From Erysipelotrichaceae bacterium (GTDB taxonomy: Bacteria > Bacillota_I > Bacilli_A > ML615J-28 > CAG-313), in the NCBI GenBank assembly GCA_015059015.1, contig SVBG01000002.1:49636-113635 (forward strand): a stretch of 64,000 bases of DNA. Reading direction: 5' to 3'. A program made the translations under genes and the position numbers. How positions within the stretch are numbered: position 1 is the stretch's first letter; each line of letters starts with the position of its first letter. The notes beneath the pieces are model-generated. The model was given only the letters and a program-made list of their open reading frames with translations, did no database searches and was not told the origin of the DNA. Below, one piece after another: positions 1-64,000 of the stretch.

Positions 1-1
1 T

Positions 2-271
2 AGAACAATTAAAGTAGAACAAAATCAAAAAGTCATTGATAGAGGTTTATATGGAATTATTAGACACCTAATGTATACCGCAACAATTCTATTATTTCTA
101 TCAATGCCACTTGTGCTTGGTTCTTTAATTTCTTTTTTTATCTTCCTCATTTATCCTGTTATTATAATAATAAGAATAATTGATGAAGAAAAAGTATTAG
201 AAAAAGAACTAGATGGATATATTGATTATAAAAAACGTGTTAAATATCGTTTAATACCATTTATTTGGTAG
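2..271 (+). CDS. Isoprenylcysteine carboxyl methyltransferase (ICMT/PEMT-like) family membrane methyltransferase; C-terminal part, 5' end lies outside the window
   Basis: Reading frame is open from the window edge. Translation reads ...RTIKVEQNQKVIDRGLYGIIRHPMYTA..., containing the GxYxxxRHPxY motif typical of this family, followed by a hydrophobic segment and the ORF-track stop at 271. Confidence 0.6.
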   Translation, partial: RTIKVEQNQKVIDRGLYGIIRHLMYTATILLFLSMPLVLGSLISFFIFLIYPVIIIIRIIDEEKVLEKELDGYIDYKKRVKYRLIPFIW

Positions 272-319
272 ATGTAATGTTAAGTTATAATTTTATATAT
301 TTGGATTAGGAGTGTTTTT

Positions 320-943
320 ATGAAAAATGAAATTGTATTACTGGGTAAGAAAATATTATTAGATGAATCAGATATTGTATTTGAATATCATGGAGAACCT
401 AATTTTGAAGACTATTTTGATGTAAAGTTAGGCAATTGGTCATATATTGATGGCTGCTTAGTAGGAAAAGAGTTAGAAAATAGAGGCGGCATTATATATG
501 TTAAAGAAAGATTTGACTTTGATGTAATGATGACTTTTAAAGTTGCAACAGTCTTACCTGCTACACGTGATTTAAATGCAGTATGGTGTAGTAATTGGAA
601 TGAAGAAACTAATTATTTAGGTAATTCATATGTATGTGGTTTAAATGGTTGGTATGAAAATAAAGCAGGAATTGAACGTTGTGGTGATAATGAGTTTTAT
701 AGCGGTACTTCTTTATATAAATATACACCTGGTGAATTTGTAGAAATTACTTGTGGATCAATTAATGGACATTGTTTTATGTTTGTAGATGGTGTATTAA
801 TATGTGAGTATAAAGATAATTTTCCACTCGTTGGTGGTTTTGTAGGTATATCTCCATATTGTACACAGTTAAAAATTAAAGATGTAGTTGTAAGAAAAAT
901 AAAATGGGAGAAATATAAACAAAGATATTTACCAGAAGTATAA
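320..943 (+). CDS. Hypothetical cytosolic protein, 207 aa (no confident family; possibly YesU/DUF1961-like)
   Basis: AGGAG RBS 8 nt upstream of the ATG. Long ORF with no signal peptide or TM segment. The family assignment is from memory only and weak. Confidence 0.55.
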   Translation: MKNEIVLLGKKILLDESDIVFEYHGEPNFEDYFDVKLGNWSYIDGCLVGKELENRGGIIYVKERFDFDVMMTFKVATVLPATRDLNAVWCSNWNEETNYLGNSYVCGLNGWYENKAGIERCGDNEFYSGTSLYKYTPGEFVEITCGSINGHCFMFVDGVLICEYKDNFPLVGGFVGISPYCTQLKIKDVVVRKIKWEKYKQRYLPEV

Positions 944-1022
944 TTAATAAGTAAATTTAATATAATATATTGACTAAAATATAAATATTTGATATGATAT
1001 ATTTGTTGGAGGATTTATTATT

Positions 1023-1433
1023 ATGAAATGTAATAATTGTAATGCTGAATTATTAGATGAAACTGAATATTGTCCTTATTGTGGTACAAAAACTGAATAT
1101 ACATCTAATAAAAAAGAACCAGAAATTGAAGTTTTAAATAATCAAACAAAAGAAGAAGTTGATACTGAACCTGGATGTTGGGCAAAATTTGCAGGAATCT
1201 CTAATATTTTAGGAACAATAACTATTTCCACATTTTGGATTCCATTGTTAGGTATATTTTCTATTTTTCCAGGAATTCCTGGGATTGTATTTGGTGGTTT
1301 AGGAAAAAATACTAAAAAAGAAGATATAAAACCTATTGCTGAAAGTGGATTTACTAAGTCTTTAGTTGGAACAATACTTTCAGTAGTTTCATATTTTGTT
1401 TGGATTATTATTATTGTAATAGCTTCAGTATAA
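1023..1433 (+). CDS. Zinc-ribbon domain membrane protein (N-terminal CxxC...CxxC, C-terminal TM helices)
   Basis: GGAGG RBS. N-terminus MKCNNCNAELLDETEYCPYCG is a zinc-ribbon motif. The C-terminal half is strongly hydrophobic. Confidence 0.6.
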   Translation: MKCNNCNAELLDETEYCPYCGTKTEYTSNKKEPEIEVLNNQTKEEVDTEPGCWAKFAGISNILGTITISTFWIPLLGIFSIFPGIPGIVFGGLGKNTKKEDIKPIAESGFTKSLVGTILSVVSYFVWIIIIVIASV

Positions 1434-1442
1434 AAAATAAAA

Positions 1443-1470
1443 AGTAATTAACGTTATTTTCGTTAATTAC
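1443..1470. terminator. Bidirectional intrinsic terminator between convergent genes
   Basis: Hairpin AGTAATTAACG-ttatttt-CGTTAATTACT flanked by T-runs (plus strand) and A-runs. Confidence 0.6.
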
Positions 1471-2008
1471 TTTTTTCTTTCCAAACTGATAAGTTATTGT
1501 AACAAAACTTTGCCATTTCATACACTGAATCTTGCATATTAGATTCTAACCAGTAAATCATTGTATTTACAACACCACCTGCCCACATAAGTCTTAAGTA
1601 TCTTTCTGTAGGTGAGATACTTTCATCATGTAAAACTAAATCATTTATAGCGGATAGATACTCAAATTTAAAATCGGCATTAAAGATTGTTTTTAAATAT
1701 CTATTATTTTCTTTTATACATTCAAACATTTTAATATACCATTCAGAACTAGTTTTTTCTCTAAAAGGACTACCTATTTTTTCTATTAATATATATGTTT
1801 GATAATATATGATTTGTTTAAGAAGATTATCTTTTGATTCATAATTATTGTAAAATGCCATTCTAGAAACTCCAGCTCTATTACATAGTTCACTGATTGA
1901 AATTTTATAATAATTTTTTTCATTCATTAAAATTATTAAAGCTTCTCTTAAACTTTCACATACAATTCTATTTTGTTTTTTGTTATGTTCGTTAGAAATG
2001 ATTGTCAT
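1463..2008 (-). CDS. TetR/AcrR family transcriptional regulator
   Basis: N-terminal HTH reads ISISELCNRAGVSRMAFYNNYESKDNLL, the TetR signature. Size 181 aa. Confidence 0.7.
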   Translation of the reverse strand: MTIISNEHNKKQNRIVCESLREALIILMNEKNYYKISISELCNRAGVSRMAFYNNYESKDNLLKQIIYYQTYILIEKIGSPFREKTSSEWYIKMFECIKENNRYLKTIFNADFKFEYLSAINDLVLHDESISPTERYLRLMWAGGVVNTMIYWLESNMQDSVYEMAKFCYNNLSVWKEKSN

Positions 2009-2223
2009 AAAATGTCTCCTTTTTGTTATTTGTAGAAAATTAAAGGTAATTTATTTATAATTTAATATAAGAGATTACATTTGTAAACACTTATATTGTA
2101 CTAAAAAAAATTAAAATATTAAAGTAATATGATAAATGATTGATTTATTTATTGTATATTATGTATTTTGTTTTAGTCTTAATAGACAAAAAAAATATCT
2201 AAAACTGTAAGAATTAGATATTT

Positions 2224-3120
2224 TTAAAATAGAAATTTATTTATAAATTCAATTCTCTTATTGAAAAAATCAATAACAATTGGATGGTTATAACATACAT
2301 CATATCCATGCATTGTCCTTTTAGTATCATTTAATATGCAATCTTTATTTACTAATAATAGTTTGTTATATAGTAAAACACCTTCATCATGTAGACAATC
2401 AAATTCACATACTTCTATATATGTAGGCGGCATATAAGAGATGTCTTGAGTTAATGGATCAAAAATAAAATCACCATTAGAATATATATTCCACATTTTT
2501 TTATTTAGCTTAGAATTCCACATTGGAGTATTAGTATATTTAATTATTGATTCAAAATTTTTATCTTTTGATACAACAGGATATATTAACATTTGATATT
2601 TAGGTAGCATAATATTGTTTTTAAAACATTCATTTATTACTCTTAAACAGATATATCCGCCAGCAGAATCACCACCAAATCCAATATTAGATATATTTAA
2701 ATCTAATGTCTTATAACACTTTAAGATATATTTATATGCATCAAATGAATCGTTTATACAAATTTCATTATTACTTTTATATGCCATACGATAATCTACA
2801 TATATAATTGTTAGATTGGTTCTTTTAATGTATTCTTTTATGTTCTTAAAATGATTAGGTCCACCTTTAAAACAAAAAGCTCCCCCATGAAAATACATCA
2901 AAGTTCCGCAAGACTTATTATTTTTAGGTTCAATTATATATATATTAAAGTTATCTAACTTAATTTTTCTATATTTTGTAAATTTATTATTAAGAGCTTT
3001 TGGTATAAGATTAAGAATAAAATTACCAAAACCAAACATAAAGCGGTTCATTGGACTTTTTATGTATCTCCATATACCAAATTTTTTATCAATATTGTAT
3101 TTCATCAATGTATACCTCAT
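2224..3120 (-). CDS. Alpha/beta hydrolase fold-3 esterase/lipase (HSL-type)
   Basis: HGGAF oxyanion-hole motif and the GDSAGG nucleophile elbow are both present. 298 aa. Confidence 0.8.
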   Translation of the reverse strand: MRYTLMKYNIDKKFGIWRYIKSPMNRFMFGFGNFILNLIPKALNNKFTKYRKIKLDNFNIYIIEPKNNKSCGTLMYFHGGAFCFKGGPNHFKNIKEYIKRTNLTIIYVDYRMAYKSNNEICINDSFDAYKYILKCYKTLDLNISNIGFGGDSAGGYICLRVINECFKNNIMLPKYQMLIYPVVSKDKNFESIIKYTNTPMWNSKLNKKMWNIYSNGDFIFDPLTQDISYMPPTYIEVCEFDCLHDEGVLLYNKLLLVNKDCILNDTKRTMHGYDVCYNHPIVIDFFNKRIEFINKFLF

Positions 3121-3283
3121 TATTATTATACTAAAAATAATAAAATATTACAATAAATCATTATTAAAAACAAAATAATTGGTATATTATTTTATGATAA
3201 AATTATAAAAATTTAAAACTTTTGTAACGTTTTAAAAAAATATGTGTTTTATTAAGTGAAATATTAATAGTGGAGATGAGAAT

Positions 3284-3808
3284 ATGGATTTAGAAAGAAA
3301 ATTAAAGTCTGCTTTAAATACAAATGATTTAGAACAAATAGAAATCGTATTTGAAGAAATATATAATACATATTATAAATTAATATATTTTTGTATTAAT
3401 ACGAATATTAAAAATCATCAAGATGTTGAGGAATTAGTTGATGATGTTTTTATTAACTTTTATAATAATATTAATAAAATAGATATTTCCAATATTAAAT
3501 ATTATCTCACTAAATCTGCTAAAAATATTTCATTAAATTTCTTAAGAAACAATAAAAATAAAAAGTTTATTTTAGATGAAACAGCTGTTTATACTTATCA
3601 AGAAAGTTATATTAACGAAGAATGTGACATAATAGATGATTTAAAAGAAATTCTAACTGACGAAGAAATATATATTCTTTTAGAACATCTTATTTATGGC
3701 AAAAAACTGATTGACTTAGCTTCAGAGTTTTCAATCACTTTTGTTAATATGCGCGTTAAATATCATAGAATAATTAAAAAATGTAAGAAAGGGCTAAATA
3801 TAAAATGA
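3284..3808 (+). CDS. ECF-type sigma-70 family RNA polymerase sigma factor (divergent)
   Basis: 174 aa. C-terminal region-4-like HTH (LIDLASEFSITFVNMRVKYHRI). Stop overlaps the start of the downstream membrane protein in an ATGA overlap, the usual sigma/anti-sigma arrangement. Confidence 0.5.
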   Translation: MDLERKLKSALNTNDLEQIEIVFEEIYNTYYKLIYFCINTNIKNHQDVEELVDDVFINFYNNINKIDISNIKYYLTKSAKNISLNFLRNNKNKKFILDETAVYTYQESYINEECDIIDDLKEILTDEEIYILLEHLIYGKKLIDLASEFSITFVNMRVKYHRIIKKCKKGLNIK

Positions 3809-5817
3809 AAAATAATTTTTTAGAAGATTTTATTGATAAAAAAGTAAAATCAAATGGAAATTTTAAAAAAATTAAAAATAAAATTTCATATAATGAAGTA
3901 TCTACTGCTAAAAAAGTTTGTTATAATAGAAAATTAAAACTATTATTTGGTATAGTTGGAATATTAGTTATAATAACAATAGTAAGTATTATAATCACTA
4001 AAGACCCATTCGATACTTTATTTCCAGATGACCAACCATATATACCTGTTGATCCTAATAATCAAGGCGACTTAAATAACCCAGGACAAACAGATAACCC
4101 AGGACAAACAGATAATCCTGGACAAACAGATAATCCTGGACAAACAGACAAATATGATGGAAAGTATTCTTTATCATTTGATTTAAAAAATGGGGAAACA
4201 GTAAAAAAGGATTATTATGAAGAAGGAGAAGAAATTAATTTACCAATTGTTGAAAGAGAAGGGTATTACTTTGTTGGATGGAGAGATGTTAATAAAAATA
4301 GATTTTATGCATGTAATAATGGAACAATAGAAAGTATAGTAATTACAGATGATATTATCTTAGAAGCGGACTGGATAAAATTAATTTATGATTTTAATGG
4401 AATGACATATCAAATACTTGTTGATGATAAAAGTAAATATGATCCTTTTGATGCAAATTATATATATAGTGATAAAACGCTTAAACAAGCTCATCAAAAA
4501 TTAGTAGAAACAGAATTTAATATAAAAATAGAATATGTTGAATATGAAAAGTATGATAGCGATATTGATTTAGTTAATCAAATTAAATTAGGGTTTTTAG
4601 ATTTAAGATATAAGAAAAATAATTTATTTGCAGCTGTAGTACCTAATAAAGTTGCAACTAATTTAGGTATTAATAACTATGCTGTAGAATTATATGATGC
4701 TAGTGCTGATTATGGAATATTTAAAGATTTAGAAGTTAATCAAAATGAATACAATAATATATTAACAAGTATTAATTCTAAAGTTTATGGTTATAGTAAT
4801 TCTTATGTTTATGGAGAACAATATATATATTATAATAAAACAAAGGTTACAGAATTAGGTTTAGAAGATCCATTAGTAATGTGGATGAAAGGTACTTGGA
4901 CACAGCAAAACTTTGAATTATGGGTAGAGAGTGCACAAGAAAAATTAACAACTGGTGAATATGTTATTGATATAAATTATGATGATTATATGATGGGGAT
5001 ATCGGCTGCTTCTGGAACGCCTTTAACATTTCCACCACAAACAACAGTTAATTTTACTTCAAAAGAAGTTATTAATGTTTACAAAAATATGAGAACATAT
5101 TATAAAAATGGATGGTGGGCTAATAAAGAAACAGAACAAAATGTTTCAGACAAATTTAAAAATAGTGAAACGATACTACATTCTGGCTATCTATATTATT
5201 TAAATAATGATAAGTATTTTAGTAGTGATATTGAATTTGAAATTGGTATAATTCCATATCCTGTTCAAAGTAGCGATAATATTATTATGACTGAACCTTT
5301 TGAAATCAATTTAATTAACAATTCTAAAGTAATATATGATACTCCTATACAAGTTAATGAAGAAACACTAAAGACAGATGATGGAAAACCTATATATGGA
5401 GTTAATGTTGCAAATTCATCTTATAAAAATCGTTCTTTAGAAGGATCTATCTATAATAATAATTCTAGTGTAGTAATATTTAATTTTGAATATAAAGATT
5501 ATTCTGCAAAAGAAATTTTTCATGTTATAAAAAGATTATCGGAAATAGAAAATAATGAAGTTGAAAATGAAGAATTTATTAATTATTTAAAAGAAAATAA
5601 ACTATCTGACTTAAATATAGATGTAATTTTATCTACACAAAATAAAGAATGCGTAGAAATAGAGATACTTAGAAATCTAGATTTTAATCTAAATTTAAAA
5701 TCATCAAATAGTTCTATGACAAGTCTTTATAATGTATCTTATTCACTTGTTACAACCGATGAGACGATTGCGGTAATTTTAAGAAATTTACAAAATGGTT
5801 ATAAAAATTTAATATAG
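3805..5817 (+). CDS. Membrane-anchored putative anti-sigma factor / surface protein with an (NPGQTD)4 linker and a Listeria-Bacteroides-type repeat
   Basis: Translationally coupled to the sigma gene. Short cytoplasmic N-terminus, one TM helix (LLFGIVGILVIITIVSIIIT), then a low-complexity tandem repeat and a GYYFVGW motif. Large extracytoplasmic domain. Confidence 0.5.
   Translation: MKNNFLEDFIDKKVKSNGNFKKIKNKISYNEVSTAKKVCYNRKLKLLFGIVGILVIITIVSIIITKDPFDTLFPDDQPYIPVDPNNQGDLNNPGQTDNPGQTDNPGQTDNPGQTDKYDGKYSLSFDLKNGETVKKDYYEEGEEINLPIVEREGYYFVGWRDVNKNRFYACNNGTIESIVITDDIILEADWIKLIYDFNGMTYQILVDDKSKYDPFDANYIYSDKTLKQAHQKLVETEFNIKIEYVEYEKYDSDIDLVNQIKLGFLDLRYKKNNLFAAVVPNKVATNLGINNYAVELYDASADYGIFKDLEVNQNEYNNILTSINSKVYGYSNSYVYGEQYIYYNKTKVTELGLEDPLVMWMKGTWTQQNFELWVESAQEKLTTGEYVIDINYDDYMMGISAASGTPLTFPPQTTVNFTSKEVINVYKNMRTYYKNGWWANKETEQNVSDKFKNSETILHSGYLYYLNNDKYFSSDIEFEIGIIPYPVQSSDNIIMTEPFEINLINNSKVIYDTPIQVNEETLKTDDGKPIYGVNVANSSYKNRSLEGSIYNNNSSVVIFNFEYKDYSAKEIFHVIKRLSEIENNEVENEEFINYLKENKLSDLNIDVILSTQNKECVEIEILRNLDFNLNLKSSNSSMTSLYNVSYSLVTTDETIAVILRNLQNGYKNLI
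4078..4149 (+). repeat. 4 x 18-bp in-frame tandem repeat (aacccaggacaaacagat) encoding (NPGQTD)4
   Basis: Read directly from the sequence. Third-position variation occurs between units (cca/cct, gat/gac). Confidence 0.9.
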
Positions 5818-5837
5818 TAAATCATTAGTTAAAATAT

Positions 5838-5872
5838 AGTTCTTGAGCAAATCCACACTCAAGAACTTTTAA
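5838..5872 (+). terminator. Intrinsic terminator downstream of the anti-sigma-like gene
   Basis: AGTTCTTGAG-caaatccacac-TCAAGAACT followed by TTTTAATTT. Confidence 0.7.
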
Positions 5873-5897
5873 TTTGATTATAATATATGTATAATTT

Positions 5898-6065
5898 TAG
5901 GTCTTTAGCGATAAAGATAATAAGGAACCAAGTGAAAGTCTTGGACTGTCCCAGCAACTGTAATAAAAGACGAACGTTAAATACCATTGAGAATATGTAC
6001 AAATATATTTTTGAGAAGGTGACTAGTAGGATGAAGTTTAAGTCAGGAGACTTGCCTAAAATGTA
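5898..6065 (+). promoter_or_regulatory. Cobalamin (B12) riboswitch
   Basis: Conserved core GGAACCAAGTGAAAGTCTTGGACTGTCCCAGCAACTGTAA matches the cobalamin aptamer consensus (GGGAA..GGTGAAA.TCC...CCCGCAACTGTAA). A B12-box-like AAGTCAGGAGACTTGCC is present. It sits in a 320-nt leader ahead of a DUF4430/CbrT-like pair. Confidence 0.7.
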
Positions 6066-6141
6066 AATAAATAGGAGGAATATTTGATATATAACTAAAC
6101 TGCTCGGGGTTCGGTGAAGTATATAGAAAATAAAAAAATTA

Positions 6142-6546
6142 ATGTTTAAGAAGAATTTAATTCTTAAAATTGTACTAAGTGTAATTGCACTTGGTGCAGT
6201 AGTATTATGTGTAGTATTACTTCATAATAGTTTTAAACCAGATTATGATGGAATAATCACAGTTGAAGTAATAGATTTAGATGGATCTGTTATTAATAAA
6301 AAAGAAATTGAGTTTAAAGAAAATGATCAATTAATGAATTTAATTGAAGATAACTTTAATAACGTAACATATCAAAATGGTATGATTATGTCAGTTGAAG
6401 ATTACAATACTCCATCAGATTGGTCAACTTTTTTAAGTATATATGTTAATGATGAAATGAGTCCAGTAGGACTTGCTGATATTGTATTTACTGATGGAAC
6501 AAAAATTTCTTTAATTATTACAGAATATATATCTGATTGGTCTTAA
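6142..6546 (+). CDS. DUF4430-like secreted/membrane-anchored protein (putative cobalamin-binding, often paired with ECF CbrT)
   Basis: N-terminal signal-anchor, 134 aa, lying immediately downstream of the B12 riboswitch. Family assignment rests on context and size. Confidence 0.5.
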   Translation: MFKKNLILKIVLSVIALGAVVLCVVLLHNSFKPDYDGIITVEVIDLDGSVINKKEIEFKENDQLMNLIEDNFNNVTYQNGMIMSVEDYNTPSDWSTFLSIYVNDEMSPVGLADIVFTDGTKISLIITEYISDWS

Positions 6547-6551
6547 GGCAT

Positions 6552-7076
6552 ATGCATTTATCTATTAAAGATATAGTAATAATTGCAGCATGTATATCTA
6601 TTGTTTTTGTTCAAGAACAATTATTATCTTTTTTACCAAATATTCAGTTGACAATTCTTTTGTTAATTTTATATAGTAAAAAACTAGGATTAATAAAAAC
6701 AATTATTATTGTAATAATTCATTCATTTCTTGACTGTTTAGTTACAGGGAGTTTAAACTTATATTATTTTCCATTTATGTTAATGGGTTGGTTATTAATA
6801 CCTGTGATTATAAATTTGTTTTTTAGAAAAACAGAATCAGTTATTACTCTTTCAATAATGGGCATTGTTTTTGCGTTACTTTATTCTTGGGCTTATATCA
6901 TTCCAAATGTTTTAATTCCTAATGAATCTATTTCAAATGTAGGTCTTATTAATTATTTAGCAGCCGATATTACATTTGAAATAATACTTGCAAGTAGTAG
7001 TTTTTTATCGATTTTATGGCTTTATAATCCTTGTTCAAAAGTGTTTGATAAAATATTAAAAGACGTTTATAAATAG
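6552..7076 (+). CDS. CbrT-like ECF-transporter S-component membrane protein (putative cobalamin uptake)
   Basis: Polytopic, ~5-6 TM, ~175 aa. Overlaps the stop of the DUF4430 gene. The ORF track starts at a TTG at 6537; the ATG at 6552 is the alternative. Confidence 0.45.
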   Translation: MHLSIKDIVIIAACISIVFVQEQLLSFLPNIQLTILLLILYSKKLGLIKTIIIVIIHSFLDCLVTGSLNLYYFPFMLMGWLLIPVIINLFFRKTESVITLSIMGIVFALLYSWAYIIPNVLIPNESISNVGLINYLAADITFEIILASSSFLSILWLYNPCSKVFDKILKDVYK

Positions 7077-7189
7077 GGAAGTTTTATTAAAAAAAGCTTA
7101 AAAACATAAATATAATAAATACTAATAATAATATTAATGTTTAAATCTAATGAAATATTAAAAAGTTTGATATAATATAGGAGGTATAT

Positions 7190-7516
7190 ATGAACAAATT
7201 AGAATTATTAAAAGAACGTATCATTAAATTCACAAAAGATCGTAATTGGGAACAATTCCATACACCAGTTAATCTTGCTAAATCAATCACTATTGAAGCA
7301 GCAGAACTTTTAGAATGTTTTCAGTGGTCTGATACGGAATTTGATAGAGAACATTTATTAGAAGAATTAGCTGATGTTATGAATTATTGTATTCAATTAT
7401 CACTTGTATTAGAAGTTGATATAGTTGAATGTATAAATAAGAAAATGGATCAAAATGAACTTAAGTATCCAGTAGAAAAATCATATGGTTCTTCAAAAAA
7501 ATACAATAAATTATAA
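7190..7516 (+). CDS. MazG-like nucleotide pyrophosphohydrolase domain protein
   Basis: 108 aa. EAAELLECFQW...ELADVMNY is the typical MazG/all-alpha NTP-PPase helix pair. GGAGG RBS. Confidence 0.7.
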   Translation: MNKLELLKERIIKFTKDRNWEQFHTPVNLAKSITIEAAELLECFQWSDTEFDREHLLEELADVMNYCIQLSLVLEVDIVECINKKMDQNELKYPVEKSYGSSKKYNKL

Positions 7517-7618
7517 AAATAAATGTATATTTGATGAAATTTTAATTAATTTGTGAGATTATATTACTATAAAAATGAATACTAAGAGTAGCAAAAAATT
7601 ATTAAGAAGGGGGATAAC

Positions 7619-8008
7619 ATGGAATTTGTTGAAGCAAAAAAATTACAAGAAATAGTAAATCTAGAAACACCATTTGAAGATATTATTAAAACTTTTAATG
7701 ATTTAATAAAACCATTATGTGAAAGTGATGATTATTTAGTCTTTGAGTCAATAGTATCACCAACTGATATGTATAAATATTTTGATGTTGCTTTTGCAGC
7801 CAATCTAAATCGTGGTGAAAGATCTATTCAAATTAGATTAGAGCTTAAATATTTAGCTGACGCAAAAAGTTTTATTTATCAAAATCTAGTATTTTGTGAA
7901 CTTGATGAAGATTTAAATGAATTAGTAAAAAATACAAATTTATTTAATTACATTGTTAGTGAAAACATTAAACCAGTAGCTATAAATGTATATGAAATGG
8001 ATGTATAA
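7619..8008 (+). CDS. Hypothetical protein, 129 aa
   Basis: Good RBS (AGAAGGGGGATAAC ahead of the ATG). No recognisable motifs. Confidence 0.5.
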   Translation: MEFVEAKKLQEIVNLETPFEDIIKTFNDLIKPLCESDDYLVFESIVSPTDMYKYFDVAFAANLNRGERSIQIRLELKYLADAKSFIYQNLVFCELDEDLNELVKNTNLFNYIVSENIKPVAINVYEMDV

Positions 8009-8040
8009 AAAGCGCTATGAATTTCATAGCACTTTTTATT
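8007..8040 (+). terminator. Intrinsic terminator
   Basis: GCGCTATGA-att-TCATAGCAC followed by TTTTTATTTTTT. Confidence 0.6.
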
Positions 8041-8095
8041 TTTTAATATATATTTTATGGTATAATACAAAAGATTAAACAAAAAAGGTGATAAA

Positions 8096-9448
8096 ATGGC
8101 AAGTTCAAATAATTTTACAGAAGGAAATATAACAAAAAAGTTAGTAACATTTATGCTCCCGATTCTAGCATCTTTAATTCTACAAGCCATGTATGGAGCT
8201 GTAGATACTTTAGTAGTTGGAAAATTTGGTTCTGATGTTGGATTATCAGGTGTATCTACAGGAAGTAGTATCGTAATGTTCGTTACTTTTACTGTTGCAG
8301 CATTTTGTTCAGCAGTAATGATACAAATAGCTAGATATTTAGGTGAAAAAAAAGAAGAGCGTATTGGAAAAGTAATAGGTGGAGCAGTTTGCTTTTTTAT
8401 AGTATTTTCAATAATTCTTACAATAATATTATTAGTATTTGCTCGTCCGATAGCAGTATTGATGCAATCTCCTAAAGAAGCTTTAGATAAAACAGTAACA
8501 TATATTAAAATATGTGGTATTGGAATGATATTTATAGTTTTCTATAATGTAATAAGTAGTATCTTTAGAGGACTTGGTAATTCAAAACTTCCACTTTTAT
8601 TTGTAGGTATATCTTGTGTTGTTAATATTGTTTTGGATTTAATTTTTGTAATTATATTTAAATTGGATGTTGCAGGAGCAGCACTTGCTACGGTAATAGC
8701 TCAAACAGTAAGTGTAATATTATCAATTATCATAATATTAAAACAAAAACTTCCATTTACAATTACTTTAAAAGATTTTAGGTTTAATAAAGAAGTTCTT
8801 TTATTTACCAAAATTGGTTTTCCAATTGCCCTTCAAGAAATATTAACTAATTTATCTTTTGCAGCACTACTTGCTTTTATAAATAAACTTGGACTAGAAC
8901 AATCTAGTGGATATGGAATAGCTAATAAACTAGTTAGTTTTGCAATGTTAATACCAAGTGCTTTAATGCAATCAATGGCAAGCTTTGTTGGTCAAAATAT
9001 AGGTGCAGATAAACTTGATCGTGCTAAAAAAGCAATGTATACTGGTATGATATTAGGCTCTTTTGTAGGTGTGTTTATTTTTATTGGATTAATATTTTTT
9101 GGAAAAGAAGTATCAATGATATTTACAGATAACCAAAGTTATGCATTTGAATCAGGCGAATATTTAAAAGGATTCGCATTAGAAGTAATTTTAACAAGTG
9201 TTTTATTTAGTTATATGGGGTATTTTAGTGGTCAAGGTAAAACAATGTTTGTAATGATTCAAGGTTTAGCTCAAACATTCTTAGTTAGACTTCCAATGTC
9301 TTATATAATGAGTATTAGACCAAATCCATCATTAACTTTAATTGGGCTTGCTGGTCCAAGTGCAACTATATTTGGAATATTGACAAATTTGATATATTAT
9401 ATTATTATAAATAATAAGAAAAAAGTAAAAGAAATAATAATTGATTAA
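8096..9448 (+). CDS. MATE family efflux transporter
   Basis: 450 aa, 12-TM pattern, typical MATE N-terminus (ILASLILQAMYGAVDTLVVGKFG). Confidence 0.85.
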   Translation: MASSNNFTEGNITKKLVTFMLPILASLILQAMYGAVDTLVVGKFGSDVGLSGVSTGSSIVMFVTFTVAAFCSAVMIQIARYLGEKKEERIGKVIGGAVCFFIVFSIILTIILLVFARPIAVLMQSPKEALDKTVTYIKICGIGMIFIVFYNVISSIFRGLGNSKLPLLFVGISCVVNIVLDLIFVIIFKLDVAGAALATVIAQTVSVILSIIIILKQKLPFTITLKDFRFNKEVLLFTKIGFPIALQEILTNLSFAALLAFINKLGLEQSSGYGIANKLVSFAMLIPSALMQSMASFVGQNIGADKLDRAKKAMYTGMILGSFVGVFIFIGLIFFGKEVSMIFTDNQSYAFESGEYLKGFALEVILTSVLFSYMGYFSGQGKTMFVMIQGLAQTFLVRLPMSYIMSIRPNPSLTLIGLAGPSATIFGILTNLIYYIIINNKKKVKEIIID

Positions 9449-9514
9449 TAAATTATTGTTAAAAAAATGTATTTTGTGGTATGATAATAATATAAATAAA
9501 AACGAGGTATTAAA

Positions 9515-10465
9515 ATGAATAAATTAAAATATTCAAAAAAAGAAATATTAATAATGATAAAAAATGTTCTTTTAGTTGTAATTGGAACAGTAATTCTTGC
9601 ATTTGGTACAGGAGTATTTTTATTTCCTTATGATATTATTACTGGTGGTATAGCTGGTATATCAATTACACTTAATAATATTATTCCGGAATTTGAATTT
9701 TTATCATTAAAATCATATGATATATATGTGTTTGTTATTACATGGGGTTTGTTTTTACTTGGATTAATCGTTTTAGGAAAATCCTTTTCCTTAAAAACGC
9801 TTATTTCAACAATTGTTTATTCTCCAGTGTTCTCTTTTTCAGTAAGACTTGTTGAAAATAATGCCTTTAATGGTTTCTTTGATATTGCAAGTAAATATGG
9901 CGAACTGAGTGTATTACTTGGTGCAGTATTTGGTGGAGCATTCGTCGGGGTTGGTTGTGCTATAGCATTTTTAGGTGGTGGCTCAACAGGTGGTACAGAT
10001 ATTATTGCTTTTGTTATATGTAAATGGTTTAAGAAATTTAGAAGTTCAGTAATTATCTTTATATTAGATGTTGTGGTAGTACTTGCAGGTATATTTGTGT
10101 TAAAAGATTTAACACTATCGTTATTAGGGATCGCATCAGCATTTATATGTGCAATCGTTATAGATAAACTATTCTTAGGTGAATCTCAAGCATTTATTGC
10201 ACAAATTGTATCAGATAAATACGAAGAAATTAATCATGCAATTATTACAAAACTAGATAGAACAACTACAATTTTAGAAGCAACAGGTGGTTTTTCTAAA
10301 CAAGAAAAGAAAGTTGTTATGGTATCATTTACAATGCGTCAATATTCAACATTAATTAATATAGTAAATATTATTGATAAAACTGCATTTGTTTCAATTA
10401 ATCGTGCACATGAAATTAACGGAGAGGGATGGACTAGACCTTCCCCTGATCCAGAAAAGGAGTAG
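9515..10465 (+). CDS. YitT-family membrane protein (DUF161 plus DUF2179)
   Basis: Polytopic N-terminal half with a GGxxG motif and a C-terminal soluble DUF2179-like domain. 316 aa. Confidence 0.65.
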   Translation: MNKLKYSKKEILIMIKNVLLVVIGTVILAFGTGVFLFPYDIITGGIAGISITLNNIIPEFEFLSLKSYDIYVFVITWGLFLLGLIVLGKSFSLKTLISTIVYSPVFSFSVRLVENNAFNGFFDIASKYGELSVLLGAVFGGAFVGVGCAIAFLGGGSTGGTDIIAFVICKWFKKFRSSVIIFILDVVVVLAGIFVLKDLTLSLLGIASAFICAIVIDKLFLGESQAFIAQIVSDKYEEINHAIITKLDRTTTILEATGGFSKQEKKVVMVSFTMRQYSTLINIVNIIDKTAFVSINRAHEINGEGWTRPSPDPEKE

Positions 10466-10468
10466 AAA

Positions 10469-11638
10469 ATGAAAACATTAGAAATACAAAATCCGAAAAA
10501 ACAAAGAGCAAAAAGAAATATAATATTTGCTGCATTAATGATATTTATGTGTATTATAATGATATCTAATGCAGTAAGTAAAAATAAAAATTTGAATGAA
10601 GAAAATTTTGAAGTCGTAAAAGGTGTTGTTACTAATTTTGAAGTGCTTGAAGAAGATTATCAATTTAGTATAAAAGTTGAAGAAAAGAAAAATGTTATTA
10701 TATCAATAAAACAAGAAACATCTGATTCCGTACCTAAAATTTCAGAAAATCTTGTTTTGAAAGATGAAATAATCTTAGTTTATAATAAAGTATCTGAGGA
10801 ATCAAACGAAGCATACAAAGTAACTATTAATGATAAAGTGTTATATAATCATTTAGAAACAATGACAAAATCAAACAATAGATTAATTATATTTTATGTG
10901 ATAATAGGTTCTTTCTTTATTGCGTACGCTGTATATTGTGTAATAACATTTGTAAAAACTGAGGCTATTAAAGAAGTAACGCAAGTAGAATATACAATTA
11001 CTAATAATAATGCAATAACTAATGCAATGTTAAAAAATGAATCAAAATCTATGTCTTTAATTAGAAGAGAAAAACTTATAAATAAATGTGTTTTAATAGC
11101 ATTGGTTGGGATTTTATTATTATCAATCTTTATTAAGTCATTTATAAATAATAAATATATATTATTAGCTGCTTCAGCTGTAATAATTATTGGATTAGTT
11201 ACAGTTATGATTGTATTTAAACCACGTTTTCATAATAAAAATTTAAACATATTTGTTAACGATTATATTGATTATATTAAAACAGGAGCATTAAAAGAAG
11301 AAAGAACACTTATTTTAACACAAGAAGGAATGAAAGTAATAAATGAGGAACAAGAACATTTATTCACGTATGAAGATTTAAATTTATTTGCGGTTGCAGT
11401 TTACTCAAAAACAAATGCTCCGGTAAATATATTTATATGTTCTAATTTAGTTGATAAAGAAGAGTTTAAAGATTATGAGGATTTCATTATTCCACTATCT
11501 TCAGATATATATAAGGATATAATAGAAAATAATATTGAAATACTAGGATTAGAAAATTTATTAAGCAATCTATATAATGAAACTGCTACTAATATTAAAG
11601 AATTAAAAGAAGTTTTAAATGTAAAATTTTATAACTAA
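10469..11638 (+). CDS. Hypothetical membrane protein, 389 aa
   Basis: Several TM segments separated by charged loops. No recognisable motifs. Confidence 0.5.
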   Translation: MKTLEIQNPKKQRAKRNIIFAALMIFMCIIMISNAVSKNKNLNEENFEVVKGVVTNFEVLEEDYQFSIKVEEKKNVIISIKQETSDSVPKISENLVLKDEIILVYNKVSEESNEAYKVTINDKVLYNHLETMTKSNNRLIIFYVIIGSFFIAYAVYCVITFVKTEAIKEVTQVEYTITNNNAITNAMLKNESKSMSLIRREKLINKCVLIALVGILLLSIFIKSFINNKYILLAASAVIIIGLVTVMIVFKPRFHNKNLNIFVNDYIDYIKTGALKEERTLILTQEGMKVINEEQEHLFTYEDLNLFAVAVYSKTNAPVNIFICSNLVDKEEFKDYEDFIIPLSSDIYKDIIENNIEILGLENLLSNLYNETATNIKELKEVLNVKFYN

Positions 11639-11642
11639 ATTA

Positions 11643-11672
11643 ATGAGTACTCAAATTGAGTACTCATTTTTA
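11643..11672 (+). terminator. Intrinsic terminator
   Basis: ATGAGTACTCAAATTGAGTACTCAT followed by TTTT. Confidence 0.7.
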
Positions 11673-11735
11673 ATAAATCATATTCTGTTTATTTTTTATT
11701 AAAAAGTGGTATAATATATTTAATGGAGAAAAAAT

Positions 11736-13142
11736 ATGGAACAAAATAGTAAAACAAAAATTTTTGAAGATTATCCGATAGGTAAAGCATTTATAAGTTT
11801 AGTCACACCTACAATAATTTCACAAGTAATTATGATAATTTATAACTATGCTGATGCGTGGTTTTTAGGTAGAACTGAAAATGCTGATGCAGTGGCTGCG
11901 CTTGCGGTAGTAATGCCAGTATTTATAATTTTAAATGCAATAGCATGTTTATTTGGGATAGGTGGTTCTAGTTTAATAGCAAGATGCTTAGGTAGAAAAG
12001 AACCAAATAAAGCAAAAGCAGTATTTGCTTTTTCTATATGGGGAAGTATAATATCTGCAATAATTTATAGTATTATTATATTAGTATTTGCAAAATCAAT
12101 TATTTATTTAGTAGGTGGAACAGATGCAACATATAAATATATATATAATTATGCATTAATAACAATTGTTATTGGTAGTATTCCTACTATTTTAAATAAC
12201 GTATTTGGACATTTAGTAAGATCTGTAGGTGGAGCAAAAGAAGCAAGTATTGGAATGGGACTAGGTGGTGTATTAAATATCATATTAGACCCACTATTTA
12301 TGTTTGTTTTATTACCAGCTGGTTATGAAATAGTTGGTGCAGCTTTGGCAACAATGTTATCAAATGTTGCATCTTGTATTTTCTTTATTATATATGTATT
12401 AAAACATAAAGAGATTACTGTATTTACACTAAATCCAAAAGATGTATCTTTTAAATATTCAATTCCAAAAGAAGTTTTATTTATAGGTTTTCCTGCTGCA
12501 CTTAGTACTGCGCTTGCAATGGTATCAAATATTGTTGCAAATAAACTTGTTATTAATGCAGTTTCAGAAACACTTCAAAGTCCTGTAGTTGGTGGACTTG
12601 GTGCTGCTAAACGTATTAATACACTTGCTTTTAATATTTGTATGGGAATTACACAAGGTATGTTACCATTTATTGCGTATAACTATGCTGCAAAGAATTC
12701 TAAACGAATGAATAAAGGTATTATATATATGTTTGTGGTTGCAGTAGGCTTCTCACTTGTTGCAATTACATTCTTCCAAATATTCACTAAACAATTAGTT
12801 ACATTTTTTGTACCTGGTCAACCAGATACAATTAGATATGGTGTAGATTTCTTACATATTATTGAAGTTGCTGTACCACTTTGTTCAATTTGTTTTGCAA
12901 CAAATACAGTATTTCAAGCTACAGGTAAAAAATTTGAATCATTTATTTTATCAATATTAAGAAAAGGTGTTTTAGATATTCCTTTAATGTATATATTATG
13001 TAATAAAATTGGTGAACTAGGTGTTCTTTGGGCAACACCTATAGCAGAAGCATTATCAGTATTTGTTGCTATTGGTTTATTAATACCTTTCTTAATAAGA
13101 AATGCAAAAAAGAATAAAAAAACTTTAGAGTTTGAAATTTAA
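11736..13142 (+). CDS. MATE family efflux transporter
   Basis: 468 aa, 12 TM, MATE-like. Confidence 0.85.
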   Translation: MEQNSKTKIFEDYPIGKAFISLVTPTIISQVIMIIYNYADAWFLGRTENADAVAALAVVMPVFIILNAIACLFGIGGSSLIARCLGRKEPNKAKAVFAFSIWGSIISAIIYSIIILVFAKSIIYLVGGTDATYKYIYNYALITIVIGSIPTILNNVFGHLVRSVGGAKEASIGMGLGGVLNIILDPLFMFVLLPAGYEIVGAALATMLSNVASCIFFIIYVLKHKEITVFTLNPKDVSFKYSIPKEVLFIGFPAALSTALAMVSNIVANKLVINAVSETLQSPVVGGLGAAKRINTLAFNICMGITQGMLPFIAYNYAAKNSKRMNKGIIYMFVVAVGFSLVAITFFQIFTKQLVTFFVPGQPDTIRYGVDFLHIIEVAVPLCSICFATNTVFQATGKKFESFILSILRKGVLDIPLMYILCNKIGELGVLWATPIAEALSVFVAIGLLIPFLIRNAKKNKKTLEFEI

Positions 13143-13207
13143 AACATAGGAGTTATCCTATGTTTTATTTATAAGTATTAAACATATATATTATATAGGT
13201 GATTAAA

Positions 13208-14389
13208 ATGAAAAAATATATATTATTATTAATAGCAGGACTACTTGTTGGTATAACAACAAATATAGGTCACCCAATAACTCCTTATTATATAAATCAA
13301 ATAGAATTAGATAAAATTATATTTGGCTATTTCTACGCAACAATGTCACTTGGTATGCTAATATCGGCACCTATTTGGGGCGCACTTGGAGATGCTAAAG
13401 GAAGAAAAATAGTTTTAATTATTTGTTTATTGTTTTATGGTGTAGGTCAACTATTATTTGGTGTTATGCACAATCAATATTTAATTCTTGCAGCGAGATT
13501 TTTCTCTGGTATTTTTTGTGGTGGTGTATTAGTTTCTTTACTTTCATATATGACAAGAAGTAAAGAACTTTCAAGATTTAATGCTACACGTCTTTATGCA
13601 ACATTTATTTCGCTACATTTAGTTGGAACTTCTGTTGGATCTTTTATCGGCGGTGCACTAGGCGAGTTATTTAACCCTAATTATCATTATGTGCTTTTTG
13701 CACAAGCATTAATGATGCTTATATTTGCAATATATGTATTACTTTTTATGAAATTTGATGATGAAGAAAAGCAAAAAATTAGAAGTATGAATCCTCTTAA
13801 AAGTTTAGGAGATATTAAATTATTACCATTTTCATTAGTAATCTTTTTATTCATTATTGCGATTATAAATATTTCATTTACAGATGTATCTAAATATTTA
13901 GATGTTTACTTTTCTGATTCAGGATATGGATCATTAAAACTAGGTACTGTTAACTTAATTGTTGGATTTGTTACACTTGGTGTTAATTTATTAGTTACAC
14001 CATTAATAATTAAAAAGTTTAAACCGCTTATTTCGTTAATTATTTTTTCAATTATAGGTGGTCTAATGTTAATTTTAACATTTTCACTTCCTAATTTATT
14101 ATTTAATATATATACTTTTTATATGATATTTATAATAACTAAAGCAATTATAGAACCGGTTATTGTTGAATACTTAAGTGAACATAAGAATATTCAGTCT
14201 GGAGTTTTAATGGGTCTTAGACAAAGTTTTATTTCATTAGGTGGAATAATAGGTGTTTTAATAGGGGGAATTATTTACGCAAATAGTAGTGTGATGTTAT
14301 TTTATATATGTGCTGGAATGCTTTTTATTGCTGCTATAATAACATTTATTATATATATAATTAAGAAAAAAGATTCTAATTTATGCTAG
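13208..14389 (+). CDS. MFS transporter
   Basis: 12-TM protein with an MFS motif-A-like GDAKGRK after TM2. ATG at 13208 has an AGGTGA RBS; the track's start at 13199 is a GTG. Confidence 0.75.
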   Translation: MKKYILLLIAGLLVGITTNIGHPITPYYINQIELDKIIFGYFYATMSLGMLISAPIWGALGDAKGRKIVLIICLLFYGVGQLLFGVMHNQYLILAARFFSGIFCGGVLVSLLSYMTRSKELSRFNATRLYATFISLHLVGTSVGSFIGGALGELFNPNYHYVLFAQALMMLIFAIYVLLFMKFDDEEKQKIRSMNPLKSLGDIKLLPFSLVIFLFIIAIINISFTDVSKYLDVYFSDSGYGSLKLGTVNLIVGFVTLGVNLLVTPLIIKKFKPLISLIIFSIIGGLMLILTFSLPNLLFNIYTFYMIFIITKAIIEPVIVEYLSEHKNIQSGVLMGLRQSFISLGGIIGVLIGGIIYANSSVMLFYICAGMLFIAAIITFIIYIIKKKDSNLC

Positions 14390-14459
14390 AATCTTTTTAT
14401 GTTTTCTTGATTAAATATATATACTTTGATATAATATAAACAAAAAAGGAGAATATTTT

Positions 14460-15257
14460 ATGACAAAGAAAAATTTTATATTTATTGGACTTTCAATTAT
14501 AGCAATATTAATTTCTATTATGATGCCATTTATGGGATTTGGTAGTGATGGGTTTACAATCACATACTTACCTATAAATTTAGTAGTATCATTTATTTTA
14601 TTATTTATTGGTTTAAAAGGTTTATATAAAGATACAAATAACCAAGATTTTTATACTGGAAGTATAATGTCTATTGTGGGAATGTGTATTCTTGTTATTG
14701 GAACAATTATATCACCTTTATTTACAAAGAATTACATGGGAATATTAAATTATTATAAAGTACTTTTTGAAAATATAGATAATGAATATTTATTTATTAA
14801 AAATGGTGGTTATTTATTTGAAACATTTGGTATTTTCTTTACTATATGTTTTGTTTCATTTTACTTTTATGGTTTTGCAGCGTTTAAGTTTTTGAGTGGG
14901 ATTAAAAATCAAAATATTATTGTTGAACATAAAAATGATCTAAATAAAAAAATAAAAACATTTATAATTGCAAATATGATTTTATATGCAATATGCGCGA
15001 TAACTATGTTTTTATATAAGGAAGTAGCACAAACTTTATTACCTTATATGTATAAAAATACAATGCCTGACGAAGTAATTGCTAAATTAATGTTACTACT
15101 TATTGTTACATGTGTAATTATGTTTCCAGCTTTAATTGTTGTTTCAGTATTTTATTTTATTAATATTATTAAATCGATAATCTTAGTATTTAAAACACCA
15201 AGTCAAATAGAACAAAAAGACGAAGTAATTGATGTGGAAATCCAAACTGAGGAATAA
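14460..15257 (+). CDS. Hypothetical polytopic membrane protein, 265 aa
   Basis: AAGGAG RBS. About 6 TM. No known motifs. Confidence 0.5.
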   Translation: MTKKNFIFIGLSIIAILISIMMPFMGFGSDGFTITYLPINLVVSFILLFIGLKGLYKDTNNQDFYTGSIMSIVGMCILVIGTIISPLFTKNYMGILNYYKVLFENIDNEYLFIKNGGYLFETFGIFFTICFVSFYFYGFAAFKFLSGIKNQNIIVEHKNDLNKKIKTFIIANMILYAICAITMFLYKEVAQTLLPYMYKNTMPDEVIAKLMLLLIVTCVIMFPALIVVSVFYFINIIKSIILVFKTPSQIEQKDEVIDVEIQTEE

Positions 15258-15260
15258 CGT

Positions 15261-15668
15261 ATGAATATTTTATTTTTCCTAAAACCTAAAGCAACAGTTA
15301 CTGTATTAACTACTGATTGTACTTTAAGACAAGCACTTGAAATAATGGATAAAAGTGGTTATACTGCCGTTCCATTAATTGATGAAGATGGTAAATATGT
15401 TGGTACTATTTCTGAAGGTGACTTTTTATGGTTTTTCAAATCTCTTGGAATATTTAATATAAAAGATGCAGAAAAAGTATCAATTAAAGCAATAAATAGA
15501 AGAAGAGATAATTTACCTATTAGAATTGATGAAGATATGTCTAATTTAATTAACATGTCTAAAACAGAAAACTTTATTCCGGTAGTTGATGATCGAGATG
15601 TTTTCATTGGAATTGTTACAAGACAAGATATTATTGATTACTTTTTAAAAAATAACAATATAAAATAA
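15261..15668 (+). CDS. CBS-domain pair protein
   Basis: 135 aa with two CBS-like repeats (TAVPLIDEDGKYVGTISEGD... and IPVVDDRDVFIGIVTRQD). Confidence 0.7.
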   Translation: MNILFFLKPKATVTVLTTDCTLRQALEIMDKSGYTAVPLIDEDGKYVGTISEGDFLWFFKSLGIFNIKDAEKVSIKAINRRRDNLPIRIDEDMSNLINMSKTENFIPVVDDRDVFIGIVTRQDIIDYFLKNNNIK

Positions 15669-15672
15669 AATT

Positions 15673-16602
15673 ATGAAAAATAGTACGAATAAAATAATTA
15701 AAGCAATTACAGAAGGTGGAATATTTGCCGGAATATATGCGTTACTTGCAATAATATCTAGATATTTACTTACCGGAACTGATAGTATGTTATACTATTT
15801 TACGCCACTACCCATGGCTATATATGTTGTAAGAAATAAAACGACATATTCAATAGCAGTACTTGCTGCATCTATTGCACTTTCATTCTTATTTTCAAAT
15901 CCACTTGTTGCATTAATGGTAATAATGCCAAATATAATAGTAGGATTTATTCTAGGCTTATTAGAAAAAGTGAGTAAAGTAAAAATATTAAATTATTTAT
16001 TAATTTTTATTCTTTGTTATGCAGTAAGTTTAATAAGTATTGCTGCTTTTGAAATAATTAATGGAATTGATTATTGGGAGGACGTAGTAAAGCTTCTTAA
16101 TAGTATTACTGCCTACTTTAATTATAGTAACGAAGCTTTAATGAAATCAATTGTAGACATTGCTACAACTGTTACTTTATTAGTAGATTCAATTATTAAA
16201 ACAGTGATGTTATATTTAGTTTTATCAATTGTTATTGTAAGATTGAAACTTATATCAAAATATTCATTAAAAATTAAACTTCCTCTTAAATTTAATTTTA
16301 AAATAGCACTTGGATATATATGTACTTTCATAATCTTTTTAATTATATCTTGGTTATATGTTTCGTATCAAACAATACTATTTGAAATACTTATGTCGAT
16401 TTTATTAACTATTATATTTATATATAGTTTATATTTATCATATCAAACAATATTCTATATTCAATTTAGATTTAATAATATAAAAAAAGGTGTATTTATA
16501 TTAATTATAATTCTTTGTATTATCCTATTACCAATATCTACAATAATAGGCATGATATTAAATTTTATGAATTATAATGTTTTATTAGATGTTATAAAAT
16601 AG
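15673..16602 (+). CDS. Hypothetical polytopic membrane protein, 309 aa
   Basis: 8 or more TM segments. Family unknown. Confidence 0.5.
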   Translation: MKNSTNKIIKAITEGGIFAGIYALLAIISRYLLTGTDSMLYYFTPLPMAIYVVRNKTTYSIAVLAASIALSFLFSNPLVALMVIMPNIIVGFILGLLEKVSKVKILNYLLIFILCYAVSLISIAAFEIINGIDYWEDVVKLLNSITAYFNYSNEALMKSIVDIATTVTLLVDSIIKTVMLYLVLSIVIVRLKLISKYSLKIKLPLKFNFKIALGYICTFIIFLIISWLYVSYQTILFEILMSILLTIIFIYSLYLSYQTIFYIQFRFNNIKKGVFILIIILCIILLPISTIIGMILNFMNYNVLLDVIK

Positions 16603-16606
16603 AAAA

Positions 16607-16640
16607 ATAGGAAATCAAAACGATTTCCTATTATTTTTTA
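16607..16640. terminator. Bidirectional intrinsic terminator
   Basis: AATAGGAAATC-aaaac-GATTTCCTATT with T-runs on both strands, lying between convergent genes. Confidence 0.7.
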
Positions 16641-17179
16641 TATATTTCTTCTTTTAATACACCAACATATGGTAGTTGACGATATAATTCATCATAATCA
16701 AGACCATATCCAACAACAAATTCAGGTTCAATACTAAATCCAATATATTTAATTGATAAGTCAGTTACTTTTCTCATAGCAGGTTTATCAAGCAGTGTTG
16801 CTATTTCAAGTGAAGCAGGTTTAGATTCAGCTAAAATTTTCATAACTGTACTTAAAGTAAAACCTGTGTCAACAATATCTTCAACAACAATTACATGACG
16901 TCCTTCTAATTTATATGAAGGTAGTATTGTTACCGCAACATTACCAGAAGATGTTGTTCCACCATGATAACTTGATGCTTTCATATAATCAAATTGAATT
17001 GGAATTGTAATATATTTTGATAGTTCTGCTACAAATGGAATGCTTCCACGAAGAAGGGATAAAAGAATTGGTTTTTTATCAGCATAATCTTTGTTAATTT
17101 CTTCTGCTAATTCTTTGCAGCGTGCTTTAATTTGTTCTTCAGTAACTAATATTTTTTTAATGTCATTATTTAAATTCAT
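16631..17179 (-). CDS. hpt: Hypoxanthine phosphoribosyltransferase
   Basis: PRPP-binding motif VVEDIVDTGFTL. 182 aa. Typical Hpt N-terminus. Confidence 0.85.
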   Translation of the reverse strand: MNLNNDIKKILVTEEQIKARCKELAEEINKDYADKKPILLSLLRGSIPFVAELSKYITIPIQFDYMKASSYHGGTTSSGNVAVTILPSYKLEGRHVIVVEDIVDTGFTLSTVMKILAESKPASLEIATLLDKPAMRKVTDLSIKYIGFSIEPEFVVGYGLDYDELYRQLPYVGVLKEEIYKK

Positions 17180-17187
17180 GTTAGCCT

Positions 17188-18606
17188 CTATTTTTTAATG
17201 ATTTCATCAACAATTATTCTTGCTATTTTTACCCCATTAGCACCTGCTTGTGCAAGACCTCTAGTAATACCTGCACCATCACCACCAACATACAAGTTAT
17301 GAATGCTTGTTTCAAATTTGTTTGTTACAACTGGACAATCGCTATAGAATTTAGCTTCAACACCATAGAATAATGTATGGTCGCTTGCGATACCAGGACT
17401 AACGTGATTAAGTGCTTCAATCATTTCAATTAATGATTTCATAAAATTATAAGGAAGAACTAATCCTAAATCACCTGGAATAGCTTCTTTTAATGTAGGA
17501 CGAACAAATCCTTCTTGAATACGTTTAGGAGTTGAACGACGTCCTTTTTTAATATCACCATATTTTTGAACAATTACAGATCCATCTGATAATTTATTAG
17601 CAAGTTTACTAATTTCATATGCATACTCATTTGGATCATTAAATGGATCATCAAATTCTTGTGAAACAAGTAACGCAAAGTTAGTGTTTTTAGAACCTAG
17701 TTTTACATCATTATATGAATGTCCATTACATAACATTACACCATTATGATTTTCAACTACAACGTGACCAGATGGATTAGAACAGAAAGTTCTAACTTGT
17801 GTACCAACACTTGTATTATAGATAAATTTGCCTTCATATAGGTTTCGGTTAATTTCATCCATAATAATATCATTAGTTTCAACACGCACACCTAAGTCAA
17901 CACGATTATTTTTGAATTTAACATTATATTTAGAAAGTGTACTTGCAAGCCATTCAGAACCATTTCTACCAACTCCTAGCACTACATAATCACCATAATA
18001 TATAGCGCCATTTTCCATTAAAACACCTTTAACAACATTATCTTCAACAATAATATCTTTAACAGCGATTTCAAATGAATAATCAACGTATGGTTGCATT
18101 TCTTCATATATATTTGCAAGAACTTTTAAATTAACTTCAGTCCCTAAATGTCTTACTTGACTGCGAAGAAGCTTAAGCCCAACCGCAATACCTTTTTTCT
18201 CAATCTCAAATACTTCATCAGTGTAAGGATCAGTGATTTCTTCAGGTGCACCATGTTTTAAATTGATATTATCAACATATTTGATTAAGTCAATAACTTC
18301 CTCTTCAGGAAGGTAATCAGTCATCCAACCACCAAATTCACTTGTGATATTAAACTTACCATCAGAGTAAGCACCACTACCACCAAATCCAGTTGTCATT
18401 GAACAACCTGGTTTACAACCTATATTACCATTTTTATCTACTGGGCACTTTTCTAATCTTTTTTCTAAGATTGGACACTTACGATTATATATATTACGAC
18501 CTTTGTCAATTAATAAAACTTTTAAATTTTTATTCATTGTCATTAATTCATAAGCGGCATAAATACCCATTGGGCCTGCACCAACTAAAATAACATCATA
18601 CTTCAT
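17188..18606 (-). CDS. NAD(P)/FAD-dependent oxidoreductase (COG2509-like uncharacterised FAD-dependent dehydrogenase)
   Basis: N-terminal Rossmann fold DVILVGAGPMGIYAAYEL, and a C-terminal GGDGAG-like FAD motif (YVGGDGAGITRG). Confidence 0.7.
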   Translation of the reverse strand: MKYDVILVGAGPMGIYAAYELMTMNKNLKVLLIDKGRNIYNRKCPILEKRLEKCPVDKNGNIGCKPGCSMTTGFGGSGAYSDGKFNITSEFGGWMTDYLPEEEVIDLIKYVDNINLKHGAPEEITDPYTDEVFEIEKKGIAVGLKLLRSQVRHLGTEVNLKVLANIYEEMQPYVDYSFEIAVKDIIVEDNVVKGVLMENGAIYYGDYVVLGVGRNGSEWLASTLSKYNVKFKNNRVDLGVRVETNDIIMDEINRNLYEGKFIYNTSVGTQVRTFCSNPSGHVVVENHNGVMLCNGHSYNDVKLGSKNTNFALLVSQEFDDPFNDPNEYAYEISKLANKLSDGSVIVQKYGDIKKGRRSTPKRIQEGFVRPTLKEAIPGDLGLVLPYNFMKSLIEMIEALNHVSPGIASDHTLFYGVEAKFYSDCPVVTNKFETSIHNLYVGGDGAGITRGLAQAGANGVKIARIIVDEIIKK

Positions 18607-18777
18607 TTTTATAACCTCGTTTTTTAAAAATATTTATACATATATATATTTTAACATAATTTAATTAATTTTTCCACATAAATAAAACTTTAATAAATTA
18701 AATTTAACAAAAAATAAAAAAATGTGTTATAATAAATATTAGAATAAGTTTTTTTATAATAAGTTTGGAGGTAAATT

Positions 18778-19854
18778 ATGAACAAAGTATTAGAGTATTT
18801 CAATAAATTAAATAATAAAGAAGAAATAATAAAAAAAGAAATCGTAGTATGTGGGTGGCAAAAAATTTATAAAGACACATTTATATCCGCAATTACACCT
18901 TATTTATTTGAAGAACTTAATATTAAAGAACACATTGCGAAAGAAAAAAATGAAAATAGAGATCAAAGAATAAAGCCTAAAGTATACATTACAATTCATG
19001 ATACAGGAGATACTGGTCCTAAACATAATGCAAAATTCTGGAGTGATACAGTATATAAAGAAATGTGGGTTGATACAAAAGAACCTTACAAAGCAAGTTT
19101 CCAATATGTTGTTGGAAATGATGGTATATATCACAATATTCCGGATAATGAAGTAGCATACCATGCAGGTGATACAACTCAATATGATTATACTTTATAT
19201 AATACTGGTGTAAAAATATCCGATAAGTTTGAACTTGGTATTAGTGAAGATAGTTATTATACAATCAATGGCGAAAAAACTACTGTAAAAGCTCCAATGT
19301 ATGAAAAAGAAATTGATGGAAAACTTGTAACTAGAGTATGTACAATTGATGATATAAACGATCAAGGTATCTGTATGGCAGTTGATGATGAATATTTCTA
19401 TCTTGGTGAGACATATTTTAATAAAACATATGAAAAAATAGCAAACCGAGGTGGAAATAATAATTCGATAGGTATTGAAACATGTGTTAATGAAGGAAGT
19501 AATATTTGGTTATCATTCATGAGATGTGCTAAACTTGTCGCAAAACTACTAGATGAAAATGATTTAGAACTATATGACATTAAACAACATCATTATTTTA
19601 GTGGCAAAAATTGCCCACAAACACTAAGAGTAAATAACCTTTGGGAATATTTCTTACATTGTGTTGAAGTAGAAAGACAAGTATTAGAATTTATTAAAGA
19701 AGGATATCAAATTAAACTTATTCCTGATTCTGAATATTTAGAAACAAACGGAATCCTTACAAAACTACCTAAATGTGTTAAAGGTATTGGCTATACAATT
19801 GAAACTACAAAAGATGGTGTAGTTGATAGTTATAAATATGTTAAATTAGTGTAA
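18778..19854 (+). CDS. N-acetylmuramoyl-L-alanine amidase, Amidase_2/PGRP-type (no signal peptide)
   Basis: Motifs YHAGD, NNNSIGIETCVNEG and HHYFSGKNCPQ. Carries the same long insert (YYTINGEKTTVKAP) found in the C-terminal domains of the two giant lipoproteins. Confidence 0.75.
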   Translation: MNKVLEYFNKLNNKEEIIKKEIVVCGWQKIYKDTFISAITPYLFEELNIKEHIAKEKNENRDQRIKPKVYITIHDTGDTGPKHNAKFWSDTVYKEMWVDTKEPYKASFQYVVGNDGIYHNIPDNEVAYHAGDTTQYDYTLYNTGVKISDKFELGISEDSYYTINGEKTTVKAPMYEKEIDGKLVTRVCTIDDINDQGICMAVDDEYFYLGETYFNKTYEKIANRGGNNNSIGIETCVNEGSNIWLSFMRCAKLVAKLLDENDLELYDIKQHHYFSGKNCPQTLRVNNLWEYFLHCVEVERQVLEFIKEGYQIKLIPDSEYLETNGILTKLPKCVKGIGYTIETTKDGVVDSYKYVKLV

Positions 19855-19918
19855 TGATTGAATATAACACTGATTTATGGTAAAATATATAAGAAATTAA
19901 TATGAAGAGGAAATATAT

Positions 19919-21205
19919 ATGTTAGATATTAAATTTATTAGAGAAAACCCTGATATTGTTAAAGAGAATATCAAAAAGAAATTCCAAGATAAAAAGCTAG
20001 TTTTAGTTGACGAAGTAATTGAGTTAGATAAAAAAATTCGTGAATTAAAACAAAAAGGCGATAACTTAAGAAAAGAAAGAAATGACTTGAGTGGTAAAAT
20101 TGGAATGCTAATGCGTGAAAAGAAAGTTGATGAAGCTAACCAAATTAAAGAACAAGTAAAACAAATTAATGAAGAATTAACAGGTATTGAACCTGAAGTT
20201 GCAGAACTAGAAAAAGAACTTCGTGAAAAAATGTTAGTTATTCCTAATATCATTGATTCGTCAGTTCCAATTGGTGAAGATGATACTTGTAATGTTGAAA
20301 ATGAAAAATATGGTGAACCTGTAGTTCCAGAATATGAAATTCCATATCATGCTGATATTGTTGCATCACTTAATGGTTTAGATAAAGAAGCGGCTGGTAG
20401 AACATCAGGTAATGGTTTCTACTATTTAATGGGTGATGTTGCAAGACTTCACTCTGCAATGTTATCATACGCAAGAGACTTTATGATTGATAAAGGATTT
20501 ACATATTGTGTTCCACCATTCATGATTAGAAGTGATGTTGTTAGTGGCGTTATGTCATTCGAAGAAATGGATGCAATGATGTACAAAATTGAAGGTGAAG
20601 ATTTATTCTTAATCGGAACTTCAGAACACTCAATGATTGGTAAATTTAAAGGACAAATTATCCCTGAAAAAGAATTACCTTTAACTCTTACATCATACAG
20701 CCCATGCTTCAGAAAAGAAGTTGGAGCTCATGGATTAGAAGAAAGAGGACTATATAGAGTTCATCAATTCGAAAAACAAGAAATGGTTGTAATCTGTAAA
20801 AAAGAAGAATCAATGGAATGGTATAACAAAATGTGGAGTTATACAGTTGAATTCTTTAGAAGCTTAGACGTACCTGTAAGAACACTTGAGTGTTGTTCAG
20901 GTGATTTAGCAGACTTAAAAGTTAAATCATGTGATATTGAAGCTTGGTCTCCACGTCAAAAGAAATACTTTGAAGTAGGTAGCTGTTCAACACTTGGTGA
21001 TGCTCAAGCACGTAGACTTGGTATCAAGTCTAAAGATGAAAATGGAACTTATTTATGCCATACATTAAACAATACAGTTCTTGCTACACCTCGTGGTTTA
21101 ATCGCAGTACTTGAAAATAACTATAATGAAGATGGAACAGTTAGTGTACCAAAAGCACTTCAACCATATATGGGTGGAAAAGAAGTTTTAACACCTAAAA
21201 AATAA
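19919..21205 (+). CDS. serS: Serine--tRNA ligase
   Basis: 428 aa. N-terminal coiled-coil arm, class II motifs (FRKEVGAHG...RVHQFEKQE, GSCSTLGDAQARRLG). Confidence 0.9.
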   Translation: MLDIKFIRENPDIVKENIKKKFQDKKLVLVDEVIELDKKIRELKQKGDNLRKERNDLSGKIGMLMREKKVDEANQIKEQVKQINEELTGIEPEVAELEKELREKMLVIPNIIDSSVPIGEDDTCNVENEKYGEPVVPEYEIPYHADIVASLNGLDKEAAGRTSGNGFYYLMGDVARLHSAMLSYARDFMIDKGFTYCVPPFMIRSDVVSGVMSFEEMDAMMYKIEGEDLFLIGTSEHSMIGKFKGQIIPEKELPLTLTSYSPCFRKEVGAHGLEERGLYRVHQFEKQEMVVICKKEESMEWYNKMWSYTVEFFRSLDVPVRTLECCSGDLADLKVKSCDIEAWSPRQKKYFEVGSCSTLGDAQARRLGIKSKDENGTYLCHTLNNTVLATPRGLIAVLENNYNEDGTVSVPKALQPYMGGKEVLTPKK

Positions 21206-21236
21206 TATTTTATAACTCATCAATTGATGAGTTATA
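21204..21236 (+). terminator. Intrinsic terminator after serS
   Basis: ATAACTCATCAATTGATGAGTTAT followed by AATTTT. Confidence 0.7.
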
Positions 21237-21263
21237 ATTTTATATATAATAAGGACAAAGAAT

Positions 21264-22244
21264 ATGCCAAATAACGCAAGAAAAAAATATATAAAAGAAC
21301 AAATCAAAAGAAAAGAAGAATACCTAGAAAAAAAGAAAAAAGTATATCATAACCAAAATATTAAAGAATATCCAGTAAATAAAGAAATTGAATTATTAGA
21401 ATTTTTATATCAAATATATCGTGATCAATCAAGAAACAATGTTAAATCAATTCTATCAAAAAGACATGTTGCAGTAAATGGACTTCCTGTTACACAGTTT
21501 AACTATATGTTATATAAAGGTGATATTGTTCAAGTATCGAAAGAACAATTTGATAAAAGTCAAGTTGTAAAACAAGAAACAAAGAAAAAAGTTAATATTA
21601 ACATTGTATATGAAGATAACGATATTTTAGTAATCAATAAACCTAATGGACTACTTACAATTGAAAGTGATCACGAAAAAACTGATACTGCTTATAAATT
21701 AGTGTTAGAATATATGTCCCAAAAAGATAAACACGCTAGATGTTTCCAAGTACATAGATTAGATAAAGAAACATCAGGATTACTTCTTTTTACAAAATCG
21801 TATGAACTAAAAGAATTACTTTCTAAAAACTGGAATACTTTAGTAAAAGAACGTGGTTATGTTGCGGTAGTTGAAGGTAAAATGCCTAAAAAAGAAGATA
21901 CACTTATTAACTGGTTAAAAGAAACAGATACACATTTAATGTATGATTCTAAGAAAAATGGTGATGGAATTAAAGCTATTACTAACTATAAAGTTATAAA
22001 AGAATCACCTAAATATTCACTACTTAATGTAACAATAGAAACAGGAAGAAAGAATCAAATAAGAGTTGCAATGAATGAATTAGGACATCCAATTGTTGGT
22101 GATGATAAATATGGCAACCCATCAGATCCGTTAAAAAGACTAGGACTTCATGCATCAACTCTTAAATTTAAGCACCCGATAACTAAAGAAATCATGTCTT
22201 TTAAAGCAGATATTCCTGCTGTTTTTAAGAAACTTTTTAAGTAA
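21264..22244 (+). CDS. RluA-family 23S rRNA pseudouridine synthase with N-terminal S4 domain
   Basis: Catalytic motif HRLDKETSGLLLF. 326 aa. Confidence 0.8.
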   Translation: MPNNARKKYIKEQIKRKEEYLEKKKKVYHNQNIKEYPVNKEIELLEFLYQIYRDQSRNNVKSILSKRHVAVNGLPVTQFNYMLYKGDIVQVSKEQFDKSQVVKQETKKKVNINIVYEDNDILVINKPNGLLTIESDHEKTDTAYKLVLEYMSQKDKHARCFQVHRLDKETSGLLLFTKSYELKELLSKNWNTLVKERGYVAVVEGKMPKKEDTLINWLKETDTHLMYDSKKNGDGIKAITNYKVIKESPKYSLLNVTIETGRKNQIRVAMNELGHPIVGDDKYGNPSDPLKRLGLHASTLKFKHPITKEIMSFKADIPAVFKKLFK

Positions 22245-22470
22245 AAAATATTCTTCTATAATATAAGGACAAGAATATAGTAAATATGCTGCTACTTTAT
22301 GAGTATAAAAGATAAAGAATTTAAATATATTTTTAATCTTTAAATTATGAGCTAATAACTATAAAATATAGTTTATTGGCTCTTTTTATTATAAATAGTT
22401 TAATAATTATTTCCTATAAATTATTTTTTAATACTTTTAATTTTTACCAAATAATGAAAAATTGGATATA

Positions 22471-22499
22471 TGACTTGCAAAAAAATTTGGAATTTGATA
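22471..22499 (+). promoter_or_regulatory. Candidate sigma-A promoter of the hydrogenase operon (TTGCAA-N17-TATAAT)
   Basis: Motifs read directly, about 65 nt upstream of the first hydrogenase gene. Confidence 0.4.
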
Positions 22500-22562
22500 T
22501 AATATATCCGGACGTATTATAGTGTTATTATATAATCGTAATAAAAAATCGGAGGTTAATTT

Positions 22563-23051
22563 ATGGCTCATTTACAAGCTCATGCTGAAAAGCAAATTAT
22601 TGAAATTATTTCAAGATACAAAGATGAGAAGACTCCTTTAATGATGATCTTAAGTGACATCCAAAAGGAATTTGGTTACATCCCTCTTGAAGTACAAGAA
22701 TTAGTGTCTGAACAAATCGGAGTACCTGTTGCAGAAATTTATGGTGTAGTTACATTCTATTCATTTTTCTCACTAAATCCAAAAGGCAAATATGTTATCG
22801 GTGTATGTCTTGGTACTGCTTGTTACGTTAAAGGCGCACAACAAGTTATCGATAAGTTCTCTGAAATTTTAAATATTAAAGCTGGTGAAACTACAGAAGA
22901 TGGTTTATTCACTCTAGAAGCATTACGTTGTATTGGTGCTTGTGGTATTGCTCCTGCATTATCTATTAATGGTAAAGTTTATCCAAAAGTTGCAGTATCT
23001 GATGTTCCAGCAATCATTGAAGAATACAAAAAAATGGGAGGTGCAAACTAA
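22563..23051 (+). CDS. NuoE-like [2Fe-2S] subunit of a multimeric NAD(P)-dependent [FeFe]-hydrogenase (HydC/HndA-type)
   Basis: Thioredoxin-like 2Fe-2S cysteines (CLGTACYVKG, CIGACGIAPA). 162 aa. First gene of a 3-gene operon. Confidence 0.8.
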   Translation: MAHLQAHAEKQIIEIISRYKDEKTPLMMILSDIQKEFGYIPLEVQELVSEQIGVPVAEIYGVVTFYSFFSLNPKGKYVIGVCLGTACYVKGAQQVIDKFSEILNIKAGETTEDGLFTLEALRCIGACGIAPALSINGKVYPKVAVSDVPAIIEEYKKMGGAN

Positions 23052-24913
23052 TGCTAAATAGTAAACAAGAATTATTACAAAAGATTGAAGTTTGTACTGA
23101 ACAAATTAATGACAAGTTCTCTGGTAAAGGTGGAAAACGTTCAATCGTTATTTGTGGTGGTACAGGATGTTTATCAAGTGATGCTCAAGCTATTCTTGAA
23201 AAATTCCAAGAATTACTTCCTGCTAAAGGAATTGATGCTAAAGTATCTGTTAACCAAGTAGGTTGTTTTGGTTTCTGTTCTCAAGGACCTTTCGTTAAGA
23301 TTTTCCCTGAAGATACTTTATATCGTGGTGTTCAAGTTTCTGACGTTGAAGAAATCGTTGAAAAAGATTTAATTAATGGTGAAATCGTTGAAAGACTTCT
23401 TTATGTTGACCCTGTAACAAAAGAAAAGATTCAAAAACAAGATGACATTACTTTCTATAAAAAACAAGTACGTGTTGCATTACACGGTTGTGGTGTTATT
23501 AATCCTGAAAATATTGATGAAGCTTTAGGTTATGGCGCTTATCAAGGGTTACTTAGAGCTTTAAATATGACTCAACAAGAAGTTATTGATGAAGTATTAG
23601 CTGCTGGTTTACGTGGTCGTGGAGGCGGTGGTTTCCCTACTGGTAGAAAATGGCAATTTGCTTTAAATCAAAACTCTGCTGAAAAATATGTAGTATGTAA
23701 TGGTGACGAAGGTGACCCAGGTGCATTTATGGACCGTTCTATTCTAGAAGGTAACCCTCTTGCTGTTATTGAAGGTATGGCTATTGCTGGTTATGCAATT
23801 GGTGCTCAAAATGGTTATTTCTATGTTCGTGCTGAATATCCAACAGCTGTTGCAAGACTTCGTAAAGCTATTGAAGAAGCTAAGAAAATTGGTTTATTAG
23901 GTGAAAATATTTTAGGAACTGGTTTCAGTTTTGATGTTCATATTCGTTTAGGTGCTGGTGCATTCGTTTGTGGTGAAGAAACTGCATTATTAAACTCAAT
24001 TGAAGGTAAACGTGGTATGCCACGTCCAAGACCTCCATTCCCAGCTGTTAAAGGTTTATGGCAAAAACCATCTATTATTAACAACGTTGAAACACTTGCA
24101 TGTGTTCCATACATCTTAAGAGAAGGTGCTGCTAAATTCGCATCTATGGGTACTGAAAAATCTAAAGGTACTAAAGTATTTGCTCTTGGTGGTAAAGTTA
24201 ATAACGTTGGTCTAGTAGAAATTCCTATGGGTACTACTGTTCGCGATTTAATTTTCGAAATCGGTGGTGGAATTCCTAATGGTAAACAATTTAAAGCTAT
24301 CCAAACTGGTGGTCCATCAGGTGGATGTTTAACTGCTAAAGATTTAGATACTCCAATCGACTTTGATAACTTAGTTGCACTTGGTTCTATGATGGGTTCA
24401 GGTGGTGCTATCGTTATGGATGAAGACAACTGTATGGTTGACGTTGCTAAATTCTATATGGAATTTATTTGTGATGAATCATGTGGTAAATGTTCTCCAT
24501 GTCGTATTGGTACAAAACGTATTCTTGAAATTCTTGAAAAGATTACAAAAGGTCAAGGAACTTTACAAGATCTTGCTGATCTAGAAGATTTATCAGAAGC
24601 AGTAAAAGCTAATTCACTTTGTGGTTTAGGTCAAACTGCTGCTAACCCAGTATTATCTACAATGCGTCAATTCAAAGATGAATACATTGCTCACGTAGTT
24701 GATAAACAATGTCCTGCTCATATTTGTAAAGATTTAATGCAATATTATATTGTTCCAGAACAATGTAAAGGATGTTCTAAGTGTTCACGTGTTTGTCCAG
24801 TTGGTGCAATCTCTGGTGTAATTAAACAACCATTTGTTATTGATCAAGAAAAATGTATTAAGTGTGGTATGTGTATCTCTTCTTGTCCATTCCATGCAAT
24901 CATTAAGAAATAA
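23051..24913 (+). CDS. NuoF-like NAD(P)H-binding FMN/Fe-S subunit (HydB/HndC-type)
   Basis: GLRGRGGGGFPTG FMN/NADH motif, extra 2Fe-2S and 2x[4Fe-4S] cysteine clusters (CKGCSKCSRVCP, CIKCGMCISSCP). Start overlaps the upstream stop. Confidence 0.85.
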   Translation: MLNSKQELLQKIEVCTEQINDKFSGKGGKRSIVICGGTGCLSSDAQAILEKFQELLPAKGIDAKVSVNQVGCFGFCSQGPFVKIFPEDTLYRGVQVSDVEEIVEKDLINGEIVERLLYVDPVTKEKIQKQDDITFYKKQVRVALHGCGVINPENIDEALGYGAYQGLLRALNMTQQEVIDEVLAAGLRGRGGGGFPTGRKWQFALNQNSAEKYVVCNGDEGDPGAFMDRSILEGNPLAVIEGMAIAGYAIGAQNGYFYVRAEYPTAVARLRKAIEEAKKIGLLGENILGTGFSFDVHIRLGAGAFVCGEETALLNSIEGKRGMPRPRPPFPAVKGLWQKPSIINNVETLACVPYILREGAAKFASMGTEKSKGTKVFALGGKVNNVGLVEIPMGTTVRDLIFEIGGGIPNGKQFKAIQTGGPSGGCLTAKDLDTPIDFDNLVALGSMMGSGGAIVMDEDNCMVDVAKFYMEFICDESCGKCSPCRIGTKRILEILEKITKGQGTLQDLADLEDLSEAVKANSLCGLGQTAANPVLSTMRQFKDEYIAHVVDKQCPAHICKDLMQYYIVPEQCKGCSKCSRVCPVGAISGVIKQPFVIDQEKCIKCGMCISSCPFHAIIKK

Positions 24914-24928
24914 TGGAGGTGTAATCTA

Positions 24929-26698
24929 ATGGCAAAAATTAATATTAAAATCGAAGGTGTTTCTTATCAAGTTGAAGAAGGCCTAACAATTTTAGAAGCT
25001 GCAAGAGAATGTGGTTATGAAATCCCTTCATTATGTAGCTTTAATCATGGTGAATGTAGCTTAGCTTCTTGTCGTGTTTGTTTAGTTGAAGCAACAGGTG
25101 CAAGAGGATTAGTTGCGTCATGTGTATATCCAGTTGCAGAAGGTATGGAAATTAAAATTTCTTCTCCAAAAGCTGCTGCTGCTCGTCGTTTAAGTGTTGA
25201 ATTATTATTATCAAACCACTCATTAAATTGTCAACAATGTGAAAAGAATGGTCACTGTGAATTATTATATGTTGCACAAATCACTGGTGCTAGAGAAGGT
25301 AAATTCTTAGGTGCTAAAACTCCTGTAAGTTATGATGATTTAACTCCATCTCTAGTTCGTGACACTTCTAAATGTATCCTTTGTGGTCGTTGTGTTGCTC
25401 GTTGTCAAAATGCTCATGGTACTGGTATTTTAGGATTTGAAAAACGTGGTTTCAATACTATCGTTGCTCCTGCTGCTGAACGTTCATTTGGTGAAACACC
25501 TTGTATCCTTTGTGGTCAATGTGTAAGCGTATGTCCTACTGGTGCTTTATCTGAAAAGAGTGAAATTGATAAAGTTGATGCTGCAATGCAAGCTGGTAAA
25601 CATGTAGTTGTTCAAACTGCTCCTGCTGTAAGAGCTGCTTTAGGTGAAGAATTTGGTTTACCTATTGGTACTGCTGTTACTGGCAAAATGGTTGCTGCAC
25701 TTAAGAGACTTGGCTTTGCAAAAGTTTATGATACTAACTTCGGTGCTGACCTTACAATTATGGAAGAAGCAACTGAACTTCTAGGAAGAATCAAAAATGG
25801 TGGAGTACTTCCAATGATTACTTCATGTTCTCCAGGTTGGGTTAACTATGCTGAATACTATTATGGAGATCAATTAGATCATTTATCAAGCTGTAAATCT
25901 CCTCACCAAATGCAAGGTGCTATTATCAAATCTTACTATGCTGAAAAGAACAATATTGATCCAAAAGATATTTTCGTTGTATCAATTATGCCTTGTACAG
26001 CTAAGAAGTTTGAAAAAGAACGTCCTGAAATGGAAGCTGAAGGCTTAAGAGATGTTGATGCAGTACTTACTACAAGAGAACTTGCAAAACTTATCAAACG
26101 TAGTGGTATTAACTTCAATAAACTTCCTGATGAAGAATTTGACCAAGACATCATGGGTGAATACACTGGTGCTGGTGTTATCTTCGGTGCTACTGGTGGT
26201 GTAATGGAAGCAGCACTTAGAACTGCTCATTATGTATTAACTGGTAAAGAACACGAAGCTATCAAATTTGAAGCTGTTCGTGGTATGGATGGATTAAAAG
26301 AAGCTGAAATCAATATCAATGGTAACGTACTTAAAGTTGCTGTTGCATCTGGTATGAGAAATGCTAAAGTATTAATGGATCAAATCAGAGATGGTAAGAG
26401 CCCATATGCATTTATCGAAATCATGGGTTGTCCTGGTGGATGTGTTAACGGTGGTGGTCAACCATATGTTAAACCAATGTTCTTACCTAATGAAGATACT
26501 AATATTTTAGATACATTCAAACAAAAACGTGCTCAAGCTTTATATTCTGAAGATGAAAGACAAACTCTTCGTCAATCTCATCATAATACACAAGTTCAAG
26601 CATTATACAAAGAATTCTTAGGCGAACCTAACTCTCATAAAGCTCATGAGTTATTACATACTCATTATCATTCAAGAGAAAGATTCCCTGAAAAATAA
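24929..26698 (+). CDS. hydA: [FeFe]-hydrogenase catalytic subunit (HydA/HndD-type)
   Basis: N-terminal 2Fe-2S ferredoxin fold, ferredoxin-type cysteine clusters, H-cluster motifs TSCSPGW, MPCTAKKFE and EIMGCPGGCVNGGGQP. Confidence 0.85.
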   Translation: MAKINIKIEGVSYQVEEGLTILEAARECGYEIPSLCSFNHGECSLASCRVCLVEATGARGLVASCVYPVAEGMEIKISSPKAAAARRLSVELLLSNHSLNCQQCEKNGHCELLYVAQITGAREGKFLGAKTPVSYDDLTPSLVRDTSKCILCGRCVARCQNAHGTGILGFEKRGFNTIVAPAAERSFGETPCILCGQCVSVCPTGALSEKSEIDKVDAAMQAGKHVVVQTAPAVRAALGEEFGLPIGTAVTGKMVAALKRLGFAKVYDTNFGADLTIMEEATELLGRIKNGGVLPMITSCSPGWVNYAEYYYGDQLDHLSSCKSPHQMQGAIIKSYYAEKNNIDPKDIFVVSIMPCTAKKFEKERPEMEAEGLRDVDAVLTTRELAKLIKRSGINFNKLPDEEFDQDIMGEYTGAGVIFGATGGVMEAALRTAHYVLTGKEHEAIKFEAVRGMDGLKEAEININGNVLKVAVASGMRNAKVLMDQIRDGKSPYAFIEIMGCPGGCVNGGGQPYVKPMFLPNEDTNILDTFKQKRAQALYSEDERQTLRQSHHNTQVQALYKEFLGEPNSHKAHELLHTHYHSRERFPEK

Positions 26699-26726
26699 AA
26701 AAAAGTCCGATTATATAAATAACACA

Positions 26727-26763
26727 AAACTCCTAGTCATATTTGATTAGGAGTTTTTATTAT
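26727..26763 (+). terminator. Intrinsic terminator after the hydrogenase operon
   Basis: AAACTCCTAG-tcatatttgat-TAGGAGTTT followed by TTATTATTT. Confidence 0.7.
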
Positions 26764-26811
26764 TTAAATTTACGAAAACGTTTGCAAAAAAATTAAAATA
26801 TTATTTGAAAT

Positions 26812-26847
26812 AAATTTTAATTAATGATAAAATAATTACATAGAGAT
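26812..26847 (+). promoter_or_regulatory. Candidate promoter TTGAAA-N17-TAAAAT, conserved upstream of both giant-lipoprotein paralogs
   Basis: The same TTGAAATAAATT....AATGATAAAATAATTA block recurs at 33627-33660 before the paralog. Confidence 0.45.
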
Positions 26848-26886
26848 TTTAAAAATCACTATTAAAAAGTAAAAAGGAGAAAAAAT

Positions 26887-29800
26887 ATGAAGGTTATTAA
26901 AAAAGCATTTTTACTAAGTCTTGTGATAATTGCTTTAATGGTTACACTTGCTTCATGTTCAAAAAAGAAAGTTACACTTTCTGCAGAAAAAAATGAAATT
27001 AGTGTAATTATTGGTGAAAATGTAGATCTTAAACTTTCAGCTACTGAAGTTAAGAAATTTACAGAACAAGACATTCTTGCAAATCTTGATATAACATCAA
27101 GTGATAATAAAATAGTTAAAGTAGAAGCTGATAAAATAACTGCAGTTGGAATAGGTTCTGCAGAAGTAACAGCTACTTGGAAAGAATATGATGGTGCAAC
27201 AGTTACAGTTAAAGTAAATGTAATTGCACCTGAAGTAGGTGAAGTTACTTATTCTACTCTACCTGTTAATGTATATGTTGGAGATAAATTCTCTATTACT
27301 CATGCAGCTAGTAGTGAAGTAACAGTGACTTATACTACATCAAATAAAGATATACTTTCAGTGGATGGTAATAATTTTGAAGCTTTAGCAAAAGGTGCTG
27401 CAAAAATAACTGCTACTGCAACTAATGGTTATAAAGAAACTAAGAAAGAATGGGATGTAGAAGTTCTTCAAGGTGAATATACAATAACATATGTATTAAA
27501 TGGTGGTGTAAACGCAGAAGCAAATCCATCTAAATATGATGTAAGAGAATTACCTTTAATTATTGCTGCTGCTACAAAAGAGCATAAAACATTCTTAGGT
27601 TGGACAAAAGAAGCAGAATCTACAGATTATGTAACTGAAATTGCAGCAGGTGAAGCAGGCGATATTACTTTATATGCACAATTTTCTGATATCGTTCACA
27701 GTATTTCATATGAATTAAATGGTGGTAATTTACCAGAAGAAGCTCCAGTTACATATATTGAAGGCGAAGGAGTACAATTAGTTAATCCAACAAAAGAGCA
27801 TAAAACATTCTTAGGCTGGACAAAAGAAGTAGGTTCTACTGATTATGTGACTGAAATTAGTGCTGAAGAAATTGGAAATGTTACTTTATATGCTAATTAT
27901 GCTGATATTATTCATAATATTACATATGTATTAAATGGTGGAATATTACCAGAAGAAGCTCCTGTCACATACATAGAAGGCGAAGGAGTACAACTAGTTA
28001 ATCCAACAAAAGCGCATAAAACATTCTTAGGCTGGACAAAAGGAATAGGTTTTTCTGATTATATAACTGAAATTAGTGCTGAAGAAATTGGTGATGTTAC
28101 TTTATATGCTGATTATGAAGATATTGTTTATAGTATTACATACGAATTAAATGGTGGAATAAACCCTACGGATGTACCTCTTACTTATATTGAAGGTGAA
28201 GGTTGTGTATTACCAGTTCCTACAAAAGAAGACTATAAATTCTTAGGATGGACTGTAAAATTAACATCTACTGACTATATTACTGAAATAGGAAAAGAAA
28301 CAACAGGTGATGTTAAAGTTTATGCTAAGTGGGAAAAAATAATTGTTTATTCAAATATTGTTTATGAATTAAACGGTGGAACAAATCCTTCAGATGCTAA
28401 AAAGGAATATGAAGAAGGTGTCGGTTATACACTTCCAATTCCAACTAAAGCTAATCATAAATTCTTAGGATGGACAAAAGAAGTGGAATCTACAAATTAT
28501 ATAACTGAAATTGGAAAAGATGCAACAGGTGAATTCAAAGTATATGCTAATTGGGAAAAACAAATTATTAAATCTGCAATTAAATATAATTTAGATGATG
28601 GTCTTTTAGATGACGGCTATGTAACAGAATATACTGAAGGTGAAGTAGTAACATTACCAGTTCCAACAAAAGAAGGCTTTGATTTCTTAGGTTGGTCAAT
28701 TGTAAAAGGTGGTACTTCATACATTAATGAAATTCCTGCTACTGCAACAGGTGAATTTGTTGTTTATGCTAATTGGAAAGAAAAATTAGTTTTATTAGAA
28801 GGTTATAAATATGTTGGCGAAGGATTACACTTTGCTACATTAGATGAAGCTGTTTCAAGTGTTGCTGATGGTGATAAGATTATGCTTCCTGCTGGTGAAT
28901 ATGCATTAAGTGTTGTTATTAATAAGAGTATTGAAATTCATGGACCTAATTCTAATTTACAACCTACAAGCTTTAAATCAGGTGAAGCTGTTATTAATGT
29001 GCAAAAAGATGTAGCTGGTAATATTGCTGCTAAAAACGTAGTATTTAATGGTGTTCACTTAAAAGGTACAGGTGGTGGTGGAGGAATTCCAGGTGTATTC
29101 TTCCAAGATGGTGGTAATATTGAAACACTAAAATTCAAGAGTTGTGTTGTTTCTGATATGAATACATTTATCAAATTCCGTGATTGTACATCTCAAGCTG
29201 AAGTAATTATTGAAGATTGTAATATCCATACTATTGGTCAATTTATTGTTTGGGTACAAGGCGCTCAAACTAAGAAAGTAATTGTTACAGGTAACATTGT
29301 TGATGGTTCTACATGTGGTGCTGTTACTAATACAGCTGCTGCCTTATTTAGAGTTAGAAGTGGTTCATTTGAAGCTTATAATAACTACTTTAAAGGTTCA
29401 TCACAAAATGACCCAGGTTATTTCGAAAGTATTGCAGTTGAATCATATGTTAAATATAATACATTTGAAAATGTAACTAAATTTGCAAATTCTGCTGCAT
29501 CTAACTTATTAGTATTTGATGAAAATTTATATCTTGATGCTAATGGTAAAGTACTAAATGCTGTTCCTAGTCAAGTTTCTGTTAATGGTGTTACTGCCGA
29601 TGTTACTATCGCAACAAGTGAAGAAGATAGAGCTGCTAGATATATTCAACAATTAATATCTTCTAATCCAGATCGTTATTTCGCTGTTGAATATGAATTA
29701 AATGGTGGTACATTAACATCTTCTGCTGTTACTGCTTATGATAAAGAAGTAGGTATTGCTAATCTTCCTACAATTGAAAAAGAAGGATATATCTTCTTAG

Positions 29801-32800
29801 GCTGGTATTTAAACGGTATAAAAGTTGAAAATATTCCTGCTGGTACAACTGGAAATTTAGTTCTTGTAGCTAAATTTAGAGATGTTGCACTTGTTGTTAA
29901 CGGAACTAATGATGAAGGATGTTATCCAACATTAGCTGCTGCATTAGCAGTTGTTAAAGAAGGCGAAACTATTAAACTAGTTGCTGGAAATTATTCTGAA
30001 AATGTTACTGTATCAGTTGCTAATATCACTATTCAAGGTCCTAATGTTGGTGTTGCTGGTAATGATGCAAATCGTGCTAATGAAGCAGTATATACTGGTA
30101 TTATAACAGTTGATGCTTCTGCAAAAAATTTAGTTATTGATGGTATAAAATTTACGGAAGGAGCAAGAGTGATTGGTACAACTGGTGCTTATGTAGGATT
30201 TATATTCCAAAACAATTTAGTTACTGATTCAACACTTGCTGCTGCTGAATATAGTGCAACAGGAAGATATGTTGATTCTGGATTTATTAATTTCTCATAT
30301 TCTGCTGTTACATCACTTGCTAACTTTAAGTTTAGTAATAATAAATTTAATAATGTAGCTGCTGAAAATATTCATTTATGTCGCAATATTAATTTATCTG
30401 TAGATAATAATGAGTTTTATAACTATACTCGTGACTCTATAAGAATTGATGGTGGTTATGTTTATGGAACTTTAGCATTTACAAATAATAAATTTGAAAA
30501 TCCTTCTGTAGGTACTGGTCAAAATGCAGTATACTTTAGAAGTTATAGTGGCGAATCAAATACATCTACTACTTTAATTTTCAAGGGTAATGAATTTATT
30601 AAATGTGGTGGTTTAGATAAAACTCAACCTAATAGTGGTACTGTAGGTGCTTGGTATTATCAAGAAAATGGTGCTAAAATTATAGTTGAAGAAAACATTT
30701 TTGATCATTGTTATAACGGAATGTACTTTAGAAATAATGGTGGTACAGCGTCTGATTGGTCGTGTGAAGTTAAAAATAATATCTTCTTAGGTCTACCTAC
30801 TGATTTCTATTATCAATCATATAATGGAACTGGTGATACTGAAAGTACTAATCCACATCTTACTGTTTTTGGTACAAACTATTATGAAGATAATTCAGGT
30901 AATATGATTACTGATTTATCTTTATATGCTGAATTATTTAAACATTGTAATACTGCAGGTACTTCACTTAGTTCTAAACCATCAATTAATGATGCTGAAG
31001 CTCTTGAATTCTGGGAAATCACATATGAACTAAATGGTGGTACAACTAAAGAAGCATTTACTTACAGTTATACTAGCTTAGATAAAGTTGTTATTTCACT
31101 TCCTACACTTACACTTCCTAATCACCAATTTAATGGTTGGTTACTAGATGGGCAATTAGTAACTGAAATTCCTGGGGATGCTGAAGGTAACTTATATCTT
31201 ATCGCAGATTTTACTGCATTGGAGGGTGAATTGTATAATATTGAATTTGTAACAAATAAAGAAAATGTTATTTGGCCTTCGCGTTCTGCTGCTGATCATA
31301 CTGAAATTGTTAATGAATTATTTAACGATTTATATGAATGGGCTAAAGGTAATGGCGAAACAAGAAGTTATGCAGAATATGAAGCTTATATTAAGGCTCA
31401 ATTAGCTGCTTATGCAGATATTAAATTACGTAATACTTCTTTAGGTAACTATCCTGCTGAAGATGGAAGTACTGAATATTTCTTCAATGTTCCTAAATAC
31501 TATCAAAAATGGAAAGAGTTCTTTGAAGTATTCCATACAGCAATGTTAGCAGTTAATCCTGATCAAAGTTTCTATACAGATACTTATGCTACAATGGTAA
31601 GAATGAATCAATTTATTACATGGAGTTCAACTGGTGAAAAATACTTTGCATCATATTTATCAAAATTCTGTGCTGCAACAAAAGTACCTCAAGAAATTCC
31701 AACAAGTTATCGTGGTGGTCAAACAGTAGCTCTACCTAATATTTCACTTGCAAATGGTCTTGAATTCTTAGGTTGGTATGATAATGACGAATTTACTGGT
31801 TCACCAATTACAAATATTAAATCAACAGATGTTGGTAATAAAGTTTTCTATGGTAAATGGGCAGAGGAAGTTAAAGTAGAAAAAGTTGAAATTAATAAGA
31901 TTTCTGAATTATTGTTGTTTACTACACATCAATTAGTTTGGAGTTTAACTCCTGGTAATGCTACTGATACAACAGTTGAATTCTTCTCAAGTAATGAAAG
32001 CGTTGCGTATGTTTCTGCAAAAGGTTTAATTACTGCTTTAGCAAATGGTAAAACTACAATTACTATGAGAGTGTATGGAAATAGAAAATTAGATGTAGTA
32101 TTTGAATTAGAAGTATTTGTTAATGATTATATTGATGGTTCATATGAAACTGAATCTTATGTAGTTATAGATGAATCAATTCAATTAAATGCAGAAGTGG
32201 TTAAAAAAGATGGAACTATTGGTGCAGTTAAATGGACATCAGCTACTCCTGATATTGTATCAGTAGATGCTAATGGTCTTGTTACAGCATTAAACGCAGG
32301 TACTGCGAAAATTATTGCAACAGATGTAAATAATTCATCATTGAAATTAGAATTTGTTGTAGTTGTTCTAGAAGAACTTCCAGAAGATATTTTAGCTTTT
32401 GCACTTGAATCTAATGAAAGCAATATCTTTACAAGATATGATCTAAATATTGGTAACACATATAATAAAGATATTTTAGGAAGTGTTTCTAAATTATTAG
32501 GTAATAGTCCACTTGTTAAAGACACTAAGTATTATGAAGCATCAAATAAATCTAGTGCTACTTATGGTACAATGTCTTCAATTGAATTTATTACTGTTCA
32601 CTATACAGGTAATATGGCTTCTGGAGCTGATGCAAATGCGAATGCTAGTTACTTTTCTAATAATGGATCTACTTCAATTCATTATACAACTGGTAATGAT
32701 GGTGTATATTATTGTATGGATGAATCAAAAGGTGCATGGCATGCTGGTGACTCTGGTGCTCTTGCTGAAGTTGGTGAATTCAAGTGGATTAAATCTGGCG

Positions 32801-33552
32801 TTAAAGTTGGAGCAAATGATCCTCAATATCCTAACATTACAATTTCAAATGATTTCTATTACGAAATTAATGGTCAAAAGACTACTGTTAAGATGCCTAA
32901 TCCTTGGAATTACTCAAGTAGAAATACTGACCATATCCTAAACGCTGATGGAACAATTTCATCTAAAGCTGGTTATGGACAAACTGCATTCTCTAATAGA
33001 ACTCCTGAATCATTTATTAATGCTCAAGGATTACCATTTACTATTGTTGATGGTGAATACTATATGGGTACTACTTGGTGGTGTTATACTCAAGTTTATG
33101 AAGGACGCATTTGTGGTACTGGTGGTAATAGAAATTCTATTGGTATTGAATCTTGTGTTAACGAAGGTTCTGACCTTTGGTGGACATGGCAAAAGACAGC
33201 TCAACTTGTTGCAGATATTATGGTTAGACAAAATCTTGATATTACAAGAGTAAGAGGTCATCATTTCTTCTCTGGTAAGGATTGTCCTCAACCAATGCTT
33301 GAAAATGATCTAGAAATTTGGTATGAATTCTTAGAACTAGTTGAAACTGAATATGAATTATTAACTAAATATGCTGGTTATGAAGTATCAATTGTATCTA
33401 ATAACCCAGATATTGTTGATAATAATGGTCGTGTAATTAAACAACCATCTGAAACTACATGTGTAACATATACTATTACATTTACAAAAGGAACTGAAAC
33501 TAAATCAATTACTCTTGCATCAATGGTAAAAGGTTTATATGTAGATAGATAA
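26887..33552 (+). CDS. Giant surface lipoprotein (2221 aa): Big_2 domains, about 7 Listeria-Bacteroides-type repeats, central right-handed beta-helix (pectin-lyase-like) region, C-terminal Amidase_2/PGRP-like domain
   Basis: Lipobox LASC after a signal peptide. Repeated YxLNGG...FLGWT modules. Long run of beta-helix-like NN/TG repeats. C-terminal AWHAGD, NRNSIGIESCVNEG and GHHFFSGKDCPQ. Confidence 0.8.
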   Translation: MKVIKKAFLLSLVIIALMVTLASCSKKKVTLSAEKNEISVIIGENVDLKLSATEVKKFTEQDILANLDITSSDNKIVKVEADKITAVGIGSAEVTATWKEYDGATVTVKVNVIAPEVGEVTYSTLPVNVYVGDKFSITHAASSEVTVTYTTSNKDILSVDGNNFEALAKGAAKITATATNGYKETKKEWDVEVLQGEYTITYVLNGGVNAEANPSKYDVRELPLIIAAATKEHKTFLGWTKEAESTDYVTEIAAGEAGDITLYAQFSDIVHSISYELNGGNLPEEAPVTYIEGEGVQLVNPTKEHKTFLGWTKEVGSTDYVTEISAEEIGNVTLYANYADIIHNITYVLNGGILPEEAPVTYIEGEGVQLVNPTKAHKTFLGWTKGIGFSDYITEISAEEIGDVTLYADYEDIVYSITYELNGGINPTDVPLTYIEGEGCVLPVPTKEDYKFLGWTVKLTSTDYITEIGKETTGDVKVYAKWEKIIVYSNIVYELNGGTNPSDAKKEYEEGVGYTLPIPTKANHKFLGWTKEVESTNYITEIGKDATGEFKVYANWEKQIIKSAIKYNLDDGLLDDGYVTEYTEGEVVTLPVPTKEGFDFLGWSIVKGGTSYINEIPATATGEFVVYANWKEKLVLLEGYKYVGEGLHFATLDEAVSSVADGDKIMLPAGEYALSVVINKSIEIHGPNSNLQPTSFKSGEAVINVQKDVAGNIAAKNVVFNGVHLKGTGGGGGIPGVFFQDGGNIETLKFKSCVVSDMNTFIKFRDCTSQAEVIIEDCNIHTIGQFIVWVQGAQTKKVIVTGNIVDGSTCGAVTNTAAALFRVRSGSFEAYNNYFKGSSQNDPGYFESIAVESYVKYNTFENVTKFANSAASNLLVFDENLYLDANGKVLNAVPSQVSVNGVTADVTIATSEEDRAARYIQQLISSNPDRYFAVEYELNGGTLTSSAVTAYDKEVGIANLPTIEKEGYIFLGWYLNGIKVENIPAGTTGNLVLVAKFRDVALVVNGTNDEGCYPTLAAALAVVKEGETIKLVAGNYSENVTVSVANITIQGPNVGVAGNDANRANEAVYTGIITVDASAKNLVIDGIKFTEGARVIGTTGAYVGFIFQNNLVTDSTLAAAEYSATGRYVDSGFINFSYSAVTSLANFKFSNNKFNNVAAENIHLCRNINLSVDNNEFYNYTRDSIRIDGGYVYGTLAFTNNKFENPSVGTGQNAVYFRSYSGESNTSTTLIFKGNEFIKCGGLDKTQPNSGTVGAWYYQENGAKIIVEENIFDHCYNGMYFRNNGGTASDWSCEVKNNIFLGLPTDFYYQSYNGTGDTESTNPHLTVFGTNYYEDNSGNMITDLSLYAELFKHCNTAGTSLSSKPSINDAEALEFWEITYELNGGTTKEAFTYSYTSLDKVVISLPTLTLPNHQFNGWLLDGQLVTEIPGDAEGNLYLIADFTALEGELYNIEFVTNKENVIWPSRSAADHTEIVNELFNDLYEWAKGNGETRSYAEYEAYIKAQLAAYADIKLRNTSLGNYPAEDGSTEYFFNVPKYYQKWKEFFEVFHTAMLAVNPDQSFYTDTYATMVRMNQFITWSSTGEKYFASYLSKFCAATKVPQEIPTSYRGGQTVALPNISLANGLEFLGWYDNDEFTGSPITNIKSTDVGNKVFYGKWAEEVKVEKVEINKISELLLFTTHQLVWSLTPGNATDTTVEFFSSNESVAYVSAKGLITALANGKTTITMRVYGNRKLDVVFELEVFVNDYIDGSYETESYVVIDESIQLNAEVVKKDGTIGAVKWTSATPDIVSVDANGLVTALNAGTAKIIATDVNNSSLKLEFVVVVLEELPEDILAFALESNESNIFTRYDLNIGNTYNKDILGSVSKLLGNSPLVKDTKYYEASNKSSATYGTMSSIEFITVHYTGNMASGADANANASYFSNNGSTSIHYTTGNDGVYYCMDESKGAWHAGDSGALAEVGEFKWIKSGVKVGANDPQYPNITISNDFYYEINGQKTTVKMPNPWNYSSRNTDHILNADGTISSKAGYGQTAFSNRTPESFINAQGLPFTIVDGEYYMGTTWWCYTQVYEGRICGTGGNRNSIGIESCVNEGSDLWWTWQKTAQLVADIMVRQNLDITRVRGHHFFSGKDCPQPMLENDLEIWYEFLELVETEYELLTKYAGYEVSIVSNNPDIVDNNGRVIKQPSETTCVTYTITFTKGTETKSITLASMVKGLYVDR
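27480..28800 (+). repeat. In-frame tandem array of ~210-bp units encoding Listeria-Bacteroides-type repeats (copies 2-4 nearly identical)
   Basis: Repeated ...PTKEHKTFLGWTKE..STDYVTEI...LYA.. modules seen in the translation and DNA. Confidence 0.8.
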
Positions 33553-33558
33553 AAAAAT

Positions 33559-33595
33559 AGGTTAGTAGATAAAATTCTACTAGCCTTTTTCTATG
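33559..33595 (+). terminator. Intrinsic terminator
   Basis: AGGTTAGTAGA-taaaat-TCTACTAGCCT followed by TTTTTCT. Confidence 0.7.
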
Positions 33596-33626
33596 TATAT
33601 TTAACAAAATATTAAAAAATTACTTG

Positions 33627-33660
33627 AAATAAATTCTTTCTAATGATAGAATAATTATAT
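33627..33660 (+). promoter_or_regulatory. Candidate promoter TTGAAA-N17-TAGAAT (paralogous to the one at 26812)
   Basis: Motifs read directly. Sequence shared with the upstream region of the first paralog. Confidence 0.45.
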
Positions 33661-33705
33661 AAAGATTTTGATATTATAAAATTATTCATAGAAAAGGAGA
33701 AAATT

Positions 33706-36700
33706 ATGAAGTTTTTAAAAAAAGTATCGTTATTAAGTTTTTTATTAATTGGTTTAATTTTTATACTCACTTCATGTTCAAAAAAGAAAGTTACACTTTC
33801 TGCAGAAAAAAATGAAATTAATGTATTGATTGGTGAGGACGTAGATCTTAAACTTTCAGCTACTGAAGTTAAGAAATATACAGAACAAGACATTCTTGCA
33901 AATCTTGATATAACATCAAGTGATAATAAAATAGTTAAAGTAGAAACTGATAAAATAACTGCAGTTGGAATAGGTTCTGCAGAAGTAACAGCTACTTGGA
34001 AAGAATATGATGGTGCAACAGTTACAGTTAAAGTAAATGTAATTGCACCTGAAGTAGGTGAAGTTACTTATTCTACTCTACCTGATAATATTTATGTTGG
34101 AGATAAATTCTCTATTACTTATACAGCTAGTAGTGAAGTAACAGTGACTTATACTACATCAAATAAAGATATACTTTCAGTAGATGGTAATAATTTTAAT
34201 GCATTATCAAATGGTATTGTAAAAATTACTGCTACTGCTAGTAATGGTTATAAAGAAACAAAGAAAGAATGGGAAGTAGAAGTTATTCAAAGTGAATATA
34301 ATATTACATATGTATTAAATGGTGGAAGTAATGATCTTGATAATCCAACTACATATGACATAAGAGAATTATCTTTAGCTATTAATCCCGCAACACATAA
34401 TCATAAAACATTTTTAGGATGGACTGTTGAAGAAAGTTCAAAAGATTATATATATGAAATATCTACAGGTACTACAGGTGATATTACTTTATATGCACAA
34501 TATAAAGATATAACACATAACATCGTTTATAACCTTGATGGAGGAAGACTTCCTAAAGGTTCTCCTTTTAAATATGTTGAAGGTGAAATAACTCAATTAG
34601 TTATCCCTACAAAAGAAGGTTATGTATTCCTTGGTTGGTCAACTGAAATTGACTCTAATACATATATTACTGAGATTGGAGAAGATGCTATGGGCGAAAT
34701 GAAAATATATGCACATTGGAAAAGAGAAAATACATTTGCAGTAATTTACGATTTAGATGGTGGGGTTTCTACTGAATCATATTTACAATCTGCAACTCCT
34801 GCTGCAACACTTGAAGTTAACAATTATAACTATAATGAAGGTGCATATTGGACTGGTACAAATTATAAAAATAATGTATTCTTAGGTCAATCAGGATATG
34901 ATCCTACTGCAACATTCTCTGATCGTATTTATATTGGAAAGGATCCTGTAAGTGGTTTATGGGTTGTTCTTGATATTATTCAATCTGGTCCTTCTTCTTG
35001 GGCTGAAGGTGCTGAATATGTATTAACAATTTCTAATTCACACAATAATAAAGGAACACTTCATTCTATTGTAGTAAATTCAATTAAAGTTGGACAAGTT
35101 GTTTCATTTAGTTGTAATGTAACTGATATGAATCATTCTACTCCTGGTGATGTATACTTCTATAATGATACTCCAAAGGAGTCAATAGTAAGAATGGATG
35201 TTACTCCAGATGATACTTTAATTACACCTTCAAAACTTGGTTCAAGATTTGATGGTTGGTATGATGAAAATGGTAAAAAATATGAGACTATATCTGATTT
35301 AACTGATGATGTTAAATTAATTGCTAAATGGACTCTTCTTACTCAAGTAACTGATATGCAAGTAGATGCAATGACAGAAGAAATGATTACAGGAGACACT
35401 TTCCAAATTTCGGCAAAAGTTCTTCCAACTGATGCATATTTCCAAGAGGTAATATTTACATCTAGTAATCCTGATGTTATAAGTGTTAGTGAAACTGGTT
35501 TAATGACTGCTATTAATGCTGGTACTTGTACAATCACAATTAGAGATTATATGAGTTATGCAGTAAAAAATTATACAGTTACAGTTTACTCAATACCTTC
35601 AATTGATGTTGACTTTGAAGATGAATTTGATGGTATTTTAAGTGTAGGAGAAAAAGTACAAATTCATGCTCACTCGCTTGGTAAAGATACTGAAGATGCA
35701 GAAATATATTATGAATCAAGTAACACTTCAATTGCAACAGTAGATGAAGATGGTTACGTAACTGCTTTAAAAGAAGGTGAAGTAATTATCACAGTAAGTG
35801 ATAATACTGGATCTAACTATAAAGTTAAAATTCAGTTAATTGTTGCTGATCTTGCTACAGAAACTAGAGTAGATCAAGTATTAAAATTAATTGCTGAATA
35901 TAATTTTGCAATCGTTGATGCTGGTAATGCATGTTTATATAATGATGGTACTCAAAGATATTATGACTCAATATATGGTAGCGTTAACTATTTCTTATTT
36001 GCACCTTATGTTGTAGAAGAAAAATATTATGCTAATTCTGATGCTATTACTGATAACTCAAATCACAAAGATCGTCGTGCAGAAGATACAATTGAATTTG
36101 TTACAGTTCATGATACCGCAACTCTAACAGGTACAGTTCATTCAATTGCTTCATCAATGTCAACAGGTGGAACTTCAATTCATTATACAACTGGTAATGG
36201 AGAAATTGTTGGTGTTGTTCGTGAAAAATATCGTGCATATCATGCAGGAGACGGAACTGGTTATTCATTCTCTTGGCTTGCAACTGGTATTAAAGTAGGT
36301 GAAAAAGCTCCAGAATTTGATATGGTTAAAAATGGTAGTACATGGTACTTAACTATTGATGGACAAGTTACTTCAATTTCACTTCCTGTTTCAAATGGAA
36401 CTAAGACAATTGCTAATCCATCAAAAGCACACTTCTCAACATTAGGTCCTTCATATAAAGTTATTGATGGATATTACTATGTAGCTCCATTTAGAGTTGA
36501 CTTCTCACAAGTAGCAGAAGGTTGTATTGGTAACCAAGGTGGAAATAATAACTCTGTTGGTATTGAAATGTGTGTAAATGTATCCGGTGATATATATGAT
36601 ACATGGCAAAGAACTGGTCAACTTGTAGCTGATATTCTTGTTAGAAATGGTTTAACATTAGATAGAGTTAAAGAACACAATACTTGGAGTGGTAAAAACT

Positions 36701-37026
36701 GTCCACAATGTTTAAGAGCAGGTTCTTATTGGAATGAATTTATGAAGATGGTTGAAGTTAACTATATCATTATGAAAGATTATAAAGATGCAGAAATTAC
36801 ATTCAAATCTAATAATCCAGATATTGTTAATGAAAATGGTCGTGTTATAAATCCTCCAAAAACAACAACTACTGTATCTTATGATGTAACAGTTACTATT
36901 GAAGGTGTATCTAAAACTATAACACTTTATAGTGTAATTCCTGGTACAACTTGTTGGACTCAATGGGATGGTTCATATCCTTCTAGTTTAATTTGGAAGA
37001 ATGGAAAATTTGGTAAAATATTTTAA
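33706..37026 (+). CDS. Surface lipoprotein paralog (1106 aa): Big_2, Listeria-Bacteroides-type repeats, C-terminal Amidase_2/PGRP-like domain
   Basis: Lipobox LTSC. First ~200 aa are more than 90% identical to the 2221-aa paralog. C-terminal AYHAGD, NNNSVGIEMCVNVSG and EHNTWSGKNCPQ. Confidence 0.8.
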   Translation: MKFLKKVSLLSFLLIGLIFILTSCSKKKVTLSAEKNEINVLIGEDVDLKLSATEVKKYTEQDILANLDITSSDNKIVKVETDKITAVGIGSAEVTATWKEYDGATVTVKVNVIAPEVGEVTYSTLPDNIYVGDKFSITYTASSEVTVTYTTSNKDILSVDGNNFNALSNGIVKITATASNGYKETKKEWEVEVIQSEYNITYVLNGGSNDLDNPTTYDIRELSLAINPATHNHKTFLGWTVEESSKDYIYEISTGTTGDITLYAQYKDITHNIVYNLDGGRLPKGSPFKYVEGEITQLVIPTKEGYVFLGWSTEIDSNTYITEIGEDAMGEMKIYAHWKRENTFAVIYDLDGGVSTESYLQSATPAATLEVNNYNYNEGAYWTGTNYKNNVFLGQSGYDPTATFSDRIYIGKDPVSGLWVVLDIIQSGPSSWAEGAEYVLTISNSHNNKGTLHSIVVNSIKVGQVVSFSCNVTDMNHSTPGDVYFYNDTPKESIVRMDVTPDDTLITPSKLGSRFDGWYDENGKKYETISDLTDDVKLIAKWTLLTQVTDMQVDAMTEEMITGDTFQISAKVLPTDAYFQEVIFTSSNPDVISVSETGLMTAINAGTCTITIRDYMSYAVKNYTVTVYSIPSIDVDFEDEFDGILSVGEKVQIHAHSLGKDTEDAEIYYESSNTSIATVDEDGYVTALKEGEVIITVSDNTGSNYKVKIQLIVADLATETRVDQVLKLIAEYNFAIVDAGNACLYNDGTQRYYDSIYGSVNYFLFAPYVVEEKYYANSDAITDNSNHKDRRAEDTIEFVTVHDTATLTGTVHSIASSMSTGGTSIHYTTGNGEIVGVVREKYRAYHAGDGTGYSFSWLATGIKVGEKAPEFDMVKNGSTWYLTIDGQVTSISLPVSNGTKTIANPSKAHFSTLGPSYKVIDGYYYVAPFRVDFSQVAEGCIGNQGGNNNSVGIEMCVNVSGDIYDTWQRTGQLVADILVRNGLTLDRVKEHNTWSGKNCPQCLRAGSYWNEFMKMVEVNYIIMKDYKDAEITFKSNNPDIVNENGRVINPPKTTTTVSYDVTVTIEGVSKTITLYSVIPGTTCWTQWDGSYPSSLIWKNGKFGKIF

Positions 37027-37035
37027 TAAATAAAA

Positions 37036-37070
37036 AAATTGGTTAGTAAGAAAAACTCTTACTAACCTTT
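37036..37070. terminator. Bidirectional intrinsic terminator
   Basis: GGTTAGTAAGA-aaaac-TCTTACTAACC with T-runs on both strands. Confidence 0.7.
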
Positions 37071-37082
37071 TTATTATATATA

Positions 37083-38450
37083 TTATAATTTAGAAATAAA
37101 TGCTTTATAAGCACAATATGCTTCATATACATCTGCTTTAGAAACAATTTCCATAGGGGCATGCATATTTAAAACAGCAATACCAGCATCAATAACATTC
37201 ATATTATAATTACCAAGGATATATGCGATAGTACCACCACCACCTTGGTCTACACGACCAAGTTCTGCAGTTTGATAGTTAATATTATTTTCATCCATAA
37301 CTTTTCTAATTTCTGCCATATATTCAGGCATTGCATCATTACAACCGCTCTTACCACGAGAACCTGTATATTTATTATAACAAATACCATTACCTAAGTA
37401 AGCAGCATTTTTAGGATCATTAACACCAGCATAAAGTGGATCAAATCCTGCAGATACATCACTTGATAACATCTTTGTATTTTCCATTGCATGGCGAACT
37501 TTAAGTTCTGAATAATCAGTTGTTAAATTAATAAGTTCTGCAACAGTATTTTCAAAGAATTTAGAATGAGCACCTGTTGCACCAATAGAACCAACTTCCT
37601 CTTTATCAACTAAAATAGCACAAGTTGTATATTCACAAGCACCAGCATCAAGTACTGCTCTTAAAGATGTATAAGCACATACTCTATCATCATGACCATA
37701 TCCTGCGACCATACTTCTATCAAGTCCATAATCTCTTGCAGGACCTGAAGGAACAATTTCTAGTTCAGCACTAATGAAATCTTCTTCCTCAAAGTCATAT
37801 TTTTCTTTTAATAGTTTTAATACATTTGCTTTAACAGCATCTTTTTCTTCACCTTCTAAAGGCATATTACCCATTGTTAAATCTAAATCTTCACCTTCAA
37901 TAACTTTTGCACCTGTTTTTTGCATTTGATCAGCAGATAAATGAATTAATAAATCAGTGATACCAAGTACTGGATCATTTGCATCTTCACCAATACATAC
38001 ATCAACAATAGTTCCATCTTTTTTACATACAACACCGTGTAAAGCAAGAGGAATAGTTACCCATTGATATTTTTTAATACCACCATAATAGTGAGCATCA
38101 AGTAGTGCAAAACCATTTTTTTCATATAAAGGATTTTGTTTAATATCAATTCTTGGTGAATCAATATGAGCACCAAGAACTCTTAATCCTTGTTCAACTG
38201 GTTTATTACCGATAACGAAACAAGCAATGTTTTTACCTTTATTTGTAACATATACTTTATCACCAGGAACTAATTTTTCAAAACTAGCTAGTGGTTTAAA
38301 ACCATAACTTTCAGCAAGTTTTACAGCTTCATCAACACATTTACGTTCAGTTTTCCCCTTAGTAATGTAATCTTTATATTCTTCATTAAATTTAAAAACT
38401 TTTTCTAAATCAGTAGAAGAATATTTCTTCCATGCGCATTTAGCATACAT
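37083..38450 (-). CDS. M18-family aminopeptidase (aspartyl aminopeptidase-like)
   Basis: 455 aa. LGAHIDSP motif and the His/Asp/Glu metal ligands characteristic of M18. Confidence 0.7.
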   Translation of the reverse strand: MYAKCAWKKYSSTDLEKVFKFNEEYKDYITKGKTERKCVDEAVKLAESYGFKPLASFEKLVPGDKVYVTNKGKNIACFVIGNKPVEQGLRVLGAHIDSPRIDIKQNPLYEKNGFALLDAHYYGGIKKYQWVTIPLALHGVVCKKDGTIVDVCIGEDANDPVLGITDLLIHLSADQMQKTGAKVIEGEDLDLTMGNMPLEGEEKDAVKANVLKLLKEKYDFEEEDFISAELEIVPSGPARDYGLDRSMVAGYGHDDRVCAYTSLRAVLDAGACEYTTCAILVDKEEVGSIGATGAHSKFFENTVAELINLTTDYSELKVRHAMENTKMLSSDVSAGFDPLYAGVNDPKNAAYLGNGICYNKYTGSRGKSGCNDAMPEYMAEIRKVMDENNINYQTAELGRVDQGGGGTIAYILGNYNMNVIDAGIAVLNMHAPMEIVSKADVYEAYCAYKAFISKL

Positions 38451-38529
38451 ATATATAACACCTCCAATAAAAATTCTATTATTAGTATAACATAAATTTT
38501 TAAATTAATTAGTATTATTGATAAAACAA

Positions 38530-38565
38530 AAAAGATGAATACTAAAATTAGTACTCATCAAAATT
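38530..38565 (-). terminator. Intrinsic terminator (minus strand) after the cytidylate-kinase-like gene
   Basis: The reverse strand reads GATGAGTACTA-atttt-TAGTATTCATC followed by TTTTTTGTTTT. Confidence 0.6.
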
Positions 38566-38570
38566 TATTA

Positions 38571-39170
38571 TTATGAATTTTTAAAAGCTTCAACTATTAA
38601 TTTTACACATGTATCTTCACCAAGAACACCGCTATCTAAAACTAAATGATAGTTTTTAGCATCACCCCATGTTTGACCAGTATAAAAATAATAATGTTTA
38701 GAACGTTCTTTATCACGTTTTGCAAGAATAGTTTTAGCTTCTTTATTAGTTAAGTCATGTTTTTCTTTGGAAATCATTACTTTATATTCCATCGAAGCTT
38801 TAATAAAGATATTTAATACATCATCTCTTTTTCTTAACACATAATCTGCACCACGTCCTACAATTACACAAGAAGAGTTATCTGCTAAACTGTTAATAAT
38901 ATCCACTTGTGTAGAATTTATTTGATCTTGTAGAGATGGTGATGAATAAGGAAAACTAATTTTACCATATCCATAATAAGATTGATACATAGAAGAAGTT
39001 AATAACTCTCCTACTTTTTCAGCATATTCTTTAGAGACCATACATTTATCAGCTACCATGGAAATAATCTCTTTATCGTAACATGGAATCCCTAAAGCTT
39101 CCGCAACTTTTAACGCAATAGTGTGTCCTCCACTACCACATTCACGTCCGATTGTAATAATTTTTTTCAT
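38571..39170 (-). CDS. Cytidylate kinase-like family protein (P-loop NMP-kinase fold)
   Basis: N-terminal P-loop-like ITIGRECGSGGHTIA. 199 aa. Confidence 0.55.
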   Translation of the reverse strand: MKKIITIGRECGSGGHTIALKVAEALGIPCYDKEIISMVADKCMVSKEYAEKVGELLTSSMYQSYYGYGKISFPYSSPSLQDQINSTQVDIINSLADNSSCVIVGRGADYVLRKRDDVLNIFIKASMEYKVMISKEKHDLTNKEAKTILAKRDKERSKHYYFYTGQTWGDAKNYHLVLDSGVLGEDTCVKLIVEAFKNS

Positions 39171-39320
39171 AGTAAAAACCTCCTTGTATATATATTTTAT
39201 AACATTAAAAAAGATATTTCAAGTAGTTTTAGAAAAAATATCAAATTATTTTACTTATACCATATTTTAGTGTATAATATAAATATGAGAATGAGTCTCA
39301 ATTTCAATTTGGAGTAATAT

Positions 39321-39743
39321 ATGGAAGTTAAAGTATATAATACAAGACAAAAAACAATAATTTTAGAAATGTTAAAAAATAACAAAAATAAACATTTAAC
39401 TGCTGATGATATGTTATTTATTTTATCAGCCCAAAAGGTGAGTGTTTCTCGTGCAACACTTTATCGTTATTTAGATGTTTTAGTTCAAACTGGAGATGTA
39501 AAAAAATATATCTTACCAGATTCAGATAAAGCGTGTTATCAATATGTTGATTCAGGTGATTCTTGTAAAGAACACTTCCATTTAATGTGTATAGATTGCG
39601 GGACACTTCAACATTTAGAATGTGTTCATATAAATGAAATAATAAATCATGTAGAAAATATGCATAAATTCAAAGTAGATCCAGGACGTGTAGTTTTTTA
39701 TGGATTATGCGAAGATTGCATGAAAAATAAACAGGAGGAGTAA
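39321..39743 (+). CDS. Fur family transcriptional regulator (Fur/Zur/PerR-type)
   Basis: Winged-helix N-terminus. Metal-site motifs HFHLMCIDCG...GLCEDC. 140 aa. Confidence 0.8.
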   Translation: MEVKVYNTRQKTIILEMLKNNKNKHLTADDMLFILSAQKVSVSRATLYRYLDVLVQTGDVKKYILPDSDKACYQYVDSGDSCKEHFHLMCIDCGTLQHLECVHINEIINHVENMHKFKVDPGRVVFYGLCEDCMKNKQEE

Positions 39744-39744
39744 A

Positions 39745-40644
39745 ATGAGCGAAATTTTACATATCGTACTACATTCATTAGAAGAAAGCTTAAAAGTATT
39801 TGTTGTTGCGCTTATTTTATATTTTATAATTAGTTTTGTTGAAGAACGTATTGCAAGAGGACTTGGAAAAAAGAATCGTTTTTCACCTTTAATTGCATCA
39901 GCATTAGGACTTGTACCTCAATGTGGATTCAGTGTTGTTGCATCAGACTTGTATGTGAAACGCCATATCACAATGGGAACTCTTATTGCATTATTTCTTG
40001 CATGTAGTGATGAAGCTTTACCAATTCTTTTATCACAAGCAACTAAAGAAAATGTATTAAGTATTATTTTAATCGTTGTGTTAAAATTTGTAATAGGTTT
40101 TGTAACTGGTTATGTTGTAGACTTTTTATTAACAAAACATAAACACGAAGTTCATGAACATCTAGAACATTGTCATAAAAGTTTTGAAGAAGAAGTTCAT
40201 ATTGGTTGTTGTAGTCATCCAATTGAAGGTGGTGATGAACACTCTAAAGTATATAAACACATACTTCATCCTTTAGTTCATTCTTTAAAAATTTTTGCAT
40301 ATGTTCTTGGTATTACTCTTTTATTTAATACATTAATTCATTATCTTGGTGAAGAAAATATTAATGAATTTTTACAAACAAATAAATACTTAGCACCATT
40401 ATTTTCATCTTTAATTGGTATTATTCCTAACTGTGCAGCAAGTGTTGCAATAACAAATGTATATCTATTAGGTGGACTTAGTTTTGGTGCTTGTATTTCA
40501 GGCCTTTGTATGAATGCAGGACTTGGACTTGTTTTCTTATTTAAACGTAAAACAAACATAAAAAATAGTTTTACAATTCTAGGTATTATGTTTGGAGTAA
40601 GTTTATTTGTTGGTTATTTAATTTGTTTTATTTCAGGATTTTAA
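39745..40644 (+). CDS. His-rich polytopic membrane protein, putative metal-ion transporter
   Basis: Overlaps the Fur-family gene's stop. Two internal repeats (LGLVPQCGFSVVAS and IGIIPNCAASVAIT). Cytoplasmic loop reads HKHEVHEHLEHCHKSFEEEVHIGCCSHPIEGGDEH. Confidence 0.5.
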   Translation: MSEILHIVLHSLEESLKVFVVALILYFIISFVEERIARGLGKKNRFSPLIASALGLVPQCGFSVVASDLYVKRHITMGTLIALFLACSDEALPILLSQATKENVLSIILIVVLKFVIGFVTGYVVDFLLTKHKHEVHEHLEHCHKSFEEEVHIGCCSHPIEGGDEHSKVYKHILHPLVHSLKIFAYVLGITLLFNTLIHYLGEENINEFLQTNKYLAPLFSSLIGIIPNCAASVAITNVYLLGGLSFGACISGLCMNAGLGLVFLFKRKTNIKNSFTILGIMFGVSLFVGYLICFISGF

Positions 40645-40648
40645 AAAA

Positions 40649-40680
40649 GCAGTACTTTGGTACTGCTATTTTATATATAT
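40649..40680. terminator. Bidirectional intrinsic terminator
   Basis: AGCAGTAC-tttg-GTACTGCT flanked by A-runs and T-runs. Confidence 0.65.
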
Positions 40681-41268
40681 AATTTTACCTGCTCGTTTAA
40701 TTAATCCATCATCTTCCATATTAGTAAGTTCTCTTGAAACTGATGGTCTTGGTATTGAAAGAATATTGGAAAGTGTTGTAACTGAGTCGATATATACGAT
40801 TTTATCTTTCTGATTTGATATTAAATAATACATAATTCTATCTCTAATATTTTTATGTGCAAGAAGTTTTGCTTGCTGTTTAATATTAATAGCTTCTTTA
40901 CATATAATTTCCATATATGCTTCTAAGAATGCTTTATTTGATGAAAGAAGTTTAATTAAATTAGATTTAGGAATATATGCTACTTTTGTTTTTCTTGAAG
41001 TAATACCTATACCTAAATAAGAGTCTTGACTTGAAAATATTAAAAATTGTCCAAAAAGATTATTTTCTTTTATTACTGTTATTATTTCTTCTTTAATATT
41101 ATATGTATATGTCTTAATTAGAATTTCACCTTCTAATACAATTCCTATACCATAGCATTTTGCTCCTTCATTAAATACTACTTGATTAGAATCATAATAT
41201 TTAAATCTTATATATTCTTTTATTTCTTGTTCTGTTAGTAAGTTAATAATGTTCATAATTTTCTCCAA
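40666..41268 (-). CDS. Crp/Fnr family transcriptional regulator
   Basis: cNMP-binding beta-barrel N-terminus plus C-terminal HTH (LSNILSIPRPSVSRELTNMEDDGLI). Confidence 0.75.
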   Translation of the reverse strand: MEKIMNIINLLTEQEIKEYIRFKYYDSNQVVFNEGAKCYGIGIVLEGEILIKTYTYNIKEEIITVIKENNLFGQFLIFSSQDSYLGIGITSRKTKVAYIPKSNLIKLLSSNKAFLEAYMEIICKEAINIKQQAKLLAHKNIRDRIMYYLISNQKDKIVYIDSVTTLSNILSIPRPSVSRELTNMEDDGLIKRAGKIIYIK

Positions 41269-41369
41269 AGTGTAACATTTGTTACAACATATTTATTTTA
41301 ACAAATGTATAATAAATATGCAAATAATTAGAAATAATAAATATAGAAAATAATAAGGAGATAAATATT

Positions 41370-42302
41370 ATGAAGAAAATTATTTTAAGTTTATTTATAT
41401 TTTTGTTAGGACTTGTTGTTACAAGTTGTACTATTACAAACGAAGATGGTGTTAAAGATGAACTATCAATTATTATGCCAACAGGAACTCCAGCATTAGC
41501 ACTTTCTGAATTTGCGATGACAAATGATTATGTTAAGGCAGAAGTTGTAGCAGGGAGTGATCCACTTGTTGCTGCGTTTACTTCAAAAAGTCACGATGTA
41601 ATTGTTGCTCCAGTAAACTTGGGTGCTAAAATGTATTCTGTATATCAAGAATATCTCCTATATAAAACATTCGTATGGGGTAATTTGTATCTTGCTAGTA
41701 AAGGAACTTTAAATTCATTTAAAGAACTTGATGGTAAAACAGTTGTAGCATTCGGTAAAAATTCTACACCTGATATTGTAATGCAAGCATTACTAAAATA
41801 CCATTCTGATATTAATGTAACTATTGAATATGTATCTGATGTATCTGAAGCTAATACTCTTCTTGCAAGTGGTAAAGCGGAAATTGTTGTTACAGCAGAA
41901 CCAGCTATTTCAAAATTAAAATCAAAATTTAATTTATCAATAATCGATTTACAAGACGAATGGGCTAAAATGACAGGAAACGAGTCTTATCCTCAAGCTG
42001 GAATTTTTGTAAGAAAAAGTATTACTGGTAAAAAATATATTAAAGATGCATTAAATGATATGAAAGAAGCAGTAATAAACGCAAACTTAAATCCGACAAA
42101 TTGTGCAAATCATGCTGTAAAGTTACATACATCATTTGAAACACTTGGTGTAGAAACACTAGTTAGTGCAATTCCTAATTGTCATTACCAAATTTTAGAA
42201 AGTGATAAAGAAGCAGTCAATTACTATTTACAAATGATGATCGATTTAGGTTTCTCTAAACAAATGGGAGGAAGTCTTCCTGTAGATGAATTCTACTATT
42301 AA
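41370..42302 (+). CDS. ABC-transporter substrate-binding lipoprotein (NMT1/aliphatic-sulfonate-like)
   Basis: Lipobox VTSC. 310 aa. Periplasmic-binding-protein-like pattern. Confidence 0.55.
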   Translation: MKKIILSLFIFLLGLVVTSCTITNEDGVKDELSIIMPTGTPALALSEFAMTNDYVKAEVVAGSDPLVAAFTSKSHDVIVAPVNLGAKMYSVYQEYLLYKTFVWGNLYLASKGTLNSFKELDGKTVVAFGKNSTPDIVMQALLKYHSDINVTIEYVSDVSEANTLLASGKAEIVVTAEPAISKLKSKFNLSIIDLQDEWAKMTGNESYPQAGIFVRKSITGKKYIKDALNDMKEAVINANLNPTNCANHAVKLHTSFETLGVETLVSAIPNCHYQILESDKEAVNYYLQMMIDLGFSKQMGGSLPVDEFYY

Positions 42303-43050
42303 AAAATATTCACTTGGAATTATATCTATTGTATCAATATTTCTTTTATGGCAAATTGTAGTAGTTATAAAAGATGATTCGTTTATATTTCCAAGTGTTC
42401 TTGAAATATTAAAAAGTTCTTTTAATATCATTATATCTAAAACTGATCTATTAATACTTAGTAATACACTATTTAAACTAATTATTGTAATTATAATATC
42501 ATTATTATTAGCATGTGTAGTTGCATTCATATATATAATATTCCCATCATCTATTTACTTTTTTAGACCAATTATTAATATCTTAAAAGCAGCACCATTT
42601 GCAGTTATATCAATTTATATCTTTTATGCTTTTTATGAAGCAAAAGAAATAGCTCCTGGTATTGTAACATTCCTAGTTGTTTTACCACTTTCATTTGAAG
42701 GTTTAATTGGTGCAATTGATAACATTGATAGAAACTTAACTGATGATTTAAAAATGTTAGAAATTAATACATTTAAAAAGTTTATCTATGTATATATCCC
42801 TATATGTGTACCATTTATTGTAACAACATTACTTCAATCATTTGGTCTTGGACTTAAGGTTATGATTATGAGTGAATTTATGTCTCAAGTAGATGGTACT
42901 GTTGGTGGAGCATTATTTAATATTAAATATAATTACGACTATGCATATCTATTAGGATGGTTAGTTATTATAATAACCATCGTATCTATTATTGATATGT
43001 TAATAAGAATAATTAGTAAACGTTCTAAAATCCTTTCTATTAGAAAATAA
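42286..43050 (+). CDS. ABC-transporter permease (binding-protein-dependent type); no ATPase gene adjacent
   Basis: 6 TM, 254 aa. Overlaps the binding-protein gene. Confidence 0.55.
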   Translation: MNSTIKKYSLGIISIVSIFLLWQIVVVIKDDSFIFPSVLEILKSSFNIIISKTDLLILSNTLFKLIIVIIISLLLACVVAFIYIIFPSSIYFFRPIINILKAAPFAVISIYIFYAFYEAKEIAPGIVTFLVVLPLSFEGLIGAIDNIDRNLTDDLKMLEINTFKKFIYVYIPICVPFIVTTLLQSFGLGLKVMIMSEFMSQVDGTVGGALFNIKYNYDYAYLLGWLVIIITIVSIIDMLIRIISKRSKILSIRK

Positions 43051-43082
43051 TATCCTATCTTTTTTGATAGGATATTTTTTTG
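43051..43082 (+). terminator. Intrinsic terminator
   Basis: TATCCTATC-ttttttg-GATAGGATA followed by TTTTTTTG. Confidence 0.65.
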
Positions 43083-43096
43083 AAATAAAATTCTTT

Positions 43097-43939
43097 TTAT
43101 ACTTCATTGTTATCTTTTTCTAATAATAGTTTTTTTAATGCAAGCATAATTTGATCATATTCAATAGATTGTGCGTATGCAAACTGTTTGCGGTATTTAT
43201 CCCACATACTCCTTAGTTCAGAACTTTCTGCAATATTATGCAAGATGGAAGGAATATCTGCAATTTGTTTTGTGGTACCTCGATGAGCGGCTGTTGAATT
43301 TAGTCCTTCCATAAATACTGCATGATCAAATTTTTGTGTAGTGCTTAATATATAAGTGTCGTAAAAGTCTCTTGGACGAGTATTAAATACACCACGGCGC
43401 AAGATTGTTTCAACTTTTTCTGCTAAGATTGTTTCAATATTATATGTCCAAAGTTCATATGATTTATTGTTGTCAAACATTTCTGAGAAACCATATTTAA
43501 TTGCATGTGGTGTAATAACATCTCCAGTGGATACATCAATACTAAGAGGTGTATTCATTGTATCAAATTTAGCGTTTAACATAATACGATAACCTCCGTA
43601 TGTGTCGTTTTCGCGGATAGGAGAAACAGTCATAATTTCAAATATAACACCATCGTTATAGTGAATACTACAAATATTTTCTATTGCACTACTAATAATT
43701 TCAGGTGTAAGAGGAAGATTTTTTAAAGTTGCATCCATATCCATTGTTGCTCTATTATTTAGTCCTACGATGGCAGCTACTAGTATTCCTCCTTTTAGCA
43801 CAAACTTATCTTTATATTTAGAATTAGAAAGACGAATAAGTAAACGCTCAAACATATAGTTATGTAAAATAACTTGTGCAGGAATATTTTTTTCTTTAGC
43901 AATATTTTTAATTTTAGCTTTTAAACTCATTGCATTCAT
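43097..43939 (-). CDS. AbiEii/AbiGii-family nucleotidyltransferase toxin (type IV TA / abortive infection)
   Basis: 280 aa. N-terminal KGGILVAAIVGLNNRATMDMD nucleotidyltransferase motif typical of DUF1814/AbiEii. Overlaps the upstream AbiEi gene by 1 nt. Confidence 0.7.
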   Translation of the reverse strand: MNAMSLKAKIKNIAKEKNIPAQVILHNYMFERLLIRLSNSKYKDKFVLKGGILVAAIVGLNNRATMDMDATLKNLPLTPEIISSAIENICSIHYNDGVIFEIMTVSPIRENDTYGGYRIMLNAKFDTMNTPLSIDVSTGDVITPHAIKYGFSEMFDNNKSYELWTYNIETILAEKVETILRRGVFNTRPRDFYDTYILSTTQKFDHAVFMEGLNSTAAHRGTTKQIADIPSILHNIAESSELRSMWDKYRKQFAYAQSIEYDQIMLALKKLLLEKDNNEV

Positions 43940-44532
43940 TATAAAAGAACCTCCAAATATTGATATAAAATTTTTGATATGCGCATTTTATTTGCGTAAG
44001 TACTTAATTTGTTTAAATCTTTTTTTGGATTTGCTACATACATTTTAAGAGCTGTTAAGAATGTTTCGGTTCCAAGTTTATTACGACTGCGAACTATATC
44101 ACAAATCGTGCGTTCTAAATCGTATGTAGGAACTTCATTTCCTGCAGGAGTTTTTAATGTAGTTTTTCCCATTTCAAATAGTTCATTCTTGATGTAATAC
44201 ACTTTGCATTCTTCTTTAATAGAGGTTGAAGGAATGCAATTTGACGGAGCAGTAATTGTGTGTTCAAAAGGAACACGATCACTTATTCCATGTAAATATA
44301 AGGCAGTTTCGTGTGAAAAAATTACTTTATTAGAACGGCTACTAATTGATAATAATTCATCAGGCATATCATCAGGCATAATGTATTGACCATTTGCAAT
44401 TCTATATATTTTTTCTTGTTTGCAAAGTTTATAAAGCATAGCTTTTGAAATTCCGTATTGTGCTGCAATTTTTGTTTTAATAATTCCACCATTTGTTTTT
44501 GCAATATAAGAAAGTTCAGAGATATAATTCAT
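43939..44532 (-). CDS. AbiEi-family antitoxin / transcriptional regulator
   Basis: 197 aa. N-terminal winged HTH (GIIKTKIAAQYGISKAMLYKLCKQEKIYRIANGQY), characteristic of AbiEi_4. Translationally coupled to AbiEii. Confidence 0.7.
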   Translation of the reverse strand: MNYISELSYIAKTNGGIIKTKIAAQYGISKAMLYKLCKQEKIYRIANGQYIMPDDMPDELLSISSRSNKVIFSHETALYLHGISDRVPFEHTITAPSNCIPSTSIKEECKVYYIKNELFEMGKTTLKTPAGNEVPTYDLERTICDIVRSRNKLGTETFLTALKMYVANPKKDLNKLSTYANKMRISKILYQYLEVLL

Positions 44533-44571
44533 ATTATCACCTCAATTATATTAGTTATTAATATTATATAC

Positions 44572-44642
44572 AAAATTATGATAAAAGTCAATAGTATTTG
44601 TTTACTTTTTTAAAATATTAATTTTAAAATTATGATAAAAGT
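44572..44642. promoter_or_regulatory. Two direct repeats (AAAATTATGATAAAAGT) 54 bp apart in the abiEi promoter region; candidate AbiEi operator
   Basis: Repeats read directly at 44572-44588 and 44626-44642. AbiEi proteins are known to autoregulate through paired repeats in their promoters. Confidence 0.35.
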
Positions 44643-44846
44643 AAACAAAAAATAAATTAATTTATAACAACAAGCATTAAATTTGAAAGTAATATAACTT
44701 ATTTGATATACTTTTTATAGATAAAATATATATATGTCACCGGAGAACAAGTGCCGTAGCACTAATTGTTGATTAGGTGTCGAGTGAGCTCGGATATTTT
44801 TGGTATATGCCATAAGTGTCCTTTTTTTATTTATTGGAGGTATAAA

Positions 44847-45401
44847 ATGATTATTGAAACTGAAAGATTAATATTAAGACCATTTGTAAAAAGTGATGCT
44901 AAAGATGTATTTGAATATTTAAAAGAACCACTTGTTAATTGTTTTGCGTGTATGAAATTAAATACATTAGATGATGCATATAAACTTATGGAAGAGCGTT
45001 CTAAAGATAAAGAATTAAGTTTCGCAATAGTATTAAAAAGTGAAAACAAAGTAATTGGTGAAGTAGAAGCACACCCTGAATCTAATAATCCAGAAGTAAG
45101 TAGTGTACTAGATACGTTTAGTCCTTGTTGGATGTTAAATAAAAATTATCATGGATTTGGATATGCTTATGAAGCAGTAAAATCATTCTTTGATTATTTG
45201 TTTAATGAACTTGGTGCAAGAAGAATATATGCTTATACTGAAGATTATAATATATCTAGTCAGAAATTATGTACAAAGCTTGGTATGAGATGTGAAGGGA
45301 AATTTTTAGAATTTGTATCTTTTGTAAACGATGAAGAAGGTAACCCTATATATGAAAATACTATGCAGTGGGCTATTTTAAAAAAAGAATGGAAAAATTA
45401 A
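44847..45401 (+). CDS. GNAT-family N-acetyltransferase (RimJ/RimL-like)
   Basis: MIIETERLILRPF N-terminus. GGAGG RBS 7 nt upstream. The ORF-track start at 44766 is a TTG lying in the leader. Confidence 0.75.
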   Translation: MIIETERLILRPFVKSDAKDVFEYLKEPLVNCFACMKLNTLDDAYKLMEERSKDKELSFAIVLKSENKVIGEVEAHPESNNPEVSSVLDTFSPCWMLNKNYHGFGYAYEAVKSFFDYLFNELGARRIYAYTEDYNISSQKLCTKLGMRCEGKFLEFVSFVNDEEGNPIYENTMQWAILKKEWKN

Positions 45402-45527
45402 TAATATTAACTATTTATTTGAAAAGATACCACTTAAGTGTTAAACTATATAACTAGTTGAGGTGGTAATCATGAATAAGTTAAGATAATTAAAAAGTAA
45501 AAAAGAAAATATAAAGGAGAAACAAAT

Positions 45528-47330
45528 ATGAAAAAAATACTTAAATGGGCAAAACCTTTCGTTTTTCTTTTTCTTGCTATATGTGCATTAACAATTATTG
45601 TTCCTGTTACATATTCATATGTTCCACAATTTATTAAATATATATTTGACAATGTACTAGATCAAAATGATGCTGTTAATACATTACCTAGTGTTTTAAT
45701 TAACTTCTTTAATAGTTTTGATCCAATGAAATGTATAATCGTAGTTGGAATATCACTTGTTATATTTCAAATATTACGAGGTGGATTAATGCTTTTAAAC
45801 GGTTATTTAAAAGGTTGTTATGCTGAAGGCATAGCACAAAATATGCGCAATAATTTATTTAAGCATATTGGTAATTTATCATTTAGTTATCATAATAATG
45901 TTGATAGTGGTGATTTAATTCAAAGATGTACATCTGATATTGAAACAATTAAAAGTTTCTTAAGTAATCAATTACCGCAGATATTATATATATTTGCTTC
46001 CTTAATATCTGGTGCTATTCAGATGGCTTCAATTAATGTAGGTATTATGCTTATTACATTTTGCGTAATCCCTATTAATTTTATCGCAAGTTTTATTTAC
46101 TTTAAATATGTAAGTCGCAAGTTTGATGAAATAGAAAAAGTTGAAGCAAATATGATTACATGTATAGAAGAAAATGTAAATGGTGCACGTGTAGTAAAAG
46201 CATTTGCAAGAGAAAAAGAAGAAATAGAAAAGTTTGATGAAAAAAATGTAAATTATAAAGACGAAGTAGAACACTTAAATAAAGCAATGGCCTACTTCTG
46301 GGGATTTAGTGATGGCATAACTATTTTACAATATGCTGTAACAATAGGTTATTGTATATTCCTTGCTGAGAAAAACTTAGTAGGTGTAGGTGATATTGTT
46401 GTATGTATAAGTTATATATCTATGCTTGTATATCCAATTAGATCACTTGGTAGAATCATTGGAGACTTTGGTAAATCAGTTGTAGCTGCAAAACGTGTTG
46501 ATGAAATCTTATCTAAAGACGATGAATATGTAATTAATGGTACTTTAAAACCAGAAATTAAGGGAAATATTTCTTTTGAAAACGTAAGTTTTAAGTTTGA
46601 TGATGCAGATAACGAGTTACTTAATAATGTCTCGTTTGATATAAAACAAGGTGAGACTATTGCTATTGTTGGTAAAACAGGGTGCGGAAAAAGTACTATT
46701 GTACATATTCTAGAAAGAATGTTAGAATATACAAGTGGTAGTATTTTAGTAGATGGAGTAGAACTAAAAAGTATTGATAAAAAACACTTAAGAAATAATA
46801 TTGGTATTGTTCTTCAAGATCCATTTCTTTATAATAAATCAATTATGGAAAATGTAAGAATATCATCACCTAGTAAATCAAAAGATGATGTTTATAAAGC
46901 AGCTAAAATGGCACATATTCATAATGATATTCTTAACTTTGATAAAAAGTATGAAACTTTAGTTGGAGAAAAAGGTGTAACATTATCGGGTGGTCAAAAA
47001 CAACGTCTTGCTATAGCGAGAATGCTTATTTTAAATAAGCCTGTTATAATATTTGATGATTCATTAAGTGCTGTTGATACTGAAACTGATGCTTCAATTA
47101 GAAATTCAATAAAAAAACATAGCACTGAAACTACTACTATAATTATTACACATCGTATTACAACTGCAAAAGAAGCTGATAAGATAATTGTTTTAGAAAA
47201 TGGTAGTGTTGCAGATATAGGAACACACGAAGAACTTGCCAGTCGTGATGGTTTATATGCTTCCCTTTGGAAGATTCAAGGAGCTTTAGAAGAAGAGTTC
47301 TTAAATCTTGTAGAAAAGGAGGTTAAGTAA
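45528..47330 (+). CDS. ABC exporter, fused permease/ATPase (ABCB-type), half 1
   Basis: 6 TM plus nucleotide-binding domain with Walker A GKTGCGKST, signature LSGGQKQR, Walker B IIFDDSLSAVD. Confidence 0.85.
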   Translation: MKKILKWAKPFVFLFLAICALTIIVPVTYSYVPQFIKYIFDNVLDQNDAVNTLPSVLINFFNSFDPMKCIIVVGISLVIFQILRGGLMLLNGYLKGCYAEGIAQNMRNNLFKHIGNLSFSYHNNVDSGDLIQRCTSDIETIKSFLSNQLPQILYIFASLISGAIQMASINVGIMLITFCVIPINFIASFIYFKYVSRKFDEIEKVEANMITCIEENVNGARVVKAFAREKEEIEKFDEKNVNYKDEVEHLNKAMAYFWGFSDGITILQYAVTIGYCIFLAEKNLVGVGDIVVCISYISMLVYPIRSLGRIIGDFGKSVVAAKRVDEILSKDDEYVINGTLKPEIKGNISFENVSFKFDDADNELLNNVSFDIKQGETIAIVGKTGCGKSTIVHILERMLEYTSGSILVDGVELKSIDKKHLRNNIGIVLQDPFLYNKSIMENVRISSPSKSKDDVYKAAKMAHIHNDILNFDKKYETLVGEKGVTLSGGQKQRLAIARMLILNKPVIIFDDSLSAVDTETDASIRNSIKKHSTETTTIIITHRITTAKEADKIIVLENGSVADIGTHEELASRDGLYASLWKIQGALEEEFLNLVEKEVK

Positions 47331-47331
47331 A

Positions 47332-49182
47332 ATGGATGAAGAATTAGAATATGAAGAACTAGATGATGAGCCTAAGAAATTATCGTCATCAGTTTGGAAG
47401 AAAATTATAAAACTTGTTTTAAAAAGAAAAAAGCATATTATTGTTATGCTCGCATCTATTATATTACTTGCTCTTTTAGATGTACTTACACCGCTTCTTA
47501 ATGCAGAAGTAATTAGAGTATTCTTTAGTGAAAATCCAGAATTCTCAAGAAAATGGTTTTTTATTGGTTTATATGTATTAGGTGCATTACTATATATGAT
47601 TACAATATACTTATTCTTACGTAATGCTGGTCATGTAGAAGTAGAAGTTGGTTACGAAATTAGAAAAGAAGCTTTTGAAAAGTTACAAGAATTACCTTTC
47701 TCATATTATGATAAAACTCCATCAGGATGGATAATGGCACGTCTTACAAGTGATTCAAGAAAATTATCTGAAATTATATCTTGGGGAATGGTAGATTTAT
47801 TCTGGAGTGTCTTTACAATGTTAGGAGTTTTAGTAATGATATATATTACTAATTGGAAATTAGCTTTAATTATTACTTGTATTACTCCTATTATGTTTAT
47901 TGTTTGTGTATATTTCACAAAGACTATTTTAGTTGCATATCGAAGTGTAAGAAAAACAAATTCTAAAATTACAGGTTGTTTTAATGAATCTATTCTTGGA
48001 GCCAAAACTACTAAAACACTTTGTTTAGAAGAATCACGTTACAATGAATTTAAAGTATTAACTCATTCAATGAAAAAAGACTCTCTTAAAGCAATATTTA
48101 GATCAAGTCTTTTCTGGCCAATAATTTTGATTATGGGATATATTGGAGTTTCGCTTACACTTGGTATTGGTGGTGGAGGAATACTTGGTTATATTGGAGG
48201 TATAGAAGTAACTGTTGAAGTATTATATCTATTTATAAACTACACAACATTATTCTTTGATCCAGTAATGCAAATAGCAAGAGTTCTATCAGATTTACAA
48301 CAAGCACAAGCAAGTGCCGAAAGAATTATTGATTTAATTGAAACAAAGGTTGATATTTATGATACTGATGAAGTAAAAGCGATTTATGGTACCTTTTTGA
48401 GCCCTAAACGTGAAAATTGGGAACCATTAGAAGGTAATGTCGAATTTAGAGATGTAACATTCTCTTATACACAAAAAGAAGTCGTATTAAAGAACTTTAA
48501 TCTAACCGTTAAAAAAGGAGAAACTGTAGCACTTGTTGGAACAACAGGTGCAGGTAAATCAACAATTATTAACCTTTTATGTAGATTCTATGAACCAACT
48601 AGTGGTGAGATTTTTATAGACTCTAAAAACTACAAAGAAAGAAGTATTAATCATCTTCATGAAAATCTAGGTTATGTACTTCAAACACCGCATCTTTTTA
48701 ATGGAACAATTAAAGAAAACGTTAGATATGGAAAAATAGATGCTACAGATGAAGAAATAATTGAAGCTTGTAAAAAAGCACAAGCACATGAGTTTATAAT
48801 ATCTTTAAAAGATGGTTATGATACAGTTGTTGGAGAAGGAGGATCAAAACTTTCCCTTGGTCAAAGACAACTTATCAGTTTTGCAAGAGCTATTATTAAA
48901 GATCCTAAAATATTAATTCTTGATGAAGCAACATCTTCAATTGATACTGAAACAGAAAAACTAATCCAAGGTGTAATGAAAGACTTTATGAAAGGCAGAA
49001 CGACATTTATAGTTGCACATAGATTATCTACAATTATTGATGCAGATAAAATACTTGTAATAAAAGATGGAGAAATTAAAGAATCAGGTACTCATAAAGA
49101 ACTTTTAAAACAAGAAGGAATCTATTATAATCTTTATAAAAAACAATTTATTAAAGAACAAATGGATAATTCAATTAAGTAA
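47332..49182 (+). CDS. ABC exporter, fused permease/ATPase, half 2 (heterodimer partner)
   Basis: Walker A GTTGAGKST, signature LSLGQRQL, Walker B ILILDEATSSID. Confidence 0.85.
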   Translation: MDEELEYEELDDEPKKLSSSVWKKIIKLVLKRKKHIIVMLASIILLALLDVLTPLLNAEVIRVFFSENPEFSRKWFFIGLYVLGALLYMITIYLFLRNAGHVEVEVGYEIRKEAFEKLQELPFSYYDKTPSGWIMARLTSDSRKLSEIISWGMVDLFWSVFTMLGVLVMIYITNWKLALIITCITPIMFIVCVYFTKTILVAYRSVRKTNSKITGCFNESILGAKTTKTLCLEESRYNEFKVLTHSMKKDSLKAIFRSSLFWPIILIMGYIGVSLTLGIGGGGILGYIGGIEVTVEVLYLFINYTTLFFDPVMQIARVLSDLQQAQASAERIIDLIETKVDIYDTDEVKAIYGTFLSPKRENWEPLEGNVEFRDVTFSYTQKEVVLKNFNLTVKKGETVALVGTTGAGKSTIINLLCRFYEPTSGEIFIDSKNYKERSINHLHENLGYVLQTPHLFNGTIKENVRYGKIDATDEEIIEACKKAQAHEFIISLKDGYDTVVGEGGSKLSLGQRQLISFARAIIKDPKILILDEATSSIDTETEKLIQGVMKDFMKGRTTFIVAHRLSTIIDADKILVIKDGEIKESGTHKELLKQEGIYYNLYKKQFIKEQMDNSIK

Positions 49183-49210
49183 TTAGAGGTTTCTCTAATT
49201 ACTTTTTTTC

Positions 49211-49239
49211 AAAAAAACGCTTGACAAAACACTCAATGA
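49211..49239 (+). promoter_or_regulatory. Consensus sigma-A promoter TTGACA-N17-TATAAT for the HTH-MNT/HepT operon
   Basis: Perfect hexamers read directly. Confidence 0.6.
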
Positions 49240-49268
49240 GTGATATAATGTTAATGGAGGATAGATAT

Positions 49269-49778
49269 ATGTCATCTATATTAAAACAAGTTCGATTAAA
49301 TTTAAATCTTACTCAAAAAGAAGCCAGCTCATATTTAGGTATCCCCTTAAGAACATTTCAGAATTGGGAAGAAGGGGCAAGGGTTCCAGCTGAATGGACA
49401 ATTGATTTGGTTGTAGATGAACTGTTAAATTATTATAAAGAACAAGAAATTAAAGACAAGGGCGGGGTTTATTCATTTACAATGATTAAAAAAAAATTAG
49501 GAGGTGTTGTTAATAAATATGATATATCAAAAATTATTTTATTCGGTTCTTACGCAAAAGGATGTGCTAAACCAACAAGTGATATCGATTTAGTTGTTAC
49601 AACTTCACTTAAGGGATTAGCGTTTTATGGACTTGCTCAAGATTTAGAAGAATTATTTAATAGAGAAATTGATTTAATTAGAGATACATCAATTATCAAA
49701 GACTCCAAAGTAGATTTAGAAATAAGAAAAACGGGGATAGTAATTTATGAAAGAAAAAAATTTAACAAAAATAGTTGA
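49269..49778 (+). CDS. HTH(XRE)-fused nucleotidyltransferase (MNT-type antitoxin of a HepT/MNT type VII TA pair)
   Basis: N-terminal HTH (LNLTQKEASSYLGIPLRTFQNWEEG) plus minimal nucleotidyltransferase motif ILFGSYAKGCAKPTSDIDLVV. GGAGGA RBS before the ATG at 49269. Confidence 0.7.
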   Translation: MSSILKQVRLNLNLTQKEASSYLGIPLRTFQNWEEGARVPAEWTIDLVVDELLNYYKEQEIKDKGGVYSFTMIKKKLGGVVNKYDISKIILFGSYAKGCAKPTSDIDLVVTTSLKGLAFYGLAQDLEELFNREIDLIRDTSIIKDSKVDLEIRKTGIVIYERKKFNKNS

Positions 49779-50061
49779 ATATTGTAATTGGTTAATTGAG
49801 AATATAAGTACTGTAAAAAGTTTTGATGAATTTGTAAATAATGAGGCATTAGTTTATTCTAGTTCTTTTCTAATTTTACAAATAGCTGAACATGCAAAAA
49901 AACTTTCAAAAGAAATAAAAGAAAAATATAATATTGATTGGAAACGAATAATCGGTATGAGAAATGTAATTGTTCATAATTACGAAGGTATTATTCAAGA
50001 TACCTTATACGAAACATTAGTCGAAGATATACCGTTGTTGTTAGAAGAGTTATTAAAATAA
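49747..50061 (+). CDS. HepT-like (DUF86) RNase toxin
   Basis: Rx4HxY motif (RNVIVHNY). 104 aa. Overlaps the MNT gene by 32 nt. Confidence 0.7.
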   Translation: MKEKNLTKIVEYCNWLIENISTVKSFDEFVNNEALVYSSSFLILQIAEHAKKLSKEIKEKYNIDWKRIIGMRNVIVHNYEGIIQDTLYETLVEDIPLLLEELLK

Positions 50062-50069
50062 ATAAAAAA

Positions 50070-50115
50070 GATGTGTAAAATGAATTAATTCACTTTACAC
50101 ATCTTTTGTTTTATT
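50070..50115. terminator. Bidirectional intrinsic terminator
   Basis: AAGATGTGTAAAATGAATTAATTCACTTTACACATCTT followed by a T-run. Confidence 0.7.
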
Positions 50116-51470
50116 TTTTTCGATACAATGATATATGTTATTAAATGAGCAATAAGTGTTGCAATCCATGAAATAGGATAAGAGATAAATAATAAACTTA
50201 AATCTTTATAATTAGTAAAATTAGTATTTGGATTAAAGATGAAATATATCCAAAGCACTCTTATTAAACATACACCAATAATAGAAGTAATCATTGGAAC
50301 TAAAGAATTTCCCATTCCTCTAATACTACCACTTACAACATCCATCATGCCAAATAAGAAATATGGAAGACATAGATATGTCATTTTTAAGTAACCAACA
50401 CTTATTTCAAATGGATCAGTAGTATATATCTTTAAAAGAGGTTTACCTAGTAAAAAGAAACCACCCCCAAATATGATACCAATTATAAATACAAGTAATA
50501 ATGCATAAAGTAGTACTTTTGTAATATTATCTTTTTTCTTTGCGGCAACATTTTGGCTAGTAAAAGCAATAGATGCATGGTATACAGAGTTCATTGAAGT
50601 ATATACAAAACCATCAAGTGAGTTAGCGGCTGAATTACCATTCATAACAGCTCCACCAAATTTATTAATTGATGATTGAATTAAGACATTTGAAATAGAG
50701 AATAAAGAACTTTGAATACCAGCAGGTAGACCAATTTTTAACATATAAAATAATTCTTTTCTGTTAATCTTTAAATCTTTAAAACTAAAATGATAACTTT
50801 CTTTAGTTTTAATTAAACACCACATAATCATAATACATGATACTACCTGTGAGATTACTGTTGCAATAGCAACACCTTCAACACTCATACCACATACAAT
50901 TACAAAAAATATATTTAAGACTACATTTACAAGCCCTGAGATACCAAGAAAAAATAGCGGTCGTTTAGTATCACCTATTCCTCTTAATATCGCAGAAGTA
51001 AAATTGTATAAAAGCATAAAAGGAAGTCCAATAAAATAGATTCTTATATACACAACCGACTTTGGAAGCGGATTACTCATTAAATCTAATAACCATTTAG
51101 CAGATATAAAACCAAATATACCTACTACAACACCGATTATTAAACTTAATAATATAGATGTATGAACCACTCTTTTCATACCTTCTTCATCTTTAACAGC
51201 ATATCGTCTTGCTGCAAGAACATTAGTACCAACAGAAAGGCCCATGAATAAGTTTACAACAAGAGCTGTTAAACTACCTGTAGAACCCACTGCACCAAGC
51301 GCATTAGGATCTTCACTAAAGTTACTAACAACAATTAAATCTGCAGCGTTATAAAACAATTGTAAAATTCCTGTAAGCATTAATGGAATACAGTATTTAA
51401 TCATATTTTTAAACATGTTTCCATTAATCATTTCAACTTCATATCGTTTTTGTTTTATTGTATTTGTCAA
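50085..51470 (-). CDS. MATE family efflux transporter
   Basis: 461 aa, 12 TM, MATE-like. Confidence 0.85.
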   Translation of the reverse strand: MTNTIKQKRYEVEMINGNMFKNMIKYCIPLMLTGILQLFYNAADLIVVSNFSEDPNALGAVGSTGSLTALVVNLFMGLSVGTNVLAARRYAVKDEEGMKRVVHTSILLSLIIGVVVGIFGFISAKWLLDLMSNPLPKSVVYIRIYFIGLPFMLLYNFTSAILRGIGDTKRPLFFLGISGLVNVVLNIFFVIVCGMSVEGVAIATVISQVVSCIMIMWCLIKTKESYHFSFKDLKINRKELFYMLKIGLPAGIQSSLFSISNVLIQSSINKFGGAVMNGNSAANSLDGFVYTSMNSVYHASIAFTSQNVAAKKKDNITKVLLYALLLVFIIGIIFGGGFFLLGKPLLKIYTTDPFEISVGYLKMTYLCLPYFLFGMMDVVSGSIRGMGNSLVPMITSIIGVCLIRVLWIYFIFNPNTNFTNYKDLSLLFISYPISWIATLIAHLITYIIVSKKIKQKMCKVN

Positions 51471-51649
51471 AATATCACCTCGTTATTTTAATTATAGCAC
51501 TTTTTAGCAAATAAAAGAAAAAGATGCAACATAAAAAAATTATTGTTTTTGTAAATAAGTAAAGTATTTGAATAAATTTACAAAAAGTGGTAAAATATAT
51601 ATTGTAAAACCATTTTATAAATTTATAATTAATTAGGAGGAATATAAAA

Positions 51650-52723
51650 ATGGCAAATGTAAAAGTAGCGATCAATGGATTTGGTCGTATTGGTCGTTTA
51701 GCATTCAGACAAATGTTTGGTGCAGAAGGTTACGAAATCGTAGCAATCAATGACTTAACTAGTCCTAAAATGCTTGCAAACTTATTAAAGTATGACACTG
51801 CACAAGGTGGTTATGCTGGATTTATCGGACAAAACTTACACACAGTTGAATCAAAAGAACCTGTATTTGCTGAAGACGGCAAAACTGTAGTTACTCCTGG
51901 TTCAATCACTGTTGATGGAAAAGAAATTACAATCTATGCTGAACCTAAAGCTCAAAATTTACCTTGGGGTGAATTAGATGTAGATGTAGTATTAGAATGT
52001 ACTGGTTTCTATTGTTCAAAAGAAAAATCACAAGCACACATCGATGCTGGTGCTAAAAAAGTAGTTATCTCTGCTCCTGCTGGAAATGATTTACCAACAG
52101 TTGTTTATGGTGTTAACGAAAATATCTTAACTAAAGAAGACAAAATTATCTCTGCTGCTTCTTGTACAACTAACTGTTTAGCTCCTATGGCTAAAGCTTT
52201 AAATGATTTCGCTGAAATTCAATCAGGTATCATGGCTACTATCCATGCTTATACTGGTGACCAAATGATTCTTGATGGACCACACAGAAAAGGTGATTTA
52301 AGAAGAGCTCGTGCTGGTGCTGCTAACATCGTTCCTAACTCAACAGGTGCTGCTAAAGCAATCGGTTTAGTTATTCCAGAACTTAATGGTAAATTAATCG
52401 GTGCTGCACAACGTGTTCCAGTTCCTACAGGTTCAACAACTATTTTAACAGCTGTTGTTAAAGGTGAAAATATTACTAAAGAAGCTATCAACGCTGCTAT
52501 GAAAGCTGCTGCTAGCGAATCTTATGGTTATAATGAAGATCAAATCGTTTCTTCAGACGTAATCGGTATGAGATATGGTTCATTATTTGATGCAACTCAA
52601 ACTATGGTTGCTAAAGTTGGTGAAGGTTTATATCAAGTTCAAGTTGTTTCTTGGTATGATAATGAAAACTCATATACTAGCCAAATGGTTAGAACAATCA
52701 AATACTTTGCAGAAAAATGCTAA
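51650..52723 (+). CDS. gap: Glyceraldehyde-3-phosphate dehydrogenase
   Basis: NGFGRIGR Rossmann fold and SCTTNCLAP active site. 357 aa. AGGAGG RBS. Confidence 0.9.
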
Positions 52724-52730
52724 TTAAAAA

Positions 52731-52765
52731 CTAAACATCTATAGAGAAATCTATAGATGTTTTTT
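52731..52765 (+). terminator. Intrinsic terminator of gap
   Basis: ACATCTATAG-agaaat-CTATAGATGT followed by TTTTTTTT. Confidence 0.75.
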
Positions 52766-52786
52766 TTAAAAAGTTTCATGCAACTA

Positions 52787-52815
52787 TTTACAAATGAATA
52801 AATATATGCTATACT
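52787..52815 (+). promoter_or_regulatory. sigma-A promoter TTTACA-N17-TATACT (cassette copy 1)
   Basis: Hexamers and spacing read directly. Conserved in all four cassettes. Confidence 0.6.
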
Positions 52816-52821
52816 ATAGGT

Positions 52822-52915
52822 GAAGTAATTTGTTTCACTCGTATGAAACTCTTCTTCATTGTTGTAGAAAAGTCCCTTTTATTGAAAAAACTGTTGGAAG
52901 AGGGACTTTTTATAT
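52822..52915 (+). ncRNA. Putative ~90-nt antisense sRNA (type I antitoxin-like), copy 1
   Basis: Predicted from the promoter +1 to the intrinsic terminator GAAAAGTCCC...GGGACTTTTTAT(52868-52915). Contains a GTGAA..TTCAC hairpin and ACTCTTCTTC. Overlaps the 3' end and terminator of the convergent peptide mRNA. Confidence 0.4.
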
Positions 52916-52916
52916 T

Positions 52917-53015
52917 CTACTTCTTTTTGTTCTTTTTTATGGAACTAAGAAGTTTAATCGTTGTGCTTATTAAACTGATTACTTCAGTAATAAGCTTGAT
53001 TATATTAATAAACAT
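52917..53015 (-). CDS. Putative type I toxin-like small membrane peptide, 32 aa (MFINIIKLITEVISLISTTIKLLSSIKKNKKK)
   Basis: ORF conserved in frame across the three cassettes despite nucleotide and amino-acid substitutions. Hydrophobic/amphipathic helix with a Lys-rich tail. Weak RBS GAAAGG lies inside a conserved hairpin (53017-53041). Below the 60-aa ORF-track cutoff. Confidence 0.45.
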   Translation of the reverse strand: MFINIIKLITEVISLISTTIKLLSSIKKNKKK

Positions 53016-53306
53016 TGCTTCTTACCTTTCTTAGGAGAAGCACATTTTTTTATTAATAAGAAATATAATAGTATCATGTGTTATTCTCCTTTCTCATATC
53101 CCCTTCAAATGAGATAAAGAAGAAGAGTACACATCCCCTTGTAGTATAAATAATACTGTATACGAGAGAATCAAATCACCTCATATATATATTTAGCAAA
53201 ACTACCCTAAATTGCTTTTTTTATTTTAAAAAAGTTTTCGACAATAATTAAATGTTAATTAATATATATGTCAGTTAGACAGATAAATTTCTATAGTGTA
53301 TTATCA

Positions 53307-53334
53307 CGGTATCGGAATGGTACCGTTTTTTTTA
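53307..53334 (+). terminator. Hairpin CGGTATCGGAATGGTACCG plus T-run; same element recurs at 58808-58833 (island boundary repeat)
   Basis: Preceded ~60 nt upstream by a promoter-like TTCGACA-N17-AATATA, so it may delimit a ~60-nt transcript. Confidence 0.45.
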
Positions 53335-53345
53335 TTTTTAAAAAA

Positions 53346-53360
53346 GGACAAGTTTTGTCC
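53346..53360. promoter_or_regulatory. Perfect inverted repeat GGACAAgttTTGTCC next to candidate promoter TTGATT-N17-TAAAAT (53368-53396) of the XRE gene; candidate operator
   Basis: Palindrome read directly. A related GGAC-aaaagac-GTCC lies at 53771-53786 ahead of the 719-aa gene. Confidence 0.35.
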
Positions 53361-53530
53361 GAATACTTGATTAAATTAATAATATATGATAAAATAAACC
53401 TATCCATTCGAAATGGTACTAATATCAAAAAATAATATAGAGAAAACTTTTAATAGTTTGTATAAACAATTCAAAAGAATTGTTCAAGAAAACATTTTAT
53501 TTTGAAATGGGTTTGTAAGGAGGTATTAGT

Positions 53531-53743
53531 ATGAATGGATTAATTAACCCTATCACGATTGCTGAAAACATTAAAAAATTGAGACTTTTAAAACAACTAA
53601 CACAAGTAGAAATGGCCGATACATTAGGATATAGTGAAAGAACTATTCGTAGACTAGAAACTAATGGGACATATGACTTATTTGTTGTTAATTTAATTGC
53701 TCAAACTTTTAACGTTTCAGTAGTCAGCATCCTATTTAATTAG
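53531..53743 (+). CDS. XRE-family helix-turn-helix transcriptional regulator, 70 aa
   Basis: AAGGAGG RBS. HTH reads IKKLRLLKQLTQVEMADTLGYSERTIRRLE. Confidence 0.7.
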   Translation: MNGLINPITIAENIKKLRLLKQLTQVEMADTLGYSERTIRRLETNGTYDLFVVNLIAQTFNVSVVSILFN

Positions 53744-53846
53744 GGTGCATTTTTTTATTTTCTTAATATAGGACAAAAGACGTCCTAACACCTTTAAACA
53801 TTTTTGTGATATACTTTTAGTGTGGAAAAATAAAGGTGGTGAAAAT

Positions 53847-56006
53847 ATGAACAATAGATTAGAAAAACATCTTGCGAATAAAGGCTTTTTAGTTATTAGA
53901 CTTAAAGAAGATTTCGATATTGAAAATATATCAAGTGACCATAAAGAAGATTTAATTAATCATATGTTAGTTTCATTCTTAAGTTTAGGATTTAAGTTAG
54001 AAGCAAGTTCAATAGAATTATTAAAAGGATTAGATTTAAAAAATTTAAAGAAGTTCTATTTAAATACTTTTGATTTACTTAAAAACATAAAAGGTGCTCA
54101 TGTAAAACATAAAATATTTTATAGTGATTTCCCAAATATGAAATCATATAAAGATTATGATTATTTTATTAATGCGTTACTACATTATAGTACTGCTAGT
54201 ACTGATGATTATGGATATATGCCATCTGAAAAAAATAATGTTACAAAATATTATTTTGATCAAAATAAAAAACTTACAGAAGTTAAAATACTACAATATG
54301 AAGAGGCTATTAAATATCTATCTACTTATTTTACAACCATGTTAGAAGGTACTAAAGTAATATCATATGAAAATCTAGAATTATTAAAAGCTTTCATGAA
54401 TGATTATCCAGATAAAGTAAAACCTAATATTATTCCATTTAGATGTAATATGGCTTCGTATATCGGTATATATATTGAACGTATGAGAAAAAAGAAAATC
54501 GGAGAAGTATTAGAAAATTTAGATTTATCATTTATTAAAACTTCAACGGATGTATTAAGACTTTATGCGGTAATATCAAAACAAAATGTTGAATTACAAG
54601 ATAAAGTTAAGTTTATAAGTTTAGATAGAAAAGCACGAAAAATTATTCTTAAAATTCTAAATGATATTTCATTAACTAACAAATTTATTATTGATGATTT
54701 AGTAAGTCATGAATTTCTTTGGAAAAGAGCATTTGAATATTTACATGTAGGTGAGTATAAAGAAATATACCCTGAAATATATGATGTTGCAAATAAACTA
54801 AGAAGTGGCGAATATCAAACTTATAATTCTGAATTAACTAAATGTTTAGAAGAAGGCAGTGCTAAAGCTTTTAAACTTTTAATGATTAAACCTGGAATAT
54901 TTGCACGTAAACTTGATTATATCTTACGAAGTAAAAAAATTTCTCATCAAGAAACATTAGAATACTTTAAAAAGTGCTCTAGTGATATATCTACTAATGT
55001 TCTATTAAGTTTATTACAACATTTTAAAAATCGATCTAATACATCACTAACAAGAACAATTATGTACCATAAACCTCATAGTTTTGTTTGTTTAGATATT
55101 GCTGATGAAAGAGATGAAATACCTAGTAATATTTTAGAAGTAGTTATTAATACAATAGAAGAAATATTACAAGATAAATTTATCTCTTATCCATTATTAG
55201 AAAATGTTTACTTAGATGAATGTATGAATAATTATATGATTCCTATTAACAATAAAAATGCTTCAAGTGGTTTTCATACTTTATCGTTTGGATCTAAAAT
55301 AAAACTTAATAGTGACAAAAATATTTTAAGATTCTTTACACATTGGAAAAATAGCCATTTAAGAATTGATATAGATTTATCTGCAGAGCTTTTCAATAGT
55401 GATTTTGAATACATAAATTCATTAGCATGGCATAATATGAAAGGAGGAGAAGACATTGATGCTTATCACTCAGGTGATATTGTAACTGCTCCTAATGGTG
55501 CAAGTGAATTTATTGATATAAACCTTGCTAAAGCAAAAAAGAAGAAAATTAAATATATCGTTATAGCTAATTCAGTATTTACTAATGATAATTTTAAAGA
55601 AATTCCTGAATGCTTTACAGGTGTAATGTTTAAAGATAAAATTAATAAAGATGAACAAGTATTTAATGCACAAGATGTTGAAATAAAAATAGATTTAACA
55701 CAAGATAATACAAATGAATGTTTAGCCTTTTTAGTTGATATCGAAAATATGGAATTAATCTGGTTAGACATCCCGTCATATGAAGAAAATTACTTTGTTG
55801 TAGCAGCAAATGATTACTCATATATATCTGCAGTAATTAAAAAAGCTACATCATATAATATATCAATATATGATTTAGTAAAACTTCATAAAAAACATAT
55901 TTCATTTAATGATAATAAAGATGAAGCATTATTAATTATTGATGATAGCGATAACTCTTTAATAAATCCATACAATCTAGAATTAATTTCTAAAGATTGG
56001 TTATAA
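53847..56006 (+). CDS. Hypothetical protein, 719 aa; no recognisable catalytic or NTP-binding motifs
   Basis: GGTGGTG RBS ahead of the ATG at 53847 (the track's 53820 start is a GTG). Soluble, Lys/Asp-rich. No Walker A/B, HEPN, PD-(D/E)xK or HNH motifs recognised by eye. Confidence 0.65.
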   Translation: MNNRLEKHLANKGFLVIRLKEDFDIENISSDHKEDLINHMLVSFLSLGFKLEASSIELLKGLDLKNLKKFYLNTFDLLKNIKGAHVKHKIFYSDFPNMKSYKDYDYFINALLHYSTASTDDYGYMPSEKNNVTKYYFDQNKKLTEVKILQYEEAIKYLSTYFTTMLEGTKVISYENLELLKAFMNDYPDKVKPNIIPFRCNMASYIGIYIERMRKKKIGEVLENLDLSFIKTSTDVLRLYAVISKQNVELQDKVKFISLDRKARKIILKILNDISLTNKFIIDDLVSHEFLWKRAFEYLHVGEYKEIYPEIYDVANKLRSGEYQTYNSELTKCLEEGSAKAFKLLMIKPGIFARKLDYILRSKKISHQETLEYFKKCSSDISTNVLLSLLQHFKNRSNTSLTRTIMYHKPHSFVCLDIADERDEIPSNILEVVINTIEEILQDKFISYPLLENVYLDECMNNYMIPINNKNASSGFHTLSFGSKIKLNSDKNILRFFTHWKNSHLRIDIDLSAELFNSDFEYINSLAWHNMKGGEDIDAYHSGDIVTAPNGASEFIDINLAKAKKKKIKYIVIANSVFTNDNFKEIPECFTGVMFKDKINKDEQVFNAQDVEIKIDLTQDNTNECLAFLVDIENMELIWLDIPSYEENYFVVAANDYSYISAVIKKATSYNISIYDLVKLHKKHISFNDNKDEALLIIDDSDNSLINPYNLELISKDWL

Positions 56007-56215
56007 GAAATATATCGGCTTATAATAACTTACTTCTATTAATTGAAACAAGAAAATTATAGTTAGTTATTAACTACCCGATTAAATAAGGCTTATGTTT
56101 ACTTACTTCTAAAGCTTTTTATTAATATGTGTTTTAGTAAACAACTTTCCTTATTTTCAAAAAAATTTAATAATTTACTATTTACAAATAGAAATTAATA
56201 TGTTATACTATAAGC

Positions 56216-56312
56216 GAAGTAATTCGTTTCACTCGTATGAAACTCTTCTTCGTTTAGTAGAAAAGTCCCTTTTTTATAAAATTTGGTTTCTAGAGGGACT
56301 TTTTATATTCTA
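56216..56312 (+). ncRNA. Putative antisense sRNA, copy 2
   Basis: As for copy 1. Confidence 0.4.
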
Positions 56313-56408
56313 CTTTTTTTTGTTCTTTTTTATAGAACTTATAAAAGTTGTCATCGCACTTATTAATCTGAATAATTCAGTAATAAACTTGATTATACTA
56401 ATAAACAT
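56310..56408 (-). CDS. Putative type I toxin-like peptide, 32 aa (MFISIIKFITELFRLISAMTTFISSIKKNKKK)
   Basis: In-frame paralog of 52917-53015. Same RBS-in-hairpin arrangement. Confidence 0.45.
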   Translation of the reverse strand: MFISIIKFITELFRLISAMTTFISSIKKNKKK

Positions 56409-56744
56409 TGCTTCTTCCTTTCTTAGGAGAAGCACCTTTTTTTATTAATAAGAAATATAATAGTTTCAAGTGTTTTCTCCTTTCTCATATCCCCTTCAAA
56501 TGAGATAAAGAAGAAGAGTACACATCCCCTTGTAGTATATATAATACTGTATACGAGCAAACCAAATCACTTCATATACATATTTAGCAAAACTATCCAA
56601 AATTGCTCTTTTTATTTTAAAAAAGTTTTCGACACGAATTAAAGTTGATGTGATTGTAGTTGATTGATAACAATATTTAAAATGTAAAATATCTACTTAA
56701 TAAAAATAAGTAGAAGTATAAACTACTTCTACTCATTTTTATAA

Positions 56745-57791
56745 TTATTCATCAATAAATTTTTGTAAATCTTTTATATATAGATTATATAATCCATATA
56801 CTAATTGTTGTTGTTTAATTGCATTATTAGATTGTATAATATCTGTTCCAATTAAGAAAGGAACACCTAAAGCGATTTCGGCTATTGATTTAATATTAAA
56901 TTTAAAATTAGACTTGTTCTTAAATTTTTCGGAAACATTCAAGTTTATTAATTCTTCGTAGAATTTTTCATAATCATTTTTATTTTTTAATTGATTATAA
57001 TCAACTTCAATTTGTGCAATATTATTATTCCAACCATATCTTACTCCATATTTATTAAAGATAATATGATTTGTTGTTAACTTAGAAATGTGATTTACAT
57101 CACCAAGAATTAATATTTTATAATCATTTGAGATGTTATTAAAAAGTTTTTCCCAAGCTTGATTATTAATTATAATAGGTTGTACAGTATTATCACGAGT
57201 ACCAACTATTTCTTTATCGTTTTTATCATCATTTGTAATAATTAAATTTTCTAATTCTTTTCCTATTGAAATATTTTTAGTTACAATAATTAATTTTGAA
57301 ACATCATCACCTAAATTATCTAGGATTTCTTTTTCCATTGAAACTTTTTCTAATTCATTTGTATATTTGTTATTAATATTTTTTCCCAATATATGAATTG
57401 GATCTACGACTGCTCCTAATTGCATAAAAAAATTAAATGTTTTTGGTGGTAATTTAGATACAATTACACCTGCAAAATAAAAACAAGGATGACATTTTCC
57501 TAATATCATTAATAGTTTTTTAATTAATTCTCTTGCTAAATTAGGATCTTTTTCATATAGATTAAAGATATCAATAATTTTTAGTAAATCATTACACTTT
57601 TTAATACTATTAATTTTCGAACCATTTAAACTCAAAAGATTATTAATATCATTAATCTCTTGCTGTTCTAATTCATAATTATTTAATTCACTAATAATAA
57701 AATTAAAACATGCAGCAATATCTTGTTCATTAAATTTATCTATTTTACTTACATCTATTTTAGCCCAATTTGTTTCAATAATGTTACTCAT
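56745..57791 (-). CDS. Hypothetical protein, 348 aa; no recognisable motifs
   Basis: AGGAGA RBS. Own strong promoter TTGAAA-N17-TATAAT on the minus strand (57811-57839). Terminator AGTAGAAGTAGTTTATACTTCTACT lies just downstream on the minus strand. Confidence 0.65.
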   Translation of the reverse strand: MSNIIETNWAKIDVSKIDKFNEQDIAACFNFIISELNNYELEQQEINDINNLLSLNGSKINSIKKCNDLLKIIDIFNLYEKDPNLARELIKKLLMILGKCHPCFYFAGVIVSKLPPKTFNFFMQLGAVVDPIHILGKNINNKYTNELEKVSMEKEILDNLGDDVSKLIIVTKNISIGKELENLIITNDDKNDKEIVGTRDNTVQPIIINNQAWEKLFNNISNDYKILILGDVNHISKLTTNHIIFNKYGVRYGWNNNIAQIEVDYNQLKNKNDYEKFYEELINLNVSEKFKNKSNFKFNIKSIAEIALGVPFLIGTDIIQSNNAIKQQQLVYGLYNLYIKDLQKFIDE

Positions 57792-57810
57792 AGTATTCTC
57801 CTTTTTTTAC

Positions 57811-57839
57811 ATTATATAATAAAATATTTTAAATTTCAA
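57811..57839 (-). promoter_or_regulatory. Near-consensus promoter (TTGAAA-N17-TATAAT) of the 348-aa gene
   Basis: Read on the reverse complement. Confidence 0.55.
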
Positions 57840-57911
57840 TTAATTATATAATCATGACAAAATTTTTAATTTAATATTTACAAAAAGAAATTAATATGAT
57901 ATACTATAAGC

Positions 57912-58000
57912 GAAGTAATTCGTTTCACTTGTATGAAACTCTTCTTCATTTAGTAGAAAAGTCCCTTTTAAAATAATTAGCTGGTTAGAGGGGCTTTTTA
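57912..58000 (+). ncRNA. Putative antisense sRNA, copy 3
   Basis: As for copy 1. Confidence 0.4.
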
Positions 58001-58004
58001 TATT

Positions 58005-58103
58005 CTACTTTTTTTTGTTCTTTTTTATAGAACTTATAAAAGTTATCATCGCACTTATTAATCTGAATACTTCAGTAATAAACTTGATTATACTAATAAA
58101 CAT
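58005..58103 (-). CDS. Putative type I toxin-like peptide, 32 aa (MFISIIKFITEVFRLISAMITFISSIKKNKKK)
   Basis: In-frame paralog of the other two. Confidence 0.45.
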   Translation of the reverse strand: MFISIIKFITEVFRLISAMITFISSIKKNKKK

Positions 58104-58369
58104 TGCTTCTTCCTTTCTTAGGAGAAGCACCTTTTTTTATTAATAAGAAATATAATAGTTTCAAGTGTTTTCTCCTTTCTCATATCCCCTTCAAATGAGA
58201 TAAAGAAGAAGAGTACACATCCCCTTGTAGTATATATAATACTGTATACGAGCAAACCAAATCACTTCATATACATATTTAGCAAAACTATCCAAAATTG
58301 CTCTTTTTATTTAAAAAAAATTTTTGGGTAACTATTTACAAATAAATAAATTTATGTTATACTATTAGT

Positions 58370-58448
58370 AGAAGCAGATTGTTTTCAAACTAAAACTCTT
58401 CTTCTAAAAGAAAAGTCCTTTTCGGGTGTGGACTTAGTTTATTTTCTA
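58370..58448 (+). ncRNA. Putative antisense sRNA of the 4th cassette
   Basis: Runs from the promoter to the shared bidirectional hairpin and T-rich tract. Confidence 0.35.
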
Positions 58449-58576
58449 TTTCTTAAAATGATTTTTAAGAAATTAATGATAGCGGTAATTAGGTTTATAA
58501 TTGCCGCTATTAAACTTATTTTCATAAATCTAACCAATCTCCATTTATTTGGAGGTTTATCATTATCAATGGTCAT
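58439..58576 (-). CDS. Small tail-anchored membrane peptide, 45 aa (MTIDNDKPPNKWRLVRFMKISLIAAIINLITAIINFLKIILRNRK); putative type I toxin variant
   Basis: Strong RBS GAGGAGGTG 8 nt upstream of the ATG at 58576 (the track's 71-aa version starts further upstream without an RBS). One TM helix plus a basic C-terminus. Its 5'-UTR is homologous to that of the 32-aa peptide genes. Confidence 0.5.
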   Translation of the reverse strand: MTIDNDKPPNKWRLVRFMKISLIAAIINLITAIINFLKIILRNRK

Positions 58577-58807
58577 ATGCATCACCTCCTCTAGTATTGA
58601 AGAAGAGTAAACATATCCCCTACACCATCGCTTGAAGTTGCAATCTACTTCCATATATATAATTAGTACAAAGTATTTAAATTGCTCTTTTTATTTAAAA
58701 AAAGTTTTCGACAATAATCGAATATTAATAAATTTGTTGACTCTTATAATTAAATAGTATATAATATAATTGTTAGTTAGACAGATACATTTCTAGAGTG
58801 TATCAAC

Positions 58808-58833
58808 CCGGTATCGGAATGGTACCGGTTTTT
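58808..58833 (+). terminator. Hairpin CCGGTATCGGAATGGTACCGG plus T-run (right-hand copy of the island-boundary element)
   Basis: Same sequence as 53307-53325. Preceded by the same GTTAGACAGATA..TTTCTA.AGTGTAT leader. Confidence 0.45.
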
Positions 58834-58913
58834 ATTTTATATTTAAAAAAATAATTAATTTAACTCAAATTCTTCCATTATATGGTATAATAAATATAGA
58901 TTAGAGGTATAAT

Positions 58914-59576
58914 ATGAAAATAGAGAATAAAGAAATTAAAGGTATTATATTTGATATAGATGGCACACTTATTGATTCTTGTGGAATTTGGGGAGAAGTT
59001 GATATTAGATTCTTCGCAAAAAGAAACATGGAAATACCAAAAGATTATCAAGAAGCAATCGGTCATATAGGACTTGATAAAGCAGCTGATTATACGATTA
59101 ATAGATTTAATCTAAATGAGAAAAAAGAAGATATAATTAAAGAATGGAAAGATGGAGTTTTAGAACTATATGCAAATGAAGTAGTTTTAAAACCTCATGT
59201 TAAAGATTTTTTATTGTTATTAAAAGAACAGAATATTCCATTTTGTGCAGCTACCGCAAATGATGAAGATTGCTATAAAAAGTGTTTAGAAAGAAATGGT
59301 ATCTTTGATTTGTTTGATTTTATTTTAGAAGTTAATCATTTTAAAGATGGTAAAGATAAACCAACAATATATATAGAAGCAGCTAAAAAGTTAGGTGTAG
59401 AAATAGAAAAATGTGTTGTATTTGAAGATTTATTAATGGCACTTAATACTGCTTGCAAAGCTGGATTTGTTACTTGTGCTGTATATGATGCAACTTGTAA
59501 AGAAGAAAGTGGAAAAAAAGAAGTAGCTGATTTTTATATTAAAGATTATCAAGAAATTATTGATAAAATTAATTAA
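58914..59576 (+). CDS. HAD-superfamily hydrolase (beta-phosphoglucomutase-like subfamily IA)
   Basis: Motif I IFDIDGTLIDS. 220 aa. Confidence 0.75.
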   Translation: MKIENKEIKGIIFDIDGTLIDSCGIWGEVDIRFFAKRNMEIPKDYQEAIGHIGLDKAADYTINRFNLNEKKEDIIKEWKDGVLELYANEVVLKPHVKDFLLLLKEQNIPFCAATANDEDCYKKCLERNGIFDLFDFILEVNHFKDGKDKPTIYIEAAKKLGVEIEKCVVFEDLLMALNTACKAGFVTCAVYDATCKEESGKKEVADFYIKDYQEIIDKIN

Positions 59577-59585
59577 AGGTGAATT

Positions 59586-60590
59586 ATGAAAAAAATATTA
59601 TTAATTACAACTGGTGGAACTATTGCGTGTATAAAGACTTCATCTGGACTTATTCCACATGCGACACCAGAAGAACTACTTAATGAAGTAGAAGTAGTAA
59701 AAACATTCTGCGTCCCTACAGGACTTAGCTTAATGTGTATAGATTCAACTGATATGTTACCTAGTGATTGGATCAAAATAGCAGAGTGTATTAAAGATAA
59801 TTATGAAGATTATGATGGATTTGTTATATGTCATGGGACAGATACATTGTCTTATACTGCATCAGCACTATCTTATCTTATTCAAAATTCAAAAAAGCCA
59901 ATCGTCTTAACTGGAGCTCAAAAACCAATTAGTACTGATTCAACAGACGCAAGAAACAATCTTATTGATAGTTTTAGATATGCAGTAAGTGATAAAGCAA
60001 GTGGCGTAGTAGTAGTATTTGATGGAAAAGTCATTGCGGGGACTAAAGCACAAAAGATAAGAAGTAAAAGTTTTAATGCATTTAATTCAATTAATTTACC
60101 TGAACTTGCAAAAATAGTTGATGGAAATGTGTTCCAGTATATATATAAAGAGACAAAAGAAGATGTTAAATTTTATAATAAACTAAATGAAAAAGTATCA
60201 ATTGTAACACTTACACCAGGTATGAATAAAAATATCATTGATGCATACTTTAAAGAAAATGATGCAGTAATCGTATCTAGTTATGGTACAGGTGGTATTC
60301 CAAGTAGAGAATCATATAGTATTTTAGGTACAATTGAACACTGGTTAAAACAAGGAAAAATCTTAGTAATGGCTACTCAAGTACAGCAGGAAGGTTCAGA
60401 TATGTCAATATATCATGTGGCTTTAAGAACTAAAGAAAAGTTAGATTTTTTAGAAGCCTTTGATATGAACTTACCAAGTGTCCTAACAAAAATGATGTGG
60501 ATATTATCAGTTACTAGCAATATGAATGAAATAAAAGAATTATTCTATACAACAATTAACTATGATATTTTATTTAAAGGTAAGAATTAA
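59586..60590 (+). CDS. ansA: L-asparaginase, type I
   Basis: TGGTIA threonine motif, HGTDTL. 334 aa. Confidence 0.8.
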   Translation: MKKILLITTGGTIACIKTSSGLIPHATPEELLNEVEVVKTFCVPTGLSLMCIDSTDMLPSDWIKIAECIKDNYEDYDGFVICHGTDTLSYTASALSYLIQNSKKPIVLTGAQKPISTDSTDARNNLIDSFRYAVSDKASGVVVVFDGKVIAGTKAQKIRSKSFNAFNSINLPELAKIVDGNVFQYIYKETKEDVKFYNKLNEKVSIVTLTPGMNKNIIDAYFKENDAVIVSSYGTGGIPSRESYSILGTIEHWLKQGKILVMATQVQQEGSDMSIYHVALRTKEKLDFLEAFDMNLPSVLTKMMWILSVTSNMNEIKELFYTTINYDILFKGKN

Positions 60591-61219
60591 TGGCAGTTGT
60601 ATATATATTAAACGCAAATAAACTCACAACTGATTTATCAAAATACGCTAATATTGATAATAAAAGACTTGAAAAAATTAAAAAAAGTACTAACCTGTTA
60701 TTTATTAAAGAACAACTTGGAAGTAATTTATTACTAAACGATATCTTAGAAAATAATTATTTTAAAGATATTAATTTATTAGAATATGTATATAATGAAT
60801 CTGGTAAGCCTTACCTGAAAGATAAAAATTTATATTTTAGTTTAAGTCACTCAAATGGAATTGTTGCGTTAACAGTTTCTAAAGAAGAAATAGGACTAGA
60901 TATTGAACTTATTAAACCAATAAAAGAAAGTGTTGCAAAACGCATTATGAATGAAAATGAATATTGTATTTATTCTTCACTTGATAAAAATAAAAAAATC
61001 ACATACTTCTATGAAGTATGGACATCAAAAGAAGCATATGTGAAAAAACTAGGTACTTCAATTTCACTTAATCCATCTAATATAGAAATAGATGAAGATA
61101 TCTTAATTAAAAGAATAATAATTGATAATAATGAATATATGCTTGCAGTAACTAACTCAATGTCATTAACAATAGATGAAAGATATATTCCAAAAGAATT
61201 ACTTGAAAGGAAAAAATAA
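60590..61219 (+). CDS. 4'-phosphopantetheinyl transferase, Sfp-type
   Basis: FSLSHS plus (I)GLDIE and WTSKEAYVKKLG motifs. 209 aa. Confidence 0.7.
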   Translation: MAVVYILNANKLTTDLSKYANIDNKRLEKIKKSTNLLFIKEQLGSNLLLNDILENNYFKDINLLEYVYNESGKPYLKDKNLYFSLSHSNGIVALTVSKEEIGLDIELIKPIKESVAKRIMNENEYCIYSSLDKNKKITYFYEVWTSKEAYVKKLGTSISLNPSNIEIDEDILIKRIIIDNNEYMLAVTNSMSLTIDERYIPKELLERKK

Positions 61220-61220
61220 T

Positions 61221-61979
61221 ATGAAATATGTATATATAGACCATGAACTTGGTGTTGATTTATGGGAATCAAAAGAATCTTTAAAACAAAGTTTTTATAC
61301 AGATTTTTATAACTTTATTAAAAACAATAATGGCGAAAGCGATTTAAAACTTCATAATATTAATAATGCTAGTGACTTTATTAACTTCGCAGACTTTTAC
61401 GCAGGTGGAAAAAAAGACTGTTATGCGATTGGATTTGCATTCCACAAATACTTTCTAGAAGCAAGAATGGATGGTAGTCTTCAAAATGAACCTGAAACTA
61501 CATTTATTGGTTGGTGCGTAAAAAATAATAAATATATTGATTTTATAAACTTTTTAATCACATTCTTTGCATGGTGGAGAAACGATGAAGGATGTACTTG
61601 TATGGATCCATACAACTATGCCGATAATTTCTTTGTTGGAAGTTGGGCAGCCCTTGTAGATACATCAAAACTATTCTATTATACAGCTGAAACTGTTCAC
61701 TTCTGGCAAAGCTATCGCGTAAAATACGCAATTGATAATATTCCAGGAACATTTATGACACCACTTCCACAAGTTGGTCTTCCTAAAATTAGAGTAGCAG
61801 GATATGAATTCCTAGGTTGGTTTAATTCAGATAGTGATGAGGCAGAACCTTCTAAAGAAACAGACGATGTTGCTTATGCACGCCTTAAACGTCATGACTT
61901 TTATGACTACTGGGGACGTGAAGAAAAAAATATTAAAAAAGTATATATTGAAAATTGGAAGAAAGTAGACCCAGCATAA
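61221..61979 (+). CDS. Hypothetical protein, 252 aa
   Basis: The ATG at 61221 follows the upstream stop and a GAAAGG RBS; the track start at 61176 lies inside the previous gene. C-terminal AGYEFLGWF motif, otherwise unassignable. Confidence 0.5.
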   Translation: MKYVYIDHELGVDLWESKESLKQSFYTDFYNFIKNNNGESDLKLHNINNASDFINFADFYAGGKKDCYAIGFAFHKYFLEARMDGSLQNEPETTFIGWCVKNNKYIDFINFLITFFAWWRNDEGCTCMDPYNYADNFFVGSWAALVDTSKLFYYTAETVHFWQSYRVKYAIDNIPGTFMTPLPQVGLPKIRVAGYEFLGWFNSDSDEAEPSKETDDVAYARLKRHDFYDYWGREEKNIKKVYIENWKKVDPA

Positions 61980-61980
61980 T

Positions 61981-62502
61981 ATGAATGAAACTATTAACAC
62001 AATTATTTCAAGAAGAAGTATCAAAGCATATACTGATGAACTAGTAAGTGATTATCTACTTAATGAAATCACAACAGCTGCAACTTATTCTGCAAGCGGA
62101 ATGAACAAGCAATCTGCAGTAATGGTAGTTGTAAAAGATAGAGCATTAAGAGATAAACTATCAAAATTAAATGCATCAATTATGGGAATAGATAAAGACC
62201 CATTTTATAATGCACCAATAGTAATTGTAGTACTTGCAGATAGTAATGTAAGAACATATATCGAAGATGGTAGTTTAGTTATGGGTAATCTAATGAATGC
62301 AGCACATTCAGTAGGAGTATCAAGTTGTTGGATCCATAGAGCTAAAGAAACATTTGAAACCGAAGTTGGAAAAAAACTTTTAAAAGAATGGGGACTACCA
62401 GAATCATATAAAGGAATTGGTAACTGTATCTTAGGATATCCTGTTGATAAATCAGATATCCTACCAAAGCCAAGAAAAGAAAATTATGTAATTTATAAAT
62501 AG
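61981..62502 (+). CDS. Nitroreductase-family protein
   Basis: N-terminal RRSIKAYTDE. 173 aa nitroreductase fold pattern. Confidence 0.7.
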   Translation: MNETINTIISRRSIKAYTDELVSDYLLNEITTAATYSASGMNKQSAVMVVVKDRALRDKLSKLNASIMGIDKDPFYNAPIVIVVLADSNVRTYIEDGSLVMGNLMNAAHSVGVSSCWIHRAKETFETEVGKKLLKEWGLPESYKGIGNCILGYPVDKSDILPKPRKENYVIYK

Positions 62503-62514
62503 GAGGAATTTAAT

Positions 62515-62940
62515 ATGTTAATTGATGAACTTAAAAAAGCTCAAATAGAAGCTTTAAAAGAAAAGAACACTTTAAAAAGAAGTATTTTACAAATTGTTAC
62601 AGGTAAAGCAAAACTAGCTGAAATTGAAAAAAGAACTAAAAACGAACCATTAACTGATGATGATGTATTACTTGTAATTAATAAAGTAATTAAAGAATTA
62701 GATGAAGAAATTCTTGCGTTTAAAAATGCAAATAGATTAGAAAAAGTAGAAGAATTAACTCTTCAAAAGCAAATACTAGAAGCATATCTTCCTGCAAAAC
62801 TAACAGAAGAAGAAATAAGAGAAATCATCAATTCTTTAGAAGATAAATCAATGCCTAATATAATGAAACATTTTAAACAAAACTATTTAGGCAAATGTGA
62901 CATGAAACTAGTTAATAAACTAGCTAATGAATGTAAATAA
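62515..62940 (+). CDS. GatB/YqeY-domain protein
   Basis: 141 aa, all-helical. N-terminus MLIDELKKAQIEALKEKN typical of YqeY. Confidence 0.65.
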   Translation: MLIDELKKAQIEALKEKNTLKRSILQIVTGKAKLAEIEKRTKNEPLTDDDVLLVINKVIKELDEEILAFKNANRLEKVEELTLQKQILEAYLPAKLTEEEIREIINSLEDKSMPNIMKHFKQNYLGKCDMKLVNKLANECK

Positions 62941-63049
62941 TGAAAAGGAATTAATGTTCCTTCTTATATTAGTTTATTAAATATTATTGAAAACAATTAA
63001 TTGAATGTAATGTTAAAATAAACAAAATTATTGGAAAAGAGAGAAATCT

Positions 63050-64000
63050 ATGGAAAAATTAAAATATAAAATAATTATAATATTTATTACTGTTTTATGT
63101 ATTTTAAGTGGGTGTAAGAAAAATAATCAACAAGAAAATATATGTTTAGTAACTTTTGATTCTTGTAATGAGACAGAAAATTATAGTGTTCAAGTAGAAA
63201 AAGGAAATAATGTTTCAGAACCCAATGATCCAATTCGTAATGGTTATAAGTTTTTAGGTTGGTATTATCAAGATAAATATTGGAGTTTTATAGGGAACCC
63301 CGTTACAGAAAATATAACATTAACTGCCAAATGGGAAACGATAGAATATAGTATAAAATATGAAAATATAGAAGATTCAACAAATCCTAATCCCAATTTT
63401 TATAATTTAGAAATTGATGAAATAATATTAAATGAACCAATTCGTGATGGTTATGAGTTTTTGGGTTGGTATTATCAAGATGAATTATATAAAAGTATAG
63501 ATTGTTCACTTTTAAAAGATATAACATTAACTGCCAAATGGGAAACGATAGAATATAGTATAAAATATGAAAATATAGAAGATTCAACAAATCCTAATCC
63601 CAATTCTTATAATTTAGAAATTGATGAAATAATATTAAATGAACCAATTCGTGATGGTTATGAGTTTTTGGGTTGGTATTATCAAGATGAATTATATAAA
63701 AGTATAGATTGTTCACTTTTAAAAGATATAACATTAACTGCCAAATGGAATATTGCTGAATATGATATATATTATGAAAATTTATATGGTTCACCAAATT
63801 CGAATCCTTCTTCATTTAATATAGAAACTGAAACTTTTACATTAGAAAATCCAGTACATAAATATTATGAATTTATTGGATGGACATATGAAGGTCAAGA
63901 TACTCCTATAAAAAATGTTGAAGTTAGTAAAGGAAGTCTTGGTGATAAAGTATTTAAGGCTAATTGGCTAAATGTTAGGTTTGAAATAATTGACAATGAA
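63050..64000 (+). CDS. Lipoprotein with Listeria-Bacteroides-type repeats (3' end beyond window)
   Basis: Signal peptide plus lipobox LSGC. Repeated GY.FLGWYYQD...LTAKWE modules. Open to the window end. Confidence 0.7.
   Translation, partial: MEKLKYKIIIIFITVLCILSGCKKNNQQENICLVTFDSCNETENYSVQVEKGNNVSEPNDPIRNGYKFLGWYYQDKYWSFIGNPVTENITLTAKWETIEYSIKYENIEDSTNPNPNFYNLEIDEIILNEPIRDGYEFLGWYYQDELYKSIDCSLLKDITLTAKWETIEYSIKYENIEDSTNPNPNSYNLEIDEIILNEPIRDGYEFLGWYYQDELYKSIDCSLLKDITLTAKWNIAEYDIYYENLYGSPNSNPSSFNIETETFTLENPVHKYYEFIGWTYEGQDTPIKNVEVSKGSLGDKVFKANWLNVRFEIIDNE
63313..63748 (+). repeat. Near-perfect 207-bp (69-codon) in-frame tandem duplication, 2 full units plus a partial third
   Basis: Units starting at 63321 and 63528 differ at one base (TTT/TCT). 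Confirmed by the identical spurious minus-strand ORFs at 63387-63590 and 63594-63815 in the ORF track. Confidence 0.9.

Follow-up and report, generated by a model that had tools for sequence, protein, structure and literature searches.

An uncultured bacterium of the herbivore gut carries two adjoining genes that encode very long membrane-anchored proteins, both with an amidase domain at the C-terminus. The question that this locus raises is whose peptidoglycan such proteins would cut. We analysed the locus within a stretch of 64,000 nucleotides of an Erysipelotrichaceae genome (GCA_015059015.1 SVBG01000002.1:49636-113635; hereafter the window), and about 84 kb of genome sequence were examined around the locus.

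The tandem ORFs encode proteins of 2221 aa and 1106 aa, the large and the small paralog (Table 1). A third ORF encodes 358 aa without a signal peptide and is the amidase module standing alone. Each tandem gene has a promoter-like and a terminator-like site of its own, as read from the sequence, and the first stem-loop sets the hydrogenase gene apart from the large paralog. Around the locus lie housekeeping genes (serS, HPRT, FeFe hydrogenase, M18 aminopeptidase), whose synteny is conserved. The exact 1106-aa protein is present on 12 contigs, one of them a 313-kb JGI contig on which the 2221-aa and 1106-aa genes again stand in tandem. An assembly error, which had been considered as the source of the N-terminal similarity of the two proteins, is therefore excluded. 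A signal peptide followed by a lipobox opens each of the two long ORFs (N-termini MKVIKKAFLLSLVIIALMVTLASC and MKFLKKVSLLSFLLIGLIFILTSC), as judged with a crude regular expression for a basic n-region, a hydrophobic h-region and the lipobox [LVI][ASTVI][GAS]C. A WapI-like immunity protein, unlinked to the locus, is encoded a few kb upstream of the window.

Table 1. Features of the tandem locus and of the free amidase gene, in window positions.
Feature	Position	Strand	Remark
Free amidase module, 358 aa, no signal peptide	18778..19854	+	H74, E234, H271, K277, C279
92-aa insert, 358-aa protein	19174-19449	+	
Terminator-like stem-loop	26726..26757	+	3' of upstream hydrogenase gene
Promoter-like site, large paralog	26805..26833	+	TTGAAA-17-TAAAAT, TG extension; counterpart at small paralog
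Large paralog, 2221-aa lipoprotein, C-terminal amidase module	26887..33552	+	same ORF on 313-kb JGI contig
Signal peptide and lipobox LASC (Cys24)	26887..26958	+	read from sequence
Gene-conversion tract, copy 1 (gene nt 67-486)	26953..27372	+	96.7% identical to copy 2
Membrane-proximal N-module, aa 25-197, two Ig-like domains (Big_2/DUF3869-like)	26959..27477	+	
Six tandem Flg_new (Listeria-Bacteroides) repeats, aa 198-632	27478..28782	+	
Beta-helix-like block 1, aa 633-930	28783..29676	+	inferred from sequence pattern
Flg_new repeat 7	29677..29871	+	
Beta-helix-like block 2, aa 996-1376	29872..31014	+	support via homologues
Flg_new repeat 8	31015..31206	+	
Flg_new-like repeat 9 with ~150-aa domain, taken as helical	31207..31836	+	kept in the 970-aa orthologue of L004
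Two Big_2 Ig-like domains	31837..32367	+	
Amidase module, aa 1828-2221	32368..33549	+	key residues H1905, E2088, H2125, K2131, C2133
123-aa beta-rich insert in amidase core	32752..33120	+	
Terminator-like stem-loop between the two paralogs	33559..33586	+	
Promoter-like site, small paralog	33624..33652	+	TTGAAA-17-TAGAAT, TG extension
Small paralog, 1106-aa lipoprotein, lipobox LTSC (Cys24), C-terminal amidase module	33706..37026	+	
Gene-conversion tract, copy 2	33772..34191	+	
Two Flg_new repeats, then a third (aa 346-545) split by ~130-aa domain	34297..35340	+	
Two Big_2 Ig-like domains, small paralog	35341..35880	+	
Amidase module, aa 726-1106, small paralog	35881..37023	+	H802, E954, H991, K997, C999
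95-aa insert, small paralog amidase	36253-36537	+	
Terminator-like stem-loop, bidirectional	37041..37067	.	common to small paralog and convergent M18 aminopeptidase gene

Pfam detected nine Flg_new, three Big_2 and one Amidase_2 domain (69.8 bits) in the 2221-aa protein, three Flg_new, two Big_2 and one Amidase_2 domain (57.2 bits) in the 1106-aa protein, and Amidase_2 at 50.7 bits in the 358-aa protein, which corresponds to the entire C-terminal module of the giants. All three exceed the gathering score of Amidase_2 (PF01510), which is 26. The initial annotation was thus right in placing this domain at the end of both giants and a third copy at position 18778. In the large paralog, Flg_new repeats 2-4 are arranged as a 216-nt tandem array (86% matches). 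Its N-module has just 8 homologues among 5.8 billion proteins, none above 74% identity. Upstream of the window a 1280-aa protein with GDPD and Flg_new domains was noted, another hydrolase on the same type of scaffold.

The large paralog had also been described as carrying a long beta-helix. When the window sequence itself was searched, with E values up to 1 allowed, Pfam gave no beta-helix family for either block, and a PDB search with the single sequence gave no match. Support for a beta-helix comes only through homologues: for block 2, four of eight (42-68% identical) match PF13229 (right-handed parallel beta-helix, pectin-lyase-like), with a best E of 3.8e-6, and a profile of this block matches the N-terminal 65 aa of pectin methylesterases (E 1.6e-4). 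Block 1 is 64% identical to the corresponding block of the relative P0256.

To describe the 5' similarity of the two paralogs we compared the genes in register from the ATG. Identity is 74% over nt 1-66, 96.7% over nt 67-486 (14 differences, longest identical run 138 nt), 82-88% over nt 481-600 and 66% over nt 601-1000, and no similarity was found beyond about nt 1020. An identity above 90%, which had been stated for the first ~600 bp, is reached over nt 67-486 but neither before nor after. The ~100 nt upstream are alike in part and contain a common promoter-like site (TTGAAA-17-TA[A/G]AAT with TG extension). A shared promoter sequence, as proposed earlier, is present to this extent, but the tract of high identity excludes both the promoter and the signal peptide.

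The orthologues gave the complementary comparison. The small paralog and its orthologue P0253 are 78% identical in aa 25-160 and 88-96% elsewhere, while the large and the small paralog are 93% identical in the tract and 50% after it; the N-modules of both are ~60% identical to that of the syntenic relative L004. The high identity is thus bounded on both sides; inside the tract each paralog resembles its neighbour more than its own orthologue, and outside it the opposite is true. The relatives P0256 and P0251/L004 are mosaics of the two genes. From these alignments we concluded that the tandem genes are old paralogs, that gene conversion has recently replaced the N-module next to the membrane, and that stalk cassettes are swapped by recombination at repeated modules. 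Gene conversion and domain shuffling, which had been suggested as alternatives for these lipoprotein paralogs, are thus both seen. Compared with L004, the housekeeping proteins are 93-97% identical, the 358-aa amidase 90% and the amidase module of the large paralog 83%, but its stalk and N-module just 59-60%. The tandem genes are fast-evolving, recombining surface genes, and they illustrate clearly how gene conversion and the swapping of cassettes act in nature on genes for giant surface proteins.

In the amidase module, the Amidase_2 profile match is split in two by an insert between HAGD, a motif which lines the substrate groove, and GGNxNSxGIE. The insertion that had been reported after AYHAGD is present in all three copies, but its length is 92 (358-aa protein), 123 (large) and 95 aa (small) instead of 60-90. 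The three copies are 30-36% identical, each with its own orthologues, and are old paralogs. The fold is the alpha-beta fold of T7 lysozyme and PGRPs. An AF2 model of the module of the large paralog reached a pLDDT of 94.8 and a pTM of 0.94; between the free (pTM 0.93) and the tethered form (0.94) the secondary-structure elements are in identical order. In the models the module behaves as one rigid unit, ~390 aa long in the giants, which consists of an N-cap, an XlyA-like core, the insert, a long helix and a C-terminal Ig-like domain.

The Zn ligands and the catalytic residues, whose possible absence had been raised as an objection, are kept in all three copies. In 93 sequences the His/His/Cys ligands and the catalytic Glu and Lys (H-x5-K-x-C) do not vary; in the 358-aa protein they are H74, E234, H271, K277 and C279. 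The equivalent columns are likewise invariant across 63 tethered modules. We take their counterparts in PlyL to be H29, E90, H129, K135 and C137. The two giants very probably function as extracellular MurNAc-L-Ala amidases, an enzyme activity predicted from sequence. Alternatively they could be non-catalytic adhesins or membrane-wall tethers, in which the amidase fold binds peptidoglycan in the manner of PGRP receptors. The adhesin-like stalks would suit such a role, but non-catalytic PGRPs typically lose the Cys ligand, and with all ligands as well as Glu and Lys invariant in both sets we regard it as very unlikely.

Among solved structures, the prophage amidases XlyA, PlyL, PlyG and LysGH15 come closest, as expected if the proteins were domesticated prophage endolysins or prophage remnants. 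The housekeeping neighbours in conserved synteny, the lipoprotein signals, the deep paralogy and the orthologues across orders argue against this origin. The 26 relatives in IMG/VR match the core only, with at most 43% identity, and the best BFVD match had a TMq of 0.43; none of the IMG/VR relatives or BFVD models contains the insert or the flanking domains. A domesticated phage endolysin in any recent sense, one of the options first put forward, was thus abandoned as highly improbable. The insert is a structurally new decoration of the Amidase_2 core, without a solved or viral counterpart.

How widely the insert occurs was seen with an insert-only profile: of 1.84 billion proteins searched, only 221 cluster representatives matched. 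With few exceptions the match is placed ~250 residues before the C-terminal end of a Flg_new/Big_2 protein, the longest of which has 4105 aa, and the hosts are gut Bacilli of the ML615J-28, RFN20, RF39 and Acholeplasmatales type. The insertion is thus lineage-specific, as had been claimed, and insert-bearing amidases appear from these searches to be a small family confined to reduced-genome gut Bacilli. Sampled matches contain Flg_new, Big_2 and Amidase_2, some with collagen, LRR_5, GDSL lipase or transglutaminase-like domains in addition. The family comprises free proteins of ~355 aa and lipoproteins of 450 to ~4100 aa: at 80 genome loci, 34 copies of at most 400 aa were without a lipobox, and all nine copies above 2000 aa had one. 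The giant architecture is the norm for the family and no peculiarity of one locus. At least five paralogs occur per genome, for example in RGIG9028, which has copies of 358, 970, 703 and 2649 aa. Members were also found in MAGs labelled Acholeplasmataceae, Acholeplasmatales, Tenericutes and Mollicutes, but such labels are imprecise and the presence of the family in wall-less lineages is therefore unproven.

The nearest named relatives of our host point to ML615J-28. For ML615J-28, RFN20 and RF39 a loss of most Lyt/Cwl hydrolases, PBPs and sortases has been predicted; peptidoglycan synthesis is incomplete or absent, and it has been suggested that these bacteria need to take up muropeptides from elsewhere (PMC10868615; PMC7301438). 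Within ML615J-28, however, a wall is predicted for essentially all species of CAG-313 and for most of CAG-698 (PMC10868615). The published genome surveys name no candidate enzyme for muropeptide scavenging or cell separation (PMC10868615; PMC7301438).

We consider foreign rather than own peptidoglycan the most likely target, although we hold this reading tentatively, and the explanation as a whole is no firmer than this, its weakest step. The locus encodes two separately transcribed, membrane-anchored proteins, very probably extracellular N-acetylmuramoyl-L-alanine amidases, each predicted to be tethered by its N-terminal lipid-modified cysteine. The stalk of Ig-like, Flg_new and, in the large paralog, beta-helix-like domains follows, with the catalytic module at the far end of this long adhesin-like structure, so placed that it could reach peptidoglycan away from the producer's membrane. 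There the tip would cut the stem peptide from the glycan strands in walls or wall debris of neighbouring bacteria, and the cell would import the released muropeptides and peptides. The cytoplasmic 358-aa amidase and a signal-less NagZ-like GH3 may complete the breakdown. This GH3 is encoded on the contig of the locus, ~7 kb outside the window and thus not adjoining the locus, and scores 199.9 bits against NagZ PRK05337, just below the curated cutoff of 207. Since lipid anchoring is generic surface display in a lineage without sortases, the anchor is uninformative on the target.

Also against a foreign target, a walled cell without Lyt/Cwl enzymes needs a separation hydrolase, and the insert-bearing amidases are the obvious candidate. 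Amidases are classic cell-separation enzymes (AmiA/B/C, LytA, Atl). The proteins could quite possibly be the lineage's own autolysins, standing in for the Lyt/Cwl enzymes that it has lost, both in septum splitting and in turnover of the producer's thin wall. In that case the stalk need do no more than span and overshoot the own wall, and the 358-aa protein would recycle own muropeptides in an AmpD-like manner. This agrees with the nearest named relatives being mostly predicted walled and without Lyt/Cwl endopeptidases and sortases, and with the 358-aa gene being conserved near the housekeeping rate. It fits less well with at least five paralogs per genome, with fast-evolving, mosaic stalks of 2000-4100 aa that far exceed any wall, and with the MAGs labelled Acholeplasmatales and Tenericutes. 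Nor was a known wall-binding module (LysM, SH3b, GW, CWB, SLH) found in the window proteins or in sampled family members.

Lysis of competitors would be a variant of the foreign target. Here the proteins would be contact-dependent weapons, in which stalk and beta-helix blocks bind or degrade surface polymers of Gram-positive competitors and the amidase at the tip lyses them. Little, no or modified peptidoglycan would protect the producer, and a producer without the substrate would need no cognate immunity gene. The distal catalytic tip, the adhesin-type repeats and the beta-helix-like blocks are shared with the foreign-target explanation, and conflict genes typically diverge rapidly, are mosaic and expand into paralogs, as seen here. 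A tethered enzyme, however, reaches only cells that are touched; no toxin-delivery genes adjoin the locus, the WapI-like protein being unlinked, and a by-eye check showed no pectinesterase catalytic motifs (QDT, DFIFG) in the beta-helix blocks. As weapon and scavenging are inseparable by sequence, we treated the weapon as a sub-case of the foreign target, and an unlikely one.

Extended to the whole family, the foreign target leads to a broader proposal, which we consider rather improbable as it stands: that gut Bacilli with a reduced wall or none (ML615J-28, RFN20, RF39, Acholeplasmatales-type) use the insert-bearing proteins as their harvesting apparatus. Lipid-anchored stalks of 1000-4000 residues with adhesin and beta-helix modules would carry the amidase to neighbours or debris, the free cytoplasmic module and the NagZ-like enzyme would finish the imported products, and the cell would thereby obtain wall precursors or nutrients for which its reduced genome has lost the pathways. 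Recombination among paralogs (conversion of the N-module, swaps of stalk cassettes) would retune the targets. If so, peptidoglycan hydrolases were kept and expanded precisely while the lineage was losing its own wall. The host group stands at the transition from walled Firmicutes to wall-less Mollicutes, and the family is a concrete candidate for scavenging or cell separation in it. If active as predicted, these would be the main extracellular peptidoglycan hydrolases of a widespread uncultured gut group. No new enzymatic principle is involved; we regard the family as a moderately novel variation on a well-known enzyme family.

Among known enzymes, XlyA of the B. subtilis PBSX prophage (3hmb/3rdr) and PlyL/PlyG of B. 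anthracis prophages (1yb0/2l47) have the same His/His/Cys and Glu/Lys constellation. XlyA and PlyL have ~2 residues at the site of the 92-123 aa beta-rich insert and lack the ~65-aa N-cap, the C-terminal helix and the Ig-like domain. XlyA, PlyL and PlyG are phage lysins that depend on a holin and bind the wall through a domain of its own, whereas here we have chromosomal lipoproteins or a free cytoplasmic protein.

The Amidase_2 paralog sets that act in peptidoglycan turnover, AmpD (cytoplasmic) and AmiD (lipoprotein) of E. coli and AmpDh2/AmpDh3 of P. aeruginosa, offer another parallel, with roles compared by analogy. As with AmpD/AmiD, one genome has cytoplasmic and lipid-anchored extracytoplasmic Amidase_2 proteins; a NagZ-like GH3 is encoded in the vicinity here. 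The structural and sequence match to AmpD/AmiD is much weaker than to XlyA, the host lacks an outer membrane, and nothing in these sets corresponds to the giant stalks, which run to thousands of residues, to the insert or to the flanking domains. Staphylococcal Atl/AtlE (AmiA/AmiE) and pneumococcal LytA are surface autolysins that double as adhesins, with ~300-1250 aa and non-covalent attachment by GW or choline-binding repeats. The proteins described here differ in the lipid anchor, the absence of a known wall-binding repeat, the distal C-terminal catalytic domain and the family's size of up to 4105 aa.

The stalk is built from the same blocks as Firmicutes surface proteins with Flg_new (Listeria-Bacteroides / InlB B-repeat) and Big_2 domains. 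Such proteins are, as a rule, adhesins that lack an enzyme and are anchored by LPXTG or GW, whereas in this lineage the scaffold displays hydrolases (amidase, GDPD, GDSL lipase). Mycoplasma variable-lipoprotein gene families have conserved 5' ends. They resemble the present locus in having tandem paralogs that are alike in their promoters and homogenised where the N-terminus is encoded, and the lineage is Mollicutes-related. Unlike in those families, no phase-variation machinery was seen at the locus, with neither invertible repeats flanking the paralog promoters nor tandem or simple-sequence tracts except the Flg_new array. The signal peptide is here the less conserved part (74%), and the proteins are predicted to be enzymes.

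The three amidase genes lie where the initial annotation had placed them, on low-GC (~27%) chromosomal DNA. Both long proteins carried lipid-anchor signals, i.e. a basic and hydrophobic signal peptide closing with the lipobox LASC or LTSC (Cys24), and the 358-aa protein was found to be without an export signal upon sequence inspection. Pfam assigned nine Flg_new, three Big_2 and an Amidase_2 domain to the large paralog, three Flg_new, two Big_2 and an Amidase_2 domain to the small one, and Amidase_2 alone to the 358-aa protein; the Amidase_2 scores in all three far exceeded the gathering score. A TG-extended promoter-like site, TTGAAA-17-TA[A/G]AAT, precedes each long gene and a terminator-like hairpin lies at its 3' side, and therefore we regard the two genes as separate transcription units. 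The neighbouring genes were housekeeping genes (HPRT, FAD oxidoreductase, serS, pseudouridine synthase, a three-gene FeFe hydrogenase, a convergent M18 aminopeptidase, a cytidylate kinase-like gene and Fur). Phage or mobile-element genes were absent from the flanks of the amidase locus.

Elsewhere in the window a cobalamin riboswitch was detected, as well as a gene pair that is probably a toxin-antitoxin or abortive-infection pair of the AbiE type. A 450-aa protein matching MurJ in Pfam was identified as an ordinary MATE transporter (206 bits with TIGR00797; 32.6 bits with MurJ, whose cutoff is 235).

Positions of the features described in the text. Plain numbers are window positions; L027 and L050 are loci of related genomes, L109 a locus of a related strain, L108 and L110 stretches of the same contig beyond the 3' end and upstream of the window. 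Nucleotides (nt) of the 5' comparison are counted in register from the ATG.
Feature	Position	Details
Large paralog	26887..33552	2221 aa
Small paralog	33706..37026	1106 aa
Free amidase module	18778..19854	358 aa
5' identity, large vs small	nt 1-66	74%
5' identity, large vs small	nt 67-486	96.7%; longest identical run 138 nt
5' identity, large vs small	nt 481-600	82-88%
5' identity, large vs small	nt 601-1000	66%
5' identity, large vs small	beyond ~nt 1020	none
Inserted domain, large paralog	aa 1441-1600	no family match (Pfam); nested in Flg_new-like repeat
Inserted domain, small paralog	aa 360-500	no family match (Pfam); nested in Flg_new-like repeat
Cobalamin riboswitch RF00174	5882-6073 (+)	93.1 bits; upstream of ORFs 6142..7076
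AbiEii-family toxin gene, then second gene	43097-44532 (-)	280 aa; 197 aa, no Pfam match
Intergenic element (~500 nt), full copies	52730-53345, 56124-56700, 57820-58400	3-4 copies, 60-96% identical
Intergenic element, partial copy	58560-58850	
Example of 32-aa ORF in element	52917..53015 (-)	MFINIIKLITEVISLISTTIKLLSSIKKNKKK
ORF between elements	53820-56006	728 aa, no Pfam match
IS3-family transposase pair	L109:1849-3425	rve, HTH_Tnp_1
207-nt tandem repeat	63309-63929, running past 3' end	first two copies 99% identical; codes for Flg_new repeats
Gene of the 207-nt repeat, JGI contig	L108:13005-14828	607 aa
GH3 protein	L108:17587-19134	515 aa; ~7 kb beyond 3' end
Three upstream genes	L110:1-2100, 5168-5998, 7454-8605	
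Second amidase loci	L050:8954-19142, L027:8921-19909	~710-aa lipoprotein and giant (2649 or 2869 aa), same module

The identity profile of the two 5' ends indicated an older duplication, reaching from the promoter to the first two or three Flg_new repeats, with a recent tract of high identity embedded in it. This tract codes for most of the membrane-proximal N-module (aa 25-197, two Ig-like domains). The exact 1106-aa protein was present on 12 contigs, one of them a 313-kb JGI contig with the identical 2221+1106 tandem, which rules out an assembly error as the source of the N-terminal similarity. A related organism carries P0253 as orthologue of the small paralog; overall the two proteins were 89% identical. 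Outside the N-module their identity was 88-96%, yet in aa 25-160 it fell to 78%, and over this stretch the two window paralogs were 93% identical to each other. The N-modules of both paralogs were equally distant from that of P0253 (77-78%). The N-module is also rare: among 5.8 billion proteins 8 fragmentary homologues were found, none above 74% identity. The 12 contigs, the comparison with P0253 and this rarity show that the 5' similarity is due to gene conversion, one of the origins suggested in the initial annotation, and not to an artefact. Phase variation was ruled out, since no meaningful inverted repeats surround the promoters and, apart from the Flg_new array, no tandem or simple-sequence tracts were present. 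In NCBIfam the N-termini matched the BLB8/JUQZ-1 family below threshold (21.7 bits, with 40 required), and this match was dismissed for that reason.

The stalks between the N-module and the amidase module were found to be mosaic. In the syntenic locus of MAG RGIG9028, whose housekeeping proteins are 93-97% identical to those of the window, the same position is taken by a 970-aa gene in which the N-module runs straight into the final 773 residues of the large paralog, and the ~1250 aa that hold Flg_new repeats and beta-helix blocks are missing. Compared with this gene the amidase module of the large paralog was 83% identical, the stalk and N-module only 59-60%. The related protein P0256 (2064 aa) resembles the large paralog in its front part, with Flg_new and both beta-helix blocks (60%), and the small paralog in its back part (76% over 836 aa). 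The mosaic junctions coincide with Flg_new repeats, and repeats 2-4 of the large gene form a 216-nt tandem array with 86% matches. Therefore we concluded that stalk cassettes are swapped by recombination at repeated modules. A beta-helix region had been claimed for the large paralog; it is plausible, with indirect support through homologues of the block, of which four out of eight matched PF13229, and the block profile matched the N-terminal turns of pectin methylesterases (E 1.6e-4). Directly on the window sequence, Pfam gave no match for the beta-helix blocks, a presumed-helical domain or the inserted domain of the small paralog.

Further variable regions were observed downstream. The gene of the 207-nt repeat encodes another surface protein, at whose position the related strain has a 1229-aa gene, so this region varies in size. 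Each full copy of the repeated intergenic element contained a 32-aa minus-strand ORF (hydrophobic helix and Lys tail), a GC stem-loop and a promoter-like site in convergent orientation; the element resembles a toxin-antitoxin module of type I present in several copies, and had no match in Rfam. In the related strain the IS3-family pair replaces the 728-aa ORF, and therefore the region between the elements is a variable island.

The top PDB sequence matches of the amidase module were XlyA and PlyL. In XlyA the motif NGSGN directly follows HAGDG, whereas 92, 123 and 95 residues lie in between in the window proteins. AF2 models of the 358-aa protein (pLDDT 95.4, pTM 0.93) and of aa 1828-2221 of the large paralog (pLDDT 94.8, pTM 0.94) showed an identical order of elements: an N-cap (one helix, two strands) precedes the amidase core, which is interrupted by the beta-rich insert and followed by a long helix and a C-terminal beta-sandwich. 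Thus the 358-aa protein is a free version of the complete distal, catalytic tip module that the giants carry. Foldseek searches against PDB and BFVD covered at most 41-43% of the model. The catalytic machinery was intact: residues equivalent to PlyL H29, E90, H129, K135 and C137 were invariant in alignments of 93 free-type and 63 tethered-type sequences, so the zinc ligands, whose lack would have spoken against an amidase, are in place. A non-catalytic role of the module is unlikely. As Gly, Pro, Tyr and aliphatic residues predominate at the conserved positions of the insert, we infer that its role may be structural or that of a substrate platform, rather than catalytic. The three copies were pairwise only 30-36% identical, which rules out a recent duplication of the amidase domains, and each has separate orthologues, which makes them old paralogs.

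When 1.84 billion proteins were searched with a profile of just the insert, 221 representatives matched (E <=0.001), nearly all of them ~250 residues from the C-terminus of proteins of 450 to 4105 aa. Sampled members combined Flg_new, Big_2 and Amidase_2, some with additional collagen, LRR_5, GDSL lipase or transglutaminase-like domains. Relatives of the 358-aa type numbered at least 730 (90%-identity clusters), and 323 stretches matched the amidase with one genome taken per species. Among the matches listed, all came from MAGs or from scaffolds of metagenomes, the majority of animal and human gut origin; most were labelled as Bacilli, Mollicutes, Tenericutes, Acholeplasmatales, 'Staphylococcus sp. 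CAG:324', 'Coprobacillus sp. CAG:698' or similar, and the few other labels are probably imprecise. CAG-698 belongs to ML615J-28 in GTDB (supplement of PMC10868615, where CAG-324 is not listed). In 80 genome loci we found 79 complete module-bearing ORFs, all with an insert of roughly 80-140 aa; 34 were <=400 aa without lipobox, 29 had 601-1000 aa and 9 exceeded 2000 aa, all nine with lipobox. The insert thus proved lineage-specific, as suspected earlier, in a family restricted to Mollicutes-related gut Bacilli. Tandem pairs were common (703 + 2649 aa in RGIG9028, 716 + 2869 aa in a Hadza MAG, 774 + 3005 aa in CAG:324), and with the second amidase loci small-plus-giant pairing is a recurring arrangement. 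An origin from a phage, one of the possibilities raised initially, is unlikely: a scan of 2.9 million viral contigs did return 26 relatives, most of them aligned with no more than the C-terminal half of the core, and two that extended over more of the query were too short for the insert.

We consider it highly probable that the giant paralogs are, as predicted, active extracellular MurNAc-L-Ala amidases. Members of ML615J-28, RFN20 and RF39 are predicted to have lost most Lyt/Cwl hydrolases, PBPs and sortases and to have incomplete or absent peptidoglycan synthesis, and muropeptide scavenging has been suggested as their need (PMC10868615; PMC7301438). A regex search of unvalidated sensitivity for MraY, MurG, SEDS, Mur-ligase and PBP motifs, in 1.33 Mb of non-randomly chosen related genome loci, found one UppS only and was given no weight. 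The giants could be the lineage's own replacement autolysins, which agrees with walls being predicted for most species of ML615J-28; this main rival we regard as serious and yet rather doubtful. Because of the stalk length, the adhesin-type modules, the paralog expansion, the rapid evolution and mosaicism of the stalks, the lack of wall-binding repeats and the display of other hydrolases on the same kind of scaffold, we tentatively favour, with somewhat less than even confidence, an action on peptidoglycan away from the producer, in neighbours or debris. A weapon role would be a sub-case of this distant action. Imported products would be processed by the cytoplasmic 358-aa module together with a signal-less NagZ-like GH3 protein.

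On the 313-kb contig a GH3 protein without signal peptide was observed, its best NCBIfam match being NagZ beta-N-acetylhexosaminidase (199.9 bits, cutoff 207); this protein could be a partner of the 358-aa amidase in muropeptide breakdown. The three upstream genes encode a 1280-aa surface protein with Flg_new, Bact_surface_Ig-like and glycerophosphodiester phosphodiesterase (GDPD) domains, a 276-aa beta-lactamase-fold protein and a WapI-like protein. The GDPD protein suggests that several hydrolases are displayed on Flg_new scaffolds in the source organism.

In the literature searched, neither the module of N-cap, insert and C-terminal domain, nor its display on lipid-anchored stalks of up to 4105 aa, nor the restriction of the module to Mollicutes-related gut Bacilli is described. 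The core itself is Amidase_2 of the XlyA/PlyL type by every feature testable in this analysis. The set of cytoplasmic and lipoprotein paralogs, for which we do not claim membership of the AmpD/AmiD group, resembles that of AmpD and AmiD in functional terms.

Follow-up and report, generated by a model that had tools for sequence, protein, structure and literature searches.

Chromosomal cassettes in uncultured gut bacteria that look like a previously undescribed RNA-controlled type I toxin–antitoxin family

One layout is reported for all Gram-positive type I toxin–antitoxin (TA) loci, with a peptide gene and a convergent sRNA sharing a bidirectional terminator (PMC4147584, PMC7472228), and type I loci are characteristically duplicated in tandem (PMC2887945). 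RatA triggers decay through duplex formation, and SR4 strengthens an SD-sequestering stem at a distance (PMC4147584). In S. aureus, sprG1/SprF1 yields peptides of 31 and 44 aa from two in-frame starts and has a 3′-overlapping antisense RNA (PMC10579593, PMC4147584). Type I toxins of C. difficile are 30–56 aa long, hydrophobic in their N-terminal portion and rich in lysine at the C-terminus (PMC6563280). Here we describe repeated cassettes that look like a previously undescribed RNA-controlled type I TA family, of this familiar kind, in uncultured gut bacteria.

The stretch of DNA analysed (64,000 nucleotides; the window) contains four copies of a ∼450-bp module: three close cassettes, c1 (52770–53262), c2 (56164–56653) and c3 (57860–58330), with a mutual identity of 88–96%, and a divergent one, c4 (58320–58732). 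The pattern AAACTCTTCTTC-N(1-14)-AGAAAAGTCC matches four times in the window versus 0.00 times expected (100 shuffles), and the repeats described in an earlier note on this DNA are real. Every cassette has a near-consensus plus-strand promoter, a predicted hairpin RNA of ∼75–95 nt, a bidirectional terminator and a convergent minus-strand peptide ORF. The note's count of four cassettes holds for this layout, which c4 shares, but not for the product, since c4 encodes a different peptide with a 28-aa core, not the 32-aa type. Clustering of copies within 6 kb, which the note called unusual, is ordinary for type I loci given their tandem duplication. Nor are the cassettes tied to an island that they were said to surround: a syntenic relative (L022) has a single cassette and no island, and other copies lie at unrelated loci. 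The plus-strand ORFs, which the note called spurious, lack conservation: the frame has 63 aa in c1 and 82 aa in c2 and is broken in c3.

About 35 related cassettes were found in gut-sample sequences of related, uncultured Bacillota with low GC content. We gathered 26 distinct cassettes from the window and 14 loci and added two further lineages. Several chromosomal hot spots host these cassettes, often as tandem arrays, and single MAGs carry several copies; two lineages have orphan sRNA copies with the toxin ORF deleted. Most copies occupy core chromosomal intergenic gaps, not mobile elements, most lie outside prophages, and none adjoins a CRISPR array. Searches against Pfam, NCBIfam, Rfam, PDB, PHROG and phage and plasmid collections gave no match, and tblastn with the peptide gave none at E<=10 in 50,697 phage and 72,556 plasmid records. 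No cassette copies were found in plasmids, phages, viral contigs or mobile-element collections.

Every copy also carries a 10-nt inverted repeat, ACTCTTCTTC...GAAGAAGAGT, whose arms lie ∼270 bp apart and have changed in concert in one lineage. Together with the multi-copy, often tandem occurrence, this would suit an inert or selfish MITE-like element bounded by the repeat and devoid of coding function, a reading that we consider very improbable. Conservation overshoots the repeat, running ∼60 bp to its left and ∼100 bp to its right, and hence it is the entire ∼450-bp cassette that has been duplicated. Purifying selection acts on the internal ORF, and the cassettes keep their promoter hexamers, their SDs and start codons of three kinds. 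The loci examined showed no transposase, no target duplications were noted, and mobile-element collections, as stated, hold no copies.

The three 32-aa ORFs, all on the minus strand and all in frame, read exactly as the earlier note had quoted them: MFINIIKLITEVISLISTTIKLLSSIKKNKKK in c1 (52917–53015), MFISIIKFITELFRLISAMTTFISSIKKNKKK in c2 (56310–56408) and MFISIIKFITEVFRLISAMITFISSIKKNKKK in c3 (58005–58103). In the c4 peptide ORF (58439–58582, minus strand), a 28-aa core, MKISLIAAIINLITAIINFLKIILRNRK (58439–58525), is fused to an N-terminal extension; the product has 45 aa if read from 58576 and 47 aa if read from 58582, and P0004 is identical. For the 31–33-codon peptide frame, pN/pS is 0.29, the lowest of the six frames, which indicates purifying selection, and frameshifts or stops, named in the note as evidence against its reading, are absent from nearly all cassettes collected. 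The peptides have a net charge of +5 to +7 and a hydrophobic moment of 0.29–0.60, with all polar residues on one helical face, and are amphipathic rather than plainly transmembrane. Their likeness to type I toxins extends to small size, positive charge and a Lys-rich tail, but not to the Fst signature (conserved W, PxxxG), which they lack; the suggested profile comparison with validated toxin families returned no match. No sigma-70-like minus-strand promoter for the toxin was found in the window copies; L024 alone has TTGCTT-17-TATAAT at the homologous place.

These properties bear on whether the peptide is a toxin at all. It could instead be a small membrane or secreted peptide outside any addiction or toxin module, its expression merely tuned by the sRNA: a leaderless cationic bacteriocin-like peptide, a PSM/delta-lysin-like cytolysin or a stress-induced membrane modulator. 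Strong amphipathicity and charge (μH 0.45–0.60, +6) would suit such roles, exceeding in the same calculation the values for what we take to be the Fst and PepA1 sequences, as would the lack of homology to validated toxins and the core chromosomal setting away from plasmids, phages and viral contigs. However, no transporter, immunity or processing genes adjoin any copy, every copy combines a predicted double translational lock with a strong antisense promoter of its own (see below), as is typical of self-toxic peptides, and orphan sRNAs fit loss of a toxin with retention of its antitoxin. We therefore regard this reading as improbable. S. aureus type I toxins are self-toxic and cytolytic alike (PMC10579593, PMC12414873), so the TA and cytolysin-type readings overlap.

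In all four window copies, the sRNA promoter is TTTACA-17-TATACT with a TG extension (10/12 match to consensus), the sigma-A-like promoter that had been proposed. It lies on the plus strand at 52787–52815 in c1 (TTTACA-17-(TGC)TATACT), 56181–56209 in c2, 57877–57905 in c3 and 58335–58363 in c4. Identity across cassettes is 1.00 at the −35 and 0.91 at the −10 hexamer, with the −35 invariant in 17/17 c1/L7-like cassettes. The predicted plus-strand sRNAs span 52822–52914 in c1 (∼92 nt between putative start and 3′ end), 56216–56307 in c2, 57912–58002 in c3 and 58370–58445 in c4. Their folds have z scores of −3.4, −3.9 and −3.1 for c1, c2 and c3 (0/200 shuffles as good) and of only −0.7 for c4. 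In c1, a 5′ domain (GAAG:CUUC enclosing GUUUC:GAAAC) precedes the bidirectional terminator AGAAAAGTCCC...GGGACTTTTT (52866–52911); the terminators of c2 and c3 lie at 56259–56304 and 57955–57999, and c4 has a short one, AAGTCC..GGACTT (58409–58445). Terminator arms are 0.92–0.99 identical and the loop 0.61; a consensus scan missed those of c1–c3 because their loops exceed 8 nt. An invariant A tract, AGAAAAG, is the source of the minus-strand U tract (U4CU in window copies, U7 in L033). In the sRNA alignment, 97.6% of cells are paired (36–60% in slid controls), with compensatory changes at two pairs. These data support, in silico, the claim of an sRNA that shares an intrinsic terminator with a convergent peptide gene.

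The sRNA contains a CU motif, AAACUCUUCUUC in c1 (52846–52857; identity 1.00), found at 56240–56251 in c2, 57936–57947 in c3 and 58393–58404 in c4 and largely paired within the RNA's own predicted fold. Pairing of this segment with the cognate toxin TIR has a predicted ΔG of −12 to −14 kcal/mol in c2/L005/L7/L030-type copies, better than 88–100% of 33 real window TIRs. Pairing is weak in c1 (−6.5 kcal/mol), where 76% of control TIRs outperform the cognate one, and duplexes of the sRNA 5′ domain with the whole mRNA were no better than shuffles.

On the mRNA side, the earlier note overlooked a conserved leader ORF, which opens from a strong SD (AAGGAG/GGAGG), 7–9 nt from an ATG, TTG or GTG, in 24/24 fully analysed cassettes. 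In c1 (53000–53077, minus strand; ATG, 25 codons; SD region GAGAAAGGAGAA, 53084–53095), it is out of frame with the toxin and stops 16 nt beyond the toxin's ATG; in c2 (56398–56469, minus strand; TTG, 23 codons; SD 56475–56486), it stops 11 nt past. The c3 leader region (58093–58181, minus strand) comprises a TTG-initiated ORF (58093–58164) and its SD (58170–58181). Seven of the 24 leaders are fused in frame to the toxin, including that of c4, where the strong SD is GAGGAGGUG (58583–58592, minus strand). Leader stops fall at +4, +8, +11 or +16 past the toxin ATG, or at −16 within the hairpin arm (L022), and several copies show an ATGA stop–start overlap. All three frame relations between leader and toxin occur, the unfused upstream frame being a separate, non-conserved leader.

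Unfused leaders run into a hairpin predicted to hide the toxin SD. The note had placed the GAAAGG site inside a hairpin, and the SD sits in the 3′ arm in every window copy (c1, 53016–53042; c2, 56409–56434; c3, 58104–58129; all minus strand); the internal hairpin of c4, CCUCCA..UGGAG, lies at 58539–58555 (minus strand). Because a T run follows it, the c2 hairpin also scores as a plus-strand terminator. The hairpin is predicted in 20/20 distinct variants from five different sequence classes, with compensation exemplified by GCUUCUCC/GGAAGAAGC versus GCUCCUCC/GGAGGAGC. In lineage L033-36 the leader has only 3 codons, so leader–toxin coupling would not be universal.

Further upstream, the 5′-UTR motif ACUCUUCUUC is predicted to fold onto the leader SD and start codon. 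On the minus strand, it lies at 53119–53134 in c1 (mRNA ..AUGUGUACUCUUCUUC), 56510–56520 in c2, 58205–58215 in c3 and 58599–58609 in c4. Conserved sequence continues upstream, to 56617 in c2 and 58312 in c3; the c1 portion (53135–53226) has a 5′ hairpin, a conserved A/T block and a AAATTGCT block, and that of c4 (58610–58696) a hairpin, GAAGU..ACUUC, and the AAATTGCT block. In the MFE fold of every type, the leader SD is the partner of the CU motif. The consensus helix has 19 bp and is 98.4% paired (44–68% in slid controls), with two compensatory pairs (CG:6/UA:3/UG:1; GC:9/AU:1). Direct reading of the sequences shows an invariant U-G pair in this helix, and the 5′ hairpins of L7, L033 and L024 contain G-U pairs; both fit the minus strand only. 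The covariation comes from a small number of independent events, and the sequences are closely related.

The earlier note instead proposed a hok/fbi-like fold-back. For this to be the main lock, the toxin mRNA would read through the shared terminator, and its 3′ tail GAAGAAGAGU, antisense of the sRNA motif, would pair with the 5′-UTR motif in an inert full-length form whose processing or decay the fully complementary sRNA controls. The complementarity exists, as a perfect 10 nt in all copies by construction, growing to 12 nt in L033 and 14/15 nt in c2 on direct reading. However, the conserved motif is an inverted repeat, so that sRNA and 5′ UTR carry identical rather than complementary copies, and a fold-back would therefore need read-through: the complement, GAAGAAGAGT, lies 7–9 nt past the minus-strand U tract of the intrinsic terminator. 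Read-through transcripts of five types and of L033 are predicted to fold with the 5′-UTR motif on the leader SD, not on the tail, and terminal motif positions vary uncompensated in L010b and L031. In the divergent lineage L033-36, both motif copies have exchanged C for A at one shared position, which is bulged out of the cis helix. The leader lock leaves this change unexplained, and under fold-back it is compensatory (C-G to A-U); elsewhere in the motif, the variants G (L037) and U (L031) would leave room for wobble pairing. This is a single independent concerted event, and DNA-level correction of an inverted repeat could also yield it. It keeps fold-back alive as a minority reading, which we consider unlikely.

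We think that each cassette is probably a chromosomal type I TA-like module, a model built from sequence anatomy, conservation, frame selection and predicted folds, with transcription, toxicity and neutralisation all inferred. The minus strand would give a ∼300-nt mRNA for a cationic amphipathic peptide of 28–33 aa that ends in a Lys-rich tail and presumably damages membranes. Two cis locks, a double arrangement that the note had missed, would keep this mRNA untranslatable: the pyrimidine tract (..AUGUGUACUCUUCUUC..) folded locally onto the leader SD and start codon, and the hairpin that holds the toxin SD in its 3′ arm. Because the leader ORF contains the 5′ arm, toxin synthesis would require ribosomes to translate through the leader and open the hairpin. 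Such coupling would be hok/mok-like, and fused copies would, like sprG1, produce two peptides, one long and one short. The plus strand, from its near-consensus extended −10 promoter, would supply an abundant ∼75–95-nt sRNA that is a perfect antisense of the mRNA terminator hairpin (∼45 nt; a par/RatA/SR4-like 3′ overlap). Loop–loop contact there could lead to a duplex and then to decay, a stabilised locked fold or both. The CU motif of the sRNA may also occupy an SD, that of the toxin in c2/c3/L5/L7-type copies and that of the leader in c4/L024-type copies.

Among described systems, par (fst) RNA I/RNA II of E. faecalis pAD1 and SprA1/SprA1AS of S. aureus share with the cassettes convergent promoters, a bidirectional terminator as antisense contact, an intramolecular stem hiding the toxin SD, a structured mRNA 5′ end, a peptide of ∼30 aa whose C-terminus is charged and an antitoxin RNA that is short and strongly promoted (PMC7472228). 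Unlike the Fst/Ldr family, the cassette peptides have no conserved W, no P/D/S/TxxxG(C) motif and no Pfam/NCBIfam/PDB match. The direct repeats DRa/DRb, which make the par RNAs complementary at the TIR, are replaced by an inverted-repeat motif, and par lacks a leader ORF. As in bsrG/SR4 and txpA/RatA of Bacillus subtilis, convergent overlap is at the 3′ end only (PMC4147584), but it covers only the ∼45-nt terminator versus 75–120 nt there; the cassettes add a leader ORF and twin CU motif, lie mostly outside prophages and show no sequence similarity. C. difficile CD0956.2-RCd10, CD2517.1-RCd8 and their phage homologues likewise have antisense RNAs that converge and overlap with the toxin transcript, and a genome holds many paralogous copies (PMC6563280); the cassettes differ in not flanking CRISPR arrays and in having no phage or plasmid match. 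Fused cassettes resemble sprG1 in giving 52 and 32 aa (45–47 and 28 aa in c4), although most cassettes have a separate leader and sequence similarity is absent. With hok/mok/sok of plasmid R1, the cassettes share an apparent dependence of toxin translation on an overlapping upstream ORF, an mRNA folded inert and possible 5′–3′ complementarity (PMC4147584). They differ in an antisense RNA convergent at the 3′ end, not over the leader TIR, in a fold-back element past the terminator, in a leader frame that is not fixed, in a Gram-positive-type host and in lacking Hok homology. As judged from sequence, the family appears par-like in layout and hok/mok-like in leader coupling.

Four cassettes of ~450 bp lie in the window, each with a predicted plus-strand sRNA gene and, convergent to it, a minus-strand ORF for a putative toxin peptide. 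Three are close copies with 88-96% identity to one another, at 52770-53262 (c1), 56164-56653 (c2) and 57860-58330 (c3); a divergent fourth (c4, 58320-58732) comes directly after c3. The pattern AAACTCTTCTTC-N(1-14)-AGAAAAGTCC occurs 4 times in the window, compared to 0.00 expected from shuffles. In all four cassettes, the sRNA promoter is TTTACA-17-TATACT with TG ahead of the -10 element, followed by a stretch of 75-95 nt which folds as a 5' domain and a long GC-cored hairpin, and then by a T run. Fold z scores are -3.4 for c1, -3.9 for c2, -3.1 for c3 and -0.7 for c4. Identity, pattern count, promoters and folds thus agree with the earlier note, which had described repeated cassettes with a common layout, and the three 32-codon minus-strand ORFs match the sequences quoted there exactly. 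Plus-strand ORFs of the supplied track, regarded there as spurious, indeed differ between copies; those of 63 and 82 aa were rejected as genes, as they show no conservation among copies. A 6-codon sRNA ORF (MKLFFV), which has no SD and is missing from c4 and from the related locus L024, was also rejected.

On the toxin strand, a consensus scan and a by-eye check of all cassette types revealed no consensus promoter in the window copies, and the minus strand of the conserved A/T block contains no conserved TAnnnT hexamer. Sigma-B-like and sporulation-sigma-like candidates were dropped because they are not conserved. In L024, TTGCTT-17-TATAAT occupies the place homologous to the toxin promoter, upstream of the 5' hairpin, an element seen in every cassette type, each time with a different sequence. 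Between the GAPDH gene and c1 there is a perfect 13-bp bidirectional terminator (52733-52762), which would end read-through of the c1 toxin strand ~100 nt beyond the terminator shared by the two convergent genes.

The peptide has a core of 28-33 aa and a KKNKKK/RNRK tail. It is amphipathic, with a net charge of +5 to +7, polar residues all on one helical face, and a 19-residue KD mean of 1.4-2.3; the hydrophobic moment is 0.45-0.60 in c1-like peptides and 0.29 in the more hydrophobic c4 core. In size, membrane-type character and charged C-terminus, these peptides agree with the definition of type I toxins (<60 aa, hydrophobic or membrane-type, charged C-terminus; PMC6563280). For twelve distinct copies of the c1/L7-like type, pS is 0.385 and pN 0.114 in the peptide frame. 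The ratio of 0.29 is the lowest of the six frames, compared to 0.40 for the mirror antisense frame and at least 0.8 for all remaining frames. A check of homologous cassettes for frameshifts and stops, as proposed in the earlier note, showed the 32-codon frame to be unbroken in nearly all copies, with C-terminal damage in L005, L012 and L010c. Loss of the toxin ORF with retention of the sRNA was found in two different lineages, where orphan copies (L007_1190, at ~1040-1230 of L007; L037_1379; L038_791) keep promoter, sRNA and terminator, the toxin ORF being deleted. L001 is the converse: its cassette (at 424) keeps the toxin ORF and the leader ORF upstream of it, and the 5' UTR with its pyrimidine motif (CU motif) is replaced by unrelated sequence.

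Profile searches of the peptides against Pfam, NCBIfam, PHROGs, PADLOC and PDB yielded no family: there was none at E<=1 in Pfam or NCBIfam, and the family profile matched no chain of the PDB at E<=10. A DUF5316 match of the c4 peptide (E 0.0026) was below the cut-off and set aside; apart from it, no family fell below E = 0.01 in Pfam, NCBIfam or PHROG.

Across 17 copies of the c1/L7-like type, the best conserved parts of the sRNA unit are the -35 box and the CU motif (1.00 each), together with the arms of the terminator (0.92-0.99), whereas its loop (0.61) and the spacer of the promoter (0.67) vary most. The consensus fold, which is 97.6% paired and includes two compensatory pairs, joins 5' GAAG with CUUC of the CU motif, and GUUUC with GAAAC. 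Ahead of the terminator stem is an invariant A tract, equivalent to a U tract for minus-strand termination. These features fit a bidirectional terminator shared by both genes, as predicted in the earlier note and as known for par (PMC7472228). If both RNAs end there, they would overlap in a ~45-nt hairpin only, and this would be the guaranteed interaction between them. By analogy with RatA and SR4, antitoxins that act through decay and/or reinforcement of SD masking (PMC4147584), such an overlap would promote decay and/or strengthen SD masking. The hairpin containing the toxin SD, with its T run, also scores as a terminator on the plus strand, and hence the sRNA may also exist in a longer form that is antisense to the entire ORF. 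Rfam 15 gave nothing relevant, either at the gathering score or at E<=10; for 52600-59000, there were only chance-level miRNA/STnc230 matches (E>0.6).

Two features of the minus strand escaped the earlier note, a leader ORF and a predicted double lock. In 24 of 24 fully analysed cassettes, a short ORF upstream of the toxin gene has a strong SD (AAGGAG or GGAGG) and, 7-9 nt away at a homologous position, an ATG, TTG or GTG start codon. In unfused copies, the leader stop follows the toxin ATG by 4 (ATGA overlap), 8, 11 or 16 nt; in L022, it falls within the toxin-SD hairpin, in the 5' arm. Leader and toxin are fused in frame in 7 of the 24 copies, including c4, with products of 45-54 aa. All three leader/toxin frame relations are found and the leader peptide sequence is not conserved; what would be conserved is translation through the leader stretch. 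In the L033-36 lineage, analysed apart from the 24 cassettes, the leader is truncated to three codons (MFY-stop), and therefore leader coupling is not universal. The leader ORF contains a minus-strand A run (53043-53056, 56435-56448 and 58130-58143) of 6 to 8 nt among copies. Depending on A-run length and on nearby 1-nt indels, leader and toxin are either separate or joined in one frame, and slippage at the run could switch the product between a short and a long peptide.

The toxin SD always resides in the 3' arm of a hairpin, of which there are five sequence classes with compensatory differences. In the MFE fold of every type, the leader SD pairs with a pyrimidine tract farther upstream that contains ACUCUUCUUC. 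For ten c1-like sequences, this 5' lock is a consensus 19-bp composite helix that also covers the leader start codon (AUGUGU:ACACAU) and is 98.4% paired, compared to 44-68% in slid controls. Two of its pairs are compensatory (CG:6/UA:3/UG:1 and GC:9/AU:1); here as in the sRNA, the covariation counts derive from a small number of events, and the sequences are related. Both this helix and the 5' hairpins specific to each type contain G-U pairs that are compatible with the minus strand only. The toxin mRNA is predicted to be silenced twice, with leader SD and toxin SD both masked, and the toxin SD would be freed only through ribosomes translating the leader.

A second contact between the RNAs may form between the sRNA segment CUUCUUC(N)UUU and the SD region of the toxin mRNA. 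In c2, c3, L005, L7 and L030-type copies, its complement is found in the toxin SD region, and the dG values there, -10 to -14 kcal/mol, beat 88-100% of 33 genuine translation initiation regions of the window. Through a CT-rich direct repeat, 10-12 bp can form at the toxin SD in c2/L005/L7-type copies, though not in c1, where the sRNA has no noteworthy complementarity to the SD; in c4 and L024-type copies, the sRNA segment is complementary to the leader SD. The sRNA 5' domain, when compared with the whole mRNA (RNAduplex), performed no better than shuffled sRNA, and this comparison was left out of the evidence.

The CU motif is present once in the sRNA and once in the 5' UTR of the toxin mRNA. 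Both copies have the same sequence in the RNA sense and are thus an inverted repeat in the DNA (a MITE reading of which was rejected). Because they are the same, they cannot pair with each other. The earlier note had envisaged a hok/fbi-like fold-back between the 5' and 3' ends of the toxin mRNA. The complement of the sRNA motif starts 7-9 nt after the U tract and enters the toxin transcript only upon read-through of the shared terminator, and the 5'-UTR motif remains on the leader SD in unconstrained folds of such transcripts. On this evidence, for which only the partner lists of unconstrained MFE folds were taken into account on the folding side, the hok/fbi analogy is not the best reading.

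A further clue comes from L033-36, the only clearly divergent lineage, in which an identical C-to-A substitution, at one and the same site, has turned both motif copies into ACUAUUCUUC. The changed base is a bulge in the L033 cis helix, and hence the SD lock does not account for the two motifs being alike. This concerted change, a single event, speaks for a direct link between the copies. One explanation would be the fold-back in read-through mRNA, the transcript that contains the complement and in whose MFE folds it goes unused. Concerted change of the inverted repeat at the DNA level is another, and the copies may also share a common partner, or the sRNA may mimic the cis element. As an account of the antitoxin, mimicry strikes us as rather unlikely. 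The sRNA, which carries an exact copy of the mRNA anti-SD, would substitute for a 5' lock that has been opened or removed on the leader or toxin SD, docking via the shared terminator, and selection would hold the copies identical. If true, mimicry and hok/mok-type leader coupling within a par-type convergent module would be a regulatory logic not known from any type I system.

Cassettes of this kind are narrowly distributed. When 185,579 species genomes were scanned for the sRNA pattern, only four records proved to contain true cassettes, three 'Bacilli bacterium' MAGs (goat caecum, water-deer rectum and SGB_438) and one 'Candidatus Scatovivens sp.' MAG, with GC contents of 26-29%. In metagenomes, the same pattern found two true, more distant copies (L022 and L024); 7 further matches, in high-GC contigs, were false. 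A protein search (5.8 billion clusters; 1.84 billion representatives) matched only ~10 clusters, comprising in-frame fused forms of 51-59 aa and one 32-aa form. All come from uncultured gut and rumen Bacillota, and their contigs supplied additional cassettes. The window is identical to part of L026, a 313-kb JGI metagenome contig. Phage and plasmid collections gave no blastn or tblastn match and viral contigs no pattern match, so the cassettes are not obviously phage- or plasmid-borne.

Certain chromosomal sites recur: the gap between the GAPDH and HAD hydrolase genes (window, L001, L010, L011, L016, L022, L027), the neighbourhood of a peptidase M42 gene (L004, L012, L031) or of a giant membrane protein gene (L005, L030), and the interval between C_GCAxxG and GGDEF-EAL genes (L033-36). 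Tandem arrays are seen in L007, L010, L016 and L037, with at least 8 copies in one MAG and 4 in the window. The earlier note considered such clustering unusual; lineage-specific duplication and tandem intergenic copies are in fact a hallmark of type I loci (PMC2887945). In L022 and L016, the GAPDH-HAD gap has one or two cassettes and no island, which indicates that the 5.5-kb insert of the window is a later addition and that the cassettes are not an island property.

The insert between the window cassettes (53531-57791) encodes an XRE-type HTH protein (53531-53743), a protein of 719-728 aa (53820-56006) with matches to NF041916 (RING_SCO0854 family, 1e-76) and phrog_33734 (8e-51), both below cutoff, and, on the minus strand, a 348-aa protein of no family (56745-57791). 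Neither of the large ORFs had a PADLOC match. Copies of a second sRNA-like unit, D6, bracket the insert, directly right of c1 (53244-53336) and c4 (58746-58838). These are 84% identical, with fold z scores of -1.6 (copy 1) and -4.2 (copy 2), and D6 also occurs in L010 and L027. The unit has two hairpins, a T run and its own promoter (TTGACT-17-TATAAT, 58737-58765). No target was found for D6, and its complementarity to the cassette RNAs is no better than chance, which led us to reject it as a second antitoxin. Elsewhere in the window are a cobalamin riboswitch (5882-6073, plus strand; RF00174, 93 bits) and, at 63309-63929, three to four tandem 207-bp repeats in a surface-protein-like gene, the first two 99% identical; the product of the adjoining gene carries Flg_new repeats in L026.

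Type I TA families are hard to find, as their peptides fall under annotation cut-offs and their antitoxins are RNAs. The present one is not detected by Pfam, NCBIfam, Rfam or PHROGs. We think it probable, by a modest margin, that the cassettes are a type I TA-like module, with transcription, toxicity and neutralisation all predicted from sequence; we hold the detailed mechanism with less confidence. Three known silencing devices would be combined in one ~450-bp unit, namely an antisense RNA that overlaps at the 3' end, a hairpin that masks the SD, and coupling to a leader ORF, and the twin CU motif adds a feature open to compensatory mutagenesis. In low-GC hosts, the cassette could be of use for counter-selection or containment, a role in which C. 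difficile modules have reportedly been employed (title of bioRxiv 10.1101/2020.03.04.976019). For the field, the gain is incremental and not one of principle, except if mimicry turns out to be the right reading.

Sequence and signature comparisons with the named families (par/Fst, hok/mok, TxpA/BsrG, SprG and the C. difficile toxins) placed the cassettes in none of them. In the Fst/Ldr signature, a Trp that separates the TM helix from the charged tail is conserved, and a P/D/S/TxxxG(C) motif is present (PMC7472228). Peptides of c1-c3 contain no W, P or G, and hence lack this signature; the motif is found in no member of the cassette family. Of the Fst/TxpA/PepA1-type character ascribed to the peptide in the earlier note, the KKNKKK tail stands, whereas profile comparison gave no membership in Fst/Ldr or TxpA/BsrG. 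No similarity to the TxpA/BsrG, SprG or C. difficile peptide families was seen, nor any phage or plasmid tblastn match, and Pfam gave no match of the peptide to Hok. Regulation also differs: the hok/sok antisense RNA acts at the 5' leader TIR, with a 3' fbi fold-back, whereas the cassette sRNA is encoded at the 3' end. In par, direct DNA repeats (DRa and DRb) make the sRNA complementary to the toxin TIR; among the cassettes, c2/L005/L7-type copies have the CT-rich direct repeat described above and c1 does not, and the motif pair under strict conservation is an inverted one. In layout (convergent genes, 3' overlap, masked SD), the cassettes resemble par/Fst, SprA1, txpA/RatA and bsrG/SR4, and the par-type arrangement with a shared bidirectional terminator is present on the sRNA promoter side, a toxin promoter not having been found. 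Hok translation requires the overlapping leader ORF mok; in 24 of 24 fully analysed cassettes, the leader extends to the region of the toxin start or is continuous with the toxin ORF, and the translational logic, in which the toxin would be reached via leader translation, would be alike (PMC4147584). Fused copies are reminiscent of sprG1, where two in-frame starts yield two peptides (PMC10579593), and the peptides are similar in style to the Lys-tailed toxins of C. difficile (PMC6563280). We classify the cassettes as a new, narrowly distributed type I TA-like family, in which a par-type shared terminator is found together with a twin CU motif and with a toxin ORF that is predicted to be coupled to a leader and masked twice.

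Follow-up and report, generated by a model that had tools for sequence, protein, structure and literature searches.

The fourth unit of a tandem cassette array in an Erysipelotrichaceae genome is probably a diverged copy of a type I toxin-antitoxin-like module

Introduction

Does the fourth unit in a tandem array of small bacterial cassettes carry a cargo of its own, or is it one more copy of its neighbours? The question is raised by a 64-kb stretch of DNA from an Erysipelotrichaceae bacterium (the window, meaning the whole stretch that was analysed), in which four repeat units share the same set of elements. Units 1-3 encode hydrophobic peptides of 32 aa, and the fourth encodes a peptide of 45 aa. 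A preliminary description of the locus took the longer peptide to be a different toxin cargo, acquired by modular exchange on a conserved regulatory scaffold.

The layout recalls type I toxin-antitoxin (TA) modules. [quoted passage not shown] Translation of hok depends on mok (PMC4147584), while at sprG1 two starts in the same frame yield a long toxin of 44 aa and a short one of 31 aa (PMC4147584, PMC10579593). The present analysis addresses the origin of the unit 4 peptide, its upstream reading frame and the RNA elements that surround it.

Results

Organisation of the cassette array

The four units occupy the following positions in the window.

52769-53263, no strand assigned: unit 1 (subtype A), with the 32-aa toxin MFINIIKLITEVISLISTTIKLLSSIKKNKKK and a 25-aa leader ORF
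56163-56654, no strand assigned: unit 2 (subtype A), with a 32-aa toxin and a 23-aa leader ORF that has a TTG start
57859-58349, no strand assigned: unit 3 (subtype A), which abuts unit 4 directly
about 58330-58733: unit 4 (subtype B), the fourth copy of the cassette family

Each unit comprises a plus-strand promoter, a AAACTCTTCTTC box, a hairpin with U-tracts on both strands and a minus-strand block, the consensus of which across the units is GGGGAT(G/A)TGT(A/TT)ACTCTTCTTC. The elements reported for unit 4 in the preliminary description, including its ORF and ribosome-binding site, were all confirmed in position; with promoter, box, hairpin and minus-strand block present, the regulatory scaffold is indeed retained. 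A MITE-like element found no support, as the unit boundaries lack terminal inverted repeats, the inverted arms being internal. A mobile or phage origin likewise found no support, there being zero matches in viral contigs, phage records and plasmid records.

A conserved element of ~95 nt borders the array (window 58737-58838 and 53238-53336, plus strand; also L013 at ~3240-3330). It has a near-consensus promoter, TTGACT-17-TATAAT, followed by a ~65-nt RNA with two hairpins and a strong terminator, CCGGTATCGGAATGGTACCGG-T5. Its fold z-scores were -3.7 and -2.2, it had no Rfam match, and it is a candidate for a novel small RNA. Between cassettes 1, 2 and 3 (window 53531-57791, minus strand) lie an HTH_3 regulator, a 728-aa ORF and a 348-aa ORF, the latter two having no Pfam or PADLOC match. 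Since Candidatus Scatovivens (L019) has the order gap-[B][B]-HAD without this three-gene island, the cassette array seems to be an insertion hot spot. Elsewhere, the window holds a cobalamin riboswitch (5882-6073, plus strand; RF00174, 93 bits) and tandem coding repeats of 216 nt and 207 nt with a GWY-type motif (27574-28221, 34393-34608 and 63309-63929), which are probably surface-protein repeat domains.

The unit 4 peptide is homologous to the 32-aa toxins

The coding part of unit 4 lies on the minus strand.

58439-58576 (including the stop codon), minus strand: 45-aa ORF MTIDNDKPPNKWRLVRFMKISLIAAIINLITAIINFLKIILRNRK, the toxin long form
58439-58525, minus strand: conserved 28-aa core ORF MKISLIAAIINLITAIINFLKIILRNRK, a homologue of the 32-aa toxins that units 1-3 encode
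58526-58576, minus strand: 17-codon extension at the N-terminus, which corresponds to the part of related cassettes that holds the leader ORF
58583-58591, minus strand: strong SD GAGGAGGTG, read from the sequence, 8 nt upstream of the ATG of the 45-aa ORF

As had been described, unit 4 in this genome does encode, downstream of a strong SD, a 45-aa peptide whose C-terminal part is a hydrophobic helix. Residues 18-41 have a mean Kyte-Doolittle hydropathy of +2.1 and are followed by the tail RNRK, as in a small hydrophobic membrane-type ORF; the homologous 32-aa peptides end in KKNKKK. The length of the ORF is by itself unremarkable, as ATG ORFs of at least 45 aa occurred in 11% of dinucleotide shuffles of the 411-nt unit. 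Such an ORF preceded by an SD-like motif was rare, occurring in 0.7% of the shuffles.

The view that unit 4 carries a different cargo did not survive comparison of the peptides. The unit 4 core, ISLIAAIINLITAIINFLKIILRNRK, aligns without gaps to the 32-aa peptide, IKLIAELFRLISAMITFLSSIKKNKK, with 12 of 26 residues identical. The Smith-Waterman score of 60 compares with 27 ± 5 for full shuffles and 29 ± 5 when the hydrophobic body and the basic tail were shuffled separately, and was reached by at most 1 in 5000 shuffles. When a family profile was searched against 1.84 billion representative proteins, only four clusters were recovered, P0003, P0007, P0001 (the 45-aa peptide) and P0009, so that P0001 was placed together with the A, C and D forms alone.

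BLASTN of unit 4 against unit 2 matched only nt 2-93 (74%) and nt 313-389 (83%) of unit 4, the central ~220 nt being beyond its detection. This pattern of shared flanks around a dissimilar centre is what would be seen if an unrelated 45-aa tail-anchored peptide had been brought into unit 4 by modular exchange, and the conserved flanking blocks could act as recombination sites in a tandem array. We nevertheless consider such an exchange very improbable, as the significant, gapless similarity of the core peptide to the subtype A toxins largely refutes it. In addition, units 4 and 2 are colinear, with a 5' box, a strong SD, a short leader frame, a CUCC...GGAG hairpin, the toxin and the terminator in the same order. 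On these comparisons unit 4 brings in no new gene but is a sister copy, diverged in sequence, of the small membrane-toxin/antisense-RNA cassette found in units 1-3.

Distribution and inheritance of the cassette subtypes

A genome-wide scan for the cassette pattern gave matches solely in ruminant-gut MAGs of uncultured "Bacilli bacterium" and in one Candidatus Scatovivens sp. MAG. They fall into five subtypes.

Subtype A: window units 1-3, L004, L007, L008, L013 and L014
Subtype A': L010 and L015
Subtype B: window unit 4, L013, L019 (two tandem copies) and L020
Subtype C: L024-L027
Subtype D: L028

In both L019 and L013, subtype B was found at the same site, flanked by gap on one side and a HAD hydrolase gene on the other. 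When the window is compared with L019 the B cassette is 90.5% identical, which falls between the values for gap (96%) and HAD/asparaginase (87%), whereas the 28-aa core is identical to the two L019 copies at 85-86 of 87 nt. The shared gap-HAD site and the neighbour-like divergence therefore point to an old, vertically inherited paralogue with a constrained core rather than to a recent swap. Both observations tell against the modular exchange, as does the absence of the 45-aa frame from L013 and one of the L019 copies (L019a). The earlier interpretation, cargo exchange on a conserved scaffold, is thus partly supported, with the scaffold standing and the exchange not.

Several copies depart from the common pattern. 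L013 has, at 2860-3200, a decayed subtype B copy in which a 28-nt deletion removes the toxin C-terminus and the stop codon. L010 carries at ~850-1130 an sRNA and an mRNA 5' block without a toxin ORF, an orphan antitoxin, and L004 at ~1-430 a cassette copy without the 5' anti-SD box. The subtype D cassette of L028 (399-700), which lies at the same gap-HAD spot, encodes P0009 (45 aa, MFYKRSPSIMDEKMIVNIIKLISEAIRLISFIINLLLVFIKNKRE). Its box reads ACTATTCTTC in both the sRNA and the mRNA 5' end, the changed A being bulged in the cis hairpin; this parallel change could reflect gene conversion, 5'-3' pairing or a required identity of the two boxes. P0008 (34 aa, E = 0.5) was rejected as a relative, being a small gene in a prophage repressor region without the scaffold features, and the metagenome matches L021 and L022, both inside a coding gene, were discarded as chance.

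A 1-nt difference joins the leader frame to the toxin

In 22 cassette copies covering the five subtypes, a start codon 6-9 nt after the strong SD opens a short frame. In some copies this frame stops no earlier than the toxin AUG and at most 16 nt beyond it (ATGA overlaps occur in L014, L010, L015, both copies of L019 and L013); in the others, namely L004, L008, L013, P0002-P0007, P0009 and unit 4 of the window, it continues in frame into the toxin. The fused forms are 51-59 aa long in subtypes A and C, and 45 aa in subtype D. An upstream overlapping frame, the geometry of hok/mok, was seen in every cassette, and translation of the toxin may be coupled to it. Protein databases contain the fused in-frame versions (51-59 aa) alone; the 32-aa ORFs go uncalled.

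For subtype B the outcome turns on a single nucleotide. Between GGAGGTGAT and TTGATAATGA there are 11 nt in the window (GCATATGACCA) and 10 nt in L013 and L019, a comparison that covers one species with 11 nt and two with 10 nt. In L013 and L019 the ATG opens a separate 17-aa leader, M(S/L)LIM(I/K)NLQ(I/T)NGG(W/L)LNL, which ends in an ATGA overlap with the 28-aa ORF. The window has 1 nt more, and the same ATG is therefore in the toxin frame, so that the short upstream frame is joined to the toxin as the 45-aa ORF of unit 4. In subtype A (for example window 56440-56450, 58135-58145 and 53045-53055) small indels lie between the leader start and the toxin AUG, including changes in the length of a poly(A) run, and these move the leader among all three frames across cassettes. 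A programmed -1 frameshift from the leader into the toxin frame was rejected, since the heptamer G AAA AAC of L019 is absent from the window and L013.

The 45-aa ORF itself was not conserved among homologous cassettes, a point on which the preliminary description had staked the peptide. It is absent from two of three homologous copies elsewhere, where the 17-aa leader is out of frame with the 28-aa ORF, and as such it had no occurrence outside this species in the collections searched, the exact peptide being the sole member of its cluster among 5.8 billion clusters. Within the species it is intact and identical on 8-12 contigs from several samples. The second L019 copy (L019b, from Scatovivens) has an in-frame TTG that would yield a 46-aa form. 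Furthermore, of six variable sites upstream of the core AUG, four are synonymous and two conservative when read in the toxin frame, compared with one synonymous and five non-synonymous in the leader frame. Because of the TTG and the fit of these sites to the toxin frame, the long form may be a real, selected product; that is, it could be the long form rather than the coupled short form on which selection acts.

The toxin mRNA is predicted to sequester its Shine-Dalgarno sequences

Two further features belong to the 5' side of the toxin mRNA.

58599-58620, minus strand: 5' block GGGGATATGTTTACTCTTCTTC of the toxin mRNA, the cis anti-SD arm, in a predicted hairpin that spans about 58574-58620
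58652-58733, no strand assigned: conserved block upstream of the toxin mRNA, common to all four units (repeat family D6, 70-85% identity), with 83% identity between units 4 and 2

The upstream block is likely to be the promoter region of the toxin mRNA; no consensus minus-strand promoter or transcription start was located for unit 4. The predicted unit 4 mRNA (58405-58625, minus strand) folds far better than its shuffles (-57.8 kcal/mol, z = -5.9). In the predicted fold the strong SD (pairing probability 0.88) and some of the start codon are taken up by pairing with the 5' box. The same box:SD hairpin was predicted in all 16 distinct 5' regions folded (SD pairing probability 0.88-1.0) and also in subtype D, with an outer stem that varies between subtypes. 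A second predicted hairpin, CUCC/GGAG, covers the weak SD before the core AUG, and its stem shows compensatory changes in subtype A' relative to A. Fold-back of the mRNA from 5' to 3' through the complement of the box (GAAGAAGAGU, which the mRNA 3' end would have to include) is not favoured by the folding model, in which it is unused in the minimum-energy fold; the box complement lies beyond the terminator U-tract.

A predicted convergent small RNA would share its terminator with the mRNA

On the plus strand, unit 4 contains the elements of a small RNA that would converge on the toxin mRNA.

58335-58363, plus strand: promoter of the predicted antisense RNA, TTTACA-17-TATACT with an upstream TG
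58370-58447, plus strand: predicted sRNA of ~78 nt with predicted ends, a putative antitoxin, consisting of a 5' stem-loop, a CU-rich box and a terminator hairpin
58393-58404, plus strand: CU-rich box AAACTCTTCTTC in the sRNA
58413-58435, no strand assigned: shared bidirectional terminator hairpin, AAGTCC-11 nt-GGACTT, with U-tracts AGTTTATTTT (plus) and TTTTCTTTT (minus)

The TTTACA-17-TATACT promoter is the same in all four units and in all related cassettes. The box occurs exactly four times in the 64 kb, once per unit, and with at most one mismatch gave seven matches where 0.5 were expected; it does not vary among subtypes A, A', B and C. When 21 cassette sRNAs were aligned, 95% of the cells were paired, and the 5' stem had two compensatory pairs, one in subtype B (C-G to U-A) and one in subtype C (A-U to U-A). 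The terminator stem of unit 4 is weak, having only 6 bp, and its predicted sRNA folded no better than shuffles (z = -0.46). Neither the sRNA nor the cassettes had an Rfam match at the gathering score in the whole window, and no Rfam toxin-antitoxin RNA family matched at E ≤ 10 in 52700-58900.

In the DNA, the sRNA box and the mRNA 5' box are perfect inverted repeats of each other over 10 nt. It follows that the two RNAs have identical, not complementary, sequence here and could not pair through the boxes. Their sole guaranteed complementarity is a 40-45-nt overlap at the 3' ends around the shared hairpin, in which the tail of the sRNA, as far as its predicted end goes, extends into the ORF no further than the stop codon and one or two codons before it. 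Elsewhere, the sRNA 5' domain was no better matched to its own mRNA than chance, the proportion of shuffles doing as well being 0.27-0.58, except in subtype D, where it was 0.02; an anti-SD role in trans would therefore depend on generic CU:GA pairing. A hairpin arm of the subtype B sRNA is complementary to the core AUG region, and this was likely due to chance because the similar 6-9-nt matches in A and A' are inconsistent between subtypes. Compared in inverted orientation, the 5' part of the sRNA is about 75-80% similar to the stretch upstream of the mRNA box, which suggests, as a reading of the sequence, an old inverted duplication. Concerted evolution of the two inverted arms of a cassette was not supported, as an identity matrix grouped sRNA arms with sRNA arms and mRNA arms with mRNA arms.

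The weak sRNA hairpin and the mRNA promoter, which is not recognisable, would both be expected if unit 4 were decaying or neutralised, the fusion having abolished leader-coupled control or toxin activity and the unit persisting mainly as an sRNA gene or a relic. Decayed relatives are known (the B copy of L013, one unit of L010 and one of L004), and the exact 45-aa ORF is restricted to one species. We consider this unlikely. The ORF is maintained without change across contigs from several samples, its core has diverged far less from the L019 copies than the cassette as a whole, the predicted mRNA structure is very stable and still occludes the SD, and fused long forms are common in other subtypes.

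Comparison with known toxin-antitoxin systems

The par locus of the Enterococcus faecalis plasmid pAD1 (Fst/RNA II) and SprA1/SprA1AS of S. aureus are alike to the cassettes in having two short convergent RNAs with a bidirectional terminator in common, an overlap that barely touches the ORF, and a hydrophobic toxin of ~30 aa with a charged tail (PMC4147584, PMC4885055, PMC8594479). In par, however, the 5' direct repeats DRa and DRb make the RNAs complementary where translation of the toxin starts, whereas the repeats here are inverted and give both RNAs the same sequence. With this orientation, and with duplex energies no better than those of shuffles, par-like 5' complementarity was rejected. 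The Fst family profile was not recovered either: the only Pfam or NCBIfam match at E ≤ 10 was a sub-threshold one to DUF5316 (17.8 bits against a cut-off of 28.7), which reflects composition, and membership of that family was rejected. The cassette antitoxin also had no match to the RNA II covariance model (Rfam, E ≤ 10, 52700-58900).

TxpA/RatA and SprG1/SprF1 resemble the cassettes in that the antisense RNA overlaps the 3' end of the mRNA and interacts with it via the overlap, and the 44-aa/31-aa pair of SprG1 is the closest analogue of the 45-aa and 28-aa forms described here (PMC4147584, PMC10579593). These systems differ in that the overlap predicted for the cassettes is only ~40-45 nt and goes just to the stop codon, and there is no sequence similarity. 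Unlike in SprG1, the upstream start is mostly out of frame and so opens a separate leader.

The hok/mok/sok system of plasmid R1 offers the precedent for an overlapping upstream frame with a regulated SD, and for a nascent mRNA kept inert by intramolecular pairing (PMC4147584). Sok, in contrast, is antisense to the mok start region, whereas the sRNA here is antisense to the 3' end and has no specific 5' complementarity. Moreover, hok/sok is a Gram-negative family, Hok is unrelated, and coupling in the cassettes is deduced only from frame geometry.

The LDR elements of E. coli (ldr/rdl) are units of ~500 bp, found in tandem and elsewhere on the chromosome, each with a ~35-aa toxin and its own antisense RNA. 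The cassettes are similar as tandem units of about this size with a toxin and a small RNA; in LDR, however, Rdl lies at the 5' side inside the mRNA, and there is no sequence relationship. Given a convergent layout that lacks complementary 5' repeats and any family match, the cassettes are therefore filed as a variant within type I TA-like modules, under no named family.

Discussion

The 45-aa peptide of unit 4 had been thought to represent a new cargo on an old scaffold. We conclude that unit 4 is probably a diverged paralogue (subtype B) in a family that resembles chromosomal, multi-copy type I TA modules, in which the leader and toxin frames are joined to give 45 aa. The homology of the core, the relation of the frames, the conserved predicted hairpins and the promoter and terminator motifs are shown by the comparisons above; transcription, toxicity, coupling and sRNA action we infer from them, as follows.

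The minus strand would give a highly structured mRNA of ~220 nt, in which the 5' CU-rich box would fold onto the strong SD and start codon and so leave the nascent transcript untranslated. On opening of this hairpin, initiation would take place at the strong SD, and ribosomes would translate the leader across the second hairpin. The leader would end at the AUG of a small, hydrophobic, basic-tailed peptide or shortly after it. Re-initiation may occur at this AUG, and toxin synthesis would then depend on leader translation as that of hok does on mok. In cassettes whose two frames coincide, the product would instead be a long form extended at its N-terminus; in this genome the 1-nt length difference would set the leader start in the toxin frame and lead to the 45-aa form. 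From the plus strand, a strong conserved promoter would produce the ~78-nt sRNA, converging on the mRNA at the common terminator and fully complementary to ~40-45 nt of its 3' end, up to the stop codon. This sRNA would most likely act as antitoxin via the 3' duplex, by RNase III-type decay or by refolding, and its CU-rich anti-SD box could additionally mask purine-rich SDs in trans.

The cassettes might instead encode a small membrane protein that does no harm, alongside a convergent regulatory sRNA, or be repeated intergenic elements with another RNA role. Toxin function is a prediction from sequence, the cassettes have no Pfam, NCBIfam, Rfam or PADLOC match, and no specific 5' complementarity between sRNA and mRNA was seen. 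In our view this is quite unlikely, for a hydrophobic peptide of 28-32 aa with a polybasic tail, combined with a sequestered SD and a convergent sRNA that shares its terminator, is typical of Gram-positive type I modules, and likewise typical are tandem multi-copy arrays that include decayed and orphan-sRNA copies (PMC8594479).

A stronger version of the TA-like reading is put forward only tentatively and is, if anything, doubtful. According to it, the cassettes would be a new Gram-positive type I family in which the sRNA, as an inverted duplicate of the mRNA 5' region, acts as a silencer in trans besides its 3' overlap, and in which a mok-like leader is toggled by single-base indels between a short (28-32 aa) and a fused (45-52 aa) toxin.

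Had cargo been exchanged on a fixed RNA scaffold, the locus would have offered a neat example of modular evolution; the claim does not hold. What unit 4 belongs to instead is a compact cassette family, unannotated in all libraries and collections searched and limited to a small clade of uncultured gut Bacilli, that joins features known separately from par, SprG and hok/mok. The loci illustrate what gene callers miss, in that the databases hold the fused long forms and not the short ones. Single-base indels alter which peptide a cassette makes, and natural variants of the coupled, fused, decayed and orphan-sRNA kinds are at hand within the family.
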